Source: Bacteroidota bacterium (lineage in GTDB: Bacteria > Bacteroidota > Bacteroidia > Chitinophagales > Chitinophagaceae). From it: a DNA stretch of 64,000 nt. Positions 1 to 64,000 of this stretch are shown here, piece after piece (the first letter of the stretch is position 1; each line of letters begins with the position of its first letter). Made by a program: the position numbers and the translations under genes. The notes beneath the pieces were generated by a model. That model made no database searches, was not told the origin of the DNA, and worked only from the letters and a program-made list of their open reading frames with translations. Where the stretch lies: NCBI GenBank assembly GCA_023416995.1, contig JAEZGI010000044.1:5964-69963 (forward strand). The letters are read 5' to 3'.

Positions 1-2142
1 GACATCATTGTTCACAATTTTGTTTTTTGTTTGATTGAGCGTAAGAAAAACAAAGAGGTTATTGTTTTTAAACGGGTTCACAGAAGCCAAATTCAATTGT
101 ACTGCGTGAGTGTACTCCTGTTTGAGATCAGGGTTTCCGGCCTTTATGTTCAAAGGGTCCGAAATATCGGGTACGGGTTGTAGTTGATCAATACGGGGCT
201 GATTGGTACTGGTGGCGTAAGAGATTGTCAGATTTTTTTGTCTTGTAAAATTATATTGCACACGGGCATTCGGCAACAGGTTCTGAAACCGCTGGTGTAG
301 TGTTGAGTCTTTTGTGCCGGCAATAATTTTTCCCTCAAGGTCAGCTTGTTGTGCATTCATGCCCACGGCGATGTTGAAGCCATTTTTGACTGCTCTTAAT
401 TTCAACCCGGCGTTTGTGTAACCATACTTATTTGCAAAATCATTTGTCAGAAATTTGTTCAACCGATCATATTTACCGGAGTTTTTATCGAGATCGTAAG
501 TTGTTTTGACGGCCTGGCTCACCGTCTGACTTTTGCCAATATTGAATTCAAGCAATGTTCCTTTCATAATTGGTTCTGTAAGTACACCACGGAGATTATA
601 GCTCCATAAATCACCCTGGTTGAAACTTACCTGGTTGATGGAGTCTTTTCGGATCGCCGTTCCTGTACGTCCATAAAATTCATTAACTGATTGGAGTGAA
701 GCGTTAGCTTCACTTTCATTATAGGAGGTCTGTAAATTGACAGATAAGGTTCTGCCCTTCAATCGAAATTTCTTCCGAAACAACAAATCGTTCCTGAAAT
801 TAAAACCCTCGCTTTCTGACTGGTTCCTGCTATAACCTTCGTTTGTGGGAATACCGTCTGCCGACATCGTGCTGTAGTCGCTGAAATTGTAATTATCCGA
901 CTGCTGCAAGCCAAAGGAGGGAGATATCTTAATCGAATGGAAAGAATCAATTTTTATATCAGCACCCAGGTTTAGTCTTACGCTATTGCTGGTATTTTGG
1001 CTGGTTGCATTTTGTTTATAAAAGTAAGACGAATCGGGTAGCAGGTATTCCCGCTCAATTTGGGTTTCACGATAAGGACTATACCGGTTATAAAACAGGT
1101 TGCTTGTAAAATCAGTATTGTTCCCTATGAGGTTGTTGTAATTAAGTCCACCTCCCCAAATTGTATTTATGCCGCTGCCATTACCATTCATACCCTGCAA
1201 ATTTGACGCCGCATCATCTAAGGTAATTAACATTGAGCCACCTCCTTGTCGCATACGGTTCAGTTCACCCGAGAAGTTGAGCATATCCATGAATGAAAAG
1301 CCTTCAGCATTTGTGTTGTTGCCCATACCAATGGCCGACAGTTGTCTTGCACCTTTAAACGAATTGATATTAAATCGTCCTTCATACGTGCCGGCCGATC
1401 CGCTACCTGCATTCACTTTGCCGAACAGTCCTTTTTTTTTATCTTTTTTCAGTTTCAGGTTTATAGTTTTTTCACTGTTGCCATCGTCAATCCCTGTTAA
1501 TTGTGCGGCATCACTTAATCTGTCATAAGCCTGTACTTTATCTACTGCGTCTGCGGGGAGGTTGCGGGTGGCGAGTTTGGGATCGTTGCCAAAAAACTCT
1601 TTTCCATCTACAAGTACCCGATTCACTTTTTGTCCCTGTGCCGTGATTGTACCTTCTTTGTCTACCTTGATGCCAGGCATATTCTTCAGGAGCTGTTCCA
1701 CATTCGCATTTGGCGGTGTTTTAAATGATCCTGCGTTGTATTGAACCGTATCTCCGATAAGGGTAACCGGCGGGGCCTCGGCGGTAACAGTCACTTCCTC
1801 AAGTATCCTGGCCCGGTCAAACATGTTAATCTTTTCGAGATCGATCTCTTTTGATTCAGGGCCGATTTCAAAGAAGCGGTTTTGGTTATGGTAATTAACA
1901 TGGGTCAGTAACAATCTATAATCACCTGCTGCCAATGCATTAATTAAGAAAACCCCTTTATTATCGGTCATGGTGAATGAAACCAGCGATGAATCATTTT
2001 TCCTCAGTACCGTTACTGTTGCGCCTTTTACTGGCTCGTTGGTTAAAGAGTCATAGAGCTGACCGCGAACGCTCCCGGTCTTTTGTGCATTGGAAGAAGA
2101 ACAAATCAATAATGACAATAGTATTAATATCAACGGTCTCAT
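1..2142 (-). CDS. Outer-membrane beta-barrel / TonB-dependent-receptor-like protein with N-terminal carboxypeptidase-regulatory-like domain. It is partial, because the C-terminus runs off the left window edge.
   Basis: Absent from the ORF track because no stop lies in the window. Manual minus-strand translation from the ATG at 2142-2140 gives MRPLILILLSLLICSSSNAQKTGSVRGQLYDSLTNEPVKGATVTVLRKNDSSLVSF... and stays open in frame to position 1. It shows a signal peptide, a CarboxypepD_reg-like beta-sandwich, then a long beta-strand-rich N/S/T/G/Y sequence. Confidence 0.7.
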   Translation of the reverse strand, partial: MRPLILILLSLLICSSSNAQKTGSVRGQLYDSLTNEPVKGATVTVLRKNDSSLVSFTMTDNKGVFLINALAAGDYRLLLTHVNYHNQNRFFEIGPESKEIDLEKINMFDRARILEEVTVTAEAPPVTLIGDTVQYNAGSFKTPPNANVEQLLKNMPGIKVDKEGTITAQGQKVNRVLVDGKEFFGNDPKLATRNLPADAVDKVQAYDRLSDAAQLTGIDDGNSEKTINLKLKKDKKKGLFGKVNAGSGSAGTYEGRFNINSFKGARQLSAIGMGNNTNAEGFSFMDMLNFSGELNRMRQGGGSMLITLDDAASNLQGMNGNGSGINTIWGGGLNYNNLIGNNTDFTSNLFYNRYSPYRETQIEREYLLPDSSYFYKQNATSQNTSNSVRLNLGADIKIDSFHSIKISPSFGLQQSDNYNFSDYSTMSADGIPTNEGYSRNQSESEGFNFRNDLLFRKKFRLKGRTLSVNLQTSYNESEANASLQSVNEFYGRTGTAIRKDSINQVSFNQGDLWSYNLRGVLTEPIMKGTLLEFNIGKSQTVSQAVKTTYDLDKNSGKYDRLNKFLTNDFANKYGYTNAGLKLRAVKNGFNIAVGMNAQQADLEGKIIAGTKDSTLHQRFQNLLPNARVQYNFTRQKNLTISYATSTNQPRIDQLQPVPDISDPLNIKAGNPDLKQEYTHAVQLNLASVNPFKNNNLFVFLTLNQTKNKIVNNDV

Positions 2143-2662
2143 AACAGAAATTTTCGGGTGTAAGGTGTACACGCGAAACTATTTCCGTAATGTTATAAGG
2201 CAGGTTAACCAGCCTTGCATTAATGTTAATGAAGGTTAATGTTCATGGTAAGTGTATCAAACAATCTTCAAAAAAAATCACCCCACTAATTTGGTAGACT
2301 ATTACCTTTGCTATACTTTCGTATTTCATTAAAGGTGTTTAACTATTTTAACCAAGCCAACTTAGCATGAAACATTTGCACCTCGATCTCAAATCCCGAC
2401 TGGCTCATAATGCTTCTCCAGGACCACCATCTTACCGATGTTGTCATTAATCAGATTTTTAGGTTCGTTGTAGTGACGAATCGTTCCAGCTATATATACA
2501 AAAGGGCCGGAAACTGTTAGCGCAGCTCCGACCCGGGACAAAAGGCTTACCAAGCGTGAATAGGCGTATTTACACTCAACCTCTTGTCTGACAAATATAT
2601 TGTTTCAGCTCTATATTGTCAGGCAACAGGTTGATTAATTCTATCAAAGTAATTAATCAATC

Positions 2663-5600
2663 ATGAAAATCATCGGACCTCCGCGGTTACTGAACCCTTC
2701 AATTCTCCTTTTTCTTTGTTTCCTCTTTTCAACAATCAAGATCTTTTCTCAAACTGGTACACCTATCACTGGTAAAACACTTGCAGGCAAGAGCCGTAGT
2801 CCATTACAGGGTGCCACAGTACAGATAGCAGGCAGTACCAACACTGTTGTAACGGGCAACCAGGGCGAGTTCCGCATCATTACTTACAAACCGCTACCTG
2901 TAACGCTGGTAATTACATACACAGGGTATTCACCTAAGGAAATCGAGATAACTGATGCCAACCCCGTAGAAGTTTTATTAGAAGAGGCGCCGGCCGAATT
3001 ATCTGATGTCGTTGTGGTGGGTTATGGTACCCAACGCAGAAGTGAACTATCAGGTTCCGTAGCAAAGATTGCCGGGCGGGATGTAACAAAAATACCCGTT
3101 GCCAGTTTCGATGCCCAGTTGCAGGGAAAAGCTTCGGGTCTGCAGATCATCTCCAATTCCGGTGTTCCCGGCGAGGGTGTTTTTGTACGGGTAAGAGGTA
3201 CAACTTCCATTAACTCGAGCAGTGATCCCCTGTATGTGATTGACGGGGTATTTCTAAACAATACAAGTCTTCAAAGCACAAATCTTGGTGGCCGCGTTAC
3301 TTCACCCATTGCAGACATTAATCCGGCCGACATTGAAAGTATTGAAGTGTTGAAAGACGCTTCTGCAACCGCTATTTATGGGTCAAGAGGTGCTAACGGA
3401 GTTGTGATTGTTACCACGAAAAAAGGAACATACGGATCGACGCCAAAAATCACCCTCGATGTTGCGAATGGTTGGGTGCAGGCAGACAAATCAACATTAC
3501 CAAAACTGGCAAGCGGTCCTGAAAGCGCTATGCTTGCCAATGAATACTGGATCAACTCTGGTATAGACCGGCCATCACTCAACCAGACTTTTGCCAACCG
3601 TCCTTTCCGCCCGGTTGCTGAAGGAGGAAACGGTTTACCGGAAGAGCAACCCACTGTTGACCGTATCGGTGACTTACTGCGCAAAGGTTATCTGCAGGAT
3701 TATAACCTCTCAATACAAGGTGGAACAAACACATCAAGATATTATTTTGGTGCAGGTTTTACCGACCAGGATGCGCTCATGAAAGTGATCAATTTTTCAA
3801 GGGCAAGTCTCAAATTTAATTTTGATCAGAAACTATCTGACCGGATAAGTTTCGGACTAACTAATAACCTTACCCGTAGTCAACGTAACCAGGCAAGAAC
3901 CGGCGATGGCCCCCAGGTAAGCTTATGGAATTCGGCTGTTTCTGCCGCGACCTATACTCCAAAATATGCGCAGGACGGCACTTCGGTGGGATCGGATAAT
4001 ACCTACATCTTAATGGAGAATTATGATGTGAAAACCATCAGTCTCCGGTATATCGGAAGTGTTTATGGGGAAGCGCAGATAGCAAAGGGACTAAAATTCA
4101 GAACAAGTTTCAGCCTGGATTACAATCATTACGATGAATGGCAATACTGGAACTCGAAAACCAGTATTGGTAAGGCTTCAAATGGTGAAGCAGTTTCTGC
4201 AATCACCCAAAATACTACCTGGATCAACGAACAGACATTATCGTATGCAACCGGGCTCAATGATCATAACATTAATCTGCTTGCCGGTAATACCGTACAA
4301 GGAAATACAATTGCCTCAACTTATGCAAATGGTAAGGGCTTTGCAAATGATAATTATAAACTGATATCTTCAGCCTCTACTCAAACTTCATCACAAGGCT
4401 GGAGCAAATACACCCTCACTTCTTTTTTTGGCCGTGCAGGATACAACTATCAGAAAAAATATTTTGTTGAGGCTACACTCAGAGCAGATGCCTCTTCAAA
4501 GTTTGGTGCTAATAACCGTTGGGGATATTTCCCGGCTTTCTCTGCGGCCTGGCGGGCATCAGAAGAGCATTTCCTGAAGGATGTTTCATGGTTATCTGAT
4601 CTTAAGATCCGCGCCTCTTATGGTATTACCGGCAACCAGGCAGGCATTGATGAGTTTGCATCAAAAGGTCTTTGGTCGGGCGGGAGCAGCTATGCAGATG
4701 TAGTAGGCACACCTTTGCCAGGCATAGGCCCTGCACAATTGGGCAATGATGATCTCAAGTGGGAAAAGACAGCCCAAACCAATATTGGTATTGATCTGGG
4801 TTTGCTGGATAACCGTATCAGCATCACCGCTGATTATTATAAGAAATACACTACAGATCTTCTTCTGCAACAACCGATCCCATCTTCTTCGGGTTTTTCA
4901 ACCTATTGGGCCAATGTTGGCGAGATCACCAACAAAGGTTACGAAGTAAACATCAACACCATCAACGTTGATCGTAAAGATTTCCGATGGACAACAAACC
5001 TCAATTTTTCGGGTAACCGTAACCGTATTGAAAAACTTCCCACTCAGCTTACCCGCTATACACGCGATTGGGTGATTATGAAGGAAGGATATTCGATGAA
5101 CTCTTTCTGGTTGTACAAACAGATTGGTGTCGATCCCGCAAATGGTAGGGTAATTTTTGAAGGACAGGATGAGAATGGCGCTGTGACTGCGGAAGACAGA
5201 CAGATCTACAAAAATTTCTATCCGCGTGTTTATGGAGGTCTTACTAACAATTTTACGTTTGGCAATATTGATCTTGGTATCACATTTTCTTTCCAGGAGG
5301 GCAATTATTCATTAAATCTTCAACGCTATTTCCGCGAGCGTAATCCTCTCAGTGGCGGCGTGTTCTCAAAAGTGCTTGATCGTTGGCAAAAACCCGGTGA
5401 CATAACAGATGTCCCAAGACTCACATCCGTCGGAAACAATTATACAATTGATCAAAACAGTCGCTACCTGGAAGATGCATCCTTTATTCGCCTAAAACAA
5501 TTGACGGTGGGTTACAAAATACCGCAGTCGATTGTGAGCCGGGTAAAACTTTCTGGAGCCAGGTTGTACTTCGTTGGCTCGAATCTTAAACTATGGACGA

Positions 5601-5719
5601 AATACGACGGGGATCCTGAGTCGAATGTTACCTCTGATCCAACAGCACAGGGCATCGGCTCATTTGGTACGCCGCCACAACCAATAGGTTTCCAGTTTGG
5701 CTTGAACGTTACTTTCTAA
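2663..5719 (+). CDS. SusC/RagA-family TonB-linked outer membrane transporter (no STN domain)
   Basis: 1018 aa. Signal peptide, CarboxypepD_reg-like segment (GATVQIAGSTNTVVTGNQGEFRI), plug motif DVVVVGYGTQRRSELSGSV and IESIEVLKDASATAIYGSRGANGVVIVTTKKG, long barrel, C-terminal GLNVTF. Confidence 0.93.
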   Translation: MKIIGPPRLLNPSILLFLCFLFSTIKIFSQTGTPITGKTLAGKSRSPLQGATVQIAGSTNTVVTGNQGEFRIITYKPLPVTLVITYTGYSPKEIEITDANPVEVLLEEAPAELSDVVVVGYGTQRRSELSGSVAKIAGRDVTKIPVASFDAQLQGKASGLQIISNSGVPGEGVFVRVRGTTSINSSSDPLYVIDGVFLNNTSLQSTNLGGRVTSPIADINPADIESIEVLKDASATAIYGSRGANGVVIVTTKKGTYGSTPKITLDVANGWVQADKSTLPKLASGPESAMLANEYWINSGIDRPSLNQTFANRPFRPVAEGGNGLPEEQPTVDRIGDLLRKGYLQDYNLSIQGGTNTSRYYFGAGFTDQDALMKVINFSRASLKFNFDQKLSDRISFGLTNNLTRSQRNQARTGDGPQVSLWNSAVSAATYTPKYAQDGTSVGSDNTYILMENYDVKTISLRYIGSVYGEAQIAKGLKFRTSFSLDYNHYDEWQYWNSKTSIGKASNGEAVSAITQNTTWINEQTLSYATGLNDHNINLLAGNTVQGNTIASTYANGKGFANDNYKLISSASTQTSSQGWSKYTLTSFFGRAGYNYQKKYFVEATLRADASSKFGANNRWGYFPAFSAAWRASEEHFLKDVSWLSDLKIRASYGITGNQAGIDEFASKGLWSGGSSYADVVGTPLPGIGPAQLGNDDLKWEKTAQTNIGIDLGLLDNRISITADYYKKYTTDLLLQQPIPSSSGFSTYWANVGEITNKGYEVNINTINVDRKDFRWTTNLNFSGNRNRIEKLPTQLTRYTRDWVIMKEGYSMNSFWLYKQIGVDPANGRVIFEGQDENGAVTAEDRQIYKNFYPRVYGGLTNNFTFGNIDLGITFSFQEGNYSLNLQRYFRERNPLSGGVFSKVLDRWQKPGDITDVPRLTSVGNNYTIDQNSRYLEDASFIRLKQLTVGYKIPQSIVSRVKLSGARLYFVGSNLKLWTKYDGDPESNVTSDPTAQGIGSFGTPPQPIGFQFGLNVTF

Positions 5720-5739
5720 AGGCTATTAATTCTAAAAAG

Positions 5740-7104
5740 ATGAAATCAATATATTCTGTATTTGCAATTTTTGCTTCGGTCATTTTTACTTCGTGTGAAA
5801 AATTTCTGGATGTTGAACCAAAAGAACTAACATCCGACCAGATAACCATCACTGACGAAAACTCGGCTAAGACTGCAGTGAGAGGGCTTTACAACCAGCT
5901 TGGATCTAACGGTTATTATGGTTATACATTCCAGACACTTGGATTTTTTTCCGGTGATAATATACAATATGTAGGTTCCCAAACAGTCAATCAGCAGCTA
6001 ACCAATCATGATGTGAAGTCTGATCTTGGTGCGGTATCTACAGCATGGACCGCCATTTATAATACTATCAACCGGGCCAATAATGTACTAAGTAAGGTGC
6101 CGGCTATTCCGTTGACCACTTCGTTCACGGAAGCAGTAAAAAATCAATTACTAGGTGAAGCGCATTTTGTACGTGCGCTTGCATATTTCGATCTTGCGCG
6201 AACCTGGGGCGGCGTTCAGCTTGTACTTGAGCCCACATCTTCAGCTGCCGGGCGTAACGATATCAAAAGAAGCACACTTGCAGAAACATACAGCCAGGTG
6301 CTTGCCGATCTTACAAAAGCAGAAGTTTTGTTGCCGGAAACTGTGAATCGCATCAGGGCGACCAAAAAAACAGTGTGGGCCTTAAGAGCGCGTTTTCATT
6401 TGTACCAGCAACAATGGGCAGAGGCAGAAACATATGCTACGAAGATAATTACTGATGTAACGAATTATCAGTTGCGTAGTCCCTGGTCATCTTTTTTTGC
6501 AAACAATGCCCAGGGAACACCCGAATCAGTACTGGAGTTGTATTATACAACAACCGTCACCAACAACCAGGCGAGTCAGTGGCAGCCAGCTACAAAAGGT
6601 GGAGTGGGCTGGATCAAGCCAACCAGTGCACTTGTGTCGTTGCTGACTGATCCGGAGGTTGGTGGTGACAGAAACGCCTTGATACAACGCGTTGTTATCA
6701 ACGGTGTGGAGAACTGGTTCGGAAACCTTTACTACCGCACTAACGGAACTGACCCCGCGTACCTGATCCGGGTTGCTGAACTGTATCTTATCAGGTCAGA
6801 GGCGAGGGCACAGTTAAATAATTTAAGTGGGGCGATCGAAGACGTAACAGCTATCAGGCAAAGGGCCGGTATTGATGAAGCTATTCCCGATAACATCAGG
6901 AAAAACGATTTGCTGTTGATTATAGAGAATGAGAACAGGCTTGAGTTTGCTCTGGAGAACCATCGTTGGTACGACCTTGTGCGCACCAATCGGGCCGCGA
7001 CTGTGTTAGGTATATCGGATCCCAACAAATTCTTACTTCCCATTCCGTTCAGCGAGACCATCGTCGATAAACAATTGGAACAAAATCCGGGATACGGTCA
7101 ATAA
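5740..7104 (+). CDS. SusD/RagB-family nutrient-binding outer membrane lipoprotein
   Basis: 454 aa, starting 20 nt after SusC. Lipoprotein signal (VIFTSCEKFLDVEP). SusD hallmarks: AHFVRALAYFDLARTWGGV, YLIRSEARAQ, NENRLEFALENHRWYDLVR and a C-terminal NPGY-type end. Confidence 0.92.
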   Translation: MKSIYSVFAIFASVIFTSCEKFLDVEPKELTSDQITITDENSAKTAVRGLYNQLGSNGYYGYTFQTLGFFSGDNIQYVGSQTVNQQLTNHDVKSDLGAVSTAWTAIYNTINRANNVLSKVPAIPLTTSFTEAVKNQLLGEAHFVRALAYFDLARTWGGVQLVLEPTSSAAGRNDIKRSTLAETYSQVLADLTKAEVLLPETVNRIRATKKTVWALRARFHLYQQQWAEAETYATKIITDVTNYQLRSPWSSFFANNAQGTPESVLELYYTTTVTNNQASQWQPATKGGVGWIKPTSALVSLLTDPEVGGDRNALIQRVVINGVENWFGNLYYRTNGTDPAYLIRVAELYLIRSEARAQLNNLSGAIEDVTAIRQRAGIDEAIPDNIRKNDLLLIIENENRLEFALENHRWYDLVRTNRAATVLGISDPNKFLLPIPFSETIVDKQLEQNPGYGQ

Positions 7105-7127
7105 TGAACCTCATATAATCTTTTTCA

Positions 7128-8465
7128 ATGAGCAGGATTTTCATTCACAAAGATGTCACATCGCCATGGACACGAACCGAATTGATCCTTTTTCGTTTTG
7201 GTTTTCTTTTTATCGCGCTGCTGACCATACCGTTTTACAAATCTTATTATAGTAATATTTTTTCTATCAACCCGCTTGATCTTTCTTTCCAGGATTTGTT
7301 CCAGGTTAGTCATCATGTACCTGGAATAGGATGGTTCGATAATTCAGCAAGTTCATTTAGCGGATGGCTTGCTGCAGCGACGATAGCACTGGCTGGAACC
7401 ATAATATGGACCATAGCCGACCGCGGCGCGGGCAACTACGACCGTTTGTATTACTGGACCCGGGCCGCCTTAAGATACCGGCTGGCCGGAGGTATCATAG
7501 CGTATGGTTTATTATTACTGTTCCCTGTGTTGATGCCTTCACCGGCTTTGAGTGATCTTCATACCGCTTACGGTGATTTTCTGCCCTGGAAGATTTATTA
7601 TCATTCAACAGCAGTGGCCTCAGCAGGCTACCGGCAAACAATAGGCTTTTTTGAAATATTAGGTGGTTTGTTTTTGTTGAGAAGACGTACAGTAGTGTTT
7701 GGTGCTATCATCATAATGTTTATCCTCGTGAACGTGGTTCTCGCAAACTTTGCTTATGATATTGGCGAACATCTTTACAGTACCTACCTGTTGCTGCTGT
7801 CGGCAGTTTTGCTGGCCCACGATCTGCCTCGTTTATATACTTTGATCGTATTAAGAACAAAAACAACGGCTGATCGCATCAGCCTTCAGTTCAGCAAAAA
7901 CGAAAGGATCTTCAAAAACATTGTTCGTGTTTCGTTTGGCCTGTTTACAGTAGTGTTTGTTGGGTTACTTGTGACAACCTATACCGGTAGCAACTGGCCC
8001 TATCCGGATAAACCTGGTCTTACAAATGCAGCAGGTTATTACAATGTACGTTTCTTTAAAATAAACGATACCATTCTTCCATATTCTGAAACAGATCCTG
8101 TGAGATGGCAGGATGTGGTATTTGAAAAATGGAACGTGTTAAGCGTGCGTACCAGTAAACCCTATCCACCGGTTACAGCGGCCCCCCAGATCATTGCAAC
8201 GGCCAATACGCACCTGGATTATGGATCCATTGGCAATGGCGGGAGAAATTTTTACCGGTACGAACTGTCGGGTGACCACCTCGATCTGTACAGTCAATAT
8301 GATAGCACAGATAAATTAAGGTTTGTGGTTCAAAGACCGGATGCTGCCACGATCATTTTAAACGGCCGAAGCATTGCAGGTGATAGTTTATCAATCACTT
8401 TGGACAAAATCAATAAAGAATACCTGCTGCATAAGGGAAGAAGAAAACCAATTTCAATTTATTAA
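7128..8465 (+). CDS. Polytopic (about 7 TM) membrane protein with a C-terminal ~160 aa soluble domain. DoxX/HTTM-clan-like by weak resemblance; function unknown (paralog 1).
   Basis: 445 aa, starting 23 nt after SusD. Hydrophobic helices include LILFRFGFLFIALLTIPF, GWLAAATIALAGTIIWTIA, YRLAGGIIAYGLLLLFPVLM and FFEILGGLFLLRRRTVVFGAIIIMFILVNVVLANF. Clearly paralogous to the next gene. Confidence 0.6.
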   Translation: MSRIFIHKDVTSPWTRTELILFRFGFLFIALLTIPFYKSYYSNIFSINPLDLSFQDLFQVSHHVPGIGWFDNSASSFSGWLAAATIALAGTIIWTIADRGAGNYDRLYYWTRAALRYRLAGGIIAYGLLLLFPVLMPSPALSDLHTAYGDFLPWKIYYHSTAVASAGYRQTIGFFEILGGLFLLRRRTVVFGAIIIMFILVNVVLANFAYDIGEHLYSTYLLLLSAVLLAHDLPRLYTLIVLRTKTTADRISLQFSKNERIFKNIVRVSFGLFTVVFVGLLVTTYTGSNWPYPDKPGLTNAAGYYNVRFFKINDTILPYSETDPVRWQDVVFEKWNVLSVRTSKPYPPVTAAPQIIATANTHLDYGSIGNGGRNFYRYELSGDHLDLYSQYDSTDKLRFVVQRPDAATIILNGRSIAGDSLSITLDKINKEYLLHKGRRKPISIY

Positions 8466-8475
8466 TCATATAGCT

Positions 8476-9918
8476 ATGTTACTTACTGCCCCTGGTGTTA
8501 AACGCGAAAAGAAGTTGGTATTAAAACCGGGTTCCGAGGTATGGACATCATCCGAAAAATTTTGGTTCAGAGTTTTGTTCCTTTTTGTGATACTGCTGGT
8601 GATACCGTATGAAACCAATTTTTATGTCCGGCTTTTTAACAGCCGTTCATTTTTCTGGTACCTTTCTTCGCTCGCGGGTTATCGCCCTAATTTTTATACA
8701 CTACAGACCGAAAGCGGCCGCTGGGGCCTTGGTTCATACCTCAACTGGGCGATAGCTGGAGGAATCGCTTTGACCGGCGCCATCATCTGGACGCTCGTCG
8801 CCCGTAAAACCGAACGTCACCGCACAAACTATAATGTGTTGTATTACTGGACGCGTGTAGTTATGCGCTATAGAATTGCTGTTGGTCTGATTGCGTTTGG
8901 TTTTTTAAAGGTATACCCGATGCAGATGCCTTATCCATCTTTATCAAACCTGCTGACTGATCTTGGTGACTACAATACTTATAAAATTTATTGGCAGCAT
9001 GTCGGTATCGCCATCTGGTATGAGATACTATTAGGATGGGTTGAAGTGATCGGCGGGATATTGATGTTTTTCCGTGCCACCACATTTATCGGCGCACTTA
9101 TCAACGCAGGTGTTTTGTACAATATAGCACACGCAAACCTGGGATATGATGGCGGGGTACATGTGTATAGTTCGTTTTTTGTGTTGTTTTCGCTGATACT
9201 GTTGATACCTTATGTAATAGATTTGTACCGTTTGTTTGTTGAGCAAAGGGATGTGATGCCAAGACGTTATGTGCCGGCATTTAATTCCGCGGGCAAACGG
9301 CTGTTTTATTATGCAACCAAGGCGACTGTCATTATCTTATTCACCCTCGTTTATGGCTTACTGAGACATGATGTTCACTACAATGAAAAGTATTTAAAAG
9401 AACCGGTGAATCCAGGATTATCGAATGCTGCCGGTATCTATAACGTGAGTGAGTTTAAACTGAATGGAACCGTGTTGCCTTATAATCCACTTGATTCAAT
9501 TCGTTGGCAGAATGTTGTTTTTGAAAACTGGGGAACGATGATATACAAAGTCAATAAAGCTTTCCCGGTTTCACTGAATAACGGCACACCTAATTTGCAA
9601 AACCTGCAAAGAAGTTATGAATTGGCTGGCATAGCCGGAGGACGCAGATTTTTGTATTATGAAGCTGATACAGTCAGTCAGGTTCTTTACCTGAAAGACA
9701 AGGCGCAAAAAAGGGGTGGGGATGAAGAAAGTGCGCGTGGAACCGTTCCTGCAAAAAAACAAAAGCCTGAAGAGCCATTGTTTTCGTGGCGTTATGAGCG
9801 GGCAGGGAGCGACCGTATTATTATCCGTGGCCGTCTTGAAAATAAAGATTCGATAGATGTAGTGTTGGATCGTGTGCAACGAAAATTTGCCATCCAGACT
9901 AATCGTATCCGGTACTAA
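8476..9918 (+). CDS. Polytopic membrane protein, diverged tandem paralog of 7128-8465, with the same C-terminal soluble domain plus a charged tail
   Basis: The track ORF 8374-9918 overlaps the preceding gene, so the in-frame ATG at 8476 (MLLTAPGVKREKK), 10 nt after the upstream stop, is preferred. Shares YYWTR..RYR, PGL(T/S)NAAG.YNV and RWQ(D/N)VVFE.W motifs with paralog 1. Confidence 0.6.
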   Translation: MLLTAPGVKREKKLVLKPGSEVWTSSEKFWFRVLFLFVILLVIPYETNFYVRLFNSRSFFWYLSSLAGYRPNFYTLQTESGRWGLGSYLNWAIAGGIALTGAIIWTLVARKTERHRTNYNVLYYWTRVVMRYRIAVGLIAFGFLKVYPMQMPYPSLSNLLTDLGDYNTYKIYWQHVGIAIWYEILLGWVEVIGGILMFFRATTFIGALINAGVLYNIAHANLGYDGGVHVYSSFFVLFSLILLIPYVIDLYRLFVEQRDVMPRRYVPAFNSAGKRLFYYATKATVIILFTLVYGLLRHDVHYNEKYLKEPVNPGLSNAAGIYNVSEFKLNGTVLPYNPLDSIRWQNVVFENWGTMIYKVNKAFPVSLNNGTPNLQNLQRSYELAGIAGGRRFLYYEADTVSQVLYLKDKAQKRGGDEESARGTVPAKKQKPEEPLFSWRYERAGSDRIIIRGRLENKDSIDVVLDRVQRKFAIQTNRIRY

Positions 9919-9939
9919 TTTTATAGATATCATTGCATC

Positions 9940-10707
9940 ATGAAAAGAATTCTGTTAGTCGTTATCAGCATCGCTTTTTTCGGAGTTCAACTTCGCGCTA
10001 CGCCAACAACAGTTACCGTTCGTGCACGTGCGAAAGATGCAAAATTTATTGGCACCGGTATGGGTGGGGCTTATGTTGTTATCAGGAACGTCCTGACGGG
10101 TGAGGTGGTCGCAAAAGGTATTACGAGTGGTAATTCAGGTGATACCCGGTTGCTGTTGCAGTTGCCTGTCAAAAGGCACCAGGCGCTCACTGATCAGGAA
10201 ACAGCTAAATTTGTGACAACTATTGACCTTGCTGAGCCGTTATATGTAGAGATTGAAGTTTCAGCCCCCGTCACCAGGAAAAATGCAACAGTTAAGGGTT
10301 CGGTGCAGATGTGGCTGATACCCGGAAAACATATCGGTGGTGATGGAGTGATTGTTGAGTTGCCAGGTTTAATAGTGGATCTGTTACAGCCTACAACTCA
10401 CCAGGTAATTCCGGTTGGTTCAGGACAGAATATCCAACTGGTGTTCAGGACAAGTGTTACAATGTTGTGCGGGTGTACCATTACCAAAGGAGGCACCTGG
10501 GACGCGGATGGCATTGAGGTGGGGGCTATTATAAAAAAGGATGGAAAAGAAATTGAGAAGATCAGTATGAGGTTAACAGATACCGCGAATATATTTGAAG
10601 GCGTTTTAAAATCTGCGTCAAAAGGTTTGTACCAGATTACGGTTTATGCGTTTCAACCTATTACAGGAAACACCGGTGTGGATCATACTAATTTTGTGAT
10701 ACAATGA
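9940..10707 (+). CDS. Secreted hypothetical protein, probably beta-sandwich (transthyretin/CarboxypepD_reg-like N-terminal part)
   Basis: 255 aa, starting 21 nt after the preceding gene. Sec signal peptide MKRILLVVISIAFFGVQLRA. The segment GGAYVVIRNVLTGEVVAKGITSGNSGDT resembles regulatory-like beta-sandwich domains. I recognise no catalytic motif. Confidence 0.5.
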   Translation: MKRILLVVISIAFFGVQLRATPTTVTVRARAKDAKFIGTGMGGAYVVIRNVLTGEVVAKGITSGNSGDTRLLLQLPVKRHQALTDQETAKFVTTIDLAEPLYVEIEVSAPVTRKNATVKGSVQMWLIPGKHIGGDGVIVELPGLIVDLLQPTTHQVIPVGSGQNIQLVFRTSVTMLCGCTITKGGTWDADGIEVGAIIKKDGKEIEKISMRLTDTANIFEGVLKSASKGLYQITVYAFQPITGNTGVDHTNFVIQ

Positions 10708-10808
10708 CGAACGGGATCCGAAGGAATCAATTACAGACAAGGAACCGGATTAAAACAAAGGTTTAAACACAATAGGAAATAATTTAACAGCAACTTAAAA
10801 ATTTGATC

Positions 10809-11192
10809 ATGAAAAAAATATTGTATTTCGTTGTATCGCTTTTCATATCGGGAGCCGCATTTACACAGGATAAAAAAGCAGTTTCAGCGGCTGAGTTTGA
10901 AAAAGCCATTGATGACGATAAGGGAACTCTTATCGACGTCAGGAGACCTGAAGAGTTTAAAGAAGGTCATATCAAGGGTGCCCTAAACGCTAACTGGCAG
11001 AATATCGAAGAGTTTAAATCTAAAACCGCAAAACTCGACAAAACCAAACCAGTATATCTTTATTGCCTGGCCGGTGTGAGGAGTGAGAAGGCTGCAGACT
11101 ATTTACTGAAAAGCGGATTTAAACAGGTTATAGGTTTAGACGGTGGCATTAAGGCATGGAAAGATGCGAAGAAGCCCTTAGTGAAACCATAA
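10809..11192 (+). CDS. Exported single-domain rhodanese (sulfurtransferase-like)
   Basis: MKKILYFVVSLFISGAAFTQ signal peptide. Rhodanese motifs LIDVRRPEEFKEGHIKGALN and the active-site loop YLYCLAGVRSEKAA (Cys in CxxGxRS). The ATG at 10809 is preferred over the TTG at 10803. Confidence 0.85.
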   Translation: MKKILYFVVSLFISGAAFTQDKKAVSAAEFEKAIDDDKGTLIDVRRPEEFKEGHIKGALNANWQNIEEFKSKTAKLDKTKPVYLYCLAGVRSEKAADYLLKSGFKQVIGLDGGIKAWKDAKKPLVKP

Positions 11193-11235
11193 TGTATAAT
11201 AAATACTGTCGGCCGATTTACCAACGAGAATCATT

Positions 11236-11859
11236 GTGAACATTTTTATTTCTTACGCTTTTAGTTTTTTGGGTTCGCTAACACCAGGTACGGTTAATCT
11301 GAGTGTGCTACAGTCCGGGCTCGATCACAAAGCATCGGTAGCTATACGCATGGCTGCGGCTGCGGCAATGGTTGAATACTTTTATGCATGGATCGCAGTC
11401 AGGTTCGAAATGCTTATCACCAGCAGTCCTTTGATTGTTTCCAATATGCAACTAATAACCGCTATTGTAATGACTACGCTGGGTATACTGACTATTGTGA
11501 ACTCATCGGGACCGGGTAAGCTGAAAGAGTCGTCGCAACCCAATGGTTTTGTTAAGGGATTGCTTTTAGGTATACTTAATCCACTTGCAATTCCATACTG
11601 GACGGGAGCGACTGCGTATTTCAAAAGCCAGGGCTGGATAGATCTTACAACTTCTTTTGGTTTGCATTCGTATTTGTTGGGTGTATCACTTGGGGTGTTT
11701 ACTTTGCTTGTGCTTGTTGCTTATGGTGCCAGGCGCCTGGCCAGGGTGATGCTGAACAGCAAATCGATTGTAAGAAAGATACCGGGATTTCTCCTGTTAG
11801 GACTGGGTTTATTTGCGTTTACAAAATATTTCATTGGAGTATACTCAGTGAGTGCCTGA
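11236..11859 (+). CDS. LysE/RhtB-family amino-acid or metabolite exporter
   Basis: 207 aa with about 6 TM helices. N-terminal FLGSLTPGTVNL and LLGILNPLAIPYW are typical of LysE-type translocators. GTG start. Confidence 0.7.
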   Translation: MNIFISYAFSFLGSLTPGTVNLSVLQSGLDHKASVAIRMAAAAAMVEYFYAWIAVRFEMLITSSPLIVSNMQLITAIVMTTLGILTIVNSSGPGKLKESSQPNGFVKGLLLGILNPLAIPYWTGATAYFKSQGWIDLTTSFGLHSYLLGVSLGVFTLLVLVAYGARRLARVMLNSKSIVRKIPGFLLLGLGLFAFTKYFIGVYSVSA

Positions 11860-11938
11860 TCGGGTGGTTCGCACGGGTGTTGCTCACTATAAGCCCCATA
11901 AAAAATCACCGTAGGCTTCAGGCAGTTGATCTGCCGGG

Positions 11939-13390
11939 ATGGAAATTATACAAATGTCTCAATCAACATATGACGCAGTAGTTGTCGGGTCCGGTCCAAA
12001 CGGGCTGGCTGCAGCAATACATTTACAACAGGCGGGCCTGTCGGTGTTGATCCTTGAGGCCAAAGACACACCGGGTGGTGGTATGCGAACCGCGGCGCTC
12101 ACTTTGCCGGGTTTCAGTCACGATATCTGTTCAGCCGTTCATCCCATGGCGGCCAACTCGCCTTTTTTCAGGTCGCTACCGCTGGAAGAACATGGGTTGG
12201 AATATATATATCCCGAAATCGCAGCAGCGCATCCCTTTGATGATGGTACTGCTGCGATACTGACTAAATCTATTACTGATACCGGTGCAAGCCTGGGGGA
12301 AGATGAAAAGAGTTATCAGCAATTGATGAGGTCTTTGGTGAACGATTGGCCCGAAATTGAAAATGATGTACTTGCTCCATTTCGTTTTCCGGCAAGTCCC
12401 CTTAAAATGGCCGCATTTGGAGCAAGGGCCATACAGCCTGCAATATTGCTTGCCAAACGTTTCCGTAATGATAAGTCCAGGGCGTTTTTTGCCGGTATGG
12501 CGGCACATTCAATTCTTCCGTTAAATCAACTGGCCACCTCTGCTATTGGATTAGTAATGTTAATCTCTGCCCATATAAAAGGCTGGCCTGTACCCAGAGG
12601 CGGTTCGCAAACGTTGGCAGACGCTCTTGTCCGTTATTTTAAAAGTATTGGTGGCGAGATACAAACAGGCGTTCATGTAAAATCGCTTTTGGAGCTGCCA
12701 CCGGCAAAGGCAGTATTGTTTGACTGTGGCCCAAAGCAGCTATTGGAAATCGCCGGTAAACAGTTCAGTGCATTGTACAGGGGCCAGTTGCGGCGATACA
12801 AATACGGGATGGGCGTATTCAAAGTGGACTGGGCGCTGAATGCTCCGATACCTTTTACAAATGAACAGTGTCGAAGTGCGGGAACCTTGCATCTCGGGGG
12901 TTCTTTTAAAGAATTGGTAGCATCGGAGCAAAGTGCATGGTCAGGAAAAGAATCTGAAAACCCGTTCGTGTTGCTTGCACAGCAGAGTGTGGTTGATACA
13001 TCAAGAGCACCGCAGGGGAAACATACTGCCTGGGCTTATTGCCATGTGCCAAATGGATCGTTGAAAGACATGACAGCCATCATCGAACGGCAGGTTGAAA
13101 GATTTGCACCGGGCTTTGGTGATACCATCATTGCCCGTCATACTTATAATACCGCGCAAATGGAAGCTTACAATCCAAACTATATTGGCGGCGACATCAA
13201 CGGTGGTGAGTTCAATATAGCACAGTTATTCACAAGACCTGCTTTGCGGCGTTCGCCCTATAAAACCCCGGCGAAAGGATTGTATATCTGTTCGGCTTCG
13301 ACCCCTCCGGGTGGAGGGGTTCATGGTATGTGTGGTTTTCATGCGGCCCGGCAGGTATTGAAAGACCTGAACGTCGCAAATTTCGGTTAA
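11939..13390 (+). CDS. NAD(P)/FAD-dependent oxidoreductase of the phytoene-desaturase (CrtI-like) family
   Basis: 483 aa. Dinucleotide fold YDAVVVGSGPNGLAAAIHLQQAGLSVLILEAKDTPGGGMRT. C-terminal GLYICSASTPPGGGVHGMCG is typical of this family. An alternative start is the ATG at 11954. Confidence 0.8.
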   Translation: MEIIQMSQSTYDAVVVGSGPNGLAAAIHLQQAGLSVLILEAKDTPGGGMRTAALTLPGFSHDICSAVHPMAANSPFFRSLPLEEHGLEYIYPEIAAAHPFDDGTAAILTKSITDTGASLGEDEKSYQQLMRSLVNDWPEIENDVLAPFRFPASPLKMAAFGARAIQPAILLAKRFRNDKSRAFFAGMAAHSILPLNQLATSAIGLVMLISAHIKGWPVPRGGSQTLADALVRYFKSIGGEIQTGVHVKSLLELPPAKAVLFDCGPKQLLEIAGKQFSALYRGQLRRYKYGMGVFKVDWALNAPIPFTNEQCRSAGTLHLGGSFKELVASEQSAWSGKESENPFVLLAQQSVVDTSRAPQGKHTAWAYCHVPNGSLKDMTAIIERQVERFAPGFGDTIIARHTYNTAQMEAYNPNYIGGDINGGEFNIAQLFTRPALRRSPYKTPAKGLYICSASTPPGGGVHGMCGFHAARQVLKDLNVANFG

Positions 13391-13439
13391 ACCAAGCCGT
13401 TATACCGATAACACACCGGTTAATCACTGGCAAAATCAA

Positions 13440-15062
13440 CTATTGAAACCCCGGTATTTGATAACCAACTGTACCATCTACCATCGTTAGAAATACCTTT
13501 GTTGCCATCAATTGTGGTGGTGGTATTGTAAAAATATCCTGCGACAATACAACCAGGTCAGCGAGTTTACCTTTTTCCAGAGTGCCTTTTTGTTTTTCTG
13601 CAAATTCAGCATATGCTGCGGTGCTGGTATATGCTATCACAGCTTCTTCGCATGAAAGATTTTCAACCGGCCGTATCATAGCCAGCATGATATTCAGGAA
13701 CGGGTTCAATGGTCCATCCGAGCCTATAGCTGTTGGAATCCCTGCCGCAACCAACGACTTAACAAGATTGAATTTTTTATCAGCATAGTCTTTTAAGAAA
13801 TGGATGCTGGTGTCCTGTGAAGGATGAACGGGATTCACTACTACCACAATACCTTTTGCAACGAGTTCTCTCAGGAGCTTTTTTGATATGCCGTCTCCAT
13901 GTTCTATTCTTACGCGCATATTTTTTGCAACAGATAACGGTAATCCGTTCATCGCCTGCAATAGCACATTTATCATTGAATCTCCTGAAATATGAAACAT
14001 CGGCTGATCGGACCGTGTTGCTGCGTCCGTAAGCATTTGTTTCAGTTCAGAAGTTGTGTGATAAGCAATTCCGCTCCAGCCAGGCGGTTCGTTATAACCC
14101 GCGGAATAATATGCATGTTTTTCGAGCGGGGTACCTTCTATCATCCACTTGGTTCCGCTGATGGTCATTAATGGCAGACCAGGCGGAGATTTCGGTTTTT
14201 TAACCGGTGGGATCAATAACTTCCCGTTTCTGTCCATATCTGCCCAGGCTATTGCTCTGAACCTGATCGGCAAACCAACTTTTTGCCACATCTCAGCATA
14301 GGTGTCCGGTGAAGCAAAAGTGCACATGTTTTGCAGTGACGTAACGCCATATTGCAAAGCCTCTTCTGCCAGTGTTTTGAGGGACCGTGCAAATGCCTCC
14401 TTATCTGTCAGTGTTTCGAGAACGGGTGAAAGATACTGTGTGTTGTCGTATATTCTACCGTCCAGCTCGTTGTTGGTTGTTACCCTGCCATAAAAGCCCG
14501 CTTTTATTTCTGGTGGATCATTCAGCAATTGCAGCGTCTTCAAAGCTGCACTGTTAAACACGCCGACATGACCCCAATACGACCACAAATGAATTGGATG
14601 ATCCGGCGCAAGTTCATCAAGGCTGAAGCGATTCAATGAAGTATCCATTATTGTTTCTGGCCCCAGGGAAGCGTGGATCCATGTGCCTTTTGGCAGGGTG
14701 CGGGCTACCCGGATGATGGAATCTTCCAAAACCGAACGCGCCGGGGATCCGGTGCCATCGGGGGAGAAGCTGATATATCTGCCGATATACAGCGGCACGT
14801 GATGCATATGCGCATCATTAAACCCCGGTACTACCGTTTTACCTTCAAGGTTAATGCGTTTTGTTGCGGGACCTGCGAGTGTTAGTATTTCTTTATTTGT
14901 ACCTGTCGCAGCAATGATATTTTTGGAAACCGCAAGCGCTTCAACATAAAGTTTTTTCTTATCCGATGTGAAAATTTTTCCATTGTAAAACACAAAGTCC
15001 GCCGGTTGTGCCTGGCAGTTATGACCTAAAATGAGGAGACAAAAAATTGAAAACAGTTTCAT
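13440..15062 (-). CDS. Exported metal-dependent amidohydrolase (Amidohydro_3-like)
   Basis: Signal peptide MKLFSIFCLLILGHNCQA (ATG at 15062 preferred over the upstream TTG at 15095). Metal motif VPGFNDAHMHH, plus later HGD and GSDGP motifs. Confidence 0.8.
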   Translation of the reverse strand: MKLFSIFCLLILGHNCQAQPADFVFYNGKIFTSDKKKLYVEALAVSKNIIAATGTNKEILTLAGPATKRINLEGKTVVPGFNDAHMHHVPLYIGRYISFSPDGTGSPARSVLEDSIIRVARTLPKGTWIHASLGPETIMDTSLNRFSLDELAPDHPIHLWSYWGHVGVFNSAALKTLQLLNDPPEIKAGFYGRVTTNNELDGRIYDNTQYLSPVLETLTDKEAFARSLKTLAEEALQYGVTSLQNMCTFASPDTYAEMWQKVGLPIRFRAIAWADMDRNGKLLIPPVKKPKSPPGLPLMTISGTKWMIEGTPLEKHAYYSAGYNEPPGWSGIAYHTTSELKQMLTDAATRSDQPMFHISGDSMINVLLQAMNGLPLSVAKNMRVRIEHGDGISKKLLRELVAKGIVVVVNPVHPSQDTSIHFLKDYADKKFNLVKSLVAAGIPTAIGSDGPLNPFLNIMLAMIRPVENLSCEEAVIAYTSTAAYAEFAEKQKGTLEKGKLADLVVLSQDIFTIPPPQLMATKVFLTMVDGTVGYQIPGFQ

Positions 15063-15280
15063 GTCAGAAAAATTTATAGTGGGGCTATAGCGCAATAAGA
15101 ATCCGGAAATATCAGCTTACGGTGGCACACAAGAAAATTACGGAAGTAAATTCATAAATAGAAAATCATAAAAAGCCGATTTGATTTCTCAACCGGGCCA
15201 TGCAGCATTTTCAATTTTTTCTTCTTAGTATTGCTGTTTGTTACACAACAAAACCGCTTCATTCCTAACAACTGCTGCCA

Positions 15281-15871
15281 TTGACCCAACGCGACCCAAA
15301 TATCGAAAAGGAGCTGCTGTTACAGGTTTCCCAGGGTGGGGACCAGGCGTTTTCCCGTTTGTTTCATCAATATCATCACCAGCTTGCAGCATATATTAAT
15401 CATCTTACAGGATCTGCCGACACCACGGAAGAGGTTGTACAGGATGTGTTTATGAAAATATGGGTCAACAGAATTGCACTTGCCGAAGTCACTGATTTCC
15501 GCGCCTGGCTGTTTGCTATTTCAAAAAATCATGCAATCAATTGCCTTAAAAAGATGGCGACCGAACGTTTGCAACAAAAGGAATGGTCCCGGTTGCAGGC
15601 GATAACAGGCGAAGGGGATAGCACGGGCAATGAATACCAGCATTTACTTATAGAAAAGGCGATTCAGCAGTTACCACCGCAACAAAAAAAGGTTTTTGTG
15701 CTGAGTAAAATCAACAGGCTCAAGTACGAAGAAATTGCAACCAGGCTGAATCTTTCAAGAGAAACTGTGAAATCATATATCGCTTTGGCAAAAACATCCA
15801 TCAATAAGTTTGTCAGCAGCAACTCCCCGTTTTTCATCACCTTGTACGTCATTACAAAAATTATTTTTTAA
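15281..15871 (+). CDS. ECF-type RNA polymerase sigma-70 family factor
   Basis: 196 aa. Region 2 (EEVVQDVFMKIWVNR..FRAWLFAISKNHAINCLKK) and region 4 HTH (QQKKVFVLSKINRLKYEEIATRLNLSRETVKSYI). TTG start, and no in-frame ATG nearby. Confidence 0.85.
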   Translation: MTQRDPNIEKELLLQVSQGGDQAFSRLFHQYHHQLAAYINHLTGSADTTEEVVQDVFMKIWVNRIALAEVTDFRAWLFAISKNHAINCLKKMATERLQQKEWSRLQAITGEGDSTGNEYQHLLIEKAIQQLPPQQKKVFVLSKINRLKYEEIATRLNLSRETVKSYIALAKTSINKFVSSNSPFFITLYVITKIIF

Positions 15872-15941
15872 TTTTTTTCCAATTCATTACCCCCTTTTTG
15901 CAGGTGACTGTGTCTTATAGCTGTAACGACGCTTTGACCGC

Positions 15942-17165
15942 ATGAATCAGACTAACCGTTTTCAATATCTTCTCGGCTGTATAAAGGCAGGCACTGCCAC
16001 GGAAGCAGAAACACAAGAATTTCTTGGGCTGCTTGAGCGTTCCGAAACAGACGAAACTTTGCGGGCCATATGGGAGGGGCTATCCGAAAAAACAGGTCCG
16101 CTTACCAAAGTCTCCCAACAACAGATCTTGCAGAATATCATGGCTGCTGAAAAGGATAATACATCTTCATCCGGTTCAGTACACCAATCCATTCCCTTAA
16201 ACAATCACTCCGGGACCAGAAAGCTGAAATATGCACTTGCCATTGCAGCCTCTTTCTTACTGGTATTATTTGCAGGCAACTATTTTCTATCTCCGAACAA
16301 ACAACGTGCGGTAACCGGCAATTTATCCGTCGATACCTATCAACATCACCCTGATGAGATAGTGCCAGGCAGCAATCGCGCAGAATTAGTGCTCGCAGAT
16401 GGGTCCACAGTGAACCTTGACAGCGTACAGAATGGTAACATCGCTATCCAGGGCGATGTGGATGTCAGAAACGTTAATGGACAAATCCTGTACATTCCTG
16501 TTGGTAAGCAACAAATCCCGGCCACGGCCTCCTTCAATACATTACGCACACCCAAAGGCGGCAGCTACCAGTTAACGCTGGCCGATGGTACTAAACTCTG
16601 GCTGAACGCCGCTTCTACACTTCGATATCCTGTGGCATTTAACGAAAAAGAACGCATTGTTGAGTTAAAGGGTGAAGCATACTTTGAAGTTGCTAAAGAT
16701 GTTTCAAGGCCCTTCCGTGTGCAGGTGAATGATATGACGGTGGAGGTAAAAGGAACGCACTTTAATATAATGGCTTATGATAACGAAGCCGCCGTTAAAA
16801 CCACATTGATTGAAGGATCGGTGGCCATCAGGGGTGAGGGATACAATACGCTACTTCGGCCAGGTCAGGAGGCAAAACTTACTCCGGATAATAAGCTGCA
16901 GGTATTTGACGGCGTTAATGTGGAACAGGTGATGGCCTGGAAAAACGGATACTTTCATTTTGATCGTGCAGGTCTTGAAGTGCTTATGCGCCAGATTGAA
17001 AGATGGTACGATGTGAACGTTGTGTACGAGGGAACCATCCAGCAAAGATCCTTTGGTGGAAAAATTTCGCGCAGCAGCAATATTAATGATGTCCTTAAAA
17101 TTCTTGAATTAAGTAAGGTTACATTCCGGATAGAAAACAAAACCATTATTGTAAGTAATAAATAG
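15942..17165 (+). CDS. FecR-family anti-sigma factor / transmembrane sensor
   Basis: 407 aa. N-terminal anti-sigma helix region, single TM (LKYALAIAASFLLVLFAGNYFL), FecR domain (LADGTKLWLNAASTLRYP..GEAYFEV..V.GTHFNI), and one C-terminal DUF4974/STN-like domain (FDRAGLEVLMRQIERWYDVNVVYEG). Confidence 0.9.
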   Translation: MNQTNRFQYLLGCIKAGTATEAETQEFLGLLERSETDETLRAIWEGLSEKTGPLTKVSQQQILQNIMAAEKDNTSSSGSVHQSIPLNNHSGTRKLKYALAIAASFLLVLFAGNYFLSPNKQRAVTGNLSVDTYQHHPDEIVPGSNRAELVLADGSTVNLDSVQNGNIAIQGDVDVRNVNGQILYIPVGKQQIPATASFNTLRTPKGGSYQLTLADGTKLWLNAASTLRYPVAFNEKERIVELKGEAYFEVAKDVSRPFRVQVNDMTVEVKGTHFNIMAYDNEAAVKTTLIEGSVAIRGEGYNTLLRPGQEAKLTPDNKLQVFDGVNVEQVMAWKNGYFHFDRAGLEVLMRQIERWYDVNVVYEGTIQQRSFGGKISRSSNINDVLKILELSKVTFRIENKTIIVSNK

Positions 17166-17182
17166 AATCCGTACACAAAAAA

Positions 17183-17264
17183 GCCGGCGTGTTGCGAGCA
17201 CGTCCGGCCTTGTACGGGTTCTTAACAATTGTTGTGAAACACATACTTCCGGCAAACCGGAAGT
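17183..17264 (+). promoter_or_regulatory. Two stem-loops in the FecR-SusC junction
   Basis: Hairpin A pairs gccggcgtg (17183-17191) with cacgtccggc (17199-17208), with one bulge. Hairpin B is a perfect 8 bp stem, acttccgg (17245-17252) / ccggaagt (17257-17264), with loop caaa. It ends 31 nt before the SusC ATG at 17296. Confidence 0.5.
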
Positions 17265-17295
17265 GTTATTGTCAAAATTAAACCCAAGTAAAGGT

Positions 17296-20200
17296 ATGCG
17301 ATTGAATCTTATTCGCAAACGGCTATGCTATCCCTGTGGCCGTGCGAACAAAACACTGCTTGTTATGAAGCTAACGGCCATGATTATGCTGGTAACCTGT
17401 TTACAGGTTAGTGCAACAGGATCATCCCAGGAGATTTCGCTTTCGGTTCGCAACGCGTCGCTCACACGCGTTTTTGATCTTATCGAAAAGCAAACAGACT
17501 ATGTTTTCTTTTTTGATTACTCATTGCTTGAAAAAAGCAAGAAAATCACTTTTAAGGCCACACGGACGCAGCTCCGCGAGGTACTTGATGCCTGTTTTCG
17601 TGATCAGCCACTAGGATACGATATTGTTGATAAAACCATTGTAATAAAAGAACGGGTCACCCGGGCGCAAACTGTTGCTCCTGAGCCCGAATTCGCGACT
17701 TATCGTGGTAAGGTGTTAAGTGAAGATGGAGAACCATTGTCAGGCGCTTCCGTAATTGTCAAAGGAACGGATAAAGGAACCCAAACTGATGCGGGTGGCA
17801 ACTTCACTATCGACGCCAATCCCAATGATGTGTTAGTAGCATCATTTATCAGTCACCTGCCTAAAGAAATTAAGCTGGGTTCAGATAACAGTTCACCGGT
17901 TGTGATTCGCCTCACCCGCGAAACGGAGAGTAGCAGCGAGGTTGTGGTGATCGCTTATGGACAGGTACGGAAAAAGGATCTTACCGGTTCTGTTTCACAG
18001 GTCAAATCAAAAGATATTACAGCTTATCCTTCCACCAACATTGTGCAGGCGTTAAACGGAAGAGCGACCGGTGTGCAGGTTTTACAAAACAATGGCACGC
18101 CGGGAAGTCCGGTCAGCGTACGTATTCGTGGGGTAAACTCTATACTTGGTGGTAATGAACCTCTTTATGTGGTTGACGGTTTCCCCTACAGTGGTAATCC
18201 AACCTTTCTTCAGAATGCAGATATAGAATCTGTAGAAATACTTAAAGACGCTTCATCAATCTCAATGTACGGATCGAGAGGTGCCAATGGTGTTGTGATG
18301 ATTACGACAAGAACCGGGAAAAAAGGCGATCGTTCAAATGTTAGTTTCGAAACTGGTTATTCTATCCAGTCTGTTACAAAAAAGATGAAACTGCTTACGC
18401 CGATCCAATATGCAGAATTGTATAATGAACAGGCGAAAAATGATAGACTTACGCCATACTTCACACCAGAAAAACTGGACTCAATACGTAGTGGTCCGGC
18501 TACTGACTGGCAGGACCTTGTGCTGAGAAACGCACCTATGTCTAATACAAGTCTCACGGTTAGTGGTGGCAATGAAAAAACGCGCTTCGCGATCTCTGCA
18601 GGTGCATTCCTCCAGGATGGGATCGTTCGGAACACCGATTTCAAAAGATTCTCATTACGTGGAAACGTCAATCATGATATCAGCAAGATTTTCAATGTTG
18701 CATTTAATACAACGCTGACCCGTATTACAAGACAACTGCAGGGTTCTCAACTTGGAAACCGCGGCAGTGATGTGTTTGCAGCCATGCTTATGGCACCGCC
18801 TACGCTTTCTCCATACCTTGAAGATGGTTCGTATCGTCGTTTGAACACTGCTTACCCGTTTATTTCAAATGCTATTATCAACCCGCTGGTAAACATCAAT
18901 GAAGTTGATGACAGGATAAAAGCTGACAGGGTGCTTTCGAATCTTGGATTTACGTTGAAACCGCTGGATGGATTAGCTATACGTATTTCCGGGGGCATAG
19001 AAAGCTCTAACGACAGGACAGATACCTATAGAAGTATTGAACCATCAACTAACTCAGTGGGGGTTGCTTATATAGGAACCTCTCAGTTGACGAACCTGTT
19101 GAATGAGAATATTGCTACTTACAATAAGGTATTTAATGAAAAGCACAGTCTTGGCGTAACTGCTGGTTTTGCTTACCAGGAGTCAACTTCCACTGCAGTA
19201 AGCGCCAGCGGCACAGGTTTTCTGAGTGACGTGACCGGTACAGGTAACATCGGTTCCGCTACCACACCGGGTATACCTGGCTCAGGTTATAGTAAAGATG
19301 CACTGGCATCCATCATTTCACGTATCAATTATGGTTTTGATGACAAATACCTGTTCACTGTCAGCTTCCGGAGAGATGGCTCTTCACGCTATTCCGCAGG
19401 AAACAAATGGGAGAACTTTCCTTCTGCAGCAGTGGCATGGCGCGCATCCAAAGAAAACTTCCTCGTTAATTCAAGAACTATTTCCGATCTGAAGCTGAGG
19501 GCCAGTTATGGTAAAACCGGTAGCAACTCGCTAAGCCCATACCAGACACTCAACCAGCTTACCAGTTTTAATACCATATTCGGAGATGCATTGACCATTG
19601 CTTACGCGCCCGGAAGTACGCTTCCCGGAAATCTGAAATGGGAAACAACAAATCAATTGGATATTGGTGTAGATGTGGGATTGTTTAACGACCGTCTTCG
19701 TTTTACAGCAGACTACTATATCAAAAAAACCAGCAATCTCCTGAACCGCGTACAATTACCGACATCAACAGGTTATACCACAACTGTTCAGAATGTTGGT
19801 GAGATTGAAAACAAAGGATTTGAATTCGGGCTGGAAACTGATGTGTACAGAAGTAAAGATCTTAGCTGGAACATCGGTGCCAATATTTCTTTCAACAGAA
19901 ATAAAGTGCTCAAGTTGTATAACAACCAGGATATTTTCGGAGAAGCCATTTATACGGGATCATTAACGGATTATGTAAACCTGTTGCGTCCGGGTCAACC
20001 AATCGGTATTTTTCATGGTTATGTAGAAACGGGATATACTGCAAACGGTAACATACAATATCTGGATAAAAACGGAGATGGAGCATTGACTGTATTGGAT
20101 AAAGATTATATAGGTGATCCAAACCCTGATTTTATCTATGGTTTCAACTCTGTTACCCGGTACAAAGGATTCGAGTTTACTTTATTTATCCAGGGTTCTC

Positions 20201-20622
20201 AGGGTAATAATATATTCAACCTGAACCAGGCTTCCACACTGGATCTGGGTATGGGCCTTAACCAGCCACAGGATATTTTTGACAACCATTGGACCTCAAC
20301 AAAAACTGATGCAAAGTATCCGAGGATTTCAAATGCCCTAAATGGTAATATCAGTACAAGATTTGTTGAAGACGGGTCCTACCTGCGTTTCAAAAACATA
20401 CAGCTTGCCTACAATCTGCCTGCGGCTAAATGGAACCTCAATTGGTTAAAATCTGCCCAATTGTATGTAAGCGGACAAAACCTGATCACTATCACAGGCT
20501 ACTCATGGTACGATCCTGAAGTTAATGCGTATGGCTCGGCAAATTCAATCAGGCAGGGTATTGACTATTCTGTTTACCCAAACAGTAAGGCAGTGACATT
20601 TGGAATCCGTTGCGGATTCTGA
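17296..20622 (+). CDS. SusC/RagA-family TonB-linked transporter with N-terminal STN (FecA-like signalling) domain
   Basis: The track ORF starts at GTG 17263, but the ATG at 17296 (MRLNLIRKRLCYPCGRANKTLLVMKLTAMIMLVTCLQVSA) fits the usual N-terminus of this class. STN-like segment SLSVRNASLTRVFDLIEKQTDYVFFFDYSLL...IVDKTIVIKE (about 17434-17652). Then CarboxypepD_reg (GKVLSEDGEPLSGASVIVKGTDKGTQTDAGGNFTI) and plug (EVVVIAYGQVRKKDLTGSV). Confidence 0.92.
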   Translation: MRLNLIRKRLCYPCGRANKTLLVMKLTAMIMLVTCLQVSATGSSQEISLSVRNASLTRVFDLIEKQTDYVFFFDYSLLEKSKKITFKATRTQLREVLDACFRDQPLGYDIVDKTIVIKERVTRAQTVAPEPEFATYRGKVLSEDGEPLSGASVIVKGTDKGTQTDAGGNFTIDANPNDVLVASFISHLPKEIKLGSDNSSPVVIRLTRETESSSEVVVIAYGQVRKKDLTGSVSQVKSKDITAYPSTNIVQALNGRATGVQVLQNNGTPGSPVSVRIRGVNSILGGNEPLYVVDGFPYSGNPTFLQNADIESVEILKDASSISMYGSRGANGVVMITTRTGKKGDRSNVSFETGYSIQSVTKKMKLLTPIQYAELYNEQAKNDRLTPYFTPEKLDSIRSGPATDWQDLVLRNAPMSNTSLTVSGGNEKTRFAISAGAFLQDGIVRNTDFKRFSLRGNVNHDISKIFNVAFNTTLTRITRQLQGSQLGNRGSDVFAAMLMAPPTLSPYLEDGSYRRLNTAYPFISNAIINPLVNINEVDDRIKADRVLSNLGFTLKPLDGLAIRISGGIESSNDRTDTYRSIEPSTNSVGVAYIGTSQLTNLLNENIATYNKVFNEKHSLGVTAGFAYQESTSTAVSASGTGFLSDVTGTGNIGSATTPGIPGSGYSKDALASIISRINYGFDDKYLFTVSFRRDGSSRYSAGNKWENFPSAAVAWRASKENFLVNSRTISDLKLRASYGKTGSNSLSPYQTLNQLTSFNTIFGDALTIAYAPGSTLPGNLKWETTNQLDIGVDVGLFNDRLRFTADYYIKKTSNLLNRVQLPTSTGYTTTVQNVGEIENKGFEFGLETDVYRSKDLSWNIGANISFNRNKVLKLYNNQDIFGEAIYTGSLTDYVNLLRPGQPIGIFHGYVETGYTANGNIQYLDKNGDGALTVLDKDYIGDPNPDFIYGFNSVTRYKGFEFTLFIQGSQGNNIFNLNQASTLDLGMGLNQPQDIFDNHWTSTKTDAKYPRISNALNGNISTRFVEDGSYLRFKNIQLAYNLPAAKWNLNWLKSAQLYVSGQNLITITGYSWYDPEVNAYGSANSIRQGIDYSVYPNSKAVTFGIRCGF

Positions 20623-20646
20623 TTTTAAACTCTTTAATCGCTTAGT

Positions 20647-22095
20647 ATGAAATTTATTTGCTTAATTATATTAGCCGCGATCGTTTTCACTTCCTGTAAA
20701 AAACAATTGGAAGAAAAACCAAAATCAATCGCTGCAGAAGTTTTTTATAACACCAATGCGGAAGTGGAATCGGGTTTAAATTCTATTTATGAACCGATTC
20801 GTGGCGTTGGCAACATAGGGGCATTATACCCGGCCCAATTGGAAATTTATACTGAATATTTTTACGGCAGGGGTAGTCATGCGCCTTTGAATACCTATAC
20901 AGGGCTTGATAATCCAAACATTGCTCGTATCGCCGGTTTCTGGACTACTTTTTATCGTGCGATCAGGAACGCAAACATTGTGATTTCACGTCTGCCAGAG
21001 GCGGCCGCGGTAACACCTGATGCACAGAAACGTTATATGGCAGAAGCAAAATATTTGCGCGCTCTTTGGTATTTCCACCTGGTAAGAAGCTGGGCGGGGG
21101 TGCCATTACGCACCGAACTGAAATTTGATTCAATCAATGTAAAACGCAGTACTCAACAGCAGGTATACGATTTCATTGTATCTGACTTAACAGTAGCAGT
21201 TGCTGATTTACCGGAAACACCCAGGTTGATTGGAGCCCCATCAAAATGGTCAGCGAAAACCTTGCTGACTGATGTTTATATGCATCTTGATAAATACCAG
21301 GAAGCAAAACAGGAAGCTCAGGACGTAATCGCGTCGAACAGGTTCAGTCTTGTAGCTGTTGCCACTGCTGACGATTTTGAAAAAGTTTTCGGCCCTGAAG
21401 TAAACAACTCCACCGAGGAGATCTTTTATATCAAATATTCAAACAAGATCAGCGGGCAGGGAAACCAGTATCCTGGTTATACGCATTATCCCAATTCAGG
21501 TTATTACCCGCCCGGTGGTTTTTATACCCTTTACAGTGATTCAGAAAATAATAAGTTCTTAAAAAACTGGGATAAAAATGATCTGCGTTATGCGTTCAAT
21601 TGGTACACGCAGACATTTGGACTTGGACCTACTACCATTCTGAACAAAAAGTTCAGCGATAAGACCGCGACCATGGCCGCTGGTAATGATTTCCCTTTGT
21701 ACCGTTATGCTGACCTGCTGTTATTTTACGCAGAATGTGATGCAAGAGTAGCGGGAAATGTAACAACCGATGCACTTGAAAAACTGAACATGGTGCGTCG
21801 CCGGGCATATGGTAAACCGCCTGCTACTCCAGATCTGGCATTCGATCTTCCGATAACCGATTTTGCAAACCTCGATGCATTTATAGCACGTTTGGTTACT
21901 GAGCGCGCTTATGAAAATATGAACGAAGCAAAACACTGGTTTGATTTGAAAAGACTTGGTATCGTTAAACAAACCATCCTTCAGCAAAAAGGAATTACAG
22001 TAGAGGATAAACATTTGCTGTGGCCCATTCCGACAGATGAATATAACTATAACCTGGCGATCAATCCTGCTACGGATCAGAACCCGGGTTACTAA
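20647..22095 (+). CDS. SusD/RagB-family outer membrane lipoprotein
   Basis: 482 aa. Lipoprotein signal (IVFTSCKKQ). AKYLRALWYFHLVRSWAGVP, LLFYAECDAR, ERAYENMNEAKHWFDLKR and a C-terminal QNPGY. Confidence 0.92.
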   Translation: MKFICLIILAAIVFTSCKKQLEEKPKSIAAEVFYNTNAEVESGLNSIYEPIRGVGNIGALYPAQLEIYTEYFYGRGSHAPLNTYTGLDNPNIARIAGFWTTFYRAIRNANIVISRLPEAAAVTPDAQKRYMAEAKYLRALWYFHLVRSWAGVPLRTELKFDSINVKRSTQQQVYDFIVSDLTVAVADLPETPRLIGAPSKWSAKTLLTDVYMHLDKYQEAKQEAQDVIASNRFSLVAVATADDFEKVFGPEVNNSTEEIFYIKYSNKISGQGNQYPGYTHYPNSGYYPPGGFYTLYSDSENNKFLKNWDKNDLRYAFNWYTQTFGLGPTTILNKKFSDKTATMAAGNDFPLYRYADLLLFYAECDARVAGNVTTDALEKLNMVRRRAYGKPPATPDLAFDLPITDFANLDAFIARLVTERAYENMNEAKHWFDLKRLGIVKQTILQQKGITVEDKHLLWPIPTDEYNYNLAINPATDQNPGY

Positions 22096-22119
22096 TACAT
22101 CGCCTATTACATTTTGTTT

Positions 22120-22178
22120 ATAACCAGGCAGGTCGTTCGGGAACGGCCTGGTTATCATCTTTTCAATTTTAATTTTTT
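22120..22178 (+). terminator. Rho-independent terminator-like hairpin after SusD
   Basis: 10 bp perfect stem, ataaccaggc (22120-22129) / gcctggttat (22146-22155), followed by the T-rich catcttttcaattttaatttttt. Confidence 0.6.
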
Positions 22179-22190
22179 CAATTTCGACTC

Positions 22191-24182
22191 ATGATGATTA
22201 AAAAGTTTGCGATTGTTTTGTTACTGGCGATCCCGGTATTCATAGCTGCATGCAGCGAGAGATCCGCGGCTGATGAAGTGGATATCTGTATCTATGGAGG
22301 TAGTTCTGCAGGCGTTATTGCTGCCTATACTGCTGCAAAAATGAATAAGAAAGTGATACTGATCGAACCTGGGCGCAGGTTAGGTGGGTTAACCAGTGGC
22401 GGTCTTGGTTATACCGATATTGGAAATAAGTATGCGATATCCGGCTTATCGCTTGACTTTTATCGTCGTGTGGGCAAACATTACGGAAAACTTGAGCAAT
22501 GGATTTTCGAACCCCATGTGGCCGAAAATATCTTCAAAGAATACCTGTCATCGACTGATGTGCAGGTGATTTATGAACACGAGTTGCAATCCGTTGAAAA
22601 AAACGATGGAGCGATCACATCCATTACAGTTGCTTCTTCTGGTGCAACAAAAACCGTGAAAGCAAAGATTTTTATGGATTGCACCTATGAAGGCGATCTT
22701 ATGGCCAAAGCGGGTGTCACTTTTACAGTTGGACGTGAAGACAATAAACAATATAATGAAACTTATAATGGCGTTCAGTTAATGGATCGTCACCAGTTTC
22801 CAGATGGCATTGACCCTTACAAAATCAAAGGCGATAAATCCAGCGGTTTGCTATGGGGTATCAGCGATGCGGCGCTGGATTCAAACGGTACGGGGGATAA
22901 AAAGGTGCAGGCATATAACTTCAGGATCTGTTTAACGGAAGATTCTGCCAACAGAATAGCCATCACCAAACCAGATAATTATGATCCGGCCCGTTATGAA
23001 TTGTTATTACGCTATCTCGAAAAAAAGGTTCCGGGTGATCTTTGGGGTTTTTTGAAGTTCGACCGTATGCCTAATCATAAAACTGATATTAATAACAATG
23101 GTCCCATATCAACTGATATGATTGGAATGAACTATGATTATCCGGAAGCTGATTATGCTACAAGGAGAAAGATTCAAAAAGAGCATGAAGATTATACAAA
23201 GGGATTATTATACTTCATTGGTCACGACGAAAGGATGCCAAAACATTTGCGGGAGCAGATGTTGAAATGGGGTTATCCAAAAGATGAATACACTGAGAAC
23301 GGAAACTGGACACCGCAGATGTATGTGCGTGAGGCCAGGCGAATGGTTGGACAATATGTTATGACCCAGGCAAACTGCGAGGGGCGTGAGGTGGCAACCA
23401 ATGCTGTCGGTATGGCCGCCTATACGATGGATTCACATAATTGCCAGCGCATAGTAGTAAACGGAATGGTGAAAAATGAAGGGAACGTTGAGATTGGTGG
23501 ATTCGGTCCTTATCCCATTGCTTATGGTTCAATTATTCCTAAGGAAACTGAATGCAGCAACCTGTTCGTTCCGATCTGTTTGTCTGCGAGTCACATCGCC
23601 TATGGTTCTATAAGGATGGAACCAGTATTCATGGTGCTGGCTCAGTCTGCAGCAGTTGCCGCGGTACAGGCAATTGATGGTAAAACAAGCGTTCAGAAAG
23701 TTGATGTCGCGAAGGTTCAGCAGATTCTCAAATCCGATCCGTTAGCTGATGGCAGCGTGCCCCAGGTTTTGGTTGATAATGACGACAGTGCTTCCGTTGA
23801 TGTGATGGGTAACTGGACGCAAAAAGCAAGAGTCGGCTTTGGCCCTTCTGCATTGATTGCGGATAAAGGAGTGTCAAATGCTACGGTTAAATTCAAACCA
23901 ACCATTAGTAAGGATGGCGACTACCAGGTGTATGCCTACTTTATGCCAAAGTATGCCGGTATTTCTTCCACGATAACCGTGGTGGTTTCTGACGGTAGCA
24001 AAGACACCGAGGTTCCGGTTAGTCTTGCAGCCCTCGAAGCCCAGGGACAAACATCCGGTGAGTGGATTGACCTTGGTAAATTCAAACTTAATGCGGCTGA
24101 TAAACCTTCAGTAGCAATTACAACAAGGGGAGCCAGTGGGGTTGTGGTTGCCGATGCGGTTTTGTTCCGACCGTTATTTTAA
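22191..24182 (+). CDS. Exported (lipoprotein-signal) FAD-dependent oxidoreductase of the FAD_oxidored family (often annotated 'xanthan lyase'-like), with a C-terminal carbohydrate-binding-like (golvesin-C-like) domain
   Basis: 663 aa. MMIKKFAIVLLLAIPVFIAAC lipobox. Rossmann FAD motif VDICIYGGSSAGVIAAYTAAKMNKKVILIEPGRRLGGLTSGG. C-terminal module VLVDNDDSASVDVMGNWTQ...GDYQVYAYFMP...VVVADAVLFRP. Confidence 0.75.
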   Translation: MMIKKFAIVLLLAIPVFIAACSERSAADEVDICIYGGSSAGVIAAYTAAKMNKKVILIEPGRRLGGLTSGGLGYTDIGNKYAISGLSLDFYRRVGKHYGKLEQWIFEPHVAENIFKEYLSSTDVQVIYEHELQSVEKNDGAITSITVASSGATKTVKAKIFMDCTYEGDLMAKAGVTFTVGREDNKQYNETYNGVQLMDRHQFPDGIDPYKIKGDKSSGLLWGISDAALDSNGTGDKKVQAYNFRICLTEDSANRIAITKPDNYDPARYELLLRYLEKKVPGDLWGFLKFDRMPNHKTDINNNGPISTDMIGMNYDYPEADYATRRKIQKEHEDYTKGLLYFIGHDERMPKHLREQMLKWGYPKDEYTENGNWTPQMYVREARRMVGQYVMTQANCEGREVATNAVGMAAYTMDSHNCQRIVVNGMVKNEGNVEIGGFGPYPIAYGSIIPKETECSNLFVPICLSASHIAYGSIRMEPVFMVLAQSAAVAAVQAIDGKTSVQKVDVAKVQQILKSDPLADGSVPQVLVDNDDSASVDVMGNWTQKARVGFGPSALIADKGVSNATVKFKPTISKDGDYQVYAYFMPKYAGISSTITVVVSDGSKDTEVPVSLAALEAQGQTSGEWIDLGKFKLNAADKPSVAITTRGASGVVVADAVLFRPLF

Positions 24183-24201
24183 TATATAGTATTATCTGGA
24201 T

Positions 24202-24250
24202 CTCCCTGCTAACACCGGCGCAAGCCTTCCGTTAGCAGGGAGTTTTATTT
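24202..24250 (+). terminator. Rho-independent terminator between convergent genes
   Basis: Perfect 12 bp stem, ctccctgctaac (24202-24213) / gttagcagggag (24231-24242), followed by ttttattt. Confidence 0.8.
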
Positions 24251-24297
24251 AATAGAAAGTGTAGCTAATATAGTTATAGCTCCCGGCCATTTAATTA

Positions 24298-24660
24298 TTA
24301 AGCCTGACGGTTTTTACCAATAAATCCAAGGTGCGTGTGATGGAACCCATCAGCGTATTTCAATCCATAACCGAATACCCGGTCAAAACAGGAATGAGCA
24401 AAAAGAATGACACCCGCAAGTAGCAGTAGTTCATTGTTTGTATACGAACCGAAGAGGTAAACAAGGACCCCCAGGGCCTTATGGTGAAAGATATTATAGA
24501 CTATGGCCCCTGCCTTGTTTCCTGCAACATAACCAAGCATACTTATATCGGGGGCAAGTAACAGCGCCGGGAACCACCACCATTCGAATGATAGTTGTGA
24601 AAAAGCGTATATGGCACCTAGAAAAAGGACCAATTCTTCAAATGCGATAATTTTCTTCAT
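24298..24660 (-). CDS. Small 4-TM membrane protein, DUF4260-like
   Basis: 120 aa. MKKIIAFEELVLFLGAIYAFSQLSFEWWWFPALLLAPDISMLGYV...HHKALG...FDRVFGYGLKY pattern, as in DUF4260 proteins. Confidence 0.6.
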   Translation of the reverse strand: MKKIIAFEELVLFLGAIYAFSQLSFEWWWFPALLLAPDISMLGYVAGNKAGAIVYNIFHHKALGVLVYLFGSYTNNELLLLAGVILFAHSCFDRVFGYGLKYADGFHHTHLGFIGKNRQA

Positions 24661-24771
24661 TTAGGGGTTTTCCGCAAAAATAGTGGCCACCGCAACACCG
24701 GTCCGAAATTTTAATCGTGGGCTTAAGGGTATACTGTTAAAAACTTCTAAAAATATTTTTAGTAAAAAAGA

Positions 24772-24785
24772 TGCAATCGATTGCA
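24772..24785 (+). promoter_or_regulatory. LacI-family operator candidate (perfect 14 bp palindrome TGCAATCGATTGCA) about 350 nt upstream of SusC 25134
   Basis: Perfect inverted repeat with central CG, fitting the generic LacI/CcpA-type TGnAAnCGnTTnCA pattern. The extended 20-mer matches the site at 35084-35097 (minus strand) in 19 of 20 positions. Confidence 0.7.
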
Positions 24786-25133
24786 AAAATACTTAAGTTG
24801 TACTGCCATTTAGATTAATTGCATATGAAAAGACTTCTATCCCCGAGGATGATTGGGTGGAATTTTCCGGTAAGAGTAATCAGCCCGGTTAGTTCAGCAT
24901 CCGTTGTAACCCTCTATGGATACGGATTTCAGACAGGTTTCCCGTTTACATTAATCAGTACTTTTTCGGCTATTCCTTTACGTTACCCAGGCGATATTCC
25001 GCAGCAGCCTGGTCTTTTCTCGCCTTGACATTTCTAGCAAACTTCAAAATATTCAATCGAGTGAAAGTCATTACCAAACTTGCTCTATTATTTTCCAAAA
25101 CCAAACGGTTTTAAAACCACCAATACTTAAAAT

Positions 25134-28100
25134 ATGCAACATTACCAAAGCTGCAGATTGCCAGCAGTAACCAGGCTGCTTAATGTAACCAAACTACTCA
25201 CGTTAATGCTTTTTGCCTGTGTGTTTGCTGCACAGGCGGCTCCCGGGAAGGATGGTGCTGACGCCATCGCCCGTACAATTACAGGAACGGTTACGTCCTC
25301 TACCGGTGAGCCACTGGCAGGAGTTTCGGTCCAGGTTCCCGGTACACTGTCTGCCACTACTACCGACGAACAGGGCCAGTTTTCAATCGTTGTAGAAGAC
25401 AACGCCACTGTGCTCAGATTTACTTTTGTGGGTATGGCCAACCAGGATGTAGATATCGTTGGCAAAACCACGGTTAATGTAACCATGTCGGCCGCGAACA
25501 GCACACTCGACGACGTAATCGTAGTTGGTTACGGTACCCAACGGAGAGCGCTTGTAACCGGTGCTGTTTCCAGCGTTAACGGCAAGGTATTAAATGAATT
25601 ACCCGCGTTGTCGGTTTCACAGGCTTTACAGGGCCGTGCACCTGGTATTCAGGTAACTAATAATGGTAGCCCTGGTACGGAGCCGATCGTAAGGATCCGT
25701 GGTATCAGTTCAATCAGTTTTGCTTCTGACCCTCTTTATGTGGTTGATGGATTCCCTACGGGAGATCTCGCAACCATTGATACCAGGGATATCGAATCTG
25801 TTGATGTATTAAAAGATGCATCTGCTGCTGCTATTTATGGTTCACGCGCATCAAGTGGTGTGATCATGGTCACTACCAAGAAAGGCAGACGTGATGGAAA
25901 ACTGGCAGTGAACCTCGACTCTTATGTGGGTTTCCAGACAGTAACCTCCCGTCTTGATCTCATGAACACTGAGCAGTTTATGAAATATGCCGTTGCTTAC
26001 CGTGGCAGCCAGATTCCAAGGCTTTCAGATCCGCTGATTAATGAGCCCGTCTATCCCGGTGCTACTCAAACGTACGGTCAAACAAATACCGACTGGCAGG
26101 ATGCTTATTTCAGGACCGGTTATATGACGCAACACAATCTTGGTCTTAGCGGAGGTAATGAAGTTTCAAGATTTTATGCTTCTGCCGGATTTACTGACCA
26201 GGAAGGTACTTCGCCGGCTGTGGGATACCGCCGGTACAACTTCCGGATCAATTCAGATCATATCCTGAGCAAAGTGTTCACGTTCGGTCAAAACCTATAT
26301 GTGGCACATGGCGACCAGGCTTATGATAACAATGAAACTCAATCGCGGACCAACATTGTGAATGTGATCAAAATGATGCCGCATATTCCGGTATATGATC
26401 CTACTTCAAACGGAGGTTATCGTGGTGTTGATGCACCAAGAGATGGGGGAGACCCTACCAACCCGGTTGAAGATGCAGAATTAAAAAATCGCGGAAACCG
26501 AAGAAGAGTGAAAGTATTTGGTACCGCTTATCTTGACATCAATTTCGCATCATGGCTGAAATTCCGTTCAACATTTGGTGTGGATTATGCGAATAGTCTT
26601 GATTACCGCTTCTCGCCAATTTTCAGTAATAATGGTACCGTTGCCGGTTCAAGTGCTACACTTGCCACCATCACCAATAACCGGAATATTTCAACTGTGA
26701 TGTTGTACACGCAACAGCTCACTTTTGAGAAAACTTTTGGTGAGCATCACATAAATGCAATTGCTGTTTACGAACAACAGAACCAGAATACAAAGGCGGA
26801 AAATGCAAACGGCCGCCAGGCATCAAACGAGTTACGCACTTTGAACAACGCGATGAACCCGTTTGTACAAACGCTTGTGGGTGAAAACGCATTGATCTCT
26901 TACCTGGGTCGTGTGAACTACGATTTCAAGAATAAATACATTCTTAGTGTTGCGATGCGTCGTGATGGACTTTCTGTTTGGGCGCCTGGTAAAAAATGGG
27001 CCTCGTTCCCTTCAGGTTCCATCGGCTGGAGAATAGATCAGGAAGAGTTCATGCAGAATCAAAAGACCATTTCCGAAATGAAATTACGTGCCGGTTATGG
27101 TGTTACTGGTCTGAATGGTGCGATCCTTGGAAATACCCCCTGGTTGGTTAGCGTAGCGGCAAACAGTGCTTATTATCCATTTAATAATGTACAAACTGCT
27201 GGTGCAACGTCTTCAATCCCCGGACTTGGAAACCAGGATCTGGAGTGGGAAAAAACCAAACAGGTAAATATTGGCCTCGACCTCGGCTTGTTAAATAATA
27301 AGATCACTTTGTCAGCAGAGTATTACAATCGTAAAACTGATAACCTGATCCTTAGCGTGCCGTTGCCGCCATCATTCGGGTTCATTAACACAACCGTTAA
27401 CCAGAACGTGGGTGCTATGACCAACTCAGGTCTGGAATTCCAACTGGGTTATAATCAAAGACAAGGTGATTTCAAATGGAACGCATCTGCAAACCTGAGT
27501 TTTGTAACGAATGAAGTTACCAGGCTCGCTGAAGGGGTTACAAATATTGAAGCGGGTGCTGACAATGATTTTGGTGCATCTGCCATTACCAATACCCGCG
27601 TCGGTGAGGCTATTCAATCATTCTTTGGTTGGGAAGTGGAAGGCATCTTCCAGAGTGCTGCAGAAGTAGCTGCTCATGCTACTCAAACCGCCGGTACCGC
27701 TGCGGGTGATCTGAAATTCAGGGACCAGGATAAAAACGGTGTTATAGATGTGAATGATCGTGTGTTTCTTGGAAGCTTTATCCCTAAAATGAGTTATGGT
27801 GTTAACCTCGGTGCGAGCTACCACAACTTTGATCTGTCATTGTTTTTCCAGGGAGTCCAAGGCAATAAAATCTATAACGCAACACGTGTTGTAACTGAAG
27901 GTATGGTTCGTTTTTTTAATGCAGGCACCCAGGTGTTGAATGCATGGACACCAACCAACACCAACACTGATATACCAAGAGCCATTTCTTCTGATCCAAA
28001 CCAGAATTCAAGACCTTCTACAAGGTTCCTTGAAGATGGCTCTTACCTGCGGTTAAAGAATGTTATGCTCAGTTATAATATCCCTGCAACAGCACTGAAG

Positions 28101-28295
28101 TCGCTTACCAATGGCACTGTGAGAAATGTGCGTGTGTATGTTTCGGGACAAAACCTGTTGACATTTACCAAATATTCCGGTTATGATCCGGAAGTTGGTA
28201 ATCGTACACCAAATTCATCACTTACAAACGGGATAGACTTTGCGGTGTATCCTCAACCTAAGGCCGTGAATTTTGGTTTGCAGGTTGGCTTCTAA
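25134..28295 (+). CDS. SusC/RagA-family TonB-linked transporter (no STN domain)
   Basis: 1053 aa. CarboxypepD_reg (GTVTSSTGEPLAGVSVQVPGT..TTDEQGQFSI), plug (DVIVVGYGTQRRALVTGAVSSV; IESVDVLKDASAAAIYGSRASSGVIMVTTKKG), C-terminal GLQVGF. Confidence 0.93.
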   Translation: MQHYQSCRLPAVTRLLNVTKLLTLMLFACVFAAQAAPGKDGADAIARTITGTVTSSTGEPLAGVSVQVPGTLSATTTDEQGQFSIVVEDNATVLRFTFVGMANQDVDIVGKTTVNVTMSAANSTLDDVIVVGYGTQRRALVTGAVSSVNGKVLNELPALSVSQALQGRAPGIQVTNNGSPGTEPIVRIRGISSISFASDPLYVVDGFPTGDLATIDTRDIESVDVLKDASAAAIYGSRASSGVIMVTTKKGRRDGKLAVNLDSYVGFQTVTSRLDLMNTEQFMKYAVAYRGSQIPRLSDPLINEPVYPGATQTYGQTNTDWQDAYFRTGYMTQHNLGLSGGNEVSRFYASAGFTDQEGTSPAVGYRRYNFRINSDHILSKVFTFGQNLYVAHGDQAYDNNETQSRTNIVNVIKMMPHIPVYDPTSNGGYRGVDAPRDGGDPTNPVEDAELKNRGNRRRVKVFGTAYLDINFASWLKFRSTFGVDYANSLDYRFSPIFSNNGTVAGSSATLATITNNRNISTVMLYTQQLTFEKTFGEHHINAIAVYEQQNQNTKAENANGRQASNELRTLNNAMNPFVQTLVGENALISYLGRVNYDFKNKYILSVAMRRDGLSVWAPGKKWASFPSGSIGWRIDQEEFMQNQKTISEMKLRAGYGVTGLNGAILGNTPWLVSVAANSAYYPFNNVQTAGATSSIPGLGNQDLEWEKTKQVNIGLDLGLLNNKITLSAEYYNRKTDNLILSVPLPPSFGFINTTVNQNVGAMTNSGLEFQLGYNQRQGDFKWNASANLSFVTNEVTRLAEGVTNIEAGADNDFGASAITNTRVGEAIQSFFGWEVEGIFQSAAEVAAHATQTAGTAAGDLKFRDQDKNGVIDVNDRVFLGSFIPKMSYGVNLGASYHNFDLSLFFQGVQGNKIYNATRVVTEGMVRFFNAGTQVLNAWTPTNTNTDIPRAISSDPNQNSRPSTRFLEDGSYLRLKNVMLSYNIPATALKSLTNGTVRNVRVYVSGQNLLTFTKYSGYDPEVGNRTPNSSLTNGIDFAVYPQPKAVNFGLQVGF

Positions 28296-28331
28296 ACGAT
28301 CGTAACAGATAACTCTTTTAAATTTTAATGT

Positions 28332-29861
28332 ATGAAATCTACTATAACAAAAACGTTGCTGGTGTTGGTGATGGCGGTCGCAGTAACGATTGCCTGTAAC
28401 CGGCGATTAGATGTGCTGGATGAAAATAACCCGACCAGCGAAAGCTATTTTAAAACTGCAAATGAACTTCAAAATGGGGTCAACTCGGTGTACTCGATCC
28501 TTCGGTCAGGAAACATGCTTGCCCGTGAATGGTACACCTTGCATGATATGCGCGGGGGTGAATATGCTGCGGGCGGCCCCCAACTTGAAGCGCCACGCGC
28601 CGAGTTACTTGTGCAGCCTAAACCTGCTGCTACAAATTCTGTAATGACCAGCATCTGGAACGGTTGCTATCATATGATCAACCGTGCTAACCAGGTACTG
28701 GCAAAAGCACCGGATGTTACCGATAATGTACAGTTGCGGGACCGGGTTGCGGGAGAGGCAAAATTCCTTCGCGCCTGGGCTTATTTTGAATTGGTTTCAC
28801 AATGGGGTGATGTTCCGGTATATACTCAGCCAATTACATCGCCAACTGATTTCCAGGGTAAAACACCTGCAGCTGAAGTTTATAACATGATCATCACTGA
28901 CCTTACTGAGGCCGCACAGGCATTGCCAGAGTCATATGGTTCAGCAGACAATGGCCGTGCAACATCCGGCGCTGCTACTGCGCTGTTGGGTCGTGTTCTG
29001 ATTCAGAAAGGCGATTATGGTGGTGCAAGAACTGCACTGTTAACGCTTGTTGGAAAATATAGCCTCGTCGATAACTACCAGTGGAACTTTGATGGCGATG
29101 TGAGCAATGACGATGGTACCGCTGCCTTTGGAGGCCATGAGTTTAATGAAGAGTCTATTTTCGAAGTTGTATTCGTCGACAGGGGAGATGGAAGTTTCAA
29201 CTGGGGTTATACCGGCGAAGGTTCTACCAGCCCGCTCGCTAACGCCCGCACACAGGACTGGGGTAAAACCTGGGGTAACGTAATTCCATCTGACAGGTTG
29301 TTAAGTGAATATGAACCCAATGACCCACGTTATAAATTCACTATTTGGGAAGAAGGAGATCTGATCCTGACCCAGTCTACCTCTCAGGCGCCATATGCGC
29401 TGACTGCTGATGACATCAACACCACAACATCCAATAAAAATGGGGTGGTGAAAAAACGCTTCTTCAGAAAATACAATGTTTACGATTGGGTAAATTCCGG
29501 CAACCATTTTGGCGGGTTGAACCAACGTTTGCTCCGGTATGCTGATGTATTGCTGATGCTTGCGGAATGTGAAGCAGAAGTAGGTACTCCTGCACAAGCG
29601 GCTTTTTACATTAACCAGGTACGTGCAAGGCCTAGTGTTAATATGCCGCCTGTAACCCTTGCGTCAAAGGATGCTGCCATCAAAGCGGTTATTCATGAGC
29701 GTTGGGTAGAACTTGCAGCAGAGGAGATCATCAATATTGATGTTCTTCGTTGGAAGAAACAAGGTTATTATCCAGGCCTGCTTCCTGACCCAAGACCCGG
29801 GCAGGTAGATATGTTGCCCATCCCTGCCAGCGAGCTCTCCGCAAATCCTAAGTTGCAATAA
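28332..29861 (+). CDS. SusD/RagB-family outer membrane lipoprotein
   Basis: 509 aa. Lipoprotein signal (VTIACNRR). AKFLRAWAYFELVSQWGDVP, LLMLAECEAE, ERWVELAAEEIINIDVLRWKK. Confidence 0.92.
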   Translation: MKSTITKTLLVLVMAVAVTIACNRRLDVLDENNPTSESYFKTANELQNGVNSVYSILRSGNMLAREWYTLHDMRGGEYAAGGPQLEAPRAELLVQPKPAATNSVMTSIWNGCYHMINRANQVLAKAPDVTDNVQLRDRVAGEAKFLRAWAYFELVSQWGDVPVYTQPITSPTDFQGKTPAAEVYNMIITDLTEAAQALPESYGSADNGRATSGAATALLGRVLIQKGDYGGARTALLTLVGKYSLVDNYQWNFDGDVSNDDGTAAFGGHEFNEESIFEVVFVDRGDGSFNWGYTGEGSTSPLANARTQDWGKTWGNVIPSDRLLSEYEPNDPRYKFTIWEEGDLILTQSTSQAPYALTADDINTTTSNKNGVVKKRFFRKYNVYDWVNSGNHFGGLNQRLLRYADVLLMLAECEAEVGTPAQAAFYINQVRARPSVNMPPVTLASKDAAIKAVIHERWVELAAEEIINIDVLRWKKQGYYPGLLPDPRPGQVDMLPIPASELSANPKLQ

Positions 29862-29899
29862 TGTTGCTTTGAAAAGGCAATAGACAATTTGATAGTATA

Positions 29900-29934
29900 A
29901 AAAGGGGACCCGCAACATGGAGTCCCCTTTTTAT
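29900..29934 (+). terminator. Rho-independent terminator after SusD
   Basis: Stem aaaaggggac / gtcccctttt with a 12 nt loop, followed by a T run (ttttat). Confidence 0.75.
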
Positions 29935-29981
29935 ATAATTTAAACCCATCGTTTTCAAGAAGAGGAGGCAAAAATTATTAC

Positions 29982-32900
29982 ATGATACGTATCAACCCAT
30001 CTAACCCTTTGCTATTGTTTGTTATGATTGCGCTGTGTCTTTGTTCCTGTAAGGATCGGAAGGGCGAACTGCTGTTCAGCAAACTGGAAAGCGCAGCATC
30101 CGGAATTACATTCAGCAATGAATTGCATGATGATGATTCATCCTATTCGTTTATAAATGAATTTGGATACATGGGCGGGGGAGTTGGAATCGGCGACTTC
30201 AATAACGATGGATTAAAGGATATTGTTTTTACTGGTAACCAGGTAAGCAGCCGGTTGTATCTGAACCTTGGTAAAAACAAGTTTAAAGATATTACTGAGG
30301 AAGCGGGACTGAAAACAAACGACTGGTGTACTGGGGTTAGCATCGTAGACATAAACCAGGATGGTTTTGATGATATTTATATCAGCGTGTTTGGGAAGGA
30401 TCTAAAACACCGTTCAAGAAATCTCCTTTATATCAACAATCAAAAACTCGGGTTTACTGAATCCGCTGCACTGTATGGACTGGCAGATACAGGATTCTCA
30501 ACCCAGGCCGTGTTCTTTGATTATGACAGAGACGGCGACCTTGATATGTATCTTACCAATTATCTCCTCAGTCCAAATAACTCAAATGCTATTTACCCGC
30601 GTGACCGGTCGGGGTATTCTCCGGCTAACGACAGGTTGTATCGCAACGATGGTGACAGCGCGGGGCGTGGACATCCCATATTTTCTGATCAGACACTTGC
30701 AGCAAATATCCGTGAAGATGGATATGGCTTGGGTGTCTCAGTGAGTGATTTTAACAATGATGGCTGGCCCGATGTATATGTTGGAAATGACTTTATCTCG
30801 AATGACCTGCTATGGCAAAACAATAAAGACGGAACCTTTACCAATGTGATTGATGCAGCGCTCCGGCATCAATCTTATTCAAGTATGGGAACCGATGCAG
30901 CGGATCTTAATAACGACCTGCTGCCCGATATTGTGTCGCTCGACATGCTACCCGAAACAAATGAGCGGAAGAAAAACACATTTTCGTTTATGACCTATGA
31001 ACGCTATGAGTCGGAAAGACGCATGGGCTATGAACCGGAATTCATGCGAAATATGTTGCAACTAAATAATGGAAATATCAAAACACCTGGTAATACTATA
31101 CCTCTTTTCAGTGAGATCGGAAGACTCGCTAACATACATGCAACTGACTGGAGTTGGAGTGTGTTATTAGCGGACTTCAATAACGATGGATGGAAAGACA
31201 TGCATATAACAAACGGTATTGGCCGCGATTTTATTAATGCTGATTTTCTTGAATTCAGTAACGGTATCTATAGTAATAATCTCAATAAAGAAGAAAAACA
31301 AAAAGCGATTCAAAAAAAGCTCGCTTCCCTTGATAATGTAAACCTGCCAAACTATCTGTACCTGAACAACAAAGCGCTACAGTTTATTGATTATTCAAAA
31401 CAAGCTGGAGTTGATGAGCCATCCATGTCTAACGGCGCAGCTTTTGCCGACCTTGATAATGATGGTGATCTTGACCTGGTGGTTAACAATATCAATAAAC
31501 CGGCGTTTGTGTTCATCAATAATACCAACGGCCCGACAGCATCTGAAAAAACACATTATTTAAAAGTAAAGCTAGCAGGTGACTCTGTCAACCGTCGTGG
31601 GTTTGGTACCAAAGTTTTTGCCTATCAGGCCGGTATCGCGCAATCGATTGAACAAAACCCGGTGAGAGGTTATTTTTCATCCGTTGACCAGGATTTATTG
31701 ATCGGTCTGGGTGAATCAGCCAGGGTTGATTCGTTGAAGGTTATATGGCCAGATGGACGCCTCCAGTTGTTACATGCGTTGAATACTGATACCATTCTTA
31801 CACTTTCCTGGAAAGATGCATCGGCAGCTGATTTGAACACAACGGGCGAGCCGGCAGTTCTTTTTACAGATGTCAGTAATTCGGGAGGGTTATCATACAT
31901 ACACCAGGAAAGCCCGTTCAATGACTATGTGAACCAACGATTACTGCCGCAAAAATATTCGCAACTGGGACCATTTATTGCAACCGGTGATATTAACGGT
32001 GATAAGCTGACCGACTTTTTTATCGGAGGCGCATTCAATTCATCCGGTAAGGTATTCACTCAAAATAATCTTTCGCAGTTCAGGGGAATGAACCTTGTTG
32101 ACAGTATAAAATACGCTGAAGACCAGGCATCGCTTTTCTTTGATGCTGATGGTGACGGCGACAATGATCTTTTTGTCACCAGCGGAGGTATGCAATACGA
32201 CAGCGCATCCCCATATTATCAACCCAGGTTATATCTGAACAATGGCACCGGGAAATTTGCTTTGCAGGCGGCTGCCATCCCTCCAGACGTGAAAACAATA
32301 GCTGGTTGCGTTAGTGCAGCCGATTACGATAATGATGGAGACCTGGACATATTCATAGGCGGAAGGGTTTCGACCACTTATCCGCTTTCGCCGCGTAGTT
32401 ATATACTACAGAACAATAGTGGCGTATTCACAGATGTCACAGAAACTGTTAGTCCCGTCTTAAAACACCCAGGTATGCTAACGGCTTCGGTATGGACAGA
32501 TTTCGACGGCGATGGCCAGCTGGACCTGGTGCTGGCAGGGGAATGGATGTCGTTGCGATTCTTTAAGAACCAGTCTGGCCGGTTAACCGAAGTCACTGCA
32601 ACCACGGGCTTAACAACGATCAATGGTATGTGGAGAAGTCTCAAAGCAGTCGATATAGATAACGATGGTGATGTTGACCTGGTTGCCGGCAATCTTGGTC
32701 TGAATTGTGAGTATAGTGTTACTGCAGAAACGCCGATGCATTTGTTTGCAACAGACCTGGACGATAATGGAAGTATTGATCCGTTCTTCTTTTATCATAT
32801 CCGTGATGAGAACGGAAAAACCCGCCTCGTACCCGGTTATGGCCGGGCAAGACTGTCAGAACAGGTTCCGGCCCTGAAAAAGAAATATTTGTTGCACAAA

Positions 32901-33368
32901 GATTTTGCAAAGGCAGGTTACGACGAAATCTTTAAAGGAAAACCAGCAGAATCTATTCAGTCGTTTAAATGCGATGAAATAAGAACCTGTTGGTTTGAAA
33001 ACCTTGGTGGCGGCAAATTCAAAAAACATGTACTGCCGGTGGAGGCGCAGTTTTCTGCAGTAAACGCAATCATCTGTGATGATCTGGATGGTGACGGCAT
33101 CCGGGATCTTTTAATCGCGGGCAATGAATACCAGATTGAAGTCATGACCGGGCGCTATGACGCTTCTTATGGATGTTTTCTCAAAGGCAATAACGACAAA
33201 ACTTTCAGTCCTTATTCGCCGGAGCGTTCAGGTTTTATTCTTGGCGGTGATGTTAAAGATCTGGCGATGATTCAGCTTGGCGATGGAAATAAATTAATTA
33301 TTGCGGCAGTGAATAATGATACGATGCGAACTTTCAGAATAAACACAATGCCCGTTCCGGTTAAATAA
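29982..33368 (+). CDS. Large lipoprotein with FG-GAP/VCBS repeats and an ASPIC/UnbV domain (CRTAC1-like)
   Basis: 1128 aa. Lipobox LCLCSC. Many repeats of the D.N.DG..D..V type (DFNNDGLKDIVF, DINQDGFDDIYI, DYDRDGDLDMYL, DLDNDGDLDLVV, DADGDGDNDLFV, DIDNDGDVDLVAGN). UnbV/ASPIC-like segment RRGFGTKVFAYQAG..NPVRGYFSSVDQDLLIGLG....DSLKVIWPDG. Confidence 0.85.
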   Translation: MIRINPSNPLLLFVMIALCLCSCKDRKGELLFSKLESAASGITFSNELHDDDSSYSFINEFGYMGGGVGIGDFNNDGLKDIVFTGNQVSSRLYLNLGKNKFKDITEEAGLKTNDWCTGVSIVDINQDGFDDIYISVFGKDLKHRSRNLLYINNQKLGFTESAALYGLADTGFSTQAVFFDYDRDGDLDMYLTNYLLSPNNSNAIYPRDRSGYSPANDRLYRNDGDSAGRGHPIFSDQTLAANIREDGYGLGVSVSDFNNDGWPDVYVGNDFISNDLLWQNNKDGTFTNVIDAALRHQSYSSMGTDAADLNNDLLPDIVSLDMLPETNERKKNTFSFMTYERYESERRMGYEPEFMRNMLQLNNGNIKTPGNTIPLFSEIGRLANIHATDWSWSVLLADFNNDGWKDMHITNGIGRDFINADFLEFSNGIYSNNLNKEEKQKAIQKKLASLDNVNLPNYLYLNNKALQFIDYSKQAGVDEPSMSNGAAFADLDNDGDLDLVVNNINKPAFVFINNTNGPTASEKTHYLKVKLAGDSVNRRGFGTKVFAYQAGIAQSIEQNPVRGYFSSVDQDLLIGLGESARVDSLKVIWPDGRLQLLHALNTDTILTLSWKDASAADLNTTGEPAVLFTDVSNSGGLSYIHQESPFNDYVNQRLLPQKYSQLGPFIATGDINGDKLTDFFIGGAFNSSGKVFTQNNLSQFRGMNLVDSIKYAEDQASLFFDADGDGDNDLFVTSGGMQYDSASPYYQPRLYLNNGTGKFALQAAAIPPDVKTIAGCVSAADYDNDGDLDIFIGGRVSTTYPLSPRSYILQNNSGVFTDVTETVSPVLKHPGMLTASVWTDFDGDGQLDLVLAGEWMSLRFFKNQSGRLTEVTATTGLTTINGMWRSLKAVDIDNDGDVDLVAGNLGLNCEYSVTAETPMHLFATDLDDNGSIDPFFFYHIRDENGKTRLVPGYGRARLSEQVPALKKKYLLHKDFAKAGYDEIFKGKPAESIQSFKCDEIRTCWFENLGGGKFKKHVLPVEAQFSAVNAIICDDLDGDGIRDLLIAGNEYQIEVMTGRYDASYGCFLKGNNDKTFSPYSPERSGFILGGDVKDLAMIQLGDGNKLIIAAVNNDTMRTFRINTMPVPVK

Positions 33369-33373
33369 AAAGG

Positions 33374-33435
33374 AAAAGCCTCGAAACCTGGCCGGATAAT
33401 CAGGGATTATCTTAGCCCGGGTTTTGAGGCTTTTT
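33374..33435. terminator. Bidirectional terminator hairpin between convergent genes
   Basis: A 15 bp stem with one G-U pair, aaaagcctcgaaacc (33374-33388) / ggttttgaggctttt (33420-33434), with an inner gataatc/gattatc hairpin. T runs lie on both strands. Confidence 0.75.
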
Positions 33436-33454
33436 CGTGTTTGAAATCTTCCTG

Positions 33455-34996
33455 CTATTTAAGTTCCAATACTACTACACTTACTGGCGGTAGTTGAATA
33501 GAAAGTTTGTTTTTTGTGAGTTTTGCGTCGTTGAAAGCAGCTGGTTGAATTTTATCAGGTTGCTGGAAGCTGTTGTAATCCTGCATTGACCCGGCTTTAA
33601 GAATTCTACCGGTTATTGACTTATATTCTGCTCCGTTAACTGACACGTTGATGCTATGAGATTTCTTCGGATCAATGTTTACCAGGGTAATATGCGTTAC
33701 TCCATTGCTGTCGCGTGAAGCAGAAGCATTTACGGCCTTGAGTTTCTCTGTCCCTAACTGGTAGTCTGCACTGGTGATTGTTATCGGTAACAACAGGGCG
33801 TCGTGATGCACATTATACATCTCCATTACATGGTAGGTAGGAGTTAAGAGCATTTTCTCTCCTTCTGTTAAGATAACTGCCTGAAGTACGTTCACTATCT
33901 GGGCGAGGTTAGCCATCTTCACCCGATCGGCATGGTTATTAAATATATTCAGGCTGCTTCCCGCGATCATTGCATCGCGCATGGTGTTTTGTTGAAAAAG
34001 GAAGGCAGGGTTTGTACCTGGTTCAACTTCGTACCAACCGCCCCATTCATCTACTGCCAGATGTTTGGTTTTTTTCGGATCATATTTATCCATGATCGCT
34101 TTGTGTTTGGTAATCAGTTCATCCATCTTCAACGCTTCTCTCATAGTTGCGAAATATTCTTTTTCGCTGAAGTTTGTAGAGGGTCCTTTCTTACTCCAGT
34201 TGATGACACTGTAGTGGTGAAGGCCCAGCGCCTCGAACATTGCCGGTGGCAGTTCTTTCATCAACACTTCGGTCCAATGGTAATCGTCTCCACTGGCACC
34301 ACTCGCGATTCTATAGAATGGCACTTTGTTGGACGCCGGCGTCATGAACGTGGCATACTGGCGATAAATATTGGCATAATATTCAACCTTCATGTTGCCA
34401 CCGCAACCCCAGGCTTCGTTGCCGAGACCCCAGAAAGGTACGTTCCATGGTTTGTCCCTTCCATTCGCTTCACGCATTTCCGGCATTGGGCTGCTTCCGT
34501 TCGGATGGGTGGTATATTTTATCCAGTCGCTCAACTCGCCGGGGGTACCGCTACCAACGTTGCCACTCAGGTAGGGTACTGCGCCAATTTCTTCACACAT
34601 GTTTAGAAACTCGTTGGTGCCAAAGCTGTTGTCTTCCTTGGTATTTCCCCACCATACGTTCAGCATACTTGGCCTGCTTTCTTTGGGACCCACACCATCG
34701 CGCCAATGGTAAGTGTCAGCAAAACATCCACCTGGCCAACGTAACACGGGCACTTTCATTTTTTTTAATGCGGCTATGATATCCAGTCTTATCCCGTTTT
34801 TATTGGGAATAGCAGTGTTACTGTCGCCTACATAAAGCCCATCATAAATACATCGTCCCAGGTGTTCGGAAAAATGTCCGTAGATATTTCTATTGATGGT
34901 GTCCCTGGCTTTGGTAACATCGATAGAAATTGAATTCTGACTATGTCCCGCCACGGTTAAGGTTAATAATGCTGGTACCAAAAGAGATCTGATCAT
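33455..34996 (-). CDS. GH51 alpha-L-arabinofuranosidase, exported
   Basis: 513 aa. Signal peptide MIRSLLVPALLTLTVAGHSQ. GH51 motifs NIYGHFSEHLGRCIYDGLYVG, LRWPGGCFADTYHWRDGVGP and the acid/base region WGLGNEAWGCGG. C-terminal beta-sandwich. Confidence 0.88.
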   Translation of the reverse strand: MIRSLLVPALLTLTVAGHSQNSISIDVTKARDTINRNIYGHFSEHLGRCIYDGLYVGDSNTAIPNKNGIRLDIIAALKKMKVPVLRWPGGCFADTYHWRDGVGPKESRPSMLNVWWGNTKEDNSFGTNEFLNMCEEIGAVPYLSGNVGSGTPGELSDWIKYTTHPNGSSPMPEMREANGRDKPWNVPFWGLGNEAWGCGGNMKVEYYANIYRQYATFMTPASNKVPFYRIASGASGDDYHWTEVLMKELPPAMFEALGLHHYSVINWSKKGPSTNFSEKEYFATMREALKMDELITKHKAIMDKYDPKKTKHLAVDEWGGWYEVEPGTNPAFLFQQNTMRDAMIAGSSLNIFNNHADRVKMANLAQIVNVLQAVILTEGEKMLLTPTYHVMEMYNVHHDALLLPITITSADYQLGTEKLKAVNASASRDSNGVTHITLVNIDPKKSHSINVSVNGAEYKSITGRILKAGSMQDYNSFQQPDKIQPAAFNDAKLTKNKLSIQLPPVSVVVLELK

Positions 34997-35068
34997 GCTA
35001 AATTTTTGAAGGTTTTCGAATGGCAGTTGTTTAATTATTTCTGCGCGGAGCCTGTATCAACAGGATTT

Positions 35069-35098
35069 CAAATCTAAGATTTTTGAAATCGATTGCAA
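35069..35098 (-). promoter_or_regulatory. Bacteroidota-type promoter (TTG-N19-TAGATTTG) for the GH51 gene, overlapped by a LacI-family operator (35084-35097)
   Basis: The minus strand reads cTTGCAATCGATTTCAAAAATCTTAGATTTG. TAGATTTG (35076-35069) fits the -7 consensus TAnnTTTG. TTG (35098-35096) lies 19 nt upstream. The 13/14 palindrome TGCAATCGATTTCA spans the spacer. The site lies in the 138 nt gap between the lacI-family stop and the GH51 ATG. Confidence 0.7.
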
Positions 35099-35134
35099 GA
35101 GTTTTTCAATTAAAAAATCTACTGCAATAATCTG

Positions 35135-36172
35135 TTATTTTTTTTGTTTGTTTTTTATAGAAGATTCCCTGATCACCAGGTCCGAATCAACAATGATGGT
35201 TTTTGTCTGTGTGGTTTCATTGCCGCCTTTAAGACAATCAATCAGGTGCCGGGCGGTGACTTCTCCCATAGTTTGCCCGGGATAGTTTATCGTGGTAAGG
35301 GTGGGTTCAATGAGTTCGCCGATCGCATCGTTATTAAACCCGACAACCGCGATATCACCGGGAACCGAGATGCCATGCGATTTCAGTGTTTTAATGACAA
35401 CCGCCGCAACAAAATCGTTCGTGATAAAAATGCCGTCGGGCAGAGGTTTTAATTTCAGAACCTGATTTGCCGCTTCAACACCAGATGCCAGGGTAAGATC
35501 CTTTATTATCAGCAGCTCTTTTTTAAAACTTTGTTTTGCAGAATCGAGCCCCCGTTTATAGCCATTGAACCGTTGTGAGTACACGTTTCGTTTAAGGGTG
35601 GAGGTGATATGGGCAATCCGTTTGCATCCCTGGTCAATCAGATGCCGGGTCGCAATGTATCCGCATTGCTCGTTATCAATTACCACTACGGTGCGTTTGC
35701 CATCCTGTTCAACACGATCAAAAAATACGACAGGAACGCCCTTCTGGTAAAAGGCATCAAAATGATCGAGATTTGTTGTTTCGAAAGAAAGCGAAGCGAT
35801 GAGACCGTCTACCCGTTTGTCAAACAGGTTTTTTACGTTGGCAATTTCCTGTGAAATATTTTCTGATGAGTGGGTTATGATCAGATCATATCCTTCTGCT
35901 GTTGCCACGCTTTCTATACCGGCCAGCACAGACGTAATGAAACTACTTTTCAATTCGTGCACAAGCACACCTATGGTTTTTGAACGCTGGCTGCGGAGGT
36001 TACGGGCAAAATGATTTGTTCGGTAGCCCAGATTAACAGCGAGATCCAGGATCCTTTTTTTTGTTTTGTCGTTTACCGCAGGATGATCCTGTAGCGCGCG
36101 GCTGACAGTAGCTGCAGAAAGTTTGAGCTTTTCTGCAATATCATAGATGGTTATCTCCCGGCGATTGGTCAT
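35135..36172 (-). CDS. LacI-family transcriptional regulator
   Basis: 345 aa. N-terminal HTH ITIYDIAEKLKLSAATVSRALQDHPAVNDKTKKRILDLAVNLGYRTN, followed by a periplasmic-binding-protein-like sugar-binding fold. Confidence 0.92.
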   Translation of the reverse strand: MTNRREITIYDIAEKLKLSAATVSRALQDHPAVNDKTKKRILDLAVNLGYRTNHFARNLRSQRSKTIGVLVHELKSSFITSVLAGIESVATAEGYDLIITHSSENISQEIANVKNLFDKRVDGLIASLSFETTNLDHFDAFYQKGVPVVFFDRVEQDGKRTVVVIDNEQCGYIATRHLIDQGCKRIAHITSTLKRNVYSQRFNGYKRGLDSAKQSFKKELLIIKDLTLASGVEAANQVLKLKPLPDGIFITNDFVAAVVIKTLKSHGISVPGDIAVVGFNNDAIGELIEPTLTTINYPGQTMGEVTARHLIDCLKGGNETTQTKTIIVDSDLVIRESSIKNKQKK

Positions 36173-36215
36173 TCAGCAAAAGATTGACACAAAGTAAATG
36201 TTTTATTAGATTGAA

Positions 36216-37820
36216 TCATTTTGGTGGGTGAGCAGCGGTTATCCGAAAATAGTCAAAGTCTGAATGCCCACCGGTTTCAATGGTTGAATAGTTAAACAAC
36301 GCGAAGCGGTAACCCATGAATTGTGGTATGGTGTACGACATTTTCAGGGGAGTTCCCAAGGGTTTCCAGGTCTCACCATCCAGGCTATAGAAAAAATGAG
36401 CAATGTCTTTTTTGTCTGTAAAATCACAATCAGCTCTTAGGTAAATCCTATTCTGATTTAGTGGAATTGTTTCGAGTACTTCTTCTTTACCCGAAGCGGC
36501 GTTAACCGCAACTATTGTTCTTCCATTACCGGTTATTTTGACGCCTGCTAAGCCGTATTTGCTTTGTAGTAATCCAAGTCCTGCAAAGTCGCCGTTTTTC
36601 ATTGCAGAAATGTCAAGCGCAACAGTACCGGAACAAGTGGGACCAATCGTGCGTTGTGTGAGTGTATTTCGGGCGAGCAGGAATGAGGTGTCTATCCGGT
36701 CGGTTTTCAACCGAAGAAAACCGGCGCGTTCCCTTACTGACCAGAGCTTGTTTTCAGGATTATGGTTCCATTGCCAAACAAGCGGCAGGTCGTTGTCTTT
36801 TTTACTTCTCGTAAATTCATCAGAATGTACAATTCCGGGTATCAATGGCTTATTTGCGGGCCTGTTGAGGCTTTCTGGTAATTTGCCATTTATACCCAGC
36901 ACGGGCCAGCCGTCCTGCCAGGTAACCGGAACGAGGTAGGGGATACGGCCAACTGATCCAAAATCACGAAACAGATAGGCATACCATTCACCACCCGGTG
37001 TATCGATAAGGCCGCCTTGAGCCACACCGAGATCCTGGAATACTACCCGGCCCTCCCAGGGGCCGTCAATTTTATCTGCCCGATGGATGATCACCGTTCT
37101 CATACCGCCCCGCGGCCAACTGATATTAAAAAGATAGTACTTCCCGTTTACTTTAAAGAGTTGAGAACCTTCAGCAGGAAGTCCGGCAGTGGCACGGGTA
37201 GGTGCCGTGGCGTTTTCGATCAGCACTCGTTCGGTGCCCGGTTTTACGCCCGTGAGATCTTCCTTCAATTCTACAATGCTGAGTTTCCCTGCTCCCCAGA
37301 TCAGATACACCTTTCCATTATCATCAAAATAGATAGTGTTATCATGATAGGAGGGTGAAAACTCAAGTCTTTTCCACGGGCCCTTCTCTATGTTTTTTGT
37401 TGAGAATATATAAGTCTTTCCAGTGGTTTGCGCAAAGGTTGAAACATAGAATTGTTTATTGTGATATCGTAGCGAACTTGCCCAGGACCCGCGACCATAG
37501 GTGCTTTTGCCGTTGTTAAGATTTAATTCATCTATGTTGGCCAGCGTATCATAAGCATAACCGATCATCTGCCAGTTAACAAGGTCGGCCGATTTCATAA
37601 TCGGCAAACCCGGACTCATGTGCATAGTAGTGCTGCTCATGTAATAATTGTTTCCAACACGAATGATGGACGGGTCAGGAACATCAGCAAAGATCACAGG
37701 ATTTTTACCCTGTTGGGCCGTTGTAATAGCAGGGGTGAAAAATAACCCGACTATCAATAATCGGGTTATCATCAGAAAGTTTTTATGACACGTAAAAGTT
37801 TGTACTCGTATAATACTCAT
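36216..37820 (-). CDS. GH43 glycoside hydrolase (beta-xylosidase / alpha-L-arabinofuranosidase type) with a C-terminal concanavalin-like domain, exported
   Basis: 534 aa. NPVIFADVPDPSIIRVGNNYYMSSTTMHMSPGLPIMKSADLVNW, PAEGSQLFKVNGKYYLF and GVAQGGLIDTPGGEWYAYLF are typical GH43 five-bladed propeller motifs. An alternative ATG at 37772 (MITRLLIVGLFF) gives a cleaner signal peptide. Confidence 0.88.
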   Translation of the reverse strand: MSIIRVQTFTCHKNFLMITRLLIVGLFFTPAITTAQQGKNPVIFADVPDPSIIRVGNNYYMSSTTMHMSPGLPIMKSADLVNWQMIGYAYDTLANIDELNLNNGKSTYGRGSWASSLRYHNKQFYVSTFAQTTGKTYIFSTKNIEKGPWKRLEFSPSYHDNTIYFDDNGKVYLIWGAGKLSIVELKEDLTGVKPGTERVLIENATAPTRATAGLPAEGSQLFKVNGKYYLFNISWPRGGMRTVIIHRADKIDGPWEGRVVFQDLGVAQGGLIDTPGGEWYAYLFRDFGSVGRIPYLVPVTWQDGWPVLGINGKLPESLNRPANKPLIPGIVHSDEFTRSKKDNDLPLVWQWNHNPENKLWSVRERAGFLRLKTDRIDTSFLLARNTLTQRTIGPTCSGTVALDISAMKNGDFAGLGLLQSKYGLAGVKITGNGRTIVAVNAASGKEEVLETIPLNQNRIYLRADCDFTDKKDIAHFFYSLDGETWKPLGTPLKMSYTIPQFMGYRFALFNYSTIETGGHSDFDYFRITAAHPPK

Positions 37821-37839
37821 TACTGGCTGTATAGTTTTT

Positions 37840-38673
37840 TCAGGCCACCGTATTCACAAGTTTACCAATATTATCAATGGTGATCGAGATCTGGTCGCCA
37901 CTTTGCAATGTAATATCATTTCCCGGAACTATTCCGGTACCGGTCATAATTAAACAACCATAAGGGAAACTGCATTCTTTATAAACAAATGAAACCAGTT
38001 CTTTCGGTTTACGTTTCATCTGACTGATCTGAACCTTGTCGGTGAAGATCTCTGAACCGTTCCTGGCAATAGATAGATGGATGGTAGTTTCGCTGCTCAA
38101 CTCTTCTTGAGTAACATAAATACATGGACCCAGTGCAGCACAGCCGTCGTAGGTTTTAGCCTGGGGTAGATATAAAGGGTTTTCACCTTCGATGCTGCGG
38201 CTGCTCATATCATTTCCTATAGTATAACCTACAATTTTACCGGATGAAGTTACCACCAGTGTTAGTTCCGGTTCGGGTACATCCCAGGTTGAGTCCTTGC
38301 GGATTCTGACTTTTCCATTGTGACCCACGATACGGTTTGGCGTAGCTTTGAAAAATACTTCGGGTCTTTCCGCATCATAAACTTTTGCATAAAAGTCCCC
38401 GCCGCCAGCTTCTTTGGATTCTTCCTGTCTCCCTATTTTACTGCGGAGATATGTTACACCACAGGCCCACAGTTCCTGTCTTCCGACCGGAACGGCAATC
38501 TTCGATTCATTAAAACTATCTGATTTTGCAGCTTCGCCAGACGATACGAGGTTACTGAGTTTTGTGAACAGTTGATCGTCGTTCACAAACTCGTCCCAGT
38601 TTACGTTGTCCACTTTAAAAAAAATTTCCTCCTTTTCAATAACAATTCCGTCTTGCGTTTTGTAGAGCTTCAT
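37840..38673 (-). CDS. Fumarylacetoacetate-hydrolase (FAH) family protein. Candidate 2-keto-3-deoxy-pentonate dehydratase (XylX/KdaD-like).
   Basis: 277 aa, no signal peptide. N-terminal small domain then an FAH fold (ELWACGVTYLRSK, NRIVGHNGKVRIRKDSTWDVPEPELTLVV, GYTIGNDMSSRSIEGENPLYLPQAKTYDG, MTGTGIVP). Sits immediately downstream of an IlvD/Edd dehydratase. Confidence 0.65.
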   Translation of the reverse strand: MKLYKTQDGIVIEKEEIFFKVDNVNWDEFVNDDQLFTKLSNLVSSGEAAKSDSFNESKIAVPVGRQELWACGVTYLRSKIGRQEESKEAGGGDFYAKVYDAERPEVFFKATPNRIVGHNGKVRIRKDSTWDVPEPELTLVVTSSGKIVGYTIGNDMSSRSIEGENPLYLPQAKTYDGCAALGPCIYVTQEELSSETTIHLSIARNGSEIFTDKVQISQMKRKPKELVSFVYKECSFPYGCLIMTGTGIVPGNDITLQSGDQISITIDNIGKLVNTVA

Positions 38674-38736
38674 ATCTTTTTACTGTTTTATTCTATTCTT
38701 TGGCAAACAATCCTGTAATTTAAGAACTGCTTTATC

Positions 38737-40452
38737 TTAATGCAAATCTCTTGTTACCAGGTCGCCTGATCCCCCTTGTAAAAGGTCGAGATCCGCTCCG
38801 AGATGTGCTTGTTGTACATGATTGAGATAAAACCTGACATAACCTCTTGAGGCCATCGCCGGTGGGGGCACCCATGCCGCACGTCTTTTGGCTAATTCTT
38901 CGTCGCTAACGTCAAGGTGCAAACGCCGTTGTTCAACATCCAGTTCTATCATATCTCCATTATGTACCAGTGCCAGTGTGCCACCGACCGCTGACTCGGG
39001 AGATACATGCAATACTACCGTGCCTGCAGCAGTGCCGCTCATTCTGCCATCCGAAATGCGTATCATATCCTTTACACCTTTTCTAAGCAGCTTTTCAGGC
39101 AGATCTACGTTTCCGACTTCTGGCATACCCGGGTAACCAACAGGGCCCACGGTTTTTAACACGATTACACAATGTTCATCAATATCGAGCTCCGGATCAT
39201 CGATCCGGGCATGGTAATCTTCCATTGTTTCAAATACAACTGCGCGACCGCGATGCTTCATCAGTGCCGGTGTAGCTGCAGATGGTTTTATAACCGCGCC
39301 ATTCACGCACAAATTACCCTTAAGTACAACGATACCCGCATTTTCCTGGAACGGCTCTTCAACGGAAGCAATTACTTCCTTGTTATAACATACTTCTTTG
39401 TCATAATTTTCGCCGATGCTTTTGCCATTAGCTGTGATGGCATCATTGTGTAAATGTTTTTGAAGTGCTTTGATTACTACAGGCAGACCGCCGGCATAAT
39501 AAAAGTCTTCCATTAAATATTTCCCTGAAGGTTTAAGATTAACCAGCAGCGGAATTCTGCTTCCAATGGTATCGAATTCTTCCAGGTCAAGTTTCACGCC
39601 AATTCTTCCAGCGATAGCTTGTAAGTGAAGCAGGAAATTTGTTGAACCGCCCACTGCTGCATTTACAACAATAGCATTCTCAAATGCCTGGCGGGTAAGT
39701 ATCTTAGAAAGTCTGAGGTCCTGTTTAACCATTTCCACGATTCTACGTCCACTAAGTTGTGCCATTACTTTTTTTCTTGCATCAACGGCTGGTATGGTGG
39801 CTGCACCTGGCAGTGTAAGACCTAAAGTCTCGACCATACAGGCCATGGTGGAAGCGGTGCCCATTGTCATGCAATGGCCCTGGCTTCTTGCCACACCAAT
39901 TTCAGCTTCCATCACATCTTCGGGCGAATAACTTTCGTTTAGCCGTTTCTCTTTGATCATCCAGTTGAAGGAACCGGAACCAAGACATTCACCTTTCACT
40001 CTTCCGTTAAGCATGGGCCCTCCGGGTACCACGATGGTTGGCAGATCAACACTGCAGGCACCCATAACGGTGCTGGGGGTTGTTTTATCGCAACCCGTTA
40101 GCAATACCACGCCATCCATGGGATTGGCACGGATACTTTCTTCGGTATCCATACTCGCAAGATTGCGAAAAAGCATGGTGGTGGGTTTCATAATCGTTTC
40201 GCCAAGCGAAGTAACAGGAAACTCAAGCGGAAATCCACCAGCTTCCAATACACCCCGTTTAACTATTTCGGCAAATTCCCTCAGGTGACCGTTACACGGT
40301 GTGAATTCGCTCCAGGTATTACAAATTCCAATCACCGGGCGGCCCCGGAAATAATCGTCGGGATAACCCTGGTTCCGCATCCATGAACGATGTACGAAAC
40401 CCATTTTGTCATCTTTGCCAAACCAATCATAGCTTCTTAATTTTTTGCTCAT
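38737..40452 (-). CDS. IlvD/Edd-family dehydratase. Candidate pentonate (xylonate/arabinonate) dehydratase.
   Basis: 571 aa. MSKKLRSYDWFGKDDKMGFVHRSWMRNQGYP..GRPVIGICNTWSEFTPCNGHLRE, LLTGCDKTTPS, MTMGTASTMACMVE, GGSTN and ISDGRMSGTAAGT are IlvD/Edd signatures. The N-terminus resembles the sugar-acid dehydratase branch rather than IlvD proper. Confidence 0.8.
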   Translation of the reverse strand: MSKKLRSYDWFGKDDKMGFVHRSWMRNQGYPDDYFRGRPVIGICNTWSEFTPCNGHLREFAEIVKRGVLEAGGFPLEFPVTSLGETIMKPTTMLFRNLASMDTEESIRANPMDGVVLLTGCDKTTPSTVMGACSVDLPTIVVPGGPMLNGRVKGECLGSGSFNWMIKEKRLNESYSPEDVMEAEIGVARSQGHCMTMGTASTMACMVETLGLTLPGAATIPAVDARKKVMAQLSGRRIVEMVKQDLRLSKILTRQAFENAIVVNAAVGGSTNFLLHLQAIAGRIGVKLDLEEFDTIGSRIPLLVNLKPSGKYLMEDFYYAGGLPVVIKALQKHLHNDAITANGKSIGENYDKEVCYNKEVIASVEEPFQENAGIVVLKGNLCVNGAVIKPSAATPALMKHRGRAVVFETMEDYHARIDDPELDIDEHCVIVLKTVGPVGYPGMPEVGNVDLPEKLLRKGVKDMIRISDGRMSGTAAGTVVLHVSPESAVGGTLALVHNGDMIELDVEQRRLHLDVSDEELAKRRAAWVPPPAMASRGYVRFYLNHVQQAHLGADLDLLQGGSGDLVTRDLH

Positions 40453-40455
40453 CTC

Positions 40456-40470
40456 ATATATATATATATA
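40456..40470. repeat. (AT)n dinucleotide tract immediately 5' of the dehydratase start codon
   Basis: atatatatatatata at 40456-40470. The minus-strand ATG is at 40452-40450. Confidence 0.9.
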
Positions 40471-40615
40471 AATTATCGCGCTTCAACTTCCACTTATTCA
40501 ATTTATCTGAATTATTATTTCAGCAGTTTTTAAAAGGACCCGAAGTAGAGACAACAGGTCATTATTGCCATGCTAAGCAACTGCTAAAGCTATATAGAGT
40601 GTTGTTGCCTAATTA

Positions 40616-42178
40616 CTATGGAGTATCCCAAAATACTCTCGAAGTTAACTTATCACCACCCATTGCGGCAGCACCGGCATTATAATTGGTTGTATTCGCG
40701 GATGCTTCAACATCCGGGTAAGAAAGTCTTCTTACAAATCCACCCGACAATTTATCATTGAAAAGATTTGGCGCAAGTGTCGGATAACCACTTCTCCTGA
40801 AATTTGCAAAAGCTTCCGTGCCGTTTCTGATATTGACGATCCAGTACTGGGTGTTGATAAGCTCAAGGGCATCTGCAGAATTGTATGCAACATCTGGCGA
40901 AGCGATATAAGCAGCAATAGATGCCGGCGATATCGTTGAGGTATTGGGATAAAGGGGATAGATCTCCATATCGGCAGCTATACCATTTTCATAATGCGTT
41001 TTAGCTGTCGCGTCTCCACCAGGGATCCAGCCTCTTTTCGCTGCTTCTGCAAGCAGTAAACTTGTTTGCGCATAAGTAACCCAGAAATCCGGTGCAGCTG
41101 GTGATGCGATGGTCCATACATTGATCTGTGAGTAATTTAAACCACCCGCACGTGTACCTCTGTACGGTGCACCGGTTGCTATCCTTGAATCAGTTACTCC
41201 GATAGGGACGCCAAATTGGTTTGCTAATACAGTATCGGGAGCCGACTGACCAGCAACGTTACCCGGATCTGCGAAGTTTGCAAGAATGTATTTACCACGC
41301 GGATCGTTGGTTGTTTTCAGATGATTAACAAATGGTTCGGCTGCATAGTTAAACTGTGAGAAGTTACGCAACACGTTATTGTCACCAATCAAAAACAGGG
41401 TTCCGTCGTATTTAACATGGGCATTGTCTGCGTTGGAAGTCATAACACCGGCAGCGAAAGCTTCTGAAACAATTGACTGCGCTTTCGACGCATCAACTTT
41501 TGAATAACGCATCCCTAAACGTAATAGCAGGGAGTTACCCAATTTTTTCCATTTTGCTACCTGGTCCGCTGCATTGGCAGTACGGGTGGAAGCCTGGGCC
41601 TTTGCTCCATAAAAAAGATCCGCTGCTACAAAATCGCCGCCTGTGTTCAATGCAGCAACTGCTTCTTTCAGTTCTTTGTATAAATCAGCATAGATAGCGG
41701 CATCATCGTCGTATTTAGGATAGAACAACGCGTCAGAAACGGCTTTACCAGCTTCGAAGTAAGGCACATCACCGTACGCATCCACAAGCCCCATAAATAT
41801 CTGGGCTTTCCAGATGCGGAGCATGTTATAAAGATTTACTTGTGTAGTAGTGCCTTCCAGAAGATTCATAGCCTGGATGATATTTTTCAATGATCCGGTA
41901 TAACTATCCCATTTTGGCGTACTGATGCCATCAATGTCTTCATTGAAATTAAAACCCAGTGTAGCACCTGTATTATATGGCGACACGAATTGTTGTACTA
42001 TCGTATGTTCTGCGGTCCAGTTGCCGATATGGCTGCGTTGAGCACCTGCAAATAACAGCGCAGGGTCAACTTCGGTGATCGCATACGGGTTCGTATTAAT
42101 GTCTACAAAGTCTTTGTCGCAGGCTGCAAAAGTGAACAGCGAGCTAACAACAAGCAGACGTTTGATTGATTTTAGCAT
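40616..42178 (-). CDS. SusD-like (SusD-like_2 type) outer membrane lipoprotein
   Basis: The ATG at 42178 (MLKSIKRLLVVSSLFTFAACDKDFVDINTNP) is preferred. The track start at 42196 would overlap the SusC stop. Lipobox FAAC. The fold is TPR-like, alpha-helical and rich in A/Y/N. The position directly after SusC supports the call. Confidence 0.8.
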   Translation of the reverse strand: MLKSIKRLLVVSSLFTFAACDKDFVDINTNPYAITEVDPALLFAGAQRSHIGNWTAEHTIVQQFVSPYNTGATLGFNFNEDIDGISTPKWDSYTGSLKNIIQAMNLLEGTTTQVNLYNMLRIWKAQIFMGLVDAYGDVPYFEAGKAVSDALFYPKYDDDAAIYADLYKELKEAVAALNTGGDFVAADLFYGAKAQASTRTANAADQVAKWKKLGNSLLLRLGMRYSKVDASKAQSIVSEAFAAGVMTSNADNAHVKYDGTLFLIGDNNVLRNFSQFNYAAEPFVNHLKTTNDPRGKYILANFADPGNVAGQSAPDTVLANQFGVPIGVTDSRIATGAPYRGTRAGGLNYSQINVWTIASPAAPDFWVTYAQTSLLLAEAAKRGWIPGGDATAKTHYENGIAADMEIYPLYPNTSTISPASIAAYIASPDVAYNSADALELINTQYWIVNIRNGTEAFANFRRSGYPTLAPNLFNDKLSGGFVRRLSYPDVEASANTTNYNAGAAAMGGDKLTSRVFWDTP

Positions 42179-42182
42179 ATCG

Positions 42183-45100
42183 TTAGAATTTGACATTTAA
42201 ACTGATGTTGTAATTACGGGTTGTAGGCAGTGAAGAGTTTTCATATCCGGCCCTGATATCGCCAGAAGACTGTACAGCTTCAGGATCAAGTCCCGGAAGA
42301 TCTTTGTAAAGGATGGCTGCATTACGAACAGACGCTGAAAGCGACAATCCTTTTACAAATTTGAACATATCAACTTTCTGGATCAGTTTACTGAAGTTGT
42401 AAGCAAGCGAGATATTTCTGAGCTTCACGAAATCAGACTTAAACGTGAACGGGTCACCAATCTGAAGATTGCGGTAGTCAGTATAAAAAGTTTGCAATCC
42501 GTTACCAGCAACAGTAATAGCAGTTGTATTTGGTAAACCTGAACTGGCGTATACTGCAGGGAAGATCAAACCATTTTCACGACCTTCCAGAGACAATTTG
42601 GAATGGCCCTGGCGGGTCATGTTCAATAAGGTAGAACTCAGTATAGTACCACCGAATTTGTAATCGATATGTATACCGAGGCTCAGATTTTTATAGTTGA
42701 ATGTATTGCTCCAACCACCTGTGAATTTTGGTATCGAGCTTCCAACAGGAACAAAACCTGTCCCTACGGGTCCACCCTGTGACTCAAGCAAACGGCCATT
42801 GTCGCCCACAACGATTTCACCTTTATCGTTCCTTCTGTATGTTCTTGTATACAGTTGGTTCATTGCAAGACCTTCAGTGTACCTGATTTCACCAAGGAAC
42901 TCATTACCGGTACCGTTGAAGTATAGCAGCAAACGGGTTCCGCTGGGAGTACCTACGTCCAGTACCTTGGTTTTAAGATAAGCGTTGTTCCAGGAGGTGG
43001 TCCAACTAAAGTTTTTCCTGAGTATTGGTTGGTATTCGATGAGGGTTTCAAGACCGCTGTTCTTCAGCGATGCCTGGTTTTCTTTTGAATTCTGGTATCC
43101 TGAAGTTGTTGACAGCACCACATCAACGATCTGGTCGGTTGTAACCTTATCGAATGCTGCCACATCCACGAGTAATCTGTTATTAAATAACCTGAGTTCA
43201 AGACCTACTTCTTTTTCAGTCACAGTAAAGGGTTGCAGTAAAGGGTTTGGTGCATTATTACCGGTAACGCCTGCAATGGTCTGCCCGTTGAATTGGTTTT
43301 GCTCGATTGTATAAGTAAGCAAACCTTCAAATGGACCTACACCGGCAATACTTCCTACCTGAGCCCATGATGCTCTTACTTTACCGTAGGTCAGCCATGG
43401 TTGATATTTGATCAATTCAGAGAAGATGAACGTACCTGATACAGATGGATAAAACTTACTGTTTCTTTCAGGGTTCAATACAGAGAACCAGTCGTTTCTG
43501 CCAGTGAAGTTCAGATAAAACAGATTGTTGTATCCAAACTCTGCCAGTCCGTATAAAGAGTTGATACGGCTGCGGCTGTAATTAAATCCTTGTGTTTTTA
43601 CAGTACCATTCTGGATGGAGTAAAGATTTTGAACGGTAAAGTTAGATGCTGTCTGATTTGGGTTTTTAAATTCAGATCGCAGGGTATTGCCTCCGAAGCT
43701 TGCATCAACTGAAAACTTTCCGAACTCCTTGTTTACACCAACAAGAAAGTCAGCGTTAATATCTGTTGTTGTAGTTTGACTTAAATTATAACTACCGCGA
43801 TAGGTTCCATCATTGTTTGTTGGTACAGCAGAACCTGTTCCGTTAAGTGAAAACCATTCAACTAAGTTATCGCCCCTGTCGAAATTGAATCTACCCTGTG
43901 CATAAAGCCAGTCTGTGATACTATACCGGAGGGTAGCCGTACCGAGGAGGCGGCTTCTGTCTTCTTTGTATTTCTGGCCTTTTTGCAAAGCATAAAAGGG
44001 GTTATTAACTGTGCCAAGGAAGCCATTAGTTTTCCACTCAGCACCAGCAGCGTTGACGGCGCTTTCCCTGTAGGCTTCTATTGGAGTTGAGATAGGCATA
44101 CGTGTAAAGAAGTTCACCGGTCCATCTCCCTGGGTACCTACCTGTGGCGGATTGATATAATCTTCATCTGCATAGTTAACATTCAATTGCAATCTCAGTT
44201 TGTTTGCTATTGTCTGGTTAACGCCTATGTTGAAAATGGTTCTTTTATATTCGTTGCTGGGAACTATACCTTTGGCATCGGTTGTTGAGATCGAGGCACG
44301 GAAACTTCCGTTTGCCCCGCCACCGGAAAAGCCAAGGGTGTTTGTAAGGTTTGTGCCGGTCTGAAGGTAATCGAACAGTTGATAGGGGTGAGCAGAGTAG
44401 GGGCGCATAACACCATCAAAGTTCATGGTGGGAACACCATCGAGTTTTTCGCCCCAGCCCCATTGACCATTTGCTTCAATCTGCCCCGGGGTTGTAAACC
44501 GTTGACCGCTCTGGCCCTGGCCGTATTCAGTCTGGGTGATTTCATCCATAAAATTCAACGCCTGTGAAGCAGTGTAGCTTGAAGTAAAATCAACACCAAT
44601 GCCCTGGTTCTTCTGACCAGACTTGGTTGTGATAATAATCGCACCACGTGCTGCTCTTGAGCCATACAACGCGGCCGCAGCTGCGCCTTTAAGTACGGTC
44701 ATGCTTTCGATATCATCGGGGTTAACATTAGCGAGATTATCACCACGGTCGCGCTGCTGCCCGGCTCCTTCGGCATTTCTTGCACCCTGGTCAAGCGGCA
44801 GACCATTAAGCACGATGAGCGGGGAGTTATCAGCTCCGGCGAAACCAACCTGGCCCCTTAACCGGATCTGGTTACTGGCGCCGGCGCCGGCCGCAGGTGG
44901 TGTGATGTTAAGACCTGCAACCCTTCCTTCAAGTGATTCCATCACGTTGGTGGTTCGGTTGGTTACCAGTTCATCGGTTTTAACAGATGTAACAGCATAA
45001 CCGAGTTTTTTAGCATCCTTTCTTATACCCAGTGCAATAACAACCACATCATCCATGGTTTCATCGCTGCGCTGAAATACAACAGAAACATTGGTTCTGC

Positions 45101-45383
45101 CCTGGATGGGTACTTCCTGTTTAAGATAGCCGACAGATGTAAATACCAGGGTTTCAGTGGGACGCGCGTTGATCGTAAATTCTCCTGATGCATTTGTAAC
45201 GGTAGCATTAGTAGAACCTTTTACCGCGACAGTTACATCCGGAACGGGCTTATTTTCAACATCAGTTACCTTACCGGTAATAGTCTGAGCATATAGCCCG
45301 GCGGTAGTAAGAAAGAAAATAAGGAGGAGAATACAGGAGCGGAAACATACCGGGCATAACACCGGCGGGAGTCTTTTCTTCAT
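42183..45383 (-). CDS. SusC/RagA-family TonB-linked transporter (no STN domain)
   Basis: 1066 aa. CarboxypepD_reg (GKVTDVENKPVPDVTVAVKGSTNATVTNASGEFTI), plug (DVVVIALGIRKDAKKLGYAVTSV; IESMTVLKGAAAAALYGSRAARGAIIITTKSG), C-terminal SLNVKF. Confidence 0.92.
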   Translation of the reverse strand: MKKRLPPVLCPVCFRSCILLLIFFLTTAGLYAQTITGKVTDVENKPVPDVTVAVKGSTNATVTNASGEFTINARPTETLVFTSVGYLKQEVPIQGRTNVSVVFQRSDETMDDVVVIALGIRKDAKKLGYAVTSVKTDELVTNRTTNVMESLEGRVAGLNITPPAAGAGASNQIRLRGQVGFAGADNSPLIVLNGLPLDQGARNAEGAGQQRDRGDNLANVNPDDIESMTVLKGAAAAALYGSRAARGAIIITTKSGQKNQGIGVDFTSSYTASQALNFMDEITQTEYGQGQSGQRFTTPGQIEANGQWGWGEKLDGVPTMNFDGVMRPYSAHPYQLFDYLQTGTNLTNTLGFSGGGANGSFRASISTTDAKGIVPSNEYKRTIFNIGVNQTIANKLRLQLNVNYADEDYINPPQVGTQGDGPVNFFTRMPISTPIEAYRESAVNAAGAEWKTNGFLGTVNNPFYALQKGQKYKEDRSRLLGTATLRYSITDWLYAQGRFNFDRGDNLVEWFSLNGTGSAVPTNNDGTYRGSYNLSQTTTTDINADFLVGVNKEFGKFSVDASFGGNTLRSEFKNPNQTASNFTVQNLYSIQNGTVKTQGFNYSRSRINSLYGLAEFGYNNLFYLNFTGRNDWFSVLNPERNSKFYPSVSGTFIFSELIKYQPWLTYGKVRASWAQVGSIAGVGPFEGLLTYTIEQNQFNGQTIAGVTGNNAPNPLLQPFTVTEKEVGLELRLFNNRLLVDVAAFDKVTTDQIVDVVLSTTSGYQNSKENQASLKNSGLETLIEYQPILRKNFSWTTSWNNAYLKTKVLDVGTPSGTRLLLYFNGTGNEFLGEIRYTEGLAMNQLYTRTYRRNDKGEIVVGDNGRLLESQGGPVGTGFVPVGSSIPKFTGGWSNTFNYKNLSLGIHIDYKFGGTILSSTLLNMTRQGHSKLSLEGRENGLIFPAVYASSGLPNTTAITVAGNGLQTFYTDYRNLQIGDPFTFKSDFVKLRNISLAYNFSKLIQKVDMFKFVKGLSLSASVRNAAILYKDLPGLDPEAVQSSGDIRAGYENSSLPTTRNYNISLNVKF

Positions 45384-45565
45384 ATTAGCAAGTTGTTTTG
45401 TAAATAAATTAGCCGAGGCGCGGCTTTACATGTACAAGATTCGCAATAGTTAAACAAAGAAACTTCCAGAAAACCACATCGTTGGATTTTGTACAGAATC
45501 TTTGTCAATTTCCCTGATATTTACGGCAGATATAAATCAACTGTTTATTTGCTAATGATTGCTTG

Positions 45566-46447
45566 ATGAGCCAATTTGTATTGCGACATGAGACTGCTCA
45601 TGAACTGCAAAAGTTTGTGCATATAGATGAATTTGCGTTTAAGAAGAATAATGCAATCAGCCTCAATTCCTTTAATGCGCCGTGCTCGGAGCATCTTCGC
45701 TTCTATTATATTATTGATGGAAAGTTTGATTGGATCATCAATAACGAACGGTTTACGCTATATCCAACTGACCTCGCACTGATTCTGCCGGGTCAGCAAC
45801 TTCTTGCTGAAAAAGGATATCTCGAGATTGGCTCACTATATTGGTTAAACCTCCGGGCAAATGTACCCGATGCACAAGTCAACAACTCAATTGGCGGTTG
45901 GAGTGACATTGCTCCCTCTGAGTTTATGTCTATCAAGAAGATACTATTTTGTCAAACTGCACTGGTCATTTCAAGATTGCCTGACGCGGGAAATATTTTC
46001 TCAAATCTGCGCTCAGAAATTTTTAACCAGGAAATTGGTTATGCTACCCGCGTGAATCATTTGCTGGATGAATTGCTGATTCTCACTACCAGGCAGATGA
46101 CGCGCCAAATCGTTTCCCAGCGCGACTTTCCGCAAACGTTCCTTAAACTTGAAGAAGCACTTCGTAAGGATCTGTCACATCCATGGACAGTGGAAGAAAT
46201 GGCGGCACTGGTCGGTTTAGGTACCACAGCATTCAGTGATAAGGTGAAAAGTTTCACGGGGTTTCCGCCAATGGGTTATCTCATTAACATCAGAATTTCA
46301 GAGGCTATCAGGTTATTAAAGAAGCCGGGTGCACAGGTTACCGATATAGCGCTTGACACTGGTTTTTACTCATCACAACATTTTGCGACAACATTTAAAA
46401 AGCTAACCGGGTACACTCCAAGTGAGTTTCGGAAAAATAATCTCTAA
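45566..46447 (+). CDS. AraC-family transcriptional regulator
   Basis: About 293 aa. N-terminal cupin-like sensor part. C-terminal double HTH (WTVEEMAALVGLGTTAFSDKVKSFTGFPPMGYLINIRISEAIRLLK...ITDIALDTGFYSSQHFATTFKKLTGYTPSEFRK). Confidence 0.9.
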   Translation: MSQFVLRHETAHELQKFVHIDEFAFKKNNAISLNSFNAPCSEHLRFYYIIDGKFDWIINNERFTLYPTDLALILPGQQLLAEKGYLEIGSLYWLNLRANVPDAQVNNSIGGWSDIAPSEFMSIKKILFCQTALVISRLPDAGNIFSNLRSEIFNQEIGYATRVNHLLDELLILTTRQMTRQIVSQRDFPQTFLKLEEALRKDLSHPWTVEEMAALVGLGTTAFSDKVKSFTGFPPMGYLINIRISEAIRLLKKPGAQVTDIALDTGFYSSQHFATTFKKLTGYTPSEFRKNNL

Positions 46448-46457
46448 ACACATCGTT

Positions 46458-47981
46458 ATGGCAGATAAAAACGAATGTATCATCACCATCGAGATAGGCA
46501 CAAACGCCGTAAGAGTGGTTGCCTTTGATCTGAAAGGCAACACACTGGCTTCAATGAAAGGATCATATCCCACATTTCATTCGCAGCCCGATTATAGTGA
46601 GCAGGATCCCGAACAGATCTTTATAACCATGCTGTATGTTTTAAAGAATCTGCTTAATGAACATATACATCCTAATAAGATCAATGTTACAAGCATTTGT
46701 TTTAGTGCTTCTATGCACAGTGTATTGGCGATTGATAAAAATGGAAGTCCTTTGGGTAATGCGATAACCTGGGCCGACAACCGTGCCAACCAGGAAGCGG
46801 AGATTTTAAAAAATTCGGTTTCGAGCAAAACCATTTATGAAGCTACGGGCACACCTTTACATCCGATGTCACCGTTATTTAAGATTGCGTGGTTTAAAAA
46901 CAATGATTCAGCGCGGTTCAAACAGGCAAGCAAATTTATTCAGCTGAAGACGTATATCATTCATCAGCTTACAGGTGAATATCATGTTGATTATAGCCTT
47001 GCTTCGGCCACAGGGATCTTAAATATTCATACAGTTAAGTGGGAACCCGGCGCATTGGATTATGCAGGTATAACCAGTGATAAACTTGCCGAACCTGTGC
47101 CTGTGTTTTCAACAGCAGGAAAACTTAAAAAAGCTTATCAGAATTCTTTAGGCGTCAACGGAGATACAAAGATCATTGTTGGTTCAAGCGATGGCTGTCT
47201 TGCTACACTGGGTGCAGGAGTATGGGATGAACGCAAAGCTACCATCACCATTGAAGACAGCGGAGCAGTGCGGGTTATCGGTAAAAAAGTTTTAAATGAT
47301 AGCCGCCAGCGGATCTTTAACTACCTGCTTACTGAAGATTGTTATGTTTCAGGTGGTCCCACCAATAATGGCGGTATAGTGCTTGAATGGTTCGCAAAAC
47401 AGTTTGGTGATTTTAAAGATCCGTTTGGTCTTGAATACACCATGAACGAAATGATTGCCGTAGCGGAGAAAGTCGATGCCGGCGCGGATGGTCTCATCTT
47501 TCTTCCATATCTGCTGGGTGAAAGGGCACCTATCTGGGACGCCAACGCAAGGGGCGTTTACTTCGGAATCAATATCAAACACGGGCGACAACATTTTATC
47601 AGGGCAGTGGTCGAAGGAATTTTGTTTGAGATATATAGTATTGGAAAAACATTAAAGGAGCATCGATCATTTGATAGTTTGTCTATTAATGGAAGTTTTG
47701 CATCCATACCGCTCTGTGCGCAGATTCTCTCTGATGTTTTTAATATGCCCGTAAGCATCAGTCAGCATAATTATAGTGTGGGCATTGGCGCCTATTTGCT
47801 CAGTGCAACTGAGATGGGTATTTACAGTAGCATTGATGAGGCTGCAAAAAGTATTGTATTAAGTGAACAGTATTTTCCGAAACAACATCTCAATAATACC
47901 TACATGAAACATTTTGAAATTTTTGAACAACTGACCATCAAGTTTAAGGATGATTTTGGAAACGTCGTCAAACTGCAGTAG
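46458..47981 (+). CDS. gntK: FGGY-family gluconate kinase
   Basis: The ATG at 46458 (MADKNECIITIEIGTNAVRVVAF) is preferred over the upstream GTG. Strong resemblance to FGGY-type GntK: FSASMHSVLAIDKNGSPLGNAITWADNR, GTPLHPMSPLFKIAWFK, DYSLASATGILN, GSSDGCLATLGAG, GGPTNNGGIVLEW, PYLLGERAPIWD. Confidence 0.78.
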   Translation: MADKNECIITIEIGTNAVRVVAFDLKGNTLASMKGSYPTFHSQPDYSEQDPEQIFITMLYVLKNLLNEHIHPNKINVTSICFSASMHSVLAIDKNGSPLGNAITWADNRANQEAEILKNSVSSKTIYEATGTPLHPMSPLFKIAWFKNNDSARFKQASKFIQLKTYIIHQLTGEYHVDYSLASATGILNIHTVKWEPGALDYAGITSDKLAEPVPVFSTAGKLKKAYQNSLGVNGDTKIIVGSSDGCLATLGAGVWDERKATITIEDSGAVRVIGKKVLNDSRQRIFNYLLTEDCYVSGGPTNNGGIVLEWFAKQFGDFKDPFGLEYTMNEMIAVAEKVDAGADGLIFLPYLLGERAPIWDANARGVYFGINIKHGRQHFIRAVVEGILFEIYSIGKTLKEHRSFDSLSINGSFASIPLCAQILSDVFNMPVSISQHNYSVGIGAYLLSATEMGIYSSIDEAAKSIVLSEQYFPKQHLNNTYMKHFEIFEQLTIKFKDDFGNVVKLQ

Positions 47982-48059
47982 AAGGTCTCCGTCAAATGAT
48001 TATTGGCGCCTCACGTGTAAACAAATTTTTTCAAACCAAACCAAATTCACATTAAGCGT

Positions 48060-49181
48060 ATGACTGCTGTAAAAAAACCGTTTTATACCACTTGCTACAT
48101 TGTGGCTCTGATTGCCATACTGGCTTTTGCTTATACCACATTTCAAGAATTATATACCTGGTCAGGAGTTTTGTTGACAGTGTTTTTTGTAATCCTTGCT
48201 ATTGCTTTCCGGGGAAGCAGGTATTTAAAGGGTTACTGGTATAGTGTATTGATCCTGGCTGTGGCTTCCGCAGCGATGTATTTCCCGGAACAATTCAGAA
48301 CCGTGGGCGGAAGAGAGTCTTCCTTTTTTATACCTATCCTGTTGCAGGTCATCATGTTTGGAATGGGCACTGAATTGAGTCTTAAAGACTTTAAACAGGT
48401 ACTATCTATGCCAAAGGGGGTTATAGTTGGTACACTGTGCCATTATACAATTATGCCTTTGGTAGGTTATTCAGTAGCTCATTTGTTTGACTTCCCCGGG
48501 GAGATAGCAGCAGGAATTATATTGATTGGATGCTGCCCCAGTGGTCTTGCATCCAATGTAATGTGTTATCTGGCAAAGGCAAACCTGGCGTTATCGGTTT
48601 CGGTGACAACAGTTTCAACGCTTGTAGCGCCATTTCTTACGCCACTTCTTATGCGACTTCTGGGCGGCAGTTATGTCGAGATCGATCTCTGGGCGATGGT
48701 TTGGGAAATCACACAGATCGTGATCCTGCCTATCGCAGCCGGGCTGGCTTTTCATTATATCCTTCGCGGAAAGGTACAATGGCTGGATAAGGCAATGCCT
48801 GTTATCTCGATGGTTGGGATAGCGTTGGTTTTACTGGTGATTACGGCTGCGGGAAGAGATAACTTATTAAAGGTCGGAGGTCTGTTGATTGTCGCCACTT
48901 TTATCCATAACATGTCGGGTTATTTTCTGGGGTACTGGTCCGCGAGGCTTTTGAAGTTCCCCGAAAGTGATTGCCGCACTATTGCCCTTGAAGTTGGAAT
49001 GCAAAATGCCGGTCTTGCTTCAGCTTTAGCTAAAGCCATGGGCAAGATTGCCACGATGGGACTGGCCTCTGTCATCTTTGGAACGATGATGAATGTTACC
49101 GGTTCTTCTCTTGCAACCTGGTGGCACAACCGTCCTCCAAAAGATGCACCTGAAGAAAAAGAGCCAGTATTAACCAATTAA
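48060..49181 (+). CDS. Bile acid:sodium symporter (BASS/SBF) family transporter; substrate unknown
   Basis: 373 aa, polytopic. BASS signatures MFGMGTELSLKDF, GIILIGCCPSGLASNVM and ALEVGMQNAGLA. Confidence 0.8.
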   Translation: MTAVKKPFYTTCYIVALIAILAFAYTTFQELYTWSGVLLTVFFVILAIAFRGSRYLKGYWYSVLILAVASAAMYFPEQFRTVGGRESSFFIPILLQVIMFGMGTELSLKDFKQVLSMPKGVIVGTLCHYTIMPLVGYSVAHLFDFPGEIAAGIILIGCCPSGLASNVMCYLAKANLALSVSVTTVSTLVAPFLTPLLMRLLGGSYVEIDLWAMVWEITQIVILPIAAGLAFHYILRGKVQWLDKAMPVISMVGIALVLLVITAAGRDNLLKVGGLLIVATFIHNMSGYFLGYWSARLLKFPESDCRTIALEVGMQNAGLASALAKAMGKIATMGLASVIFGTMMNVTGSSLATWWHNRPPKDAPEEKEPVLTN

Positions 49182-49211
49182 TTATCCATAACTCAATTAA
49201 AAATAAAAATC

Positions 49212-50162
49212 ATGATGAAGTACCTGTTGCTGGTGGCCATTAGTGTCTGTGTTGGCCTGAGCGCCAATAGTCAAAAAGTCCAGATCAGTAAAGAAGAATT
49301 AATCGGACTTACTGCTGAGTGGAAGGGCGAACGTTTTCCTGATGGCCGGCCAAAAGTGTCAGATGATATTATTCGCCGCATGAAAAACGTAAGCGTTGAA
49401 GAAGCGTGGGCAACCATGAGTAATGCCGGATATCGATACCAGATTGCAGAAGGTTGGGAGATGATCCATCCTGACAGCGTGTTGGTAGGTCGTGCGGTGA
49501 CAGCCACCTTTATGCCCGGACGTCCTGATGTGTGGGCTGCTATCGATTCCTTAGGAAAAAAAGAAGGCAGAAGGGCGCAGAATGTATGGGCCGTTGAGAT
49601 GCTTACAAAAGGTGATGTTTATGTCGCGGACCAGTTTGGCGCAAAAAGAAACGGACCAACTGTCGGAGATAATGTCGGCAACGCGATATACGCGAAAACA
49701 GGCAACGGTATTGTTTACGACGGCGCTTTGCGTGATTTGGAGGGTCTTCGTGAGATCCCTGGCTTCACATCGTTTTATACCAGCTACGATCCTTCATATC
49801 ATAACCCTGGTTTCGGACCTAACAGGGATCTTACCACGATGATTGTTGGCATCAACAAACCCACACGTATCAGAACAGTAACTGTAATGCCCGGCGATGT
49901 GGTGTTGGGCAAGATGGGTGTAGTGGTATTCATTCCGCCGCACCTGGCAGAAAGAGTTGTTACAACTTCCGAGATCGTGCGCCTCAGGGATATGTTTGGG
50001 CACCAACGATTGAAGGAAGGTAAATACACTGCCGGGCAAATTGATACCCGCTGGTCTGACGAAATTGAAAAGGATTTCTCGAAATGGCTCAATGATCATA
50101 TTAACGAATTACCCGTTGGAAAAGATCAGATTCAGGAGTTTCTGAAACAACGTACCTGGTAA
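49212..50162 (+). CDS. RraA-like / class II (HMG/CHA-type) pyruvate-aldolase-like protein with a Sec signal peptide (paralog 1)
   Basis: 316 aa. Signal MMKYLLLVAISVCVGLSANSQ. RraA-fold motifs GRAVTATFMPGRPD, KGDVYVADQFG..GPTVGDNVGNAIYAKTGNGIVYDGALRDLEGLREI, VMPGDVVLGKMGVVVFIP. Confidence 0.72.
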   Translation: MMKYLLLVAISVCVGLSANSQKVQISKEELIGLTAEWKGERFPDGRPKVSDDIIRRMKNVSVEEAWATMSNAGYRYQIAEGWEMIHPDSVLVGRAVTATFMPGRPDVWAAIDSLGKKEGRRAQNVWAVEMLTKGDVYVADQFGAKRNGPTVGDNVGNAIYAKTGNGIVYDGALRDLEGLREIPGFTSFYTSYDPSYHNPGFGPNRDLTTMIVGINKPTRIRTVTVMPGDVVLGKMGVVVFIPPHLAERVVTTSEIVRLRDMFGHQRLKEGKYTAGQIDTRWSDEIEKDFSKWLNDHINELPVGKDQIQEFLKQRTW

Positions 50163-50198
50163 CATTAACCATATTAAGGACATATAAAAACGATCAAA

Positions 50199-51476
50199 AT
50201 GTCAAATTCATCAAGAAGAAGTTTCCTGGGGAAAGCAGCACTTATGAGTGCCCTAACACCTTTCGCAGCTATGTCAACCTTTGGGCGGGGGTTAGAAGAA
50301 GCAGTAGAAAAAATACCAAAGGTTTCAACGCCATCGGATCTTAAAATCAAAGATGTTACCTGTGCATTTATCAGGGGAAGTCTTTTTATCAAGATGACCA
50401 CTAACCAGGACATAATTGGTTACGGCGAAGGAGTTGATGCTGTGCCAGGAACTTATTATCTCGCAAAAAACTTTGGTAACAGACTTAAAGGAAGAAGCCC
50501 GCTTAATGTAAACCGGTTGGTAGAAGATATCCGCAAAGGTGGTTTCTTCCAGGGGGCACAATCCGGGATGTATATTGCAGTTTTGTCAGCCATTGAACAT
50601 GCACTCTGGGATCTTACAGGAAAAGCATTTGGTATGCCCGTCTACCAGTTGATGGGTGGTAAATACCGTGATAAGGTACGTGTGTATTGTGATACGGCTT
50701 TGTATCAGACTAATAATCCGAAACCAAAAGATTTTGCAGAGGCGGCTAAAAAATCAAAGGACATGGGTTTCAACGCCATCAAATTTGATTTGGACCAGGC
50801 CGGCGATCCGGGCAAATATGATCGTTACAACTGGACCGCCAGCCCGATGGAACTGCGCCGTATGATGGAGCAGATGTCTGCTGCACGCGAGGCAGTGGGG
50901 CCCGACGTTGATATCTGCGTGGATATGCATGGCCGTTATGATGCAGTTACCGGCGACAAAGTAGCGAAGATGCTTGAGCCACTTAACCTGATGTGGTTAG
51001 AGGAACCTATTCCTGCTGAAAATCCCGAGGCTTATAAAAAGATAACAGATTCAACAAGTACACCGATCTGTGCAGGTGAGAACCATTACCTGGCTTATGG
51101 CTTTAAAAGATTGCTCGACATTGGCGCCGTTGATATCGTAATGCCGGATCTTCAGAAATGTGGTGGTCTTGCCGAAGGTCAACGTATTGCTAATCTGGCT
51201 AACTTAACATATGTGCCCTTTGCACCACACATGGTAGCATCTTTCCTGGGTGCCATGGCCTGTGCGCATGTTTGTGCTTCAGTTCCTAACTTCCTGATCA
51301 TGGAATGGCAATCTTATTTTCATACCAATAAGATGTTCAGGGAAATTGTAAAATATGATGGTGAGTGGGTAGATAAAAGCTTTATTACCGTTTCTGATAA
51401 GCCTGGAATAGGAGTAGATCTTAACGAAGAGGGAATGAAAAAATATGCGATTCCCGGGGTTCCATTTTTTGAATAA
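50199..51476 (+). CDS. Enolase-superfamily (mandelate racemase/muconate lactonizing, acid-sugar dehydratase-like) enzyme with a twin-arginine (Tat) signal
   Basis: 425 aa. N-terminus MSNSSRRSFLGKAALMSALTPFAAMS (SRRxFLG Tat motif). Capping/barrel motifs IIGYGEG, AIEHALWDLTGKAFGMPVYQLMGGKYRDKVRVY, AIKFDLD, CVDMHGR, WLEEPIP, ICAGENH. Confidence 0.85.
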   Translation: MSNSSRRSFLGKAALMSALTPFAAMSTFGRGLEEAVEKIPKVSTPSDLKIKDVTCAFIRGSLFIKMTTNQDIIGYGEGVDAVPGTYYLAKNFGNRLKGRSPLNVNRLVEDIRKGGFFQGAQSGMYIAVLSAIEHALWDLTGKAFGMPVYQLMGGKYRDKVRVYCDTALYQTNNPKPKDFAEAAKKSKDMGFNAIKFDLDQAGDPGKYDRYNWTASPMELRRMMEQMSAAREAVGPDVDICVDMHGRYDAVTGDKVAKMLEPLNLMWLEEPIPAENPEAYKKITDSTSTPICAGENHYLAYGFKRLLDIGAVDIVMPDLQKCGGLAEGQRIANLANLTYVPFAPHMVASFLGAMACAHVCASVPNFLIMEWQSYFHTNKMFREIVKYDGEWVDKSFITVSDKPGIGVDLNEEGMKKYAIPGVPFFE

Positions 51477-51536
51477 CTAATAAATGATAGTAGAGGTTTG
51501 TGTGGTGAATGACAGGTGAAACCTAAATGTTGTTAC

Positions 51537-52460
51537 ATGAAATTGAAAAGCATCTTATATTTTCTGTTACTACAAGTGGTGTTCACTTGTTATTCAACTG
51601 CACAAACCATTTCCAAAGAAGAGTTGATATTTCTTACTTCAGAATGGAAGGGCGAACGTTTCAGTGACGGGCGCCCCAAAATTCCTGATCATCTTTTAGA
51701 ACGTGCCAAACATATCATGATTGATGATGCGTGGACCGTTTTAAAAAACGAGGGATATCTCAATCAGTTTGAAGGCAACTGGAAAACGCTTAACGATACT
51801 CCAATGACGGGTAGGGCTCTTACAGCTATGTACATGCCTGGCAGACCTGATGTAGAAAAAAATATCAAACAGAGAGGAGCTGCCGCGGGGCGAAAGGGTA
51901 ATACCAATTCCTGGCCGATTGATATTCTCGTAAGAGGGGACATCTATATTGCTGATGCATTTGGTAAAATAAGCGGAGGCTCTATTATGGGCGCTACTTT
52001 AGCCAATTCCATTTATAGTAAATCGGGTAATGGAGTGGTATTTAACGGAGCCGCAAGAGATCTGCAGGAGATCAGAAATATCAAAGGTTTCAATGCCTTT
52101 GTACGTGACTTCCACCCGTCTTTTACTGAGGAAATGGTATTGATGGGATTAAACTCCGCGATCCGTATCGGTAACGTAATGGTACTGCCAGGCGACCTGG
52201 TGATCGCTCAGAAGGAGGGTGTGCTGTTTGTTCCTGCCCATTTGGCGGAACTGGTTGTGACTACCGGTGAGTTTGTGATCCGGAAGGATCAGTTTGGTTT
52301 TGAAATGGTGCGAACCGGCAAATACAGCACCGGCGAAATTGACAGCCAATGGACAGAAGAAATGAAATCTGAGTTTCTGCGCTGGCTGGAGAAACATCCT
52401 GAATTAGGAAAGATGACGCCTGCCGAGGTGGATAAAATGATGAGTAAAAGAACCTGGTAA
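51537..52460 (+). CDS. RraA-like / class II pyruvate-aldolase-like protein with a Sec signal peptide (paralog 2)
   Basis: The ATG at 51537 (MKLKSILYFLLLQVVFTCYSTAQ) is preferred over the GTG at 51516. Same architecture as 49212-50162: ISKEELIFLTSEWKGERFSDGRPK, GRALTAMYMPGRPD, RGDIYIADAFG, GNGVVFNGAARDLQEIRNI. Both paralogs end in RTW. Confidence 0.72.
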   Translation: MKLKSILYFLLLQVVFTCYSTAQTISKEELIFLTSEWKGERFSDGRPKIPDHLLERAKHIMIDDAWTVLKNEGYLNQFEGNWKTLNDTPMTGRALTAMYMPGRPDVEKNIKQRGAAAGRKGNTNSWPIDILVRGDIYIADAFGKISGGSIMGATLANSIYSKSGNGVVFNGAARDLQEIRNIKGFNAFVRDFHPSFTEEMVLMGLNSAIRIGNVMVLPGDLVIAQKEGVLFVPAHLAELVVTTGEFVIRKDQFGFEMVRTGKYSTGEIDSQWTEEMKSEFLRWLEKHPELGKMTPAEVDKMMSKRTW

Positions 52461-52511
52461 AAAGAGTACGATAACTGTTTAATTACATCCTGGTTATTTA
52501 AAACAAACTTT

Positions 52512-53504
52512 ATGAAAAAGACAGCAATGGCCTTGTTTTGTTTGATCCTGCTAAAAAATTCAACCGCGCAGGAAAACAAACCGGGTTCAGCCAGTATTGA
52601 TTTTGTATCAAACGAACTCTCGCGAATTATTAATAAGAATGCAAAAGTTGAAACTATAGCTGAAGGTTTTCAATTCACTGAAGGGCCGGTATGGATAGAG
52701 AAAGAGCAAATGTTATTGTTTTCGGATGTGCCTGCAAATACGATCTATAAATGGACCGAAGCCAAAGGCAAAGAAGTTTATATAAAACCTTCAGGATACA
52801 CGGATAGCCGGCAGCGTGGAGGCTTTATGGGTTCCAACGGTCTTCTGCTTTCTAAAGAAGGAGATTTGTTGGTGTGTCAGCATGGTGATAGACGAGTTGC
52901 AAAGATGGACGCTCCTTTAAATGCCCCGGCCTCAAAATTTGTTACTGTAGTGAGCGAATACCAGGGCAAAAGGCTCAATAGCCCGAATGACCTGTTTTTG
53001 ACCGCTTCAGGAGATTTGTATTTTACTGATCCATCGTATGGTTTTGAAAAGCCTGGTGATGCCAGCAAAGAAATACCTTTCCAGGGTGTATACAGATTAA
53101 ACAAAGCCGGGGAAATAAAGCTGCTGGTCGATTCACTTTCTCAACCCAATGGCATTGCTATTTTTCCTGATGGTAAAACACTATTGATATCAGACTCTGG
53201 TCCGGGAAAAAACAAATGGTATGTTTATAATATTGGTACAGATGGAACCCTGAACAATGGAAGAATTTTTTATGATGCGGGTAATGACAAGGGTATGGGT
53301 GGAAGCGATGGTTTCAAAATCGACAAAGATGGTAACGTTTTTGCCACAGGACCCGGAGGAGTTTATATCTTTACAAAAGCAGGTAAACTAATCGGTAAGA
53401 TCAAAGTGAATGGGGCGGTTGCAGCAAATTGTGCTTTGACGCCAGATGGGAAAACGCTTTTTATAACTGCTACCGGTTATCTGCTCAGGGTAAAAATGCG
53501 GTAG
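52512..53504 (+). CDS. SMP-30/gluconolactonase/LRE-family lactonase, exported
   Basis: 330 aa. Signal MKKTAMALFCLILLKNSTAQ. Six-bladed propeller motifs FTEGPVW, LLFSDVPANTIYKW, SNGLLLSKEGDLLVCQHG, NSPNDLFLTASGDLYFTDP, QPNGIAIFPDGKTLLISD, SDGFKIDKDGNVFATGPGGVYIF. Confidence 0.85.
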   Translation: MKKTAMALFCLILLKNSTAQENKPGSASIDFVSNELSRIINKNAKVETIAEGFQFTEGPVWIEKEQMLLFSDVPANTIYKWTEAKGKEVYIKPSGYTDSRQRGGFMGSNGLLLSKEGDLLVCQHGDRRVAKMDAPLNAPASKFVTVVSEYQGKRLNSPNDLFLTASGDLYFTDPSYGFEKPGDASKEIPFQGVYRLNKAGEIKLLVDSLSQPNGIAIFPDGKTLLISDSGPGKNKWYVYNIGTDGTLNNGRIFYDAGNDKGMGGSDGFKIDKDGNVFATGPGGVYIFTKAGKLIGKIKVNGAVAANCALTPDGKTLFITATGYLLRVKMR

Positions 53505-53534
53505 GATCAAACAAAGATAAAATTTAGCTAAGTA

Positions 53535-53990
53535 ATGGACCATCTGATTAAAGCAGCAAAAACAAGCAGAAAATTATACCTCGCGCTTTTTGAGAAATAT
53601 ACGCTTGATCAGATGAATGTTGTGCCTGATAAGTTTAATAACAACATCATCTGGAACATTGGTCATATTGTTGCTGCGCAGCAATCGCTTGTTTACAAAA
53701 CATCGAACCTTCCAATGTATATTTCCGATGCTTTTTTTGATCGGTATAAACCCGGAACCCGTCCGGTGGGAAGGGTTACATCAGACGAGGCCGAAGAAAT
53801 CAAATCCCTTTTAATCTCAATGATTGAAAAAACAGAATCCGACCTGGTTAATGGTAAATTTGTCTCCTTCACTGAACGCAATACCATAACGGGTTTTCAT
53901 CTGGGCAAACTTGAAGATGCATTGGTCTTTAATATCTATCACGAGGGCCTGCACATGGGTTATATAAACAGCATTGGAAGATTCGTGTAA
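53535..53990 (+). CDS. DinB-superfamily protein
   Basis: 151 aa. Four-helix-bundle family pattern (IIWNIGHIVAAQQSLVY ... YHEGLHMGYI), with the conserved His residues typical of DinB_2-like proteins. Confidence 0.65.
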   Translation: MDHLIKAAKTSRKLYLALFEKYTLDQMNVVPDKFNNNIIWNIGHIVAAQQSLVYKTSNLPMYISDAFFDRYKPGTRPVGRVTSDEAEEIKSLLISMIEKTESDLVNGKFVSFTERNTITGFHLGKLEDALVFNIYHEGLHMGYINSIGRFV

Positions 53991-54008
53991 TAATCGGAAC
54001 GGACCTGG

Positions 54009-54347
54009 TTACGGTTTGACGCGGGTAAGTTTCATTTCACCTCTTTCATTTTTCACCAGGAGTTCATTTTCGTTGATTACTTCTCCGGTGTTTTTAATGG
54101 TCATTTCATTGAAAGAAATGCTATAAGAGAACTTTTTGCCGTCAACTTTTCCATCTTCAATTTTGATTTCACCAAACTCGGTTTTCAAAACCCCGGTAAG
54201 TTGATTGCCTTCCACCTTAAGCGTGTAATTTAATTCGATGGTGCCGTTTGGTGTTTCGCGTGTTCCCTTCCAATTGCCATCAATGGCATTCTGCGCGAAA
54301 GCAGTAGCAGTTCCAAAAATCAAGAGGAGGCTGAATAAGTACTTCAT
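54009..54347 (-). CDS. Small secreted hypothetical protein (beta-rich)
   Basis: 112 aa. Signal MKYLFSLLLIFGTATAFAQ. The mature part has alternating beta-strand character (GNWKGTRETPNGTIELNYTLKVEGNQLTGVLKTEFGEIKIEDGKVDGKKFSYSISF). Last gene of the PQQ-dehydrogenase / bicupin operon. Confidence 0.5.
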   Translation of the reverse strand: MKYLFSLLLIFGTATAFAQNAIDGNWKGTRETPNGTIELNYTLKVEGNQLTGVLKTEFGEIKIEDGKVDGKKFSYSISFNEMTIKNTGEVINENELLVKNERGEMKLTRVKP

Positions 54348-54408
54348 GGTAATTGATTTGATTAGTGATTAATATAAATTGCAAACTTAGCTGAGAATGT
54401 TACTGTGA

Positions 54409-55626
54409 TTATCGCTGGTCATCATCGCCCATCACATCATAACCGCGCCATTTGAATTCTTTGGCCAGGCTGGTAGCGGCTGGCCAGGCGATCTTGTGTT
54501 GTTCACTGGCGACCCATTTGCGACGATTGGCTTCCGTGTCGAATGAGATCTGGATCTGGTAGTTGAAAGTTGTTGGTTCTGCTTCTATTTCTTTTGCTAC
54601 ATGCTCAGGGTATAGTCTTAACAGCTTTGACTCGAGATAACCTTGTTGAACAAGCATGGCTGGCACATAAATAGAATGATACATCTTTTCAAATGCAGCC
54701 GCGTTTTCACTCGTAACAACAAAATCCATCTGCAGTACCATTGCTTTCGGGTTCAGTAACCGCCCTGTGCTGGTAACACTTTTTTCTTTAGATGCAGCAA
54801 TACCGATTACCAGCACCTCAAGTCCTTCATTACTTTTACCCGTTAAACTGATGTTTTCTCCAAGCTTCCCATAAAAAGCATCATCAGCTTTAACGGGGAG
54901 CGTTTCGTTGTTAATCGTGACTGTTCCTGCTCCTTTCAAAACATAATACACTTCTTCAATGCCATCCAACAAACGTGTTCCGGTTGAGCTGTCTGCTGCT
55001 ATCAGGAGATGGTCAACATGATGCCAGTTAGTGCTGAAGATATCGGGTCCAAATACACGGCGAAATAAATTGGTGTTACCTGTACCGGCAGCTTTCAAAG
55101 GTTTCAGTTTGTTTTGTTCTAGTCTTCCGGATACAAAAACAGGAATCGGATCGAGAGTTGCGCCAGCCCGGGTGTCGGTAAGATCAAAATTGTCTGAACG
55201 GCCCTTGGTTTTACTCACAGCAAAGTTTAACCAGCGAACGGGTTCCTTTGAAGCATTGTGGATGGCGTGTGCATCACCCATTTTGCAGGGTACAATTGCA
55301 GGTGCTTTTATTTTTGATGTCCTTCCGTTGATGGTGAATTCGGCTTCCCCGCTTAACAAAACATACATCTCTTCAATTGTGTGGTGGAAGTGATGACCGA
55401 TGCCTGATTTTGCATGGATGGAGCCCGAATGCAGATACAGGAAATTGGTTCCCAGTTCACTTCTGCCAATTAGTTGGGTAAATGCCATTTTCCCCGCACC
55501 GGCATGCACTGCACTAAGCGTTCTGTATTTAGTGGAATCATTGCGGATAACCCTTTCTTTCATGGTCTGTGCAATCGCACAAAGAGTGAACATTATAAGC
55601 AACGATGTAACAGTTATACGTTTCAT
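54409..55626 (-). CDS. Exported bicupin protein fused to a C-terminal ABM-like (dimeric alpha/beta-barrel) domain
   Basis: 405 aa. Signal MKRITVTSLLIMFTLCAIAQ. Cupin 1 has an intact metal motif (GIGHHFHHTIEEMYVLLSGEAEF...GDAHAIHN). Cupin 2 is degenerate (GIEEVYYVLKGAGTVTINN). The C-terminal ~100 aa (MVLQMDFVVTSENAAAFEKMYHSIYVPAM...ISFDTEANRRKWVASEQH) looks ABM-like. Confidence 0.65.
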   Translation of the reverse strand: MKRITVTSLLIMFTLCAIAQTMKERVIRNDSTKYRTLSAVHAGAGKMAFTQLIGRSELGTNFLYLHSGSIHAKSGIGHHFHHTIEEMYVLLSGEAEFTINGRTSKIKAPAIVPCKMGDAHAIHNASKEPVRWLNFAVSKTKGRSDNFDLTDTRAGATLDPIPVFVSGRLEQNKLKPLKAAGTGNTNLFRRVFGPDIFSTNWHHVDHLLIAADSSTGTRLLDGIEEVYYVLKGAGTVTINNETLPVKADDAFYGKLGENISLTGKSNEGLEVLVIGIAASKEKSVTSTGRLLNPKAMVLQMDFVVTSENAAAFEKMYHSIYVPAMLVQQGYLESKLLRLYPEHVAKEIEAEPTTFNYQIQISFDTEANRRKWVASEQHKIAWPAATSLAKEFKWRGYDVMGDDDQR

Positions 55627-55657
55627 AATGATGAGATGGTTTAAACTACTTTAATGA

Positions 55658-57910
55658 TCAGTTTTTTTTACCGGGGATGGCGAATACCACATAGCCTTTT
55701 TTCATTGCTCCCGGTTTCGCAGCATGATTATAGCTATCAGGTGCAAAGTTTCCGCTTGCATTTACAACGAGGTATTGTTTTCCCTGTAAGGTATACATGG
55801 TCGGTTGTCCCTGAACTTCATTGCTTAGTGTTGTTTCCCAAAGAATCTTTCCATTGTCTGCATCAAAGGCATAAAGCTTGCCGCCTTTGGCCGTCGCAAA
55901 CACAATGCCGGTTGATGTAACTACCATCCCTTTTCTTAACACGCCGGCAGGGGCACCTTTTGATTTGTCACCCTTTACAAATGCTGAATCTTCACCAACG
56001 GGCATTCTCCATTTGATGGTACCATTGTTCAGATCATATGCAAATATCGAAGACCAGGGTGGTGCAGCAAGTCCCATCCATTCCGTACCATAATCGGTTG
56101 TATACCGGTTTTCAGGATGGTCAACACCTTCCGGGTATTCAGACATAGGAGTGGCCTTTGTTTCGTCGGCCTTTATACGCGCACCGTTCGAATCTACTAC
56201 AGGTCCGGAAATTGGTTTGTTGTTGCCCATTCGGCCGGGAAAGTTGAAGCTGCGTGGAATCCCGCCCATAAAACGGAACAAAGCGTTCAGCGTTTGTTCA
56301 TCAACGTGAGTGATACCGGGCATTCTTCCGCGGCCGTTTTGAACAATGTTTTTAAATTCATCATAAAACATGCGCTGACCGATATTCACAAGTGATGGAC
56401 CTACCAATCCCTGCATTTTATCACCATGGCAACTTTGACAGTTCCCATTATAAAATGTAGTAATTTTTTTAAGATCATTGTCAGACAGATCAATTTTCGG
56501 TGGTTCTACCTTGTTTAGCTTGTAGACCGATGCATATTCCTGGGCCAGGATATACATTATTCCTTTACCGGGGTCAGATGCTGTATTGCCATAATTAGCT
56601 CCACCCAATGCGCCTGGCATTGCGATTGTTTCATGTTTATCTGAAAGTGGAATGTACAGGCCGGATTTAGCTGATTCGAGTCTTTTGAGCCAGTTTTGTT
56701 TTATGCTGTCAGGAAAAAAAGGATTCAGTGTTTCCTTTGTTACTTCGTGCCTTGTAAAATCGGGCAGGGAGGATATTGGCTGTGTTGGCCAGGCTTTCTC
56801 CCCGGGCATTTCGCTGGCAGGGAAAGGTTTCTCTTCAATCGGAAACAAGGTTTCGCCCGTTTCGCGGTTAAACACAAACACAAAACCATGTTTTGTTGCT
56901 ATAGAAACCGCATCAACCTTTTTTCCTTCATGTTGAACCGTTATAAGTTGCGGAGCGGCTGACAGGTCATAGTCCCAAATATCATGATGCACGGTCTGAT
57001 AATGCCAGATTCGTTTACCGGTGGCAGCTTCAAGCGCCACGAGAGAATTCCCGAAAAGGTTACTTCCTAAACGATCGGCCCCATAATAATCATAGGTTGG
57101 CGAACCAAGCGGCAAAAACACAATACCTCTTTCTTCGTCGACCGACATCTCGCTCCACACATTTACCCCTCCCACATATTTGTAGGCATCTTTTGGCCAG
57201 GTGTCGTAGCCAAATTCACCGGGATGGGGAATGGTGTGAAAGGTCCATTCCAGTTTTCCTGTGATTAAATTATAAGCACGTATATGGCCCGGTGCAGAAA
57301 AAAAACCTTCACCCGGTGCTGACCCGATTATAAGGAGGTCTTTATAGATAACGCCGGGTGTCATGGCCTGCATGCGACGAATGGATGTTGGGTCGCGGTC
57401 AAGTCCTACACGCATATCCACATAGCCACTGTCGCCAAAAGTCTTGATTGACTTTCCCGTGATCGCATCGATCTCCTGGATGGAATTGTTCAATGTGAAC
57501 ACCAGACGTTTATCTTTCCCATCCTGGCTTTGCCAGTAGTTGATACCTCTTCTTGATATACCCGGCAGTTTTGTATGAATCCAGATCTCGTTGCCCGTTT
57601 TAACGTTCAATGCAACGAGCGATGAATTCTTCGCATATACATACATGATAGTATCGACCACGATGGGTTGAAACATGTAAGGAATATTGTCATCAGTTAA
57701 ATACGACCAGGCAATCTCCAGTTGATTGACATTGTCTTTTGTTATTTCAGACGCTTCGAAGAATTTGGATTGATCCGGTCCGCCGCCGTATTGCGACCAG
57801 GTAGTATGTTTAGCAGGAGCCGGGCCAGGGCCGCAGCTTAAATATGATAATAAACCTATTGATACAACAATAATACAAGCGCTTTTAGTCAGCTTTGGTC
57901 TGATAATCAT
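55658..57910 (-). CDS. PQQ-dependent dehydrogenase (beta-propeller quinoprotein) lipoprotein with an internally inserted c-type cytochrome module
   Basis: The ATG at 57910 (MIIRPKLTKSACIIVVSIGLLSYLSCG, lipobox LSC) is preferred over the upstream TTG at 57994. Quinoprotein N-terminus WSQYGGGPDQSKFFEASEITKDNVNQLEIAWSY and repeated propeller W-motifs. Heme motif CQSCH at 56426-56440 with a downstream GRMPG (candidate Met ligand). Propeller-like blades resume after the cytochrome segment (FAYDLNNGTIKW, GGKLYAFDADNGKILW). Confidence 0.8.
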   Translation of the reverse strand: MIIRPKLTKSACIIVVSIGLLSYLSCGPGPAPAKHTTWSQYGGGPDQSKFFEASEITKDNVNQLEIAWSYLTDDNIPYMFQPIVVDTIMYVYAKNSSLVALNVKTGNEIWIHTKLPGISRRGINYWQSQDGKDKRLVFTLNNSIQEIDAITGKSIKTFGDSGYVDMRVGLDRDPTSIRRMQAMTPGVIYKDLLIIGSAPGEGFFSAPGHIRAYNLITGKLEWTFHTIPHPGEFGYDTWPKDAYKYVGGVNVWSEMSVDEERGIVFLPLGSPTYDYYGADRLGSNLFGNSLVALEAATGKRIWHYQTVHHDIWDYDLSAAPQLITVQHEGKKVDAVSIATKHGFVFVFNRETGETLFPIEEKPFPASEMPGEKAWPTQPISSLPDFTRHEVTKETLNPFFPDSIKQNWLKRLESAKSGLYIPLSDKHETIAMPGALGGANYGNTASDPGKGIMYILAQEYASVYKLNKVEPPKIDLSDNDLKKITTFYNGNCQSCHGDKMQGLVGPSLVNIGQRMFYDEFKNIVQNGRGRMPGITHVDEQTLNALFRFMGGIPRSFNFPGRMGNNKPISGPVVDSNGARIKADETKATPMSEYPEGVDHPENRYTTDYGTEWMGLAAPPWSSIFAYDLNNGTIKWRMPVGEDSAFVKGDKSKGAPAGVLRKGMVVTSTGIVFATAKGGKLYAFDADNGKILWETTLSNEVQGQPTMYTLQGKQYLVVNASGNFAPDSYNHAAKPGAMKKGYVVFAIPGKKN

Positions 57911-58344
57911 TTGGCAAGTCGAAGTTTTAGTTTTGCAGCACGTGATCAGGGTAGATCGCGGTGCATATCCTCTAAAACTGTATAAAAATGACAAACGAAA
58001 TAAGTGTCATTAATACAGTTTTAATAAACTTCAAATTAACTACAAATTGCGATACGCATGTACATAAAACACCGCCGTTGAATCTTATCGCGTTAGTTGC
58101 GGCACTAGTTGCCAAGGAACACAAACTGGTTTAAATTAATAGCCGCCTGTCTTGAGTTGACAGCCGTTTGATTCACATTTCCATTAAGCGCTACAGTATG
58201 TGTATGATCCGCGCGAGTGGACCTCAATGCCAAATTAAAGGATGTAGACCCGAGAAATTCGATTCGTGGAACTGAAATGTTTGTATATTGGTAATACAAA
58301 ACTAACATGCAGTAAAGGTTATTGGCCTTATTTTGCGCCATGAA

Positions 58345-58875
58345 ATGAATAATATGCCAAGGGAAGACATATTGAGGCTTAAGGAAGGGGACCATAAGGT
58401 GTTTGAAGGAATTTATGAAAATTGGAGTCCCAGGGTGTACTATTATTTTCTGAAAAAAACAGGTAATAACGAGTCTTCAAAAGAACTTACACAACAGGTT
58501 TTTATCAAACTCTGGCACTACAGAACCCTGTTATCGCAGGAATTCACCCTTGATCAGCAACTGTTTCAGAAGGCCAGGTTGATTTATATCGATTGGCTGC
58601 GACTTCAGGCAACACAACGAAAACATTTTGCCAGCGATCACCAGGGCGAACCGGATGCGGCTATGGATACGATAGCATCCGATCTCGAAATAAAACTACA
58701 TATTGAATATTCTATCAATCAGCTTCCTCCAAAAAGAAGAAAGGTCTTTGAATTGAAACATATCCATGGATATTCTTATAAAGAAATTGCTGAACATCTT
58801 GGCATTACAGTTAAAACTGTGGATAATCATCTCTTAAAAGCCACCTCCCAGCTTAAAAAAGTTTTCAATCTATAA
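58345..58875 (+). CDS. ECF-type RNA polymerase sigma-70 family factor
   Basis: Region 2 (FEGIYENWSPRVYYYFLKK...QQVFIKLWHYR) and region 4 HTH (PKRRKVFELKHIHGYSYKEIAEHLGITVKTVDNHL). The start is ambiguous: TTG 58333, ATG 58345 or ATG 58354. Confidence 0.85.
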   Translation: MNNMPREDILRLKEGDHKVFEGIYENWSPRVYYYFLKKTGNNESSKELTQQVFIKLWHYRTLLSQEFTLDQQLFQKARLIYIDWLRLQATQRKHFASDHQGEPDAAMDTIASDLEIKLHIEYSINQLPPKRRKVFELKHIHGYSYKEIAEHLGITVKTVDNHLLKATSQLKKVFNL

Positions 58876-58983
58876 CGCGGCGTCTGCATCTTCTTTTTTT
58901 CCGCACCTTGCTTCTGCAAAAAAATTATTTCCTCCTGATAGGGGATTTATCAATTTCAGCCGTACTGCTGTTTACCGGAGCAT

Positions 58984-60429
58984 ATGACCAAAGCTGAACT
59001 GATAAAAAAATTTCTTGAGAACCGCTGCACGGCAGAGGAAGCGAAAATTGCCATGCAATATCTCGTAGAGGAACCGGATATTCTTGACGAAACATTATCC
59101 AGTACCGAATGGGATGAAATTGATCCTTCACTCATCATTCCGCCCGACATGGAACCGGCTATGCGGAGCGCCGTTTTTGCGAAAACCAGGCCCACGGTTA
59201 TTACAATGGCGAAAACAGCGTTAAGGGTAGCAGCGGTCGTTATGGGCATTGCGGTTGGATTACTCGCCTGGTATCAATCCACGAAACAGGCATCTGTGGC
59301 ATCGCAACTCGTCGAAACTGAAAACCTCCCGAAAACCACAACAGTCACCAATAATACAAATACCAACAAAGAGCTGCTGCTTCCCGATAACTCCGTGGTC
59401 AGTCTATACCCCGGCGCAACGCTCGAATACAATTTACCTTTCGTGGCCAGGGATATTCAATTAAAAGGGAAAGCGATTTTTACAGTCACCAAAAACACCA
59501 GTAGCCGTTTTGTAGTGTATTCAGGTACCGTTAGCACAACAGCTCTTGGAACACGTTTCCTGGTTGATCTCAGCGATGATGATAAGAAGGTGAACGTCAA
59601 ACTTTTTGAAGGCAAGGTAGTTGTACAACAAAACGAATCGACCTTGTCGTCGGCTAGAACCTATCTTGAAGCGGGTCAGCAGTGTTTTGTAGATGTTGAC
59701 AAGATGATCGTGAAAGTCGAGTCGCTGTTTTCGTCCCGACCAATCGCTAAGAAACAAGGCTCCCGTAACTCGCGGGCAAGTAATACGAGACCAGGTGAAC
59801 AAGTCGCCGGCCGTTTACAATTCGTAAAGACTCCTTTAGACGAGGTTTTGGCAAACCTGCAGGCTGTATACAATCAACCCATTCATTTTAATAAGGCAGA
59901 TATTGAAGGACGGCATTTCACCGGCTCGTTCACAAGTAATGATTCTTTGTCAGTGATACTTAAAATGATCTCGGTGATGAATGAGATGCAGGTAGCTGAC
60001 AACGATGGTGTCATCATGGTAACCAAAGCCGGACCAACATATCTGCAGTTGCCGGATGATGCGTCTTTCCCTGATCCTTCGTCTGCAAAAAAGCTCGCCC
60101 TCGCTGAAAACATGCAACTCGACGGGATCGCGCCACCATCACACGAAGTCAAGGCGAAGGAACCACTAACTGCGGTAACACCAATGATCGTCAGCGATGA
60201 AAATGTAACCATGTATACCCGTGTTCCATTAATTCATTTACTGGCGCGTTTACAAACACAGACAAAACGGAAAATTCTTTTCAACCAGGAAGAATTAGCA
60301 AAGATAAATTTCACCGGGGCTATCCCTTTTGATGATGGCGTTCGAAATATACTGGCAATGATATGCCGTATAAATGGTCTGACACTAACAGTTAAGAACC
60401 GATCATATATTATCAGTAAGAGTCAATAA
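58984..60429 (+). CDS. FecR-family anti-sigma factor with a duplicated C-terminal DUF4974/STN-like domain
   Basis: 481 aa. Anti-sigma N-terminus, TM (AKTALRVAAVVMGIAVGLLAWY), FecR domain (LPDNSVVSLYPGATLEY..KGKAIFTV..GTVSTTALGTRFLV). Then two similar ~70 aa modules, at 59815-60027 (LQFVKTPLDEVLANLQAVYNQPIHFNK..FTGSF) and 60205-60417 (MYTRVPLIHLLARLQTQTKRKILFNQ..FTGAI). Confidence 0.85.
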   Translation: MTKAELIKKFLENRCTAEEAKIAMQYLVEEPDILDETLSSTEWDEIDPSLIIPPDMEPAMRSAVFAKTRPTVITMAKTALRVAAVVMGIAVGLLAWYQSTKQASVASQLVETENLPKTTTVTNNTNTNKELLLPDNSVVSLYPGATLEYNLPFVARDIQLKGKAIFTVTKNTSSRFVVYSGTVSTTALGTRFLVDLSDDDKKVNVKLFEGKVVVQQNESTLSSARTYLEAGQQCFVDVDKMIVKVESLFSSRPIAKKQGSRNSRASNTRPGEQVAGRLQFVKTPLDEVLANLQAVYNQPIHFNKADIEGRHFTGSFTSNDSLSVILKMISVMNEMQVADNDGVIMVTKAGPTYLQLPDDASFPDPSSAKKLALAENMQLDGIAPPSHEVKAKEPLTAVTPMIVSDENVTMYTRVPLIHLLARLQTQTKRKILFNQEELAKINFTGAIPFDDGVRNILAMICRINGLTLTVKNRSYIISKSQ

Positions 60430-60469
60430 CATTTACAAAAGATTATTACCAGAACGCTCTGTTTCAAAA

Positions 60470-60488
60470 CGGCAACACCAGGTTGCCG
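60470..60488 (+). promoter_or_regulatory. Stem-loop in the FecR-SusC junction
   Basis: Perfect 7 bp stem cggcaac / gttgccg with loop accag. It ends 30 nt before the SusC ATG at 60519, the same geometry as hairpin B at 17245-17264. Confidence 0.45.
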
Positions 60489-60518
60489 GAATCAGCATAC
60501 AATTTTAAACTATCAGGA

Positions 60519-63500
60519 ATGAGAATTATCTACTCTTTAAGCACCATGTTGCTTATCTTATTTTCGATCGGAGCAGTAGCTCAAACCGCCACCATTGTTA
60601 CAGGTACTGTGCTCGATGAAGGCTCGGTACCGGTGGAGGGAGTAACGGTAACTGCGATAAGTATTAGTGACTCAACCCAGAGAACCAGTACTTCAACCAA
60701 TAAGGATGGGGTATTTCGTTTTTCAGGTTTAACCGGCAACAAGACTTACAATCTCCGGTTCTCTCACGTTGGTTACGCAGACCATTCGATCAACGCTTTT
60801 GCCATTAAAACCGGTGAGAATAATTCAATTCTGGTCCGCATCCAGACTGCTGCAAGTGCCGCACTCGAGGATGTGGTTGTAGTTGGTTACGGTACCCAGG
60901 AAAAAGTGAATTTAACCGGTGCTGTCAACCAGGTATCCGGTGAAGATTTCCGCGACAGACCCGTAACGAACATCTCAGGTATGTTACAGGGTGCGATTCC
61001 AAACCTTAACATCCGGATGGGTGGCGGTGTGCCGGGCCAGATGGGAAGTCTGAACGTTCGCGGTGTGACCTCTATCAGTGGTGACAATGCCCAAAACGGT
61101 GCTCCATTGGTATTGATTGATGGGATTCCGGGTACACTTGATCGTCTTTCGCCTGAAGAAGTAGAGTCGATCACTGTATTAAAAGATGCGGCTTCTGCTG
61201 CAGTATACGGAGCCAGGGGCGCCTTTGGTGTTGTATTGGTAACCACTAAAAATGGCAAATCTGGTAAGTCTTCTATTCGTTATAATAATTCGTTTGGTTT
61301 TGCTACCCCTACGGTAAGCACCGACTTCCTAACCAACGGATATGATTGGATGCGTATTCACGACAAGGCCCTTGCCCATGTAGGCGGTTATTCAGGGTAT
61401 ACAGAAGCTGACTATGCTGAATTACTTGCACGTAAAAATGATGTAACCGAAGATCCCAGCAGACCCTGGGTAACCATTCAGAACAGGAACGGTAAGGACC
61501 AGTATGTTTATTATGGTAATTATGACTGGTGGGATATCATGTTTACCAAATGGCAGGGTATCACGAACCATAACCTTAATGTAAGTGGTGGTAACGACAA
61601 GATTACCTATATGATTAACGGTAACATGAAAAACATGGATGGTATTATGCGGGTGCAACCTGATAAATACAAATCCAACACCATTCGTTCAAAGATCACC
61701 GCGCAACTGAACCCATGGATCAAAATTTCAAACAATACCAATTTCTACAATTCAACTTATGATTATTACGGAAGACAGGGTGGTGGTAACGCAAACTTTG
61801 TACATATTAACGTGCATGGCTCACCCGCTTATGCACCAATCAACCCCGATGGTACTGCTTCCTACAGAACAGGGTTAAACAATTATGATATCGGAGATGG
61901 TATTTTCGCCATGTTGCTTGATGGTAAAACGAAGGGTGCTGAAAGAAAATATGAACTGACTACCATCAACCAGGTTGTAGTTACACCTTTCAAAGATTTC
62001 AATATCACCGGTAATTACAGTTATAGTCTTTATACAGATCCAAGTTTTTACCGGCAGGTGCCGGCCAAATATTCTCTTACGCCTGGCGTAATTGAAACCA
62101 CACCGAAGTACAGTATTGATCAGCTTTCTGAAGATCAGCAGTTCAACCAGGTGCATGTGATCAACATCTTTGGTGAGTATTCCAAAAAGATCAACAAGGT
62201 GCACAACTTTAAGATCATGGCTGGTTTCAACCAGGAGCAGCACAAAGCCAAAAAGATAACTGCTAATCGCATGGACCTGTCGTCAGAGATTCTAAATGAT
62301 CTTAACCTTGGTACCGGTGAACAAACTGTTTTCGGAGGATCAAGCGCATACGCGGTTCAGGGATATTTTTATCGGTTCAATTATAACTACCGGAGCAAAT
62401 ATCTTTTTGAAACGAATGGTCGTTACGATGGTTCATCGCGTTTCCCGGCCGGACAACGATTTGGATTTTTTCCATCTGCATCTGTGGGCTGGCGGGTTAG
62501 TGAAGAAGGATTTTTCAATCCAATTAAACATATCGTAAGCGATTTCAAACTTCGCGGTTCCGTGGGTCAGTTGGGTAACCAGGCTGTAAGCAGTCCTTAT
62601 CCTTATATCTCCACTATGAACCCGGGAACCATGGCTTATATCCTTGACGGGGAAAGGGCAAGATATTATGGATCACCTGCACCGGTTTCCGGGAATCTTA
62701 CCTGGGAACGTGTAACGTCTTACAACGTAGGTGTTGATGTTGGGTTGTTCAGAAATCGTTTGACAATATCATATGATCAATACATCAGGAACACAGAGGG
62801 GATGCTTAGTAATGGTGTGAAAATTCCAAACGTATTTGGTGCCAGCCAACCGCTTGAAAACATCGCTGATCTTCGCACTAAAGGTTTTGAATTAACTGTG
62901 AACTGGAGAAATATGGTGATGGTAGCGGGCAAACCATTGAGATATAACGCAGGATTTAATCTCAGTGATAACCGTTCACACATCACTAAAATCAATAACC
63001 CTACAAAACTCACTTACTCATTGTATGAAGGAAAGGAAATTGGTGAGATCTGGGGCTATATCACTGATGGATATTTCAAAACTGATGCAGAAGCAAGAAC
63101 TTATCCCGTGAATCAAACATGGCTCAACAAAGGCCGCATTGATAACAACATCCAGATAGGTGCCGGCGACTTACGTTGGGTTGATCTTAACGGTGATAAT
63201 ATAATCAGTGCCGGGGCGAATACCATCAATGATCCGGGTGATCAACGCGTGATCGGAAATACAACTCCGCGATATCAATACGGTTTCAATGGAGGAGTGA
63301 ATTACAGAAACTTCGATCTGTCTTTCTTCTTCCAGGGTTTAGGGAAGATGAATTGGTATCCCGGGAACAATGCTGATCGTTTCTGGGGCCCATACTCAAG
63401 ACCTTATTTCACTTTCATACCCAAAGACTTCGAGAGCCAGATATGGTCGCCTGAAAATCCGAACGCATATTTTCCGACCCTTATGGCTTACGTAGCGCTT

Positions 63501-63779
63501 AATGCTAACAACGAACTAAGGGCCACCAATAATAAGTACCTGCAGGATCTCGCATATCTGAGATTGAAAAATGTGACACTGGGTTATACACTGCCTCAGA
63601 ATTTCACCAAACGGTTTAAGATTAATGCTTTCAGGATGTTCGCAAGCGCGGAGAATGTGTTCACCTGGACAAAGCTGAAAACCGATTACATCGATCCGGA
63701 ACAGGCCATGGCAGATGCAAATGGACGTGTGTATCCATTCAGCAAAACATTCTCCTTTGGCTTCGATGTAACCTTCTAA
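60519..63779 (+). CDS. SusC/RagA-family TonB-linked transporter lacking an STN domain despite the adjacent ECF/FecR pair
   Basis: The ATG at 60519 (MRIIYSLSTMLLILFSIGAVAQ) is preferred over the TTG at 60483. The signal peptide is followed directly by CarboxypepD_reg (GTVLDEGSVPVEGVTVTAISISDS..NKDGVFRF) and plug (DVVVVGYGTQEKVNLTGAVNQV; VESITVLKDAASAAVYGARGAFGVVLVTTKNG). C-terminal GFDVTF. Confidence 0.9.
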   Translation: MRIIYSLSTMLLILFSIGAVAQTATIVTGTVLDEGSVPVEGVTVTAISISDSTQRTSTSTNKDGVFRFSGLTGNKTYNLRFSHVGYADHSINAFAIKTGENNSILVRIQTAASAALEDVVVVGYGTQEKVNLTGAVNQVSGEDFRDRPVTNISGMLQGAIPNLNIRMGGGVPGQMGSLNVRGVTSISGDNAQNGAPLVLIDGIPGTLDRLSPEEVESITVLKDAASAAVYGARGAFGVVLVTTKNGKSGKSSIRYNNSFGFATPTVSTDFLTNGYDWMRIHDKALAHVGGYSGYTEADYAELLARKNDVTEDPSRPWVTIQNRNGKDQYVYYGNYDWWDIMFTKWQGITNHNLNVSGGNDKITYMINGNMKNMDGIMRVQPDKYKSNTIRSKITAQLNPWIKISNNTNFYNSTYDYYGRQGGGNANFVHINVHGSPAYAPINPDGTASYRTGLNNYDIGDGIFAMLLDGKTKGAERKYELTTINQVVVTPFKDFNITGNYSYSLYTDPSFYRQVPAKYSLTPGVIETTPKYSIDQLSEDQQFNQVHVINIFGEYSKKINKVHNFKIMAGFNQEQHKAKKITANRMDLSSEILNDLNLGTGEQTVFGGSSAYAVQGYFYRFNYNYRSKYLFETNGRYDGSSRFPAGQRFGFFPSASVGWRVSEEGFFNPIKHIVSDFKLRGSVGQLGNQAVSSPYPYISTMNPGTMAYILDGERARYYGSPAPVSGNLTWERVTSYNVGVDVGLFRNRLTISYDQYIRNTEGMLSNGVKIPNVFGASQPLENIADLRTKGFELTVNWRNMVMVAGKPLRYNAGFNLSDNRSHITKINNPTKLTYSLYEGKEIGEIWGYITDGYFKTDAEARTYPVNQTWLNKGRIDNNIQIGAGDLRWVDLNGDNIISAGANTINDPGDQRVIGNTTPRYQYGFNGGVNYRNFDLSFFFQGLGKMNWYPGNNADRFWGPYSRPYFTFIPKDFESQIWSPENPNAYFPTLMAYVALNANNELRATNNKYLQDLAYLRLKNVTLGYTLPQNFTKRFKINAFRMFASAENVFTWTKLKTDYIDPEQAMADANGRVYPFSKTFSFGFDVTF

Positions 63780-63800
63780 TTCACGCGAAAACTTACTTAG

Positions 63801-64000
63801 ATGAATACGAAAATGATGAAATTTTATGTGCTGATTGTGCTGATCAGTGCGGCATCTTGTAAAAAAAATGTACTTGACCAGGTACCGACAGCTTCTATTT
63901 CGCCAAATACATTTTTCCAGACAGAAGGTGATTTAAAAGCGTACACTAACCTGTTTTATTCTTACCTGCCCGATGCAGAATTTATTTATGGTGAAGACGC
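63801..64000 (+). CDS. SusD/RagB-family lipoprotein, N-terminal fragment (runs off the right window edge)
   Basis: Manual translation gives MNTKMMKFYVLIVLISAASCKKNVLDQVPTASISPNTFFQTEGDLKAYTNLFYSYLPDAEFIYGED. It has a lipobox (ISAASC), begins 21 nt after SusC, and has a typical SusD N-terminus (LDQ.P...I....FF....D). Confidence 0.8.
   Translation, partial: MNTKMMKFYVLIVLISAASCKKNVLDQVPTASISPNTFFQTEGDLKAYTNLFYSYLPDAEFIYGED

Follow-up and report, generated by a model that had tools for sequence, protein, structure and literature searches.

We propose, with a probability of about 0.55, that eight same-strand genes at positions 2663-13390 of the window, the 64,000-nucleotide stretch of a Bacteroidota genome analyzed here, form not a PUL but a pathway that takes up and oxidises a reduced sulfur compound of low solubility. 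The unit begins with a SusC/SusD pair and ends with a flavoprotein gene, and its relatives recurrently adjoin genes of sulfur oxidation.

Eight co-oriented genes without CAZymes

The features of the locus are as follows:

2576..2634, + strand: stable hairpin with 19-nt arms, an inverted repeat that is 89% complementary
2663..5719, + strand: SusC/RagA-type TonB-dependent outer-membrane transporter, 1018 aa (TIGR04056, CarboxypepD_reg, Plug and barrel domains)
5740..7104, + strand: SusD-family outer-membrane lipoprotein, 454 aa, lipobox Cys19 (PF14322 and PF07980)
7128..8465, + strand: Mem1, 7-TM inner-membrane protein with a C-terminal lipocalin-like barrel (AF2 model, Foldseek; uncharacterised family)
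8476..9918, + strand: Mem2, 480 aa, a Mem1 paralogue of the same architecture (sequence comparison)
9940..10707, + strand: Sec, 255 aa, signal peptide and two Ig-like beta-sandwiches (AF2, pLDDT 90.5)
10809..11192, + strand: single-domain rhodanese (sulfurtransferase) with signal peptide (PF00581, 81.8 bits)
11236..11859, + strand: LysE/RhtB-type small-molecule exporter of the inner membrane (PF01810, 52.4 bits)
11939..13390, + strand: FADox, CrtI-like FAD oxidoreductase, 478-483 aa (Amino_oxidase and NAD_binding_8 domains)

A sequence-only reading of this DNA had described the first five genes as a head-to-tail series spaced by 20, 23, 10, and 21 nt. We recovered the same ORFs, and the public gene calls for the identical contig give the same ORFs and gaps; the open frame of Mem2 extends upstream to a TTG at 8374. 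The co-oriented string continues past Sec with three further genes, which add a periplasmic rhodanese, a LysE-type exporter, and the Cys-rich FADox. The SusC and SusD identities proposed earlier are borne out: against TIGR04056, whose cut-off is 368, SusC reaches 810 bits, profile search found no STN signalling domain in it, and the sole conserved Cys of SusD is that of the lipobox. Cognate SusC orthologues have a median identity of 49% to the window's protein, compared with 36% for the other SusC proteins of the same loci; the corresponding values for SusD are 52% and 30%. This conservation spans several orders, and a cognate identity of around 50% at that distance argues for one conserved ligand.

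Profile searches found no CAZyme domain in the operon's eight genes or in those flanking it, and none recurs across the 80 related genome loci that we used for comparison. As had been claimed, no glycoside hydrolase or regulator was found inside the operon; nor was a regulator found between 2142 and 13440, and an ECF/FecR pair at 15281-17165 is separated from the operon by a convergent gene. Of the features of a canonical PUL, the locus has the adjacent SusC and SusD genes and lacks both the CAZymes and a dedicated regulator (HTCS, SusR, or ECF/anti-sigma with STN).

Folded as RNA, the hairpin has an energy of -27.3 kcal/mol (z -7.25); it precedes the start codon of SusC by 29 nt, within the promoter region or 5' leader. 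Strong hairpins are enriched 5' of SusC in related loci (54% versus 11% of shuffles), with no conservation of the sequence itself. It may be a regulatory element, and its belonging to the uptake system is uncertain.

Mem1 and Mem2 are paralogues with predicted periplasmic barrels

Mem1 and Mem2 share 33% identity (E 1e-70) and a set of conserved polar residues, and they are adjacent in 78 loci; 463 Mem1 homologues were found. Neither protein, nor Sec, matches a Pfam or NCBIfam family at E <= 0.01, and Mem1 has no sequence match in the PDB either. The AlphaFold2 model (pLDDT 87) contains seven TM helices and a soluble C-terminal domain of about 158 aa, in line with the seven helices and roughly 160-aa domain previously read from the sequence. 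In the model of Mem1, this domain is predicted to be an 8-stranded antiparallel barrel (residues 303-428) followed by a short helix (433-436), as in the lipocalin/calycin fold. Foldseek relates it to lipocalins and retinol-binding proteins, matching the lipocalin-like proteins 5byp, 4qrl, and 4wfv with target-normalised TM scores of 0.46-0.62. Counts of K/R in the loops give an N-in, C-out orientation and, by the positive-inside rule, the barrels are predicted to face the periplasm. The family alignments contain no conserved Cys or His, which excludes thiol or haem chemistry by Mem1 and Mem2 themselves. Mem2 is likely to be the hetero-oligomer partner of Mem1.

The DoxX/HTTM-like identity suggested for these proteins finds no support in profile searches. 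The DoxX, DoxX_2, DoxD, DoxA, MauE, and HTTM profiles have no significant match in the window's Mem proteins (only MauE, at E 3.6), and among 45 family members one touches DoxX (E 0.07) and one MauE (E 0.034). The membrane domain has a faint Foldseek match to vitamin-K gamma-carboxylase (9l20/9l21; E 0.07, probability 0.35-0.41, TM 0.24-0.26). Several databases label the family DoxX, and some call Mem1 homologues 'beta-carotene 15,15'-monooxygenase', a name without profile support.

The conserved core includes FADox

In 68 of the 80 related loci, the gene pair immediately 5' of Mem1-Mem2 is SusC-SusD, the median gaps being 17-24 nt; such an arrangement is far from chance. FADox follows the Mem pair in 54 loci, while Sec is found in 16. 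Judged from gene order, the conserved core is SusC-SusD-Mem1-Mem2 with downstream FADox, the latter being a core partner of Mem1/Mem2, and Sec is an accessory member. The five-gene string of the earlier reading is real, but its five genes are not the whole unit. Acidobacteria keep Mem1-Mem2-FADox with no SusCD within the stretch examined; in one acidobacterial locus, the order is TonB receptor, triple rhodanese, CDO, and TetR, then MFS, Mem1, Mem2, FADox, and a TlpA-like/DsbD_N protein. The conservation of the module across orders and even phyla strengthens the earlier view of a non-canonical SusCD import gate joined to an uncharacterised inner-membrane module, with a cargo that may not be a glycan.

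FADox has the N-terminal FAD-binding Rossmann motif of the CrtI/phytoene desaturase family and overall homology to it. It does not reach the curated family cut-offs: it scores 148.7 bits against the CrtO model (four stretches, E 2e-43; cut-off 1000) and 70.4 bits against TIGR02734 (cut-off 238.1). The best PDB match is CrtI (4dgk). We considered SQR as an identity and rejected it, the relation being limited to the FAD-binding fold: Pyr_redox_2 matches the first ~40 residues only (23 bits against a cut-off of 26), and the PDB search returned no SQR entry. No signal peptide was found, and FADox is predicted to be cytoplasmic. The family normally acts on isoprenoids or amines, which we count against a sulfur role. 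In favor of one we count the conserved thiols, namely four near-invariant Cys in FADox (Cys64, Cys368, Cys451, and Cys465) and those of Sec.

Sec is, as described before, a secreted protein with two beta-sandwich domains; Foldseek returns generic Ig-tandem matches only, neither profile nor PDB sequence searches match it, and no lipobox was found. It had been thought to have no recognisable catalytic motif. In an alignment of the family, which has 711 representatives, C177-G-C179 and H154 are invariant, making the Cys-Gly-Cys and His a candidate functional motif; a KDAKF...GGA motif is also present. Fourteen of the 16 loci with Sec also have a rhodanese-domain gene. Fusions of Sec to PF00144 serine hydrolases in two lineages point to a role not restricted to sulfur.

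Sulfur-oxidation genes adjoin the core

The only recognisable sulfur enzyme of the window is the rhodanese (127 aa in the public call), with the active-site loop CLAGVR and the N-terminus MKKILYFVVSLFISGAAFTQ. Its signal peptide makes it periplasmic; like the Sec protein, it has a Sec-type export signal. The rhodanese-LysE pair also lies 3' of Mem2 in Flavihumibacter sp. UBA7668 (locus L072).

Counting genes on the same strand within 10 kb downstream, a sulfur enzyme is encoded in 36/80 loci, a YeiH-family putative sulfate exporter in 26, and either of them in 56/80. The sequence-only reading had not anticipated this link. The variable downstream genes encode TAT-exported CstB-like persulfide dioxygenase (PDO)-rhodanese proteins, SoxC-type sulfite dehydrogenases with cytochrome c, cysteine-dioxygenase-like (CDO_I) cupins, and TlpA-like reductases, besides the YeiH-family proteins. 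Multi-rhodanese proteins, TlpA/ResA-like and DsbD_N proteins, and a Na/sulfate symporter family protein are also seen. In twelve loci, FADox, Sec, and sulfur genes are all missing downstream, several of these loci being on truncated contigs.

The best PDB matches of the relatives' MBL+rhodanese proteins are 3tp9, 3r2u, BpPRF, and ETHE1. The depositors named 3tp9 and 3r2u 'beta-lactamase and rhodanese domain protein' and 'metallo-beta-lactamase family protein'; we take 3r2u to be a CstB-type protein. The molybdoenzyme, which adjoins cytochrome c, scores 459 against TIGR04555 (sulfite_DH_soxC; cut-off 420). PDO of the ETHE1/CstB type occurs in 17/80 relatives at the position of the window's rhodanese. 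PDO-rhodanese and SoxC-like enzymes share none of the 80 loci, the pattern that interchangeable modules with one function would give. Twin-arginine signals are present in 16 of 18 PDO-rhodanese proteins and in the SoxC-like proteins, and by these signals both are predicted to be periplasmic. Read from the gene neighbourhood only, the system is probably linked to sulfur.

Proposed pathway

We propose that the dedicated SusC/SusD pair would catch the compound at the cell surface and import it in a TonB-dependent manner, feeding Mem1/Mem2. The periplasmic lipocalin-like barrels would receive the hydrophobic cargo and hand it to the 7-TM domains, a Mem1/Mem2 heteromer thereby moving it into or across the inner membrane, where FADox would work on it from the cytoplasm. 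Sulfur set free in the periplasm at the sulfane or sulfite level would pass to interchangeable modules. In the window these would be Sec with its CxC motif, possibly a carrier of persulfide or polysulfide, together with the periplasmic rhodanese and the LysE-type exporter; in relatives they would be the PDO-rhodanese, the SoxC-type enzyme with cytochrome c, or the putative sulfate exporter. Our leading guess for the cargo, tentative and more apt to be wrong than right, is zero-valent sulfur, as S8, polysulfanes, or organic polysulfides; failing that, the cargo may be a lipophilic compound of the thiol, thioether, or disulfide type.

Alternative readings

It is possible, if unlikely, that the locus serves envelope thiol or sulfane-sulfur homeostasis or detoxification. 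Mem1/Mem2 and FADox would then form a membrane oxidoreductase complex from periplasmic sulfur to the quinone pool, comparable in function to the DoxX-SseA-SodA complex of mycobacteria or to DoxDA, the thiosulfate:quinone oxidoreductase, and SusCD would merely admit small sulfur species or a cystine-rich peptide, with no hydrophobic inward transport. The membrane pair does adjoin rhodaneses and thiol-disulfide oxidoreductases, the PDO, rhodanese, and SoxC-like enzymes point to periplasmic chemistry, CrtI-type flavoproteins can use quinones, and the DoxX database label fits. However, profile searches place Mem1/2 outside DoxX, DoxD, DoxA, and MauE, and their lack of conserved Cys or His tells against such a complex. 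Thiosulfate and sulfide cross the outer membrane via porins, whereas so conserved a TonB-dependent pair suggests a large or insoluble nutrient, and the predicted barrels imply a hydrophobic ligand.

We give little weight to the import of a sulfur-free isoprenoid, quinone, or carotenoid-like lipid, which the lipocalin barrels and HTTM-like membrane domains would pass to the membrane for FADox to desaturate or reduce, the sulfur genes being neighbours for another reason. The homology of FADox over its length to CrtO/CrtI-type enzymes suits this, as do the retinol-binding-protein-like barrels, the faint gamma-carboxylase likeness, and the carotenoid name of Mem1 homologues. That name lacks profile support, though, and FADox falls far under the CrtI and CrtO cut-offs. 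A lipid cargo also leaves unexplained why three unrelated kinds of reduced-sulfur-oxidising enzymes, rhodaneses, thiol-disulfide reductases, and sulfate-exporter-like genes accompany the module in 56/80 loci, an association that extends to Acidobacteria.

An ordinary glycan PUL with its enzymes and regulator elsewhere and with Mem1, Mem2, and Sec as surface glycan-binding or accessory components is very improbable. In its favor, SusC and SusD are themselves typical of their families, Ig-like tandems such as Sec are common among surface glycan-binding proteins, and in a few loci of Chitinophaga a T9SS F5/8-type-C protein and a PL14-like gene occur farther downstream. Against it, CAZymes are missing from the operon and inconsistent among relatives, Mem1/2 are 7-TM proteins rather than lipoproteins, Sec has no lipobox, Acidobacteria have Mem1-Mem2-FADox with no SusCD within the stretch examined, and the recurrent neighbours are sulfur enzymes.

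Comparison with known systems

Uptake and oxidation of a sulfur compound would place the locus beside other Bacteroidota TonB-dependent transporters that take non-polysaccharide cargo without CAZymes. RagAB, a SusC/SusD-type pair, is reportedly the peptide importer of Porphyromonas gingivalis, and the BtuB-BtuG B12 uptake and XusABC xenosiderophore systems of Bacteroides are said to use surface lipoproteins other than the SusD type. XusC, like Mem1/2, is an inner-membrane partner encoded beside the transporter. Unlike all three systems, the present one has a paralogous pair of 7-TM proteins with lipocalin-like barrels, a CrtI-like flavoprotein, Mem and Sec families outside Pfam and NCBIfam, and sulfur-oxidation neighbours in place of peptidases, B12, or siderophore genes.

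The relatives' MBL+rhodanese protein and stand-alone rhodaneses, and a flavoprotein adjoining a dioxygenase, resemble SQR-PDO-rhodanese modules and the Staphylococcus aureus cst operon (CstB). Here, in contrast, the dioxygenase is predicted to be periplasmic by its twin-arginine signal, the flavoprotein is CrtI-like rather than SQR, and a TonB-dependent importer accompanies the module; in the window, profile searches found the rhodanese active-site Cys loop and neither PDO nor SQR. No CstR-, BigR-, or SqrR-type regulator was seen. With DoxDA, DoxX, and HTTM proteins the system shares two membrane subunits or domains, an outer-face soluble domain, and a sulfur-oxidation context, but Mem1/2 have seven TM helices, a lipocalin-like barrel, and no assignable catalytic residues.

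The relatives' SoxC-type molybdoenzyme and cytochrome c recall Sox, with its SoxYZ carrier and SoxCD sulfane dehydrogenase, and Sec shares with SoxY an Ig-like fold, a periplasmic location, and an invariant motif of glycine-flanked cysteine. Sec is nevertheless not homologous to SoxY or SoxZ, its CGC lies inside the second domain rather than in a C-terminal GGCGG, and none of the 80 loci has both Sec and the SoxC-like enzyme. SoxAX and SoxB genes were not seen.

Literature searches turned up no description of such a pathway, and our best reading is that it is hitherto undescribed, with a cargo that is probably not a glycan. The system belongs to soil Bacteroidota, and its outer-membrane import machinery is conserved.

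Organisation of the locus

Eight genes lie head to tail on the forward strand of the window, bounded by a divergent outer-membrane barrel gene (end 2142) and a convergent amidohydrolase gene (start 13440).

Genes of the locus
2663-5719, + strand: SusC; TIGR04056 at 810 bits (cut-off 368), with CarboxypepD_reg, Plug and barrel domains and without STN
5740-7104, + strand: SusD; PF14322 and PF07980
7128-8465, + strand: Mem1, inner-membrane protein, paralogue of Mem2; no Pfam or NCBIfam match at E ≤ 0.01
8476-9918, + strand: Mem2, inner-membrane protein, paralogue of Mem1; no Pfam or NCBIfam match at E ≤ 0.01
9940-10707, + strand: Sec, secreted protein; no Pfam or NCBIfam match at E ≤ 0.01
10809-11192, + strand: rhodanese with a signal peptide and the active-site loop CLAGVR
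11236-11859, + strand: LysE-type exporter
11939-13390, + strand: FADox, FAD oxidoreductase of 478-483 aa without a signal peptide

The sequence-only reading had placed the first five of these with gaps of 20, 23, 10 and 21 nt, and these positions concur with the public annotation of a contig that encodes identical proteins. It had also taken the five as the whole unit, which they are not: the rhodanese, the LysE-type exporter and FADox continue on the same strand after Sec. Its observation that this SusC/SusD locus contains neither a CAZyme nor a regulator holds across all eight genes, and the system is accordingly not a canonical polysaccharide utilisation locus (PUL). Its operating principle resembles that of other non-glycan SusC/SusD importers, but the partner proteins are new. 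A full-text literature search found no published description of this locus.

Upstream of its ATG the Mem2 frame has no stop codon as far as a TTG at 8374 (8374-8475); a start there would give a 92-nt overlap with Mem1. The ATG at 8476, backed by the alignment with Mem1 and by the public gene call, is the favoured start. The divergent barrel gene (1-2142, minus strand) encodes an OMP_b-brl_3 protein with a CarboxypepD_reg domain and runs past the left edge of the window. On the other side, the genes at 15281-17165, for an ECF sigma factor and a FecR-type anti-sigma factor, probably stand at the head of the next, separate TonB-receptor locus.

An inverted repeat with 19-nt arms (2576-2634) lies 29 nt before the SusC start codon and is predicted to form a highly stable hairpin (-27.3 kcal/mol, z -7.25). 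Of 69 related loci, 54% have a strong hairpin (≤ -20 kcal/mol in 70 nt) no more than 200 nt ahead of SusC, versus 11% of shuffled controls; the palindrome itself shows no sequence conservation across 68 related loci. Neither a riboswitch nor any other Rfam family was detected in 1-16000 at E ≤ 1, and scans for sigma-70 promoters and terminators, which are ill-suited to Bacteroidota, gave matches at shuffle level only.

Conservation of the core

When 185,579 species-representative genomes were scanned with a motif, 413 stretches were confirmed, with paralogues counted separately. From these we fetched 80 loci and classified their ORFs by BLAST comparison with reference proteins. Conservation of the gene order beyond the source genome, which the sequence-only reading proposed to test, holds for the core: SusC and SusD stand directly upstream of the Mem pair in 68 of the 80 loci. 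The second Mem paralogue comes next in nearly all, some loci hold three to five Mem copies, and FADox lies downstream in 54/80. The loci are found in Chitinophagaceae, Sphingobacteriaceae, Cytophagales, one Flavobacterium and three Acidobacteria. Of the acidobacterial loci, the two that are readable (L030 and L056) keep Mem and FADox; no SusC/SusD was seen in either, and L056 has an acidobacterial-type TonB receptor nearby.

Cognate SusC and SusD, the pair directly upstream of the Mem genes, have median identities of 49% and 52% to those of the window, far more than non-cognate SusC and SusD of the same loci (36% and 30%) and also more than Mem1 (40%) and Mem2 (36%). These sequence comparisons indicate a transporter dedicated to one conserved ligand.

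Pontibacter qinzhouensis carries two full SusC-SusD-Mem1-Mem2 systems in tandem (NZ_VRTY01000018.1, 6117-49263; L066 and L047), and Pedobacter panaciterrae O48 has two copies on separate contigs (L037 and L038). SusD-Mem1-Mem2 is also present on a contig binned as 'Acinetobacter pittii' (JBQGCI010000322.1, L051), most likely a mis-binned Bacteroidota contig.

Mem1, Mem2 and Sec belong to families without a model

Mem1 and Mem2 are paralogues (33% identity, E 1e-70), and 463 homologues of Mem1 were detected. The DoxX/HTTM-like label first given to them was not upheld by profile searches, which do not assign the system to these families. At E ≤ 10, the Pfam searches with Mem1, Mem2 and Sec returned only noise (MauE, E 3.6; Big_3, E 0.019). 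Scans with every aligned homologue, 45 of the Mem and 40 of the Sec family, still gave no Pfam or NCBIfam assignment, and the two family profiles had zero matches among PDB sequences even at E = 10. Mem and Sec are protein families without a Pfam or NCBIfam model. In NCBI and UniRef, several Mem1 homologues bear the name 'beta-carotene 15,15'-monooxygenase' and others 'DoxX family protein' (P0066, P0071, P0090, P0098 and P0117). Neither name has any backing in the Pfam/NCBIfam scans, and the former is probably an annotation error copied from record to record.

The AlphaFold2 model of Mem1, built with 45 homologues (pLDDT 87, pTM 0.85), has seven transmembrane helices followed by an eight-stranded barrel that ends in a short helix. 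Foldseek matches of the barrel are lipocalin-like, including 5byp and 4qrl from Bacteroides as well as lipocalins of cattle and dog, the best of them at target-normalised TM scores of 0.46-0.62. The membrane part bears a faint likeness to vitamin-K gamma-carboxylase (E 0.07, probability ~0.4). Lysine and arginine are concentrated in loops 2, 4 and 6 (densities 0.28, 0.48 and 0.21) versus loops 1, 3 and 5 (0.07, 0.04 and 0.01), which predicts a cytoplasmic N-terminus (N-in) and a periplasmic barrel. Polar residues conserved in both paralogues are D150, K155, Y168, E176, R186, T188, N207 and Y210, and in the barrel D323, R326, W327, E333 and E366. Conserved cysteines are lacking and conserved histidines scarce, which favours, by inference, a role in binding or translocation, or else one that depends on quinones.

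Sec is modelled as two Ig-like sandwiches (pLDDT 90.5), with generic tandem-Ig proteins as its only Foldseek neighbours (TM ≤ 0.32). A likeness to the sulfite-oxidase dimerisation domain and CopC was set aside, as the matches were at fold level only. Sec has 255 detected homologues and occurs in 16/80 of the fetched loci. The alignment is unusually conserved (mean column identity 55%), with invariant C177-G-C179 and H154 and a KDAKF...GGA motif. The CxC motif suggests a carrier or redox function, the least secure of all the roles assigned here. Relatives of Sec (9940-10707) are also fused to PF00144 serine beta-lactamase-like hydrolases (P0423, 680 aa; P0462, 709 aa). These independent fusions occur in two unrelated lineages, once C-terminal and once N-terminal, and retain the CxC as CSC; they suggest that the domain also serves outside the proposed sulfur pathway.

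FADox is a conserved cysteine-rich flavoprotein

FADox is ~63% identical across the fetched loci, and its best public-database matches reach 65-67% across genera. It is CrtI-like, yet falls under the family cut-offs. A homologue search gave more than 8000 matches under generic names only ('phytoene desaturase family / NAD(P)/FAD-dependent oxidoreductase'), and PDB matches span little beyond the FAD motif. Cys64, Cys368, Cys451 and Cys465 are near-invariant, and this conservation leads us to favour an inferred activity on thiols or sulfane sulfur on the cytoplasmic side of the membrane.

Sulfur genes recur beside the core

Variable genes placed within or behind the core (SusC-SusD-Mem1-Mem2 and FADox) are of a few recurrent types. 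In 36/80 loci a sulfur enzyme lies within 10 kb downstream on the same strand, and in 56/80 such an enzyme or YeiH does. Type A loci (n=17) carry Sec and a ~480-aa metallo-beta-lactamase and rhodanese protein, which we assign as a CstB-like persulfide dioxygenase-sulfurtransferase because its best PDB matches are 3tp9, 3r2u, BpPRF and ETHE1. A twin-arginine (TAT) signal was found on it in 16/18 loci; among L006-L041 the fusions begin MKRRxFI... (for example L008, 13712-15184, and L011, 13620-15083). Such signals suggest export to the periplasm, whereas ETHE1, CstB and BpPRF, the persulfide dioxygenases known to us, are cytoplasmic or mitochondrial.

Type B loci (about 20) carry a cytochrome c and a molybdoenzyme that clears the TIGR04555 sulfite-dehydrogenase (SoxC) cut-off (459 vs 420 bits) and has a TAT signal in all copies. 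Types A and B never share a locus among the 80. In type C (26 loci), a YeiH-family putative sulfate exporter follows immediately after FADox. A cassette of MFS transporter, CDO_I cupin and triple rhodanese occurs in Solitalea, strain A37T11 and one acidobacterium, and further neighbours include TlpA/ResA-like lipoproteins, DsbD_N proteins and a Na/sulfate-symporter family gene. The window is a type A variant in which a stand-alone periplasmic rhodanese and LysE replace the dioxygenase fusion, a pair also present in Flavihumibacter sp. UBA7668 (L072). Sec lies beside DsbD and a cysteine desulfurase in one Flavobacteriaceae locus. An unknown 501-aa protein adjacent to Sec in a Flavobacteriaceae locus was rejected as a distant Mem homologue (hhalign probability 0.2). 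The sulfur modules recall the chemistry of the Cst and Sox types but differ in being periplasmic, modular and coupled to an importer.

Proposed cargo and pathway

Enzymes that oxygenate reduced sulfur recur beside the core in three unrelated types (CstB-like dioxygenase, CDO-like cupin and SoxC-like molybdoenzyme), as do rhodaneses, periplasmic thiol-disulfide reductases and sulfate-exporter-like genes. The simplest reading is that the core delivers reduced sulfur. TonB-dependent SusC/SusD and lipocalin-like periplasmic domains argue for a poorly soluble, hydrophobic cargo and not for thiosulfate or sulfide. Zero-valent sulfur or organic polysulfanes fit best, with lipophilic thiols, thioethers or disulfides as the alternative. 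A selenium cargo, raised by weak rhodanese/selenoprotein model matches, was dropped because other selenium genes are absent.

Drawing on gene neighbourhood and predicted structure, as all our functional statements do, we tentatively propose, at a chance of roughly one in four, a dedicated envelope-spanning pathway, the first of its kind, by which aerobic heterotrophic soil bacteria acquire, process and oxidise insoluble zero-valent sulfur. Its hosts would be Bacteroidota, together with Acidobacteria using other TonB receptors. The SusC/SusD pair would import S8 or polysulfane, which the new inner-membrane family with its periplasmic lipocalin barrels and the new cysteine-rich flavoprotein would process. 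TAT-exported periplasmic persulfide dioxygenase or SoxC-like modules, working with the CxC Ig-like carrier, would then oxidise the sulfur to sulfite, thiosulfate and sulfate.

The locus is genuine and conserved, and of greater interest than its first description suggested. A highly conserved SusC/SusD pair is joined to two model-less protein families and a very abundant unnamed flavoprotein family amid sulfur-oxidation genes. SusC/SusD is the accepted hallmark of glycan foraging in Bacteroidota and is routinely tallied as PULs in genome surveys, where this locus type would be miscounted. To our knowledge, the uptake step of poorly soluble reduced sulfur in heterotrophic soil bacteria is not understood. 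If the sulfur reading is true, the locus would offer a testable genetic handle on how these bacteria take up and oxidise such sulfur and on the function of an uncharacterised flavoprotein family, and known sulfur enzymology would gain periplasmic, TAT-exported CstB-like persulfide dioxygenases. If the cargo is elemental sulfur, the inner-membrane module would represent a system of a new kind.

Follow-up and report, generated by a model that had tools for sequence, protein, structure and literature searches.

Pseudomonads oxidize glucose by way of a PQQ glucose dehydrogenase, a gluconolactonase, gluconate uptake and gluconokinase, and the periplasmic steps of this route end at oxidation. In the GudD/GarL and YfaW/YfaU systems of E. 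coli, the gene for an enolase-superfamily dehydratase lies beside that of a divalent-metal pyruvate aldolase, which cleaves the 2-keto-3-deoxy product of its neighbor. The Gfo/Idh/MocA 3-keto-glycoside loci of Bacteroidota are SusC/SusD-linked and place 'cytoplasmic' families in the periplasm by means of Tat signals. Finally, an enolase-type pentonate dehydratase combined with an FAH-type KdaD constitutes the archaeal Weimberg arrangement, and neither the periplasm nor signal peptides come up in a 2022 review of the Weimberg/Dahms enzymes (PMC9795676).

The locus analyzed here has features in common with each of these systems. It uses the same enzyme families in the same logical order as the archaeal Weimberg/Dahms pathways (Sulfolobus D-arabinonate dehydratase, KdaD and KGSA dehydrogenase), with an MR_MLE aldonate dehydratase followed by a KdaD-like FAH and, in related loci, an aldehyde dehydrogenase. 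However, the known versions are all cytoplasmic, whereas the dehydratase of the locus bears a conserved Tat signal, and the locus adds an exported RraA-fold protein, a BASS transporter and SusC/SusD. As in pseudomonads, a PQQ-type dehydrogenase and an SGL lactonase, both with export signals, are encoded together with a cytoplasmic kinase resembling gluconokinase, but dehydration, and perhaps C-C cleavage as well, is predicted to take place outside the cytoplasm too, and the PQQ enzyme is neither conserved in the locus nor close to characterized glucose dehydrogenases. The pairing logic of E. coli appears to recur with conserved catalytic residues, although the aldolase-like partner has an RraA fold instead of an HpcH/HpaI TIM barrel and both proteins are predicted to be exported. 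This partner (RraA1) shares its fold and D, R, D catalytic residues with the HMG/CHA aldolase (LigK/PcmE, 3noj), but is just 16% identical, carries a signal peptide, has about 60 extra residues at the N-terminus (with a conserved W-K-G-E-R-F-x-D-G-R-P-K) and about 60 at the C-terminus (ending R-T-W), and is found in a sugar-acid rather than an aromatic-degradation context. The likeness to the Gfo/Idh/MocA loci consists of the SusC/SusD link and Tat export, and one member of the module family is fused to a 3-keto-disaccharide-hydrolase domain; the chemistry, in contrast, would be acid-sugar dehydration and an aldolase-like reaction by other enzyme families, and many module loci hold no glycoside hydrolase.

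Based on the sequence comparisons below, we consider it probable that this is a conserved Bacteroidota locus for the use of sugar acids, that its initial committed step of catabolism is moved to the periplasm and that the 2-keto acid formed there is imported by BASS. Soil Bacteroidota would thus appear to export a normally intracellular dehydratase and its aldolase-like partner, with a dedicated importer alongside. The first-pass annotation had been aware of no description of such a module, and we likewise found no published description in the literature of an exported dehydratase/RraA-like module with an importer.

Gene content and conserved unit

The window, the whole stretch of DNA analyzed, comprises 64,000 nt from a Bacteroidota bacterium (Chitinophagaceae; GCA_023416995.1, contig JAEZGI010000044.1, positions 5,964 to 69,963, forward strand). 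The ten ORFs reported by the first-pass annotation at 46458-57910 were all present, with the domains and N-terminal signals it had assigned (ORF check, Pfam and NCBIfam; Table 1). Sec-type signal peptides are seen in the N-terminal sequences of RraA1, RraA2, the SGL lactonase, the small protein and the bicupin protein, while inspection of the N-termini of the FGGY kinase and the DinB protein revealed no signal. NCBIfam equivalog cut-offs were reached by none of the dehydratase, the RraA-like proteins, BASS and the kinase. The spacing of just 11-78 bp between neighboring plus-strand genes is consistent with one operon, from which the SusC-SusD-IlvD-FAH operon runs divergently.

Table 1. Coordinates of the locus in the window, with supporting matches
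Feature	Position	Strand	Evidence
FAH-family putative 2-keto-3-deoxy-pentonate dehydratase (KdaD-like), cytoplasmic, no signal peptide	37840-38673	-	PDB 2q18
IlvD/EDD-family putative aldonate dehydratase, cytoplasmic, no signal peptide	38737-40452	-	PDB matches 5j83, 8ej0
SusD-like lipoprotein	40616-42196	-	Pfam SusD-like_2, 239 bits
SusC-like TonB-dependent transporter	42183-45383	-	Plug and CarbopepD_reg, features observed in orthologues
AraC-family regulator, first gene of the plus-strand operon	45563-46447	+	Orthologues HTH_18/HTH_AraC, same position
FGGY-family sugar or sugar-acid kinase, gluconokinase-like, cytoplasmic	46458-47981	+	Pfam FGGY_N, FGGY_C
BASS/SBF-family inner-membrane transporter	48060-49181	+	Pfam SBF, 147 bits
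RraA-fold protein 1 (RraA1, type T1), Sec signal	49212-50162	+	Pfam RraA-like, 59 bits
MR_MLE enolase-superfamily putative acid-sugar dehydratase, Tat signal	50199-51476	+	Pfam MR_MLE_C 200 bits, MR_MLE_N 34 bits
RraA-fold protein 2 (RraA2, type T3), Sec signal	51516/51537-52460	+	Pfam RraA-like, 61 bits
SMP-30/SGL-family lactonase, Sec signal	52512-53504	+	Pfam SGL, 150 bits
DinB_2-family protein, no signal peptide	53535-53990	+	Pfam DinB_2, 67 bits
Small exported protein	54009-54347	-	Signal peptide visible in sequence
Two-cupin exported protein, weak ABM-like C-terminal region	54409-55626	-	Pfam Cupin_2 twice
PQQ-type eight-bladed propeller dehydrogenase, inserted cytochrome c domain, lipoprotein-like signal	55658-57910	-	Pfam PQQ, 521 bits

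We surveyed 86 related loci, 83 of which are non-redundant, and counts are given per 83. RraA-like genes are present in 82/83 and a Tat-MR_MLE in 79/83; the proposed co-occurrence of Tat-enolase and signal-bearing RraA-like genes is borne out in 79/83 loci, with RraA first and MR_MLE normally the next gene downstream, and the pair is syntenic in hundreds of genomes. A second paralogous pair, in which a type-B MR_MLE accompanies an RraA T2 protein, is frequent. BASS is found in 53/83 loci, directly beside the RraA/MR_MLE genes in 52 of these, and SusC lies beside the module in 44/83. AraC occurs in 27 loci, AraC and the FGGY kinase in about 26/83, the kinase immediately upstream of BASS in 9, and IlvD in 10. 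The divergent SusC-SusD-IlvD-FAH operon and AraC belong to the same conserved system as the exported module. The conserved unit is narrower than first proposed and partly different: its RraA/MR_MLE/BASS core stands, but a start at 46458 omits the divergent operon and AraC.

Export signals and catalytic residues

The window MR_MLE opens with a twin-arginine signal (SRRSFLGK, then a hydrophobic stretch; about residues 1-30). Its nearest structure, the cytoplasmic relative 2qq6 (310 bits), aligns from residue 49 only, which marks the ~40 N-terminal residues as an added export signal. Among close homologues, 117/120 have the RR motif, as do 78/79 type-A orthologues from the 86 loci, spanning several Bacteroidota orders; together with the hydrophobic region the motif is retained at the protein level although the orthologues share just 62-91% identity, and the paralogous type-B clade likewise bears a Tat signal. 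In RraA1 the signal peptide covers about residues 1-21 and the mature protein would begin at Q22. A hydrophobic N-terminal segment precedes the conserved mature N-terminus in 100/101 RraA-like orthologues, and in about 100 of them the Sec signal peptide ends in A-x-A ahead of Q, the typical Bacteroidota cleavage pattern. Because both the Tat motif and the RraA-like Sec signals are kept across homologues, far more often than chance would allow, the export signals do not appear to be start-codon artefacts, and the earlier proposal that these proteins are exported is supported.

Residues K195, D197, D242, H244, E268, E294, D317, H344 and E369 are conserved in MR_MLE, and the metal ligands D242/E268/E294, the H344/D317 dyad and the D-x-H motif are common to the exported and cytoplasmic clades, which speaks for catalytic competence of the exported enzyme. 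The best NCBIfam model is galactonate dehydratase (245 bits, cut-off 311 bits). Signal-less relatives (the 2qq6 clade, about 40% identity) sit in Weimberg-type clusters: among six such contexts, FAH is adjacent in 5/6, with Aldedh and an RraA-like gene each nearby in 3/6, and sugar ABC transporters, dehydrogenases and lactonases are found as well.

An AF2 model of RraA1 (pLDDT 89.7) matches RraA-fold structures, including 3noj (Foldseek E 4e-13). D153, R174 and D175, which align with D102, R123 and D124 of 3noj, are invariant in 83 sequences, and RraA1 therefore retains aldolase-type catalytic residues; the NCBIfam LigK models score only 26-42 bits against the RraA-like proteins (cut-off 304). 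RraA2, 41% identical to RraA1, has no Asp equivalent to D102 (GAT replaces GDN); the T3 orthologues of its type have A or S at position 153 (7/7) and retain R174 and D175.

Proposed route and alternatives

The route that we infer, including the substrate, the chemistry of the RraA-like proteins and the cargo of BASS, would begin with SusC/SusD, the presumed outer-membrane uptake step, carrying the substrate, an aldonic acid or the corresponding lactone, into the periplasm. The most plausible substrates are pentonates or hexonates derived from hemicellulose sugars, free or as oxidized oligosaccharide ends, and lactones would be opened by the lactonase where it is encoded. MR_MLE would fold and take up metal in the cytoplasm, leave via Tat, and dehydrate the aldonate to a 2-keto-3-deoxy acid. 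On this product the Sec-exported RraA-fold partner, whose gene always lies immediately upstream and which co-diversifies with the dehydratase, would act as an HMG/CHA-aldolase-type divalent-metal enzyme, most likely by retro-aldol cleavage to pyruvate and a short aldehyde. BASS would then bring in the 2-keto-3-deoxy acid, pyruvate, or both. In the cytoplasm, the KdaD-like FAH would convert imported 2-keto-3-deoxy-pentonate to 2-oxoglutarate semialdehyde, which the aldehyde dehydrogenase of related loci may oxidize to 2-oxoglutarate; KdgK and Eda would take their place in some genomes, and the IlvD-type dehydratase may take care of aldonate imported intact.

The role of BASS as importer of the exported pair's product, raised by the first-pass annotation, is well supported by sequence context, since BASS is a constant neighbor of the RraA-like/MR_MLE genes, making it a candidate 2-keto-acid importer. 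The PanS-like NCBIfam model scores 258 bits, under its cut-off. Among BASS relatives, plant BASS2 and BASS6 carry pyruvate and glycolate. The window IlvD matches Rhizobium L-arabinonate dehydratase 5j83 with 753 bits and 8ej0 with 820 bits, and the window FAH matches Sulfolobus KdaD 2q18 with 208 bits (E 1e-60). This FAH is 51% identical to FAHs adjoining the cytoplasmic 2qq6-clade MR_MLE in Rubrobacter and Anaerolineae, and FAH-Aldedh or KdgK-Eda directly follow BASS elsewhere, which indicates that some, if not all, of the 2-keto-3-deoxy acid is taken up uncleaved. Import of this acid would fit the gene orders of Mucilaginibacter (RraA-MR_MLE-BASS-FAH-Aldedh-IlvD-GntP), Flagellimonas (BASS-KdgK-Eda) and L020, in which a signal-less FAH lies amid exported genes with no IlvD nearby. 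Algoriphagus-type loci, in contrast, hold only sigma/anti-sigma factors, SusC, SusD, two RraA/MR_MLE pairs and BASS, and the lack of a cytoplasmic enzyme would fit periplasmic cleavage to pyruvate. Each extreme has a cost: complete periplasmic cleavage of the 2-keto-3-deoxy acid by the RraA-like protein would leave FAH, KdgK and Eda, the cytoplasmic enzymes encoded beside BASS, without an imported substrate, whereas import of the intact acid by BASS would make an aldolase in the periplasm seem wasteful. The missing catalytic Asp of RraA2 also weighs against the proposed route, as does the SusC/SusD pair, which is unusual for a monomeric sugar acid.

The first-pass annotation had favored a complete periplasmic non-phosphorylative route, in which PQQ-dependent oxidation, lactone opening, dehydration and RraA-like cleavage all precede import and only small keto acids such as pyruvate pass through BASS. 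The intact aldolase residues of RraA1, the minimal loci, the pyruvate and glycolate carriers among BASS relatives, and the joint presence of PQQ-DH, lactonase, MR_MLE and RraA in the window and in L013 are in its favor. Yet its chain from PQQ dehydrogenase through lactonase and uptake to kinase is not a conserved unit: PQQ-DH homologues occur in only 2/83 loci (L009 and L013), bicupin homologues in 2/83 (L013 and L019) and the lactonase in about 5. The PQQ protein is also no more than a distant relative of any characterized enzyme, its nearest solved relatives being quinohemoprotein alcohol dehydrogenases matched at 130 bits only, so that an aldose is just a putative substrate, and a KdaD-like FAH, Aldedh, KdgK-Eda or FGGY kinase beside BASS in many genomes suggests that a larger acid is imported. 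We therefore regard the complete route, in which aldonates would be broken down to small keto acids before they enter the cell, as doubtful.

Less likely still, the substrates could be uronic-acid-type compounds derived from glucuronoxylan, for example 4-O-methyl-glucuronate or the matching aldarate. MR_MLE would then take the proton beside the carboxylate and eliminate the 4-substituent (water or methanol), with the RraA-like protein processing the 4-deoxy-5-keto acid and BASS importing it for KdgK/Eda-type metabolism. Precedent exists within the enolase superfamily, as glucarate dehydratase and galactarolactone cycloisomerase eliminate a 4-O substituent beside the C5 proton, and the window MR_MLE gives a 139-bit match to the latter (4ggb). 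In Spirosoma, genes for a CE15 glucuronoyl esterase, UxuA, a GH67 alpha-glucuronidase and an SDR come after the pair, a setting that favors substrates of the glucuronate type over aldonates there; the KdgK and Eda of Flagellimonas would agree, and many loci have esterases and xylan or arabinan glycosidases around them. However, a uronate-type context is seen in 3/83 loci only, the closest signal-less relatives lie in clusters with aldose dehydrogenases, lactonases, FAH and Aldedh, as is typical for aldonates, and the glucarate dehydratase model (NCBIfam) scores only 19 bits.

An ordinary cytoplasmic Weimberg/Dahms route, with N-terminal extensions that are not functional export signals or with dual localization by internal starts, is very improbable: the window MR_MLE has internal Met codons past the Tat region (M16 and M25) and a few family members begin right at the conserved mature N-terminus, but the RR motif and hydrophobic region persist through the divergence of the type-A and type-B clades, the Tat and Sec routes are each kept within their own family across orders, and the A-x-A-Q pattern is typical of Bacteroidota signal peptides.

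Kinase, lactonase and lineage-specific genes

For the kinase, previously named a gluconokinase, a gluconokinase-like assignment stands, with gntK_FGGY as the best NCBIfam model and gluconate kinase 3gbt as the best PDB match (313 bits), but the equivalog assignment does not (431 bits vs a 648-bit cut-off). The lactonase, found only occasionally at the locus, matches in the PDB the exported gluconolactonase 3dr2 as well as 3e5z, a putative gluconolactonase.

The PQQ dehydrogenase, the bicupin, DinB and the small protein are lineage-specific add-ons. The PQQ protein carries a Cytochrome_CBB3 domain (Pfam, 43 bits, residues 480-548), and its N-terminus is a hydrophobic stretch ending in LSYLSC. 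The two cupins and export signal of the protein first described as a bicupin-ABM were recovered, but its ABM-like tail is weak (Pfam DUF4286, 19.6 bits, under the cut-off). No DinB_2 homologue was found in any of the 86 loci. Homologues of the small protein are present in L009 and L012, and pairwise comparison of the protein with the N-terminal domain of P0369, an RraA-like fusion protein, gave a weak match (E 0.003).

Gene content of the locus and its surroundings

ORF calling together with Pfam and NCBIfam searches placed all ten genes of the first-pass annotation where it had positioned them, with the domains it had assigned: an FGGY kinase, an SBF/BASS transporter, two RraA-like proteins, an MR_MLE dehydratase, an SGL lactonase and a DinB_2 protein, as well as a small exported protein, a two-cupin protein and a PQQ propeller with an inserted cytochrome c domain. 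From the AraC regulator through DinB, consecutive plus-strand genes lie 11-78 bp from each other. Three functional names went further than the matches. The FGGY family of the 'gluconokinase' is clear, although its score against the GntK equivalog TIGR01314 (431 bits) falls below the cut-off of 648; the 'bicupin-ABM' protein does carry two cupins, but its ABM part is a sub-threshold match; and the PQQ protein is a distant relative of characterised quinohemoprotein alcohol dehydrogenases (130 bits). The BASS protein matched Pfam SBF (147 bits) and scored 231 against a cut-off of 326 for TIGR00841 and 258 against 400 for PanS; no core protein reached an NCBIfam equivalog cut-off. Within the PQQ dehydrogenase, the cytochrome c domain (residues 480-548) sits between propeller segments rather than being appended, and the longest ORF begins at a TTG 28 codons upstream (57994) of an ATG at 57910 that yields a lipoprotein-like signal. 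The annotated ORFs of the window included no PQQ biosynthesis genes.

The first-pass gene list had omitted the divergent operon directly upstream of the AraC operon, which encodes SusC, SusD, IlvD, FAH, GH43, LacI and GH51. Its IlvD/EDD dehydratase and FAH are both signal-less, scoring 753 bits against Rhizobium L-arabinonate dehydratase and 208 bits against the Sulfolobus 2-keto-3-deoxy-arabinonate dehydratase KdaD, respectively. Judged by these similarities, the operon joins an outer-membrane uptake pair to the predicted cytoplasmic part of a pentonate route of Weimberg type. Of the Weimberg enzymes, the window encodes IlvD-type and MR_MLE dehydratases and the KdaD-like FAH; an aldehyde dehydrogenase is absent from the annotated window ORFs and present in 10 related loci. 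With adjacent SusC/SusD, a regulator, and GH43 and GH51 downstream, the locus has the make-up of a polysaccharide utilization locus (PUL), and the window as a whole is a dense PUL region. It holds at least four more SusC/SusD pairs, two with an ECF sigma factor and FecR anti-sigma factor and one whose SusC carries an STN signalling domain. A promoter and terminator scan returned fewer promoter-like sites than shuffled sequence and was otherwise uninformative; Bacteroidota promoters are not sigma-70-like.

Positions of features in the window
Feature	Position	Strand	Remark
SusC/SusD pair	2663-7104		
Three consecutive ORFs (445, 514, 255 aa)	7128-10707		After a SusC/SusD pair; no Pfam match at E <= 1e-5
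SusC/SusD pair	15281-22095		
FAD oxidoreductase	22191-24182		Golvesin_C domain
SusC/SusD pair	25134-29861		
FG-GAP/UnbV_ASPIC protein	29982-33368		
SusD	40616-42196		Upstream operon
SusC	42183-45383		Upstream operon
AraC regulator	45563	+	First gene of plus-strand run
RraA1	49212-50162	+	Type T1
MR_MLE	50199-51476	+	Type A
RraA2	51537-52460	+	Type T3
DinB_2	53990	+	Last gene of plus-strand run
Small secreted protein	54009-54347		
PQQ dehydrogenase	55658-57994		
SusC/SusD pair	58333-63779		

A conserved pair with export signals

A genome scan with an RraA alignment matched species-representative genomes at 588 or more places. For 86 loci (83 non-redundant), ORFs were called, compared with the window proteins by BLAST, and clustered. 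RraA-like and MR_MLE genes were found in 82 and 79 of the 83 loci, BASS in 53, SusC in 44 and SusD in at least 33, followed by AraC (27), FGGY (25), aldehyde dehydrogenase and IlvD (10 each), ECF sigma and FecR (10 and 9), FAH and SDR (8 each), SGL lactonase (about 5), PQQ dehydrogenase and bicupin (2 each) and DinB (0). The usual order is RraA then MR_MLE on the same strand, and BASS, where present, directly adjoins the pair (52 of 53 loci). A second pair, combining RraA type T2 with a 490-residue type-B MR_MLE of 31-34% identity, is common. Algoriphagus-type loci consist of sigma factor, anti-sigma factor, SusC, SusD, two RraA/MR_MLE pairs and BASS; they encode neither a glycoside hydrolase nor a cytoplasmic enzyme. 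Many loci lack glycoside hydrolases altogether.

From these counts and gene orders, the core therefore comprises SusC/SusD, exported RraA, exported MR_MLE and BASS. The co-occurrence of a Tat-exported enolase-superfamily protein with signal-bearing RraA, for which the first-pass annotation had proposed a survey, does recur across genomes. Of its ten-gene set, RraA, MR_MLE and BASS belong to this core, whereas the window's lineage has added the PQQ dehydrogenase, bicupin, small protein and DinB. The arrangement nearest to that of the window is found in locus L013. At another locus (L009:15426-17393), cupin and SGL lactonase domains, encoded by separate genes in the window, form one 656-residue protein, which connects the two functions.

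The MR_MLE N-terminus, MSNSSRRSFLGK followed by a hydrophobic stretch, contains the twin-arginine motif SRRSFLGK, and the alignment to 2qq6, the nearest solved relative (from Rubrobacter), begins at residue 49. Of the 120 closest homologues in the database, 117 keep the RR motif, as do 78 of 79 orthologues from the genome loci (62-91% identity), which span Chitinophagales, Sphingobacteriales, Cytophagales and Flavobacteriales. Type-B paralogues also carry an RR-x-F-L-K-K motif after a long conserved N-terminal region. RraA-like signal peptides are variable and hydrophobic, ending in A-x-A or S-x-A, with a hydrophobic segment in 100 of 101 orthologues preceding a conserved mature N-terminus (Q-(Q)-I-S-K-E-E-L-...-W-K-G-E-R-F). 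The exported RraA-like family is compact, with 130 clusters at E <= 1e-30 among the 1.84 billion cluster representatives scanned; most full-length members have a signal peptide, and a few begin straight at the mature sequence. Because the RR motif and the RraA-like signal peptides are conserved across orthologues, a mis-called start cannot account for them, and the misassigned N-termini that the first-pass annotation had raised as a concern are not indicated. Judged by conservation, the export signals of both proteins are real.

In type-B MR_MLE proteins (~490 aa), 25-35 conserved residues precede the twin-arginine motif (L002:6382-7833, L039:13226-14713 and ~30 other loci), as in MTPSQKFLAKLGLKD... 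and MK..LQ.II.K.KEQE..Y..QRQAEI.NP.T.; this unusually long n-region might serve in chaperone binding or regulation.

Active sites of the dehydratase and RraA-fold proteins

The MR_MLE protein (MR_MLE_C 200 bits, MR_MLE_N 34 bits, structure 2qq6 310 bits) fits the mandelate-racemase subgroup of the enolase superfamily, with an N-terminal capping domain and a C-terminal modified TIM barrel. Residues D242, E268, E294, D317, H344 and H244, which we take to be the three carboxylate metal ligands, His-Asp base and D-x-H acid of GalD/ManD-type enzymes, are conserved in 72/72 exported type-A proteins and 5/5 cytoplasmic relatives. In a 110-sequence alignment of exported types A and B and cytoplasmic relatives, K195, D197, D242, E268, E294, D317, H344, H357 and E369 show almost no variation. 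The D-x-H motif of galactonate-dehydratase-like enzymes occurs in both type A and the cytoplasmic clade; in type B this position is Y/F, with a His two residues on. All 15 NCBIfam models tried for isofunctional assignment scored below cut-off, the best being NF010624, galactonate dehydratase (245 bits against 311). Given export, we consider it likely that the enzyme would dehydrate acid sugars in the periplasm.

Pfam RraA-like scored 59 and 61 bits with the two RraA proteins of the window. An AlphaFold2 (AF2) model of RraA1 built from a diverse alignment (pLDDT 89.7) has the RraA fold, matching 3k4i, 5x15, 3noj and 2c5q; yeast YER010C is among the structures matched. An earlier AF2 run on a shallow alignment of 84-100% identity was discarded (pLDDT 57). 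By profile alignment, RraA1 D153, R174 and D175, which are invariant in 83 sequences, correspond to D102, R123 and D124 of the HMG/CHA aldolase 3noj, its metal-site and catalytic residues. The first Asp is Ala in RraA2, and Ala or Ser across its T3 type, a subtype present in only ~8 loci; RraA2, which lacks an MR_MLE partner of its own, may be a non-catalytic or catalytically different paralogue. Scores of the RraA-like proteins against the LigK/PcmE equivalogs were 26-42 bits against cut-offs of 179-304. The chances that RraA-like proteins act as an aldolase or a related enolate-forming enzyme appear to us about even.

Two natural fusions of the exported family were found among cluster representatives (P0362 and P0369), one joining a signal peptide, a complete 3-keto-disaccharide-hydrolase (DUF1080) and the RraA-like domain, the other a signal peptide, a ~100-residue domain weakly like the small secreted protein of the window (pairwise E 0.003) and the RraA-like domain. 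Both hint at a glycoside-related periplasmic role. Apparent fusions to SDR, GH2, GH3 or SGL fragments (P0411, P0412, P0488, P0442) were left out: their partner domains are incomplete, and they resemble chimeras of assembly or gene calling.

Proposed fate of the dehydration product and relation to known pathways

A search with the 2qq6 sequence led to six genomic contexts of signal-less relatives, ~40% identical to the window MR_MLE. An FAH gene adjoins the relative in five of the six, 51% identical to the window FAH; an aldehyde dehydrogenase is present in three, as is an RraA-like gene of ~220 residues with no signal. These contexts also hold sugar ABC transporters, zinc-type dehydrogenases and lactonase-like genes, and one has GH3 and acetyl-xylan esterase. 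Orthology of the actinobacterial cytoplasmic RraA-like genes with the exported family was rejected; because identity is only 27% over 116 residues, the association with a dehydratase in actinobacterial clusters holds at superfamily level only.

The archaeal Weimberg arrangement pairs an enolase-type pentonate dehydratase with an FAH-type KdaD (PMC9795676). This pairing, with the FAH contexts of signal-less relatives, suggests that the Bacteroidota dehydratase gained a Tat signal while its downstream partner stayed cytoplasmic, so that the 2-keto-3-deoxy acid or a derivative must cross the inner membrane. BASS, the sole constant inner-membrane protein of the locus, would provide the passage, and we consider it likely that it imports a 2-keto acid.

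What is imported could take two forms, and both remain. Retro-aldol cleavage in the periplasm would yield pyruvate, taken up by BASS, and an aldehyde; this is favoured by the intact aldolase residues of RraA1, strict pairing and co-diversification of RraA and dehydratase, minimal loci that lack a cytoplasmic enzyme, and the recurrence of RraA-like genes in cytoplasmic clusters. Import of the intact 2-keto-3-deoxy acid is favoured by the gene sets RraA-MR_MLE-BASS-FAH-Aldedh-IlvD-GntP in Mucilaginibacter, BASS-KdgK-Eda in Flagellimonas and FGGY-BASS in Chitinophagaceae, and by one locus (L020) with a signal-less FAH amid exported genes and no IlvD nearby. A third reading, reducing-end 'peeling' of oxidised oligosaccharides ending in an aldonic acid (products of LPMOs, cellobiose dehydrogenase or oligosaccharide oxidases), is improbable: SusC/SusD would import the oligosaccharide, the Tat-exported dehydratase would convert its terminal aldonate to a 4-O-glycosylated 2-keto-3-deoxy acid, and the RraA-fold enzyme would enolise C3 and expel the remaining glycan by beta-elimination rather than aldol cleavage, freeing a shortened normal oligosaccharide and a 2-keto acid for BASS. 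If true, it would constitute a new non-hydrolytic cleavage of glycosidic bonds and account for both the periplasmic placement of these enzymes and their tie to SusC/SusD.

Textbooks place sugar-acid dehydratases and pyruvate aldolases in the cytoplasm, and periplasmic sugar metabolism is not known to go beyond oxidation and lactone hydrolysis. Weimberg and Dahms pathways and the E. coli pairs of dehydratase and class II aldolase resemble the module in chemistry, the periplasmic glucose oxidation of pseudomonads resembles the first steps encoded in the window, and PULs with Tat-exported redox enzymes resemble its architecture, but none is known to have a periplasmic enolase-superfamily dehydratase or RraA-fold enzyme. 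In agreement with the first-pass annotation, which knew of no such module, we found no published account in the full-text literature, a coverage that mostly excludes subscription journals, so that an earlier description is possible; a Maribacter arabinogalactan proteome paper does not mention it. The chemistry is known, and what is new is the compartment, the enzyme family in the aldolase slot and the connection with SusC/SusD and BASS; we infer both the substrate and the chemistry of RraA. The first-pass observation is confirmed, and its interpretation as a periplasmic oxidative sugar-acid pathway is supported in part.

The module signal is robust over hundreds of genomes: Tat- and Sec-exported parts wired to SusC/SusD and BASS occur in at least several hundred Bacteroidota species. 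The proposed route, if true, would add one or two chemical steps to periplasmic catabolism, give a first functional context to an exported RraA-fold family of ~130 clusters at 50% identity with no characterised member, and would suggest 2-keto acids from sugar acids as a physiological substrate class for bacterial BASS proteins. It further suggests that soil Bacteroidota scavenge a class of nutrients, sugar acids or oxidised glycan ends, through PUL-like machinery, with relevance to lignocellulose turnover and the engineering of oxidative pentose pathways.

Pentonates suit the context of the window (GH43, GH51, IlvD, KdaD). Spirosoma loci place the pair beside CE15, GH67 and UxuA, which suggests glucuronate-type acids; at three loci from Spirosoma and Larkinella (L048, L055, L059), with no BASS or SusC/SusD nearby, the pair is followed by CE15 glucuronoyl esterase, UxuA, GH67 alpha-glucuronidase and SDR. 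The first of these (L048) has two more ORFs with Tat-type N-termini, judged from their N-terminal sequence to be sugar-phosphate-isomerase-like and Gfo/Idh/MocA-like.
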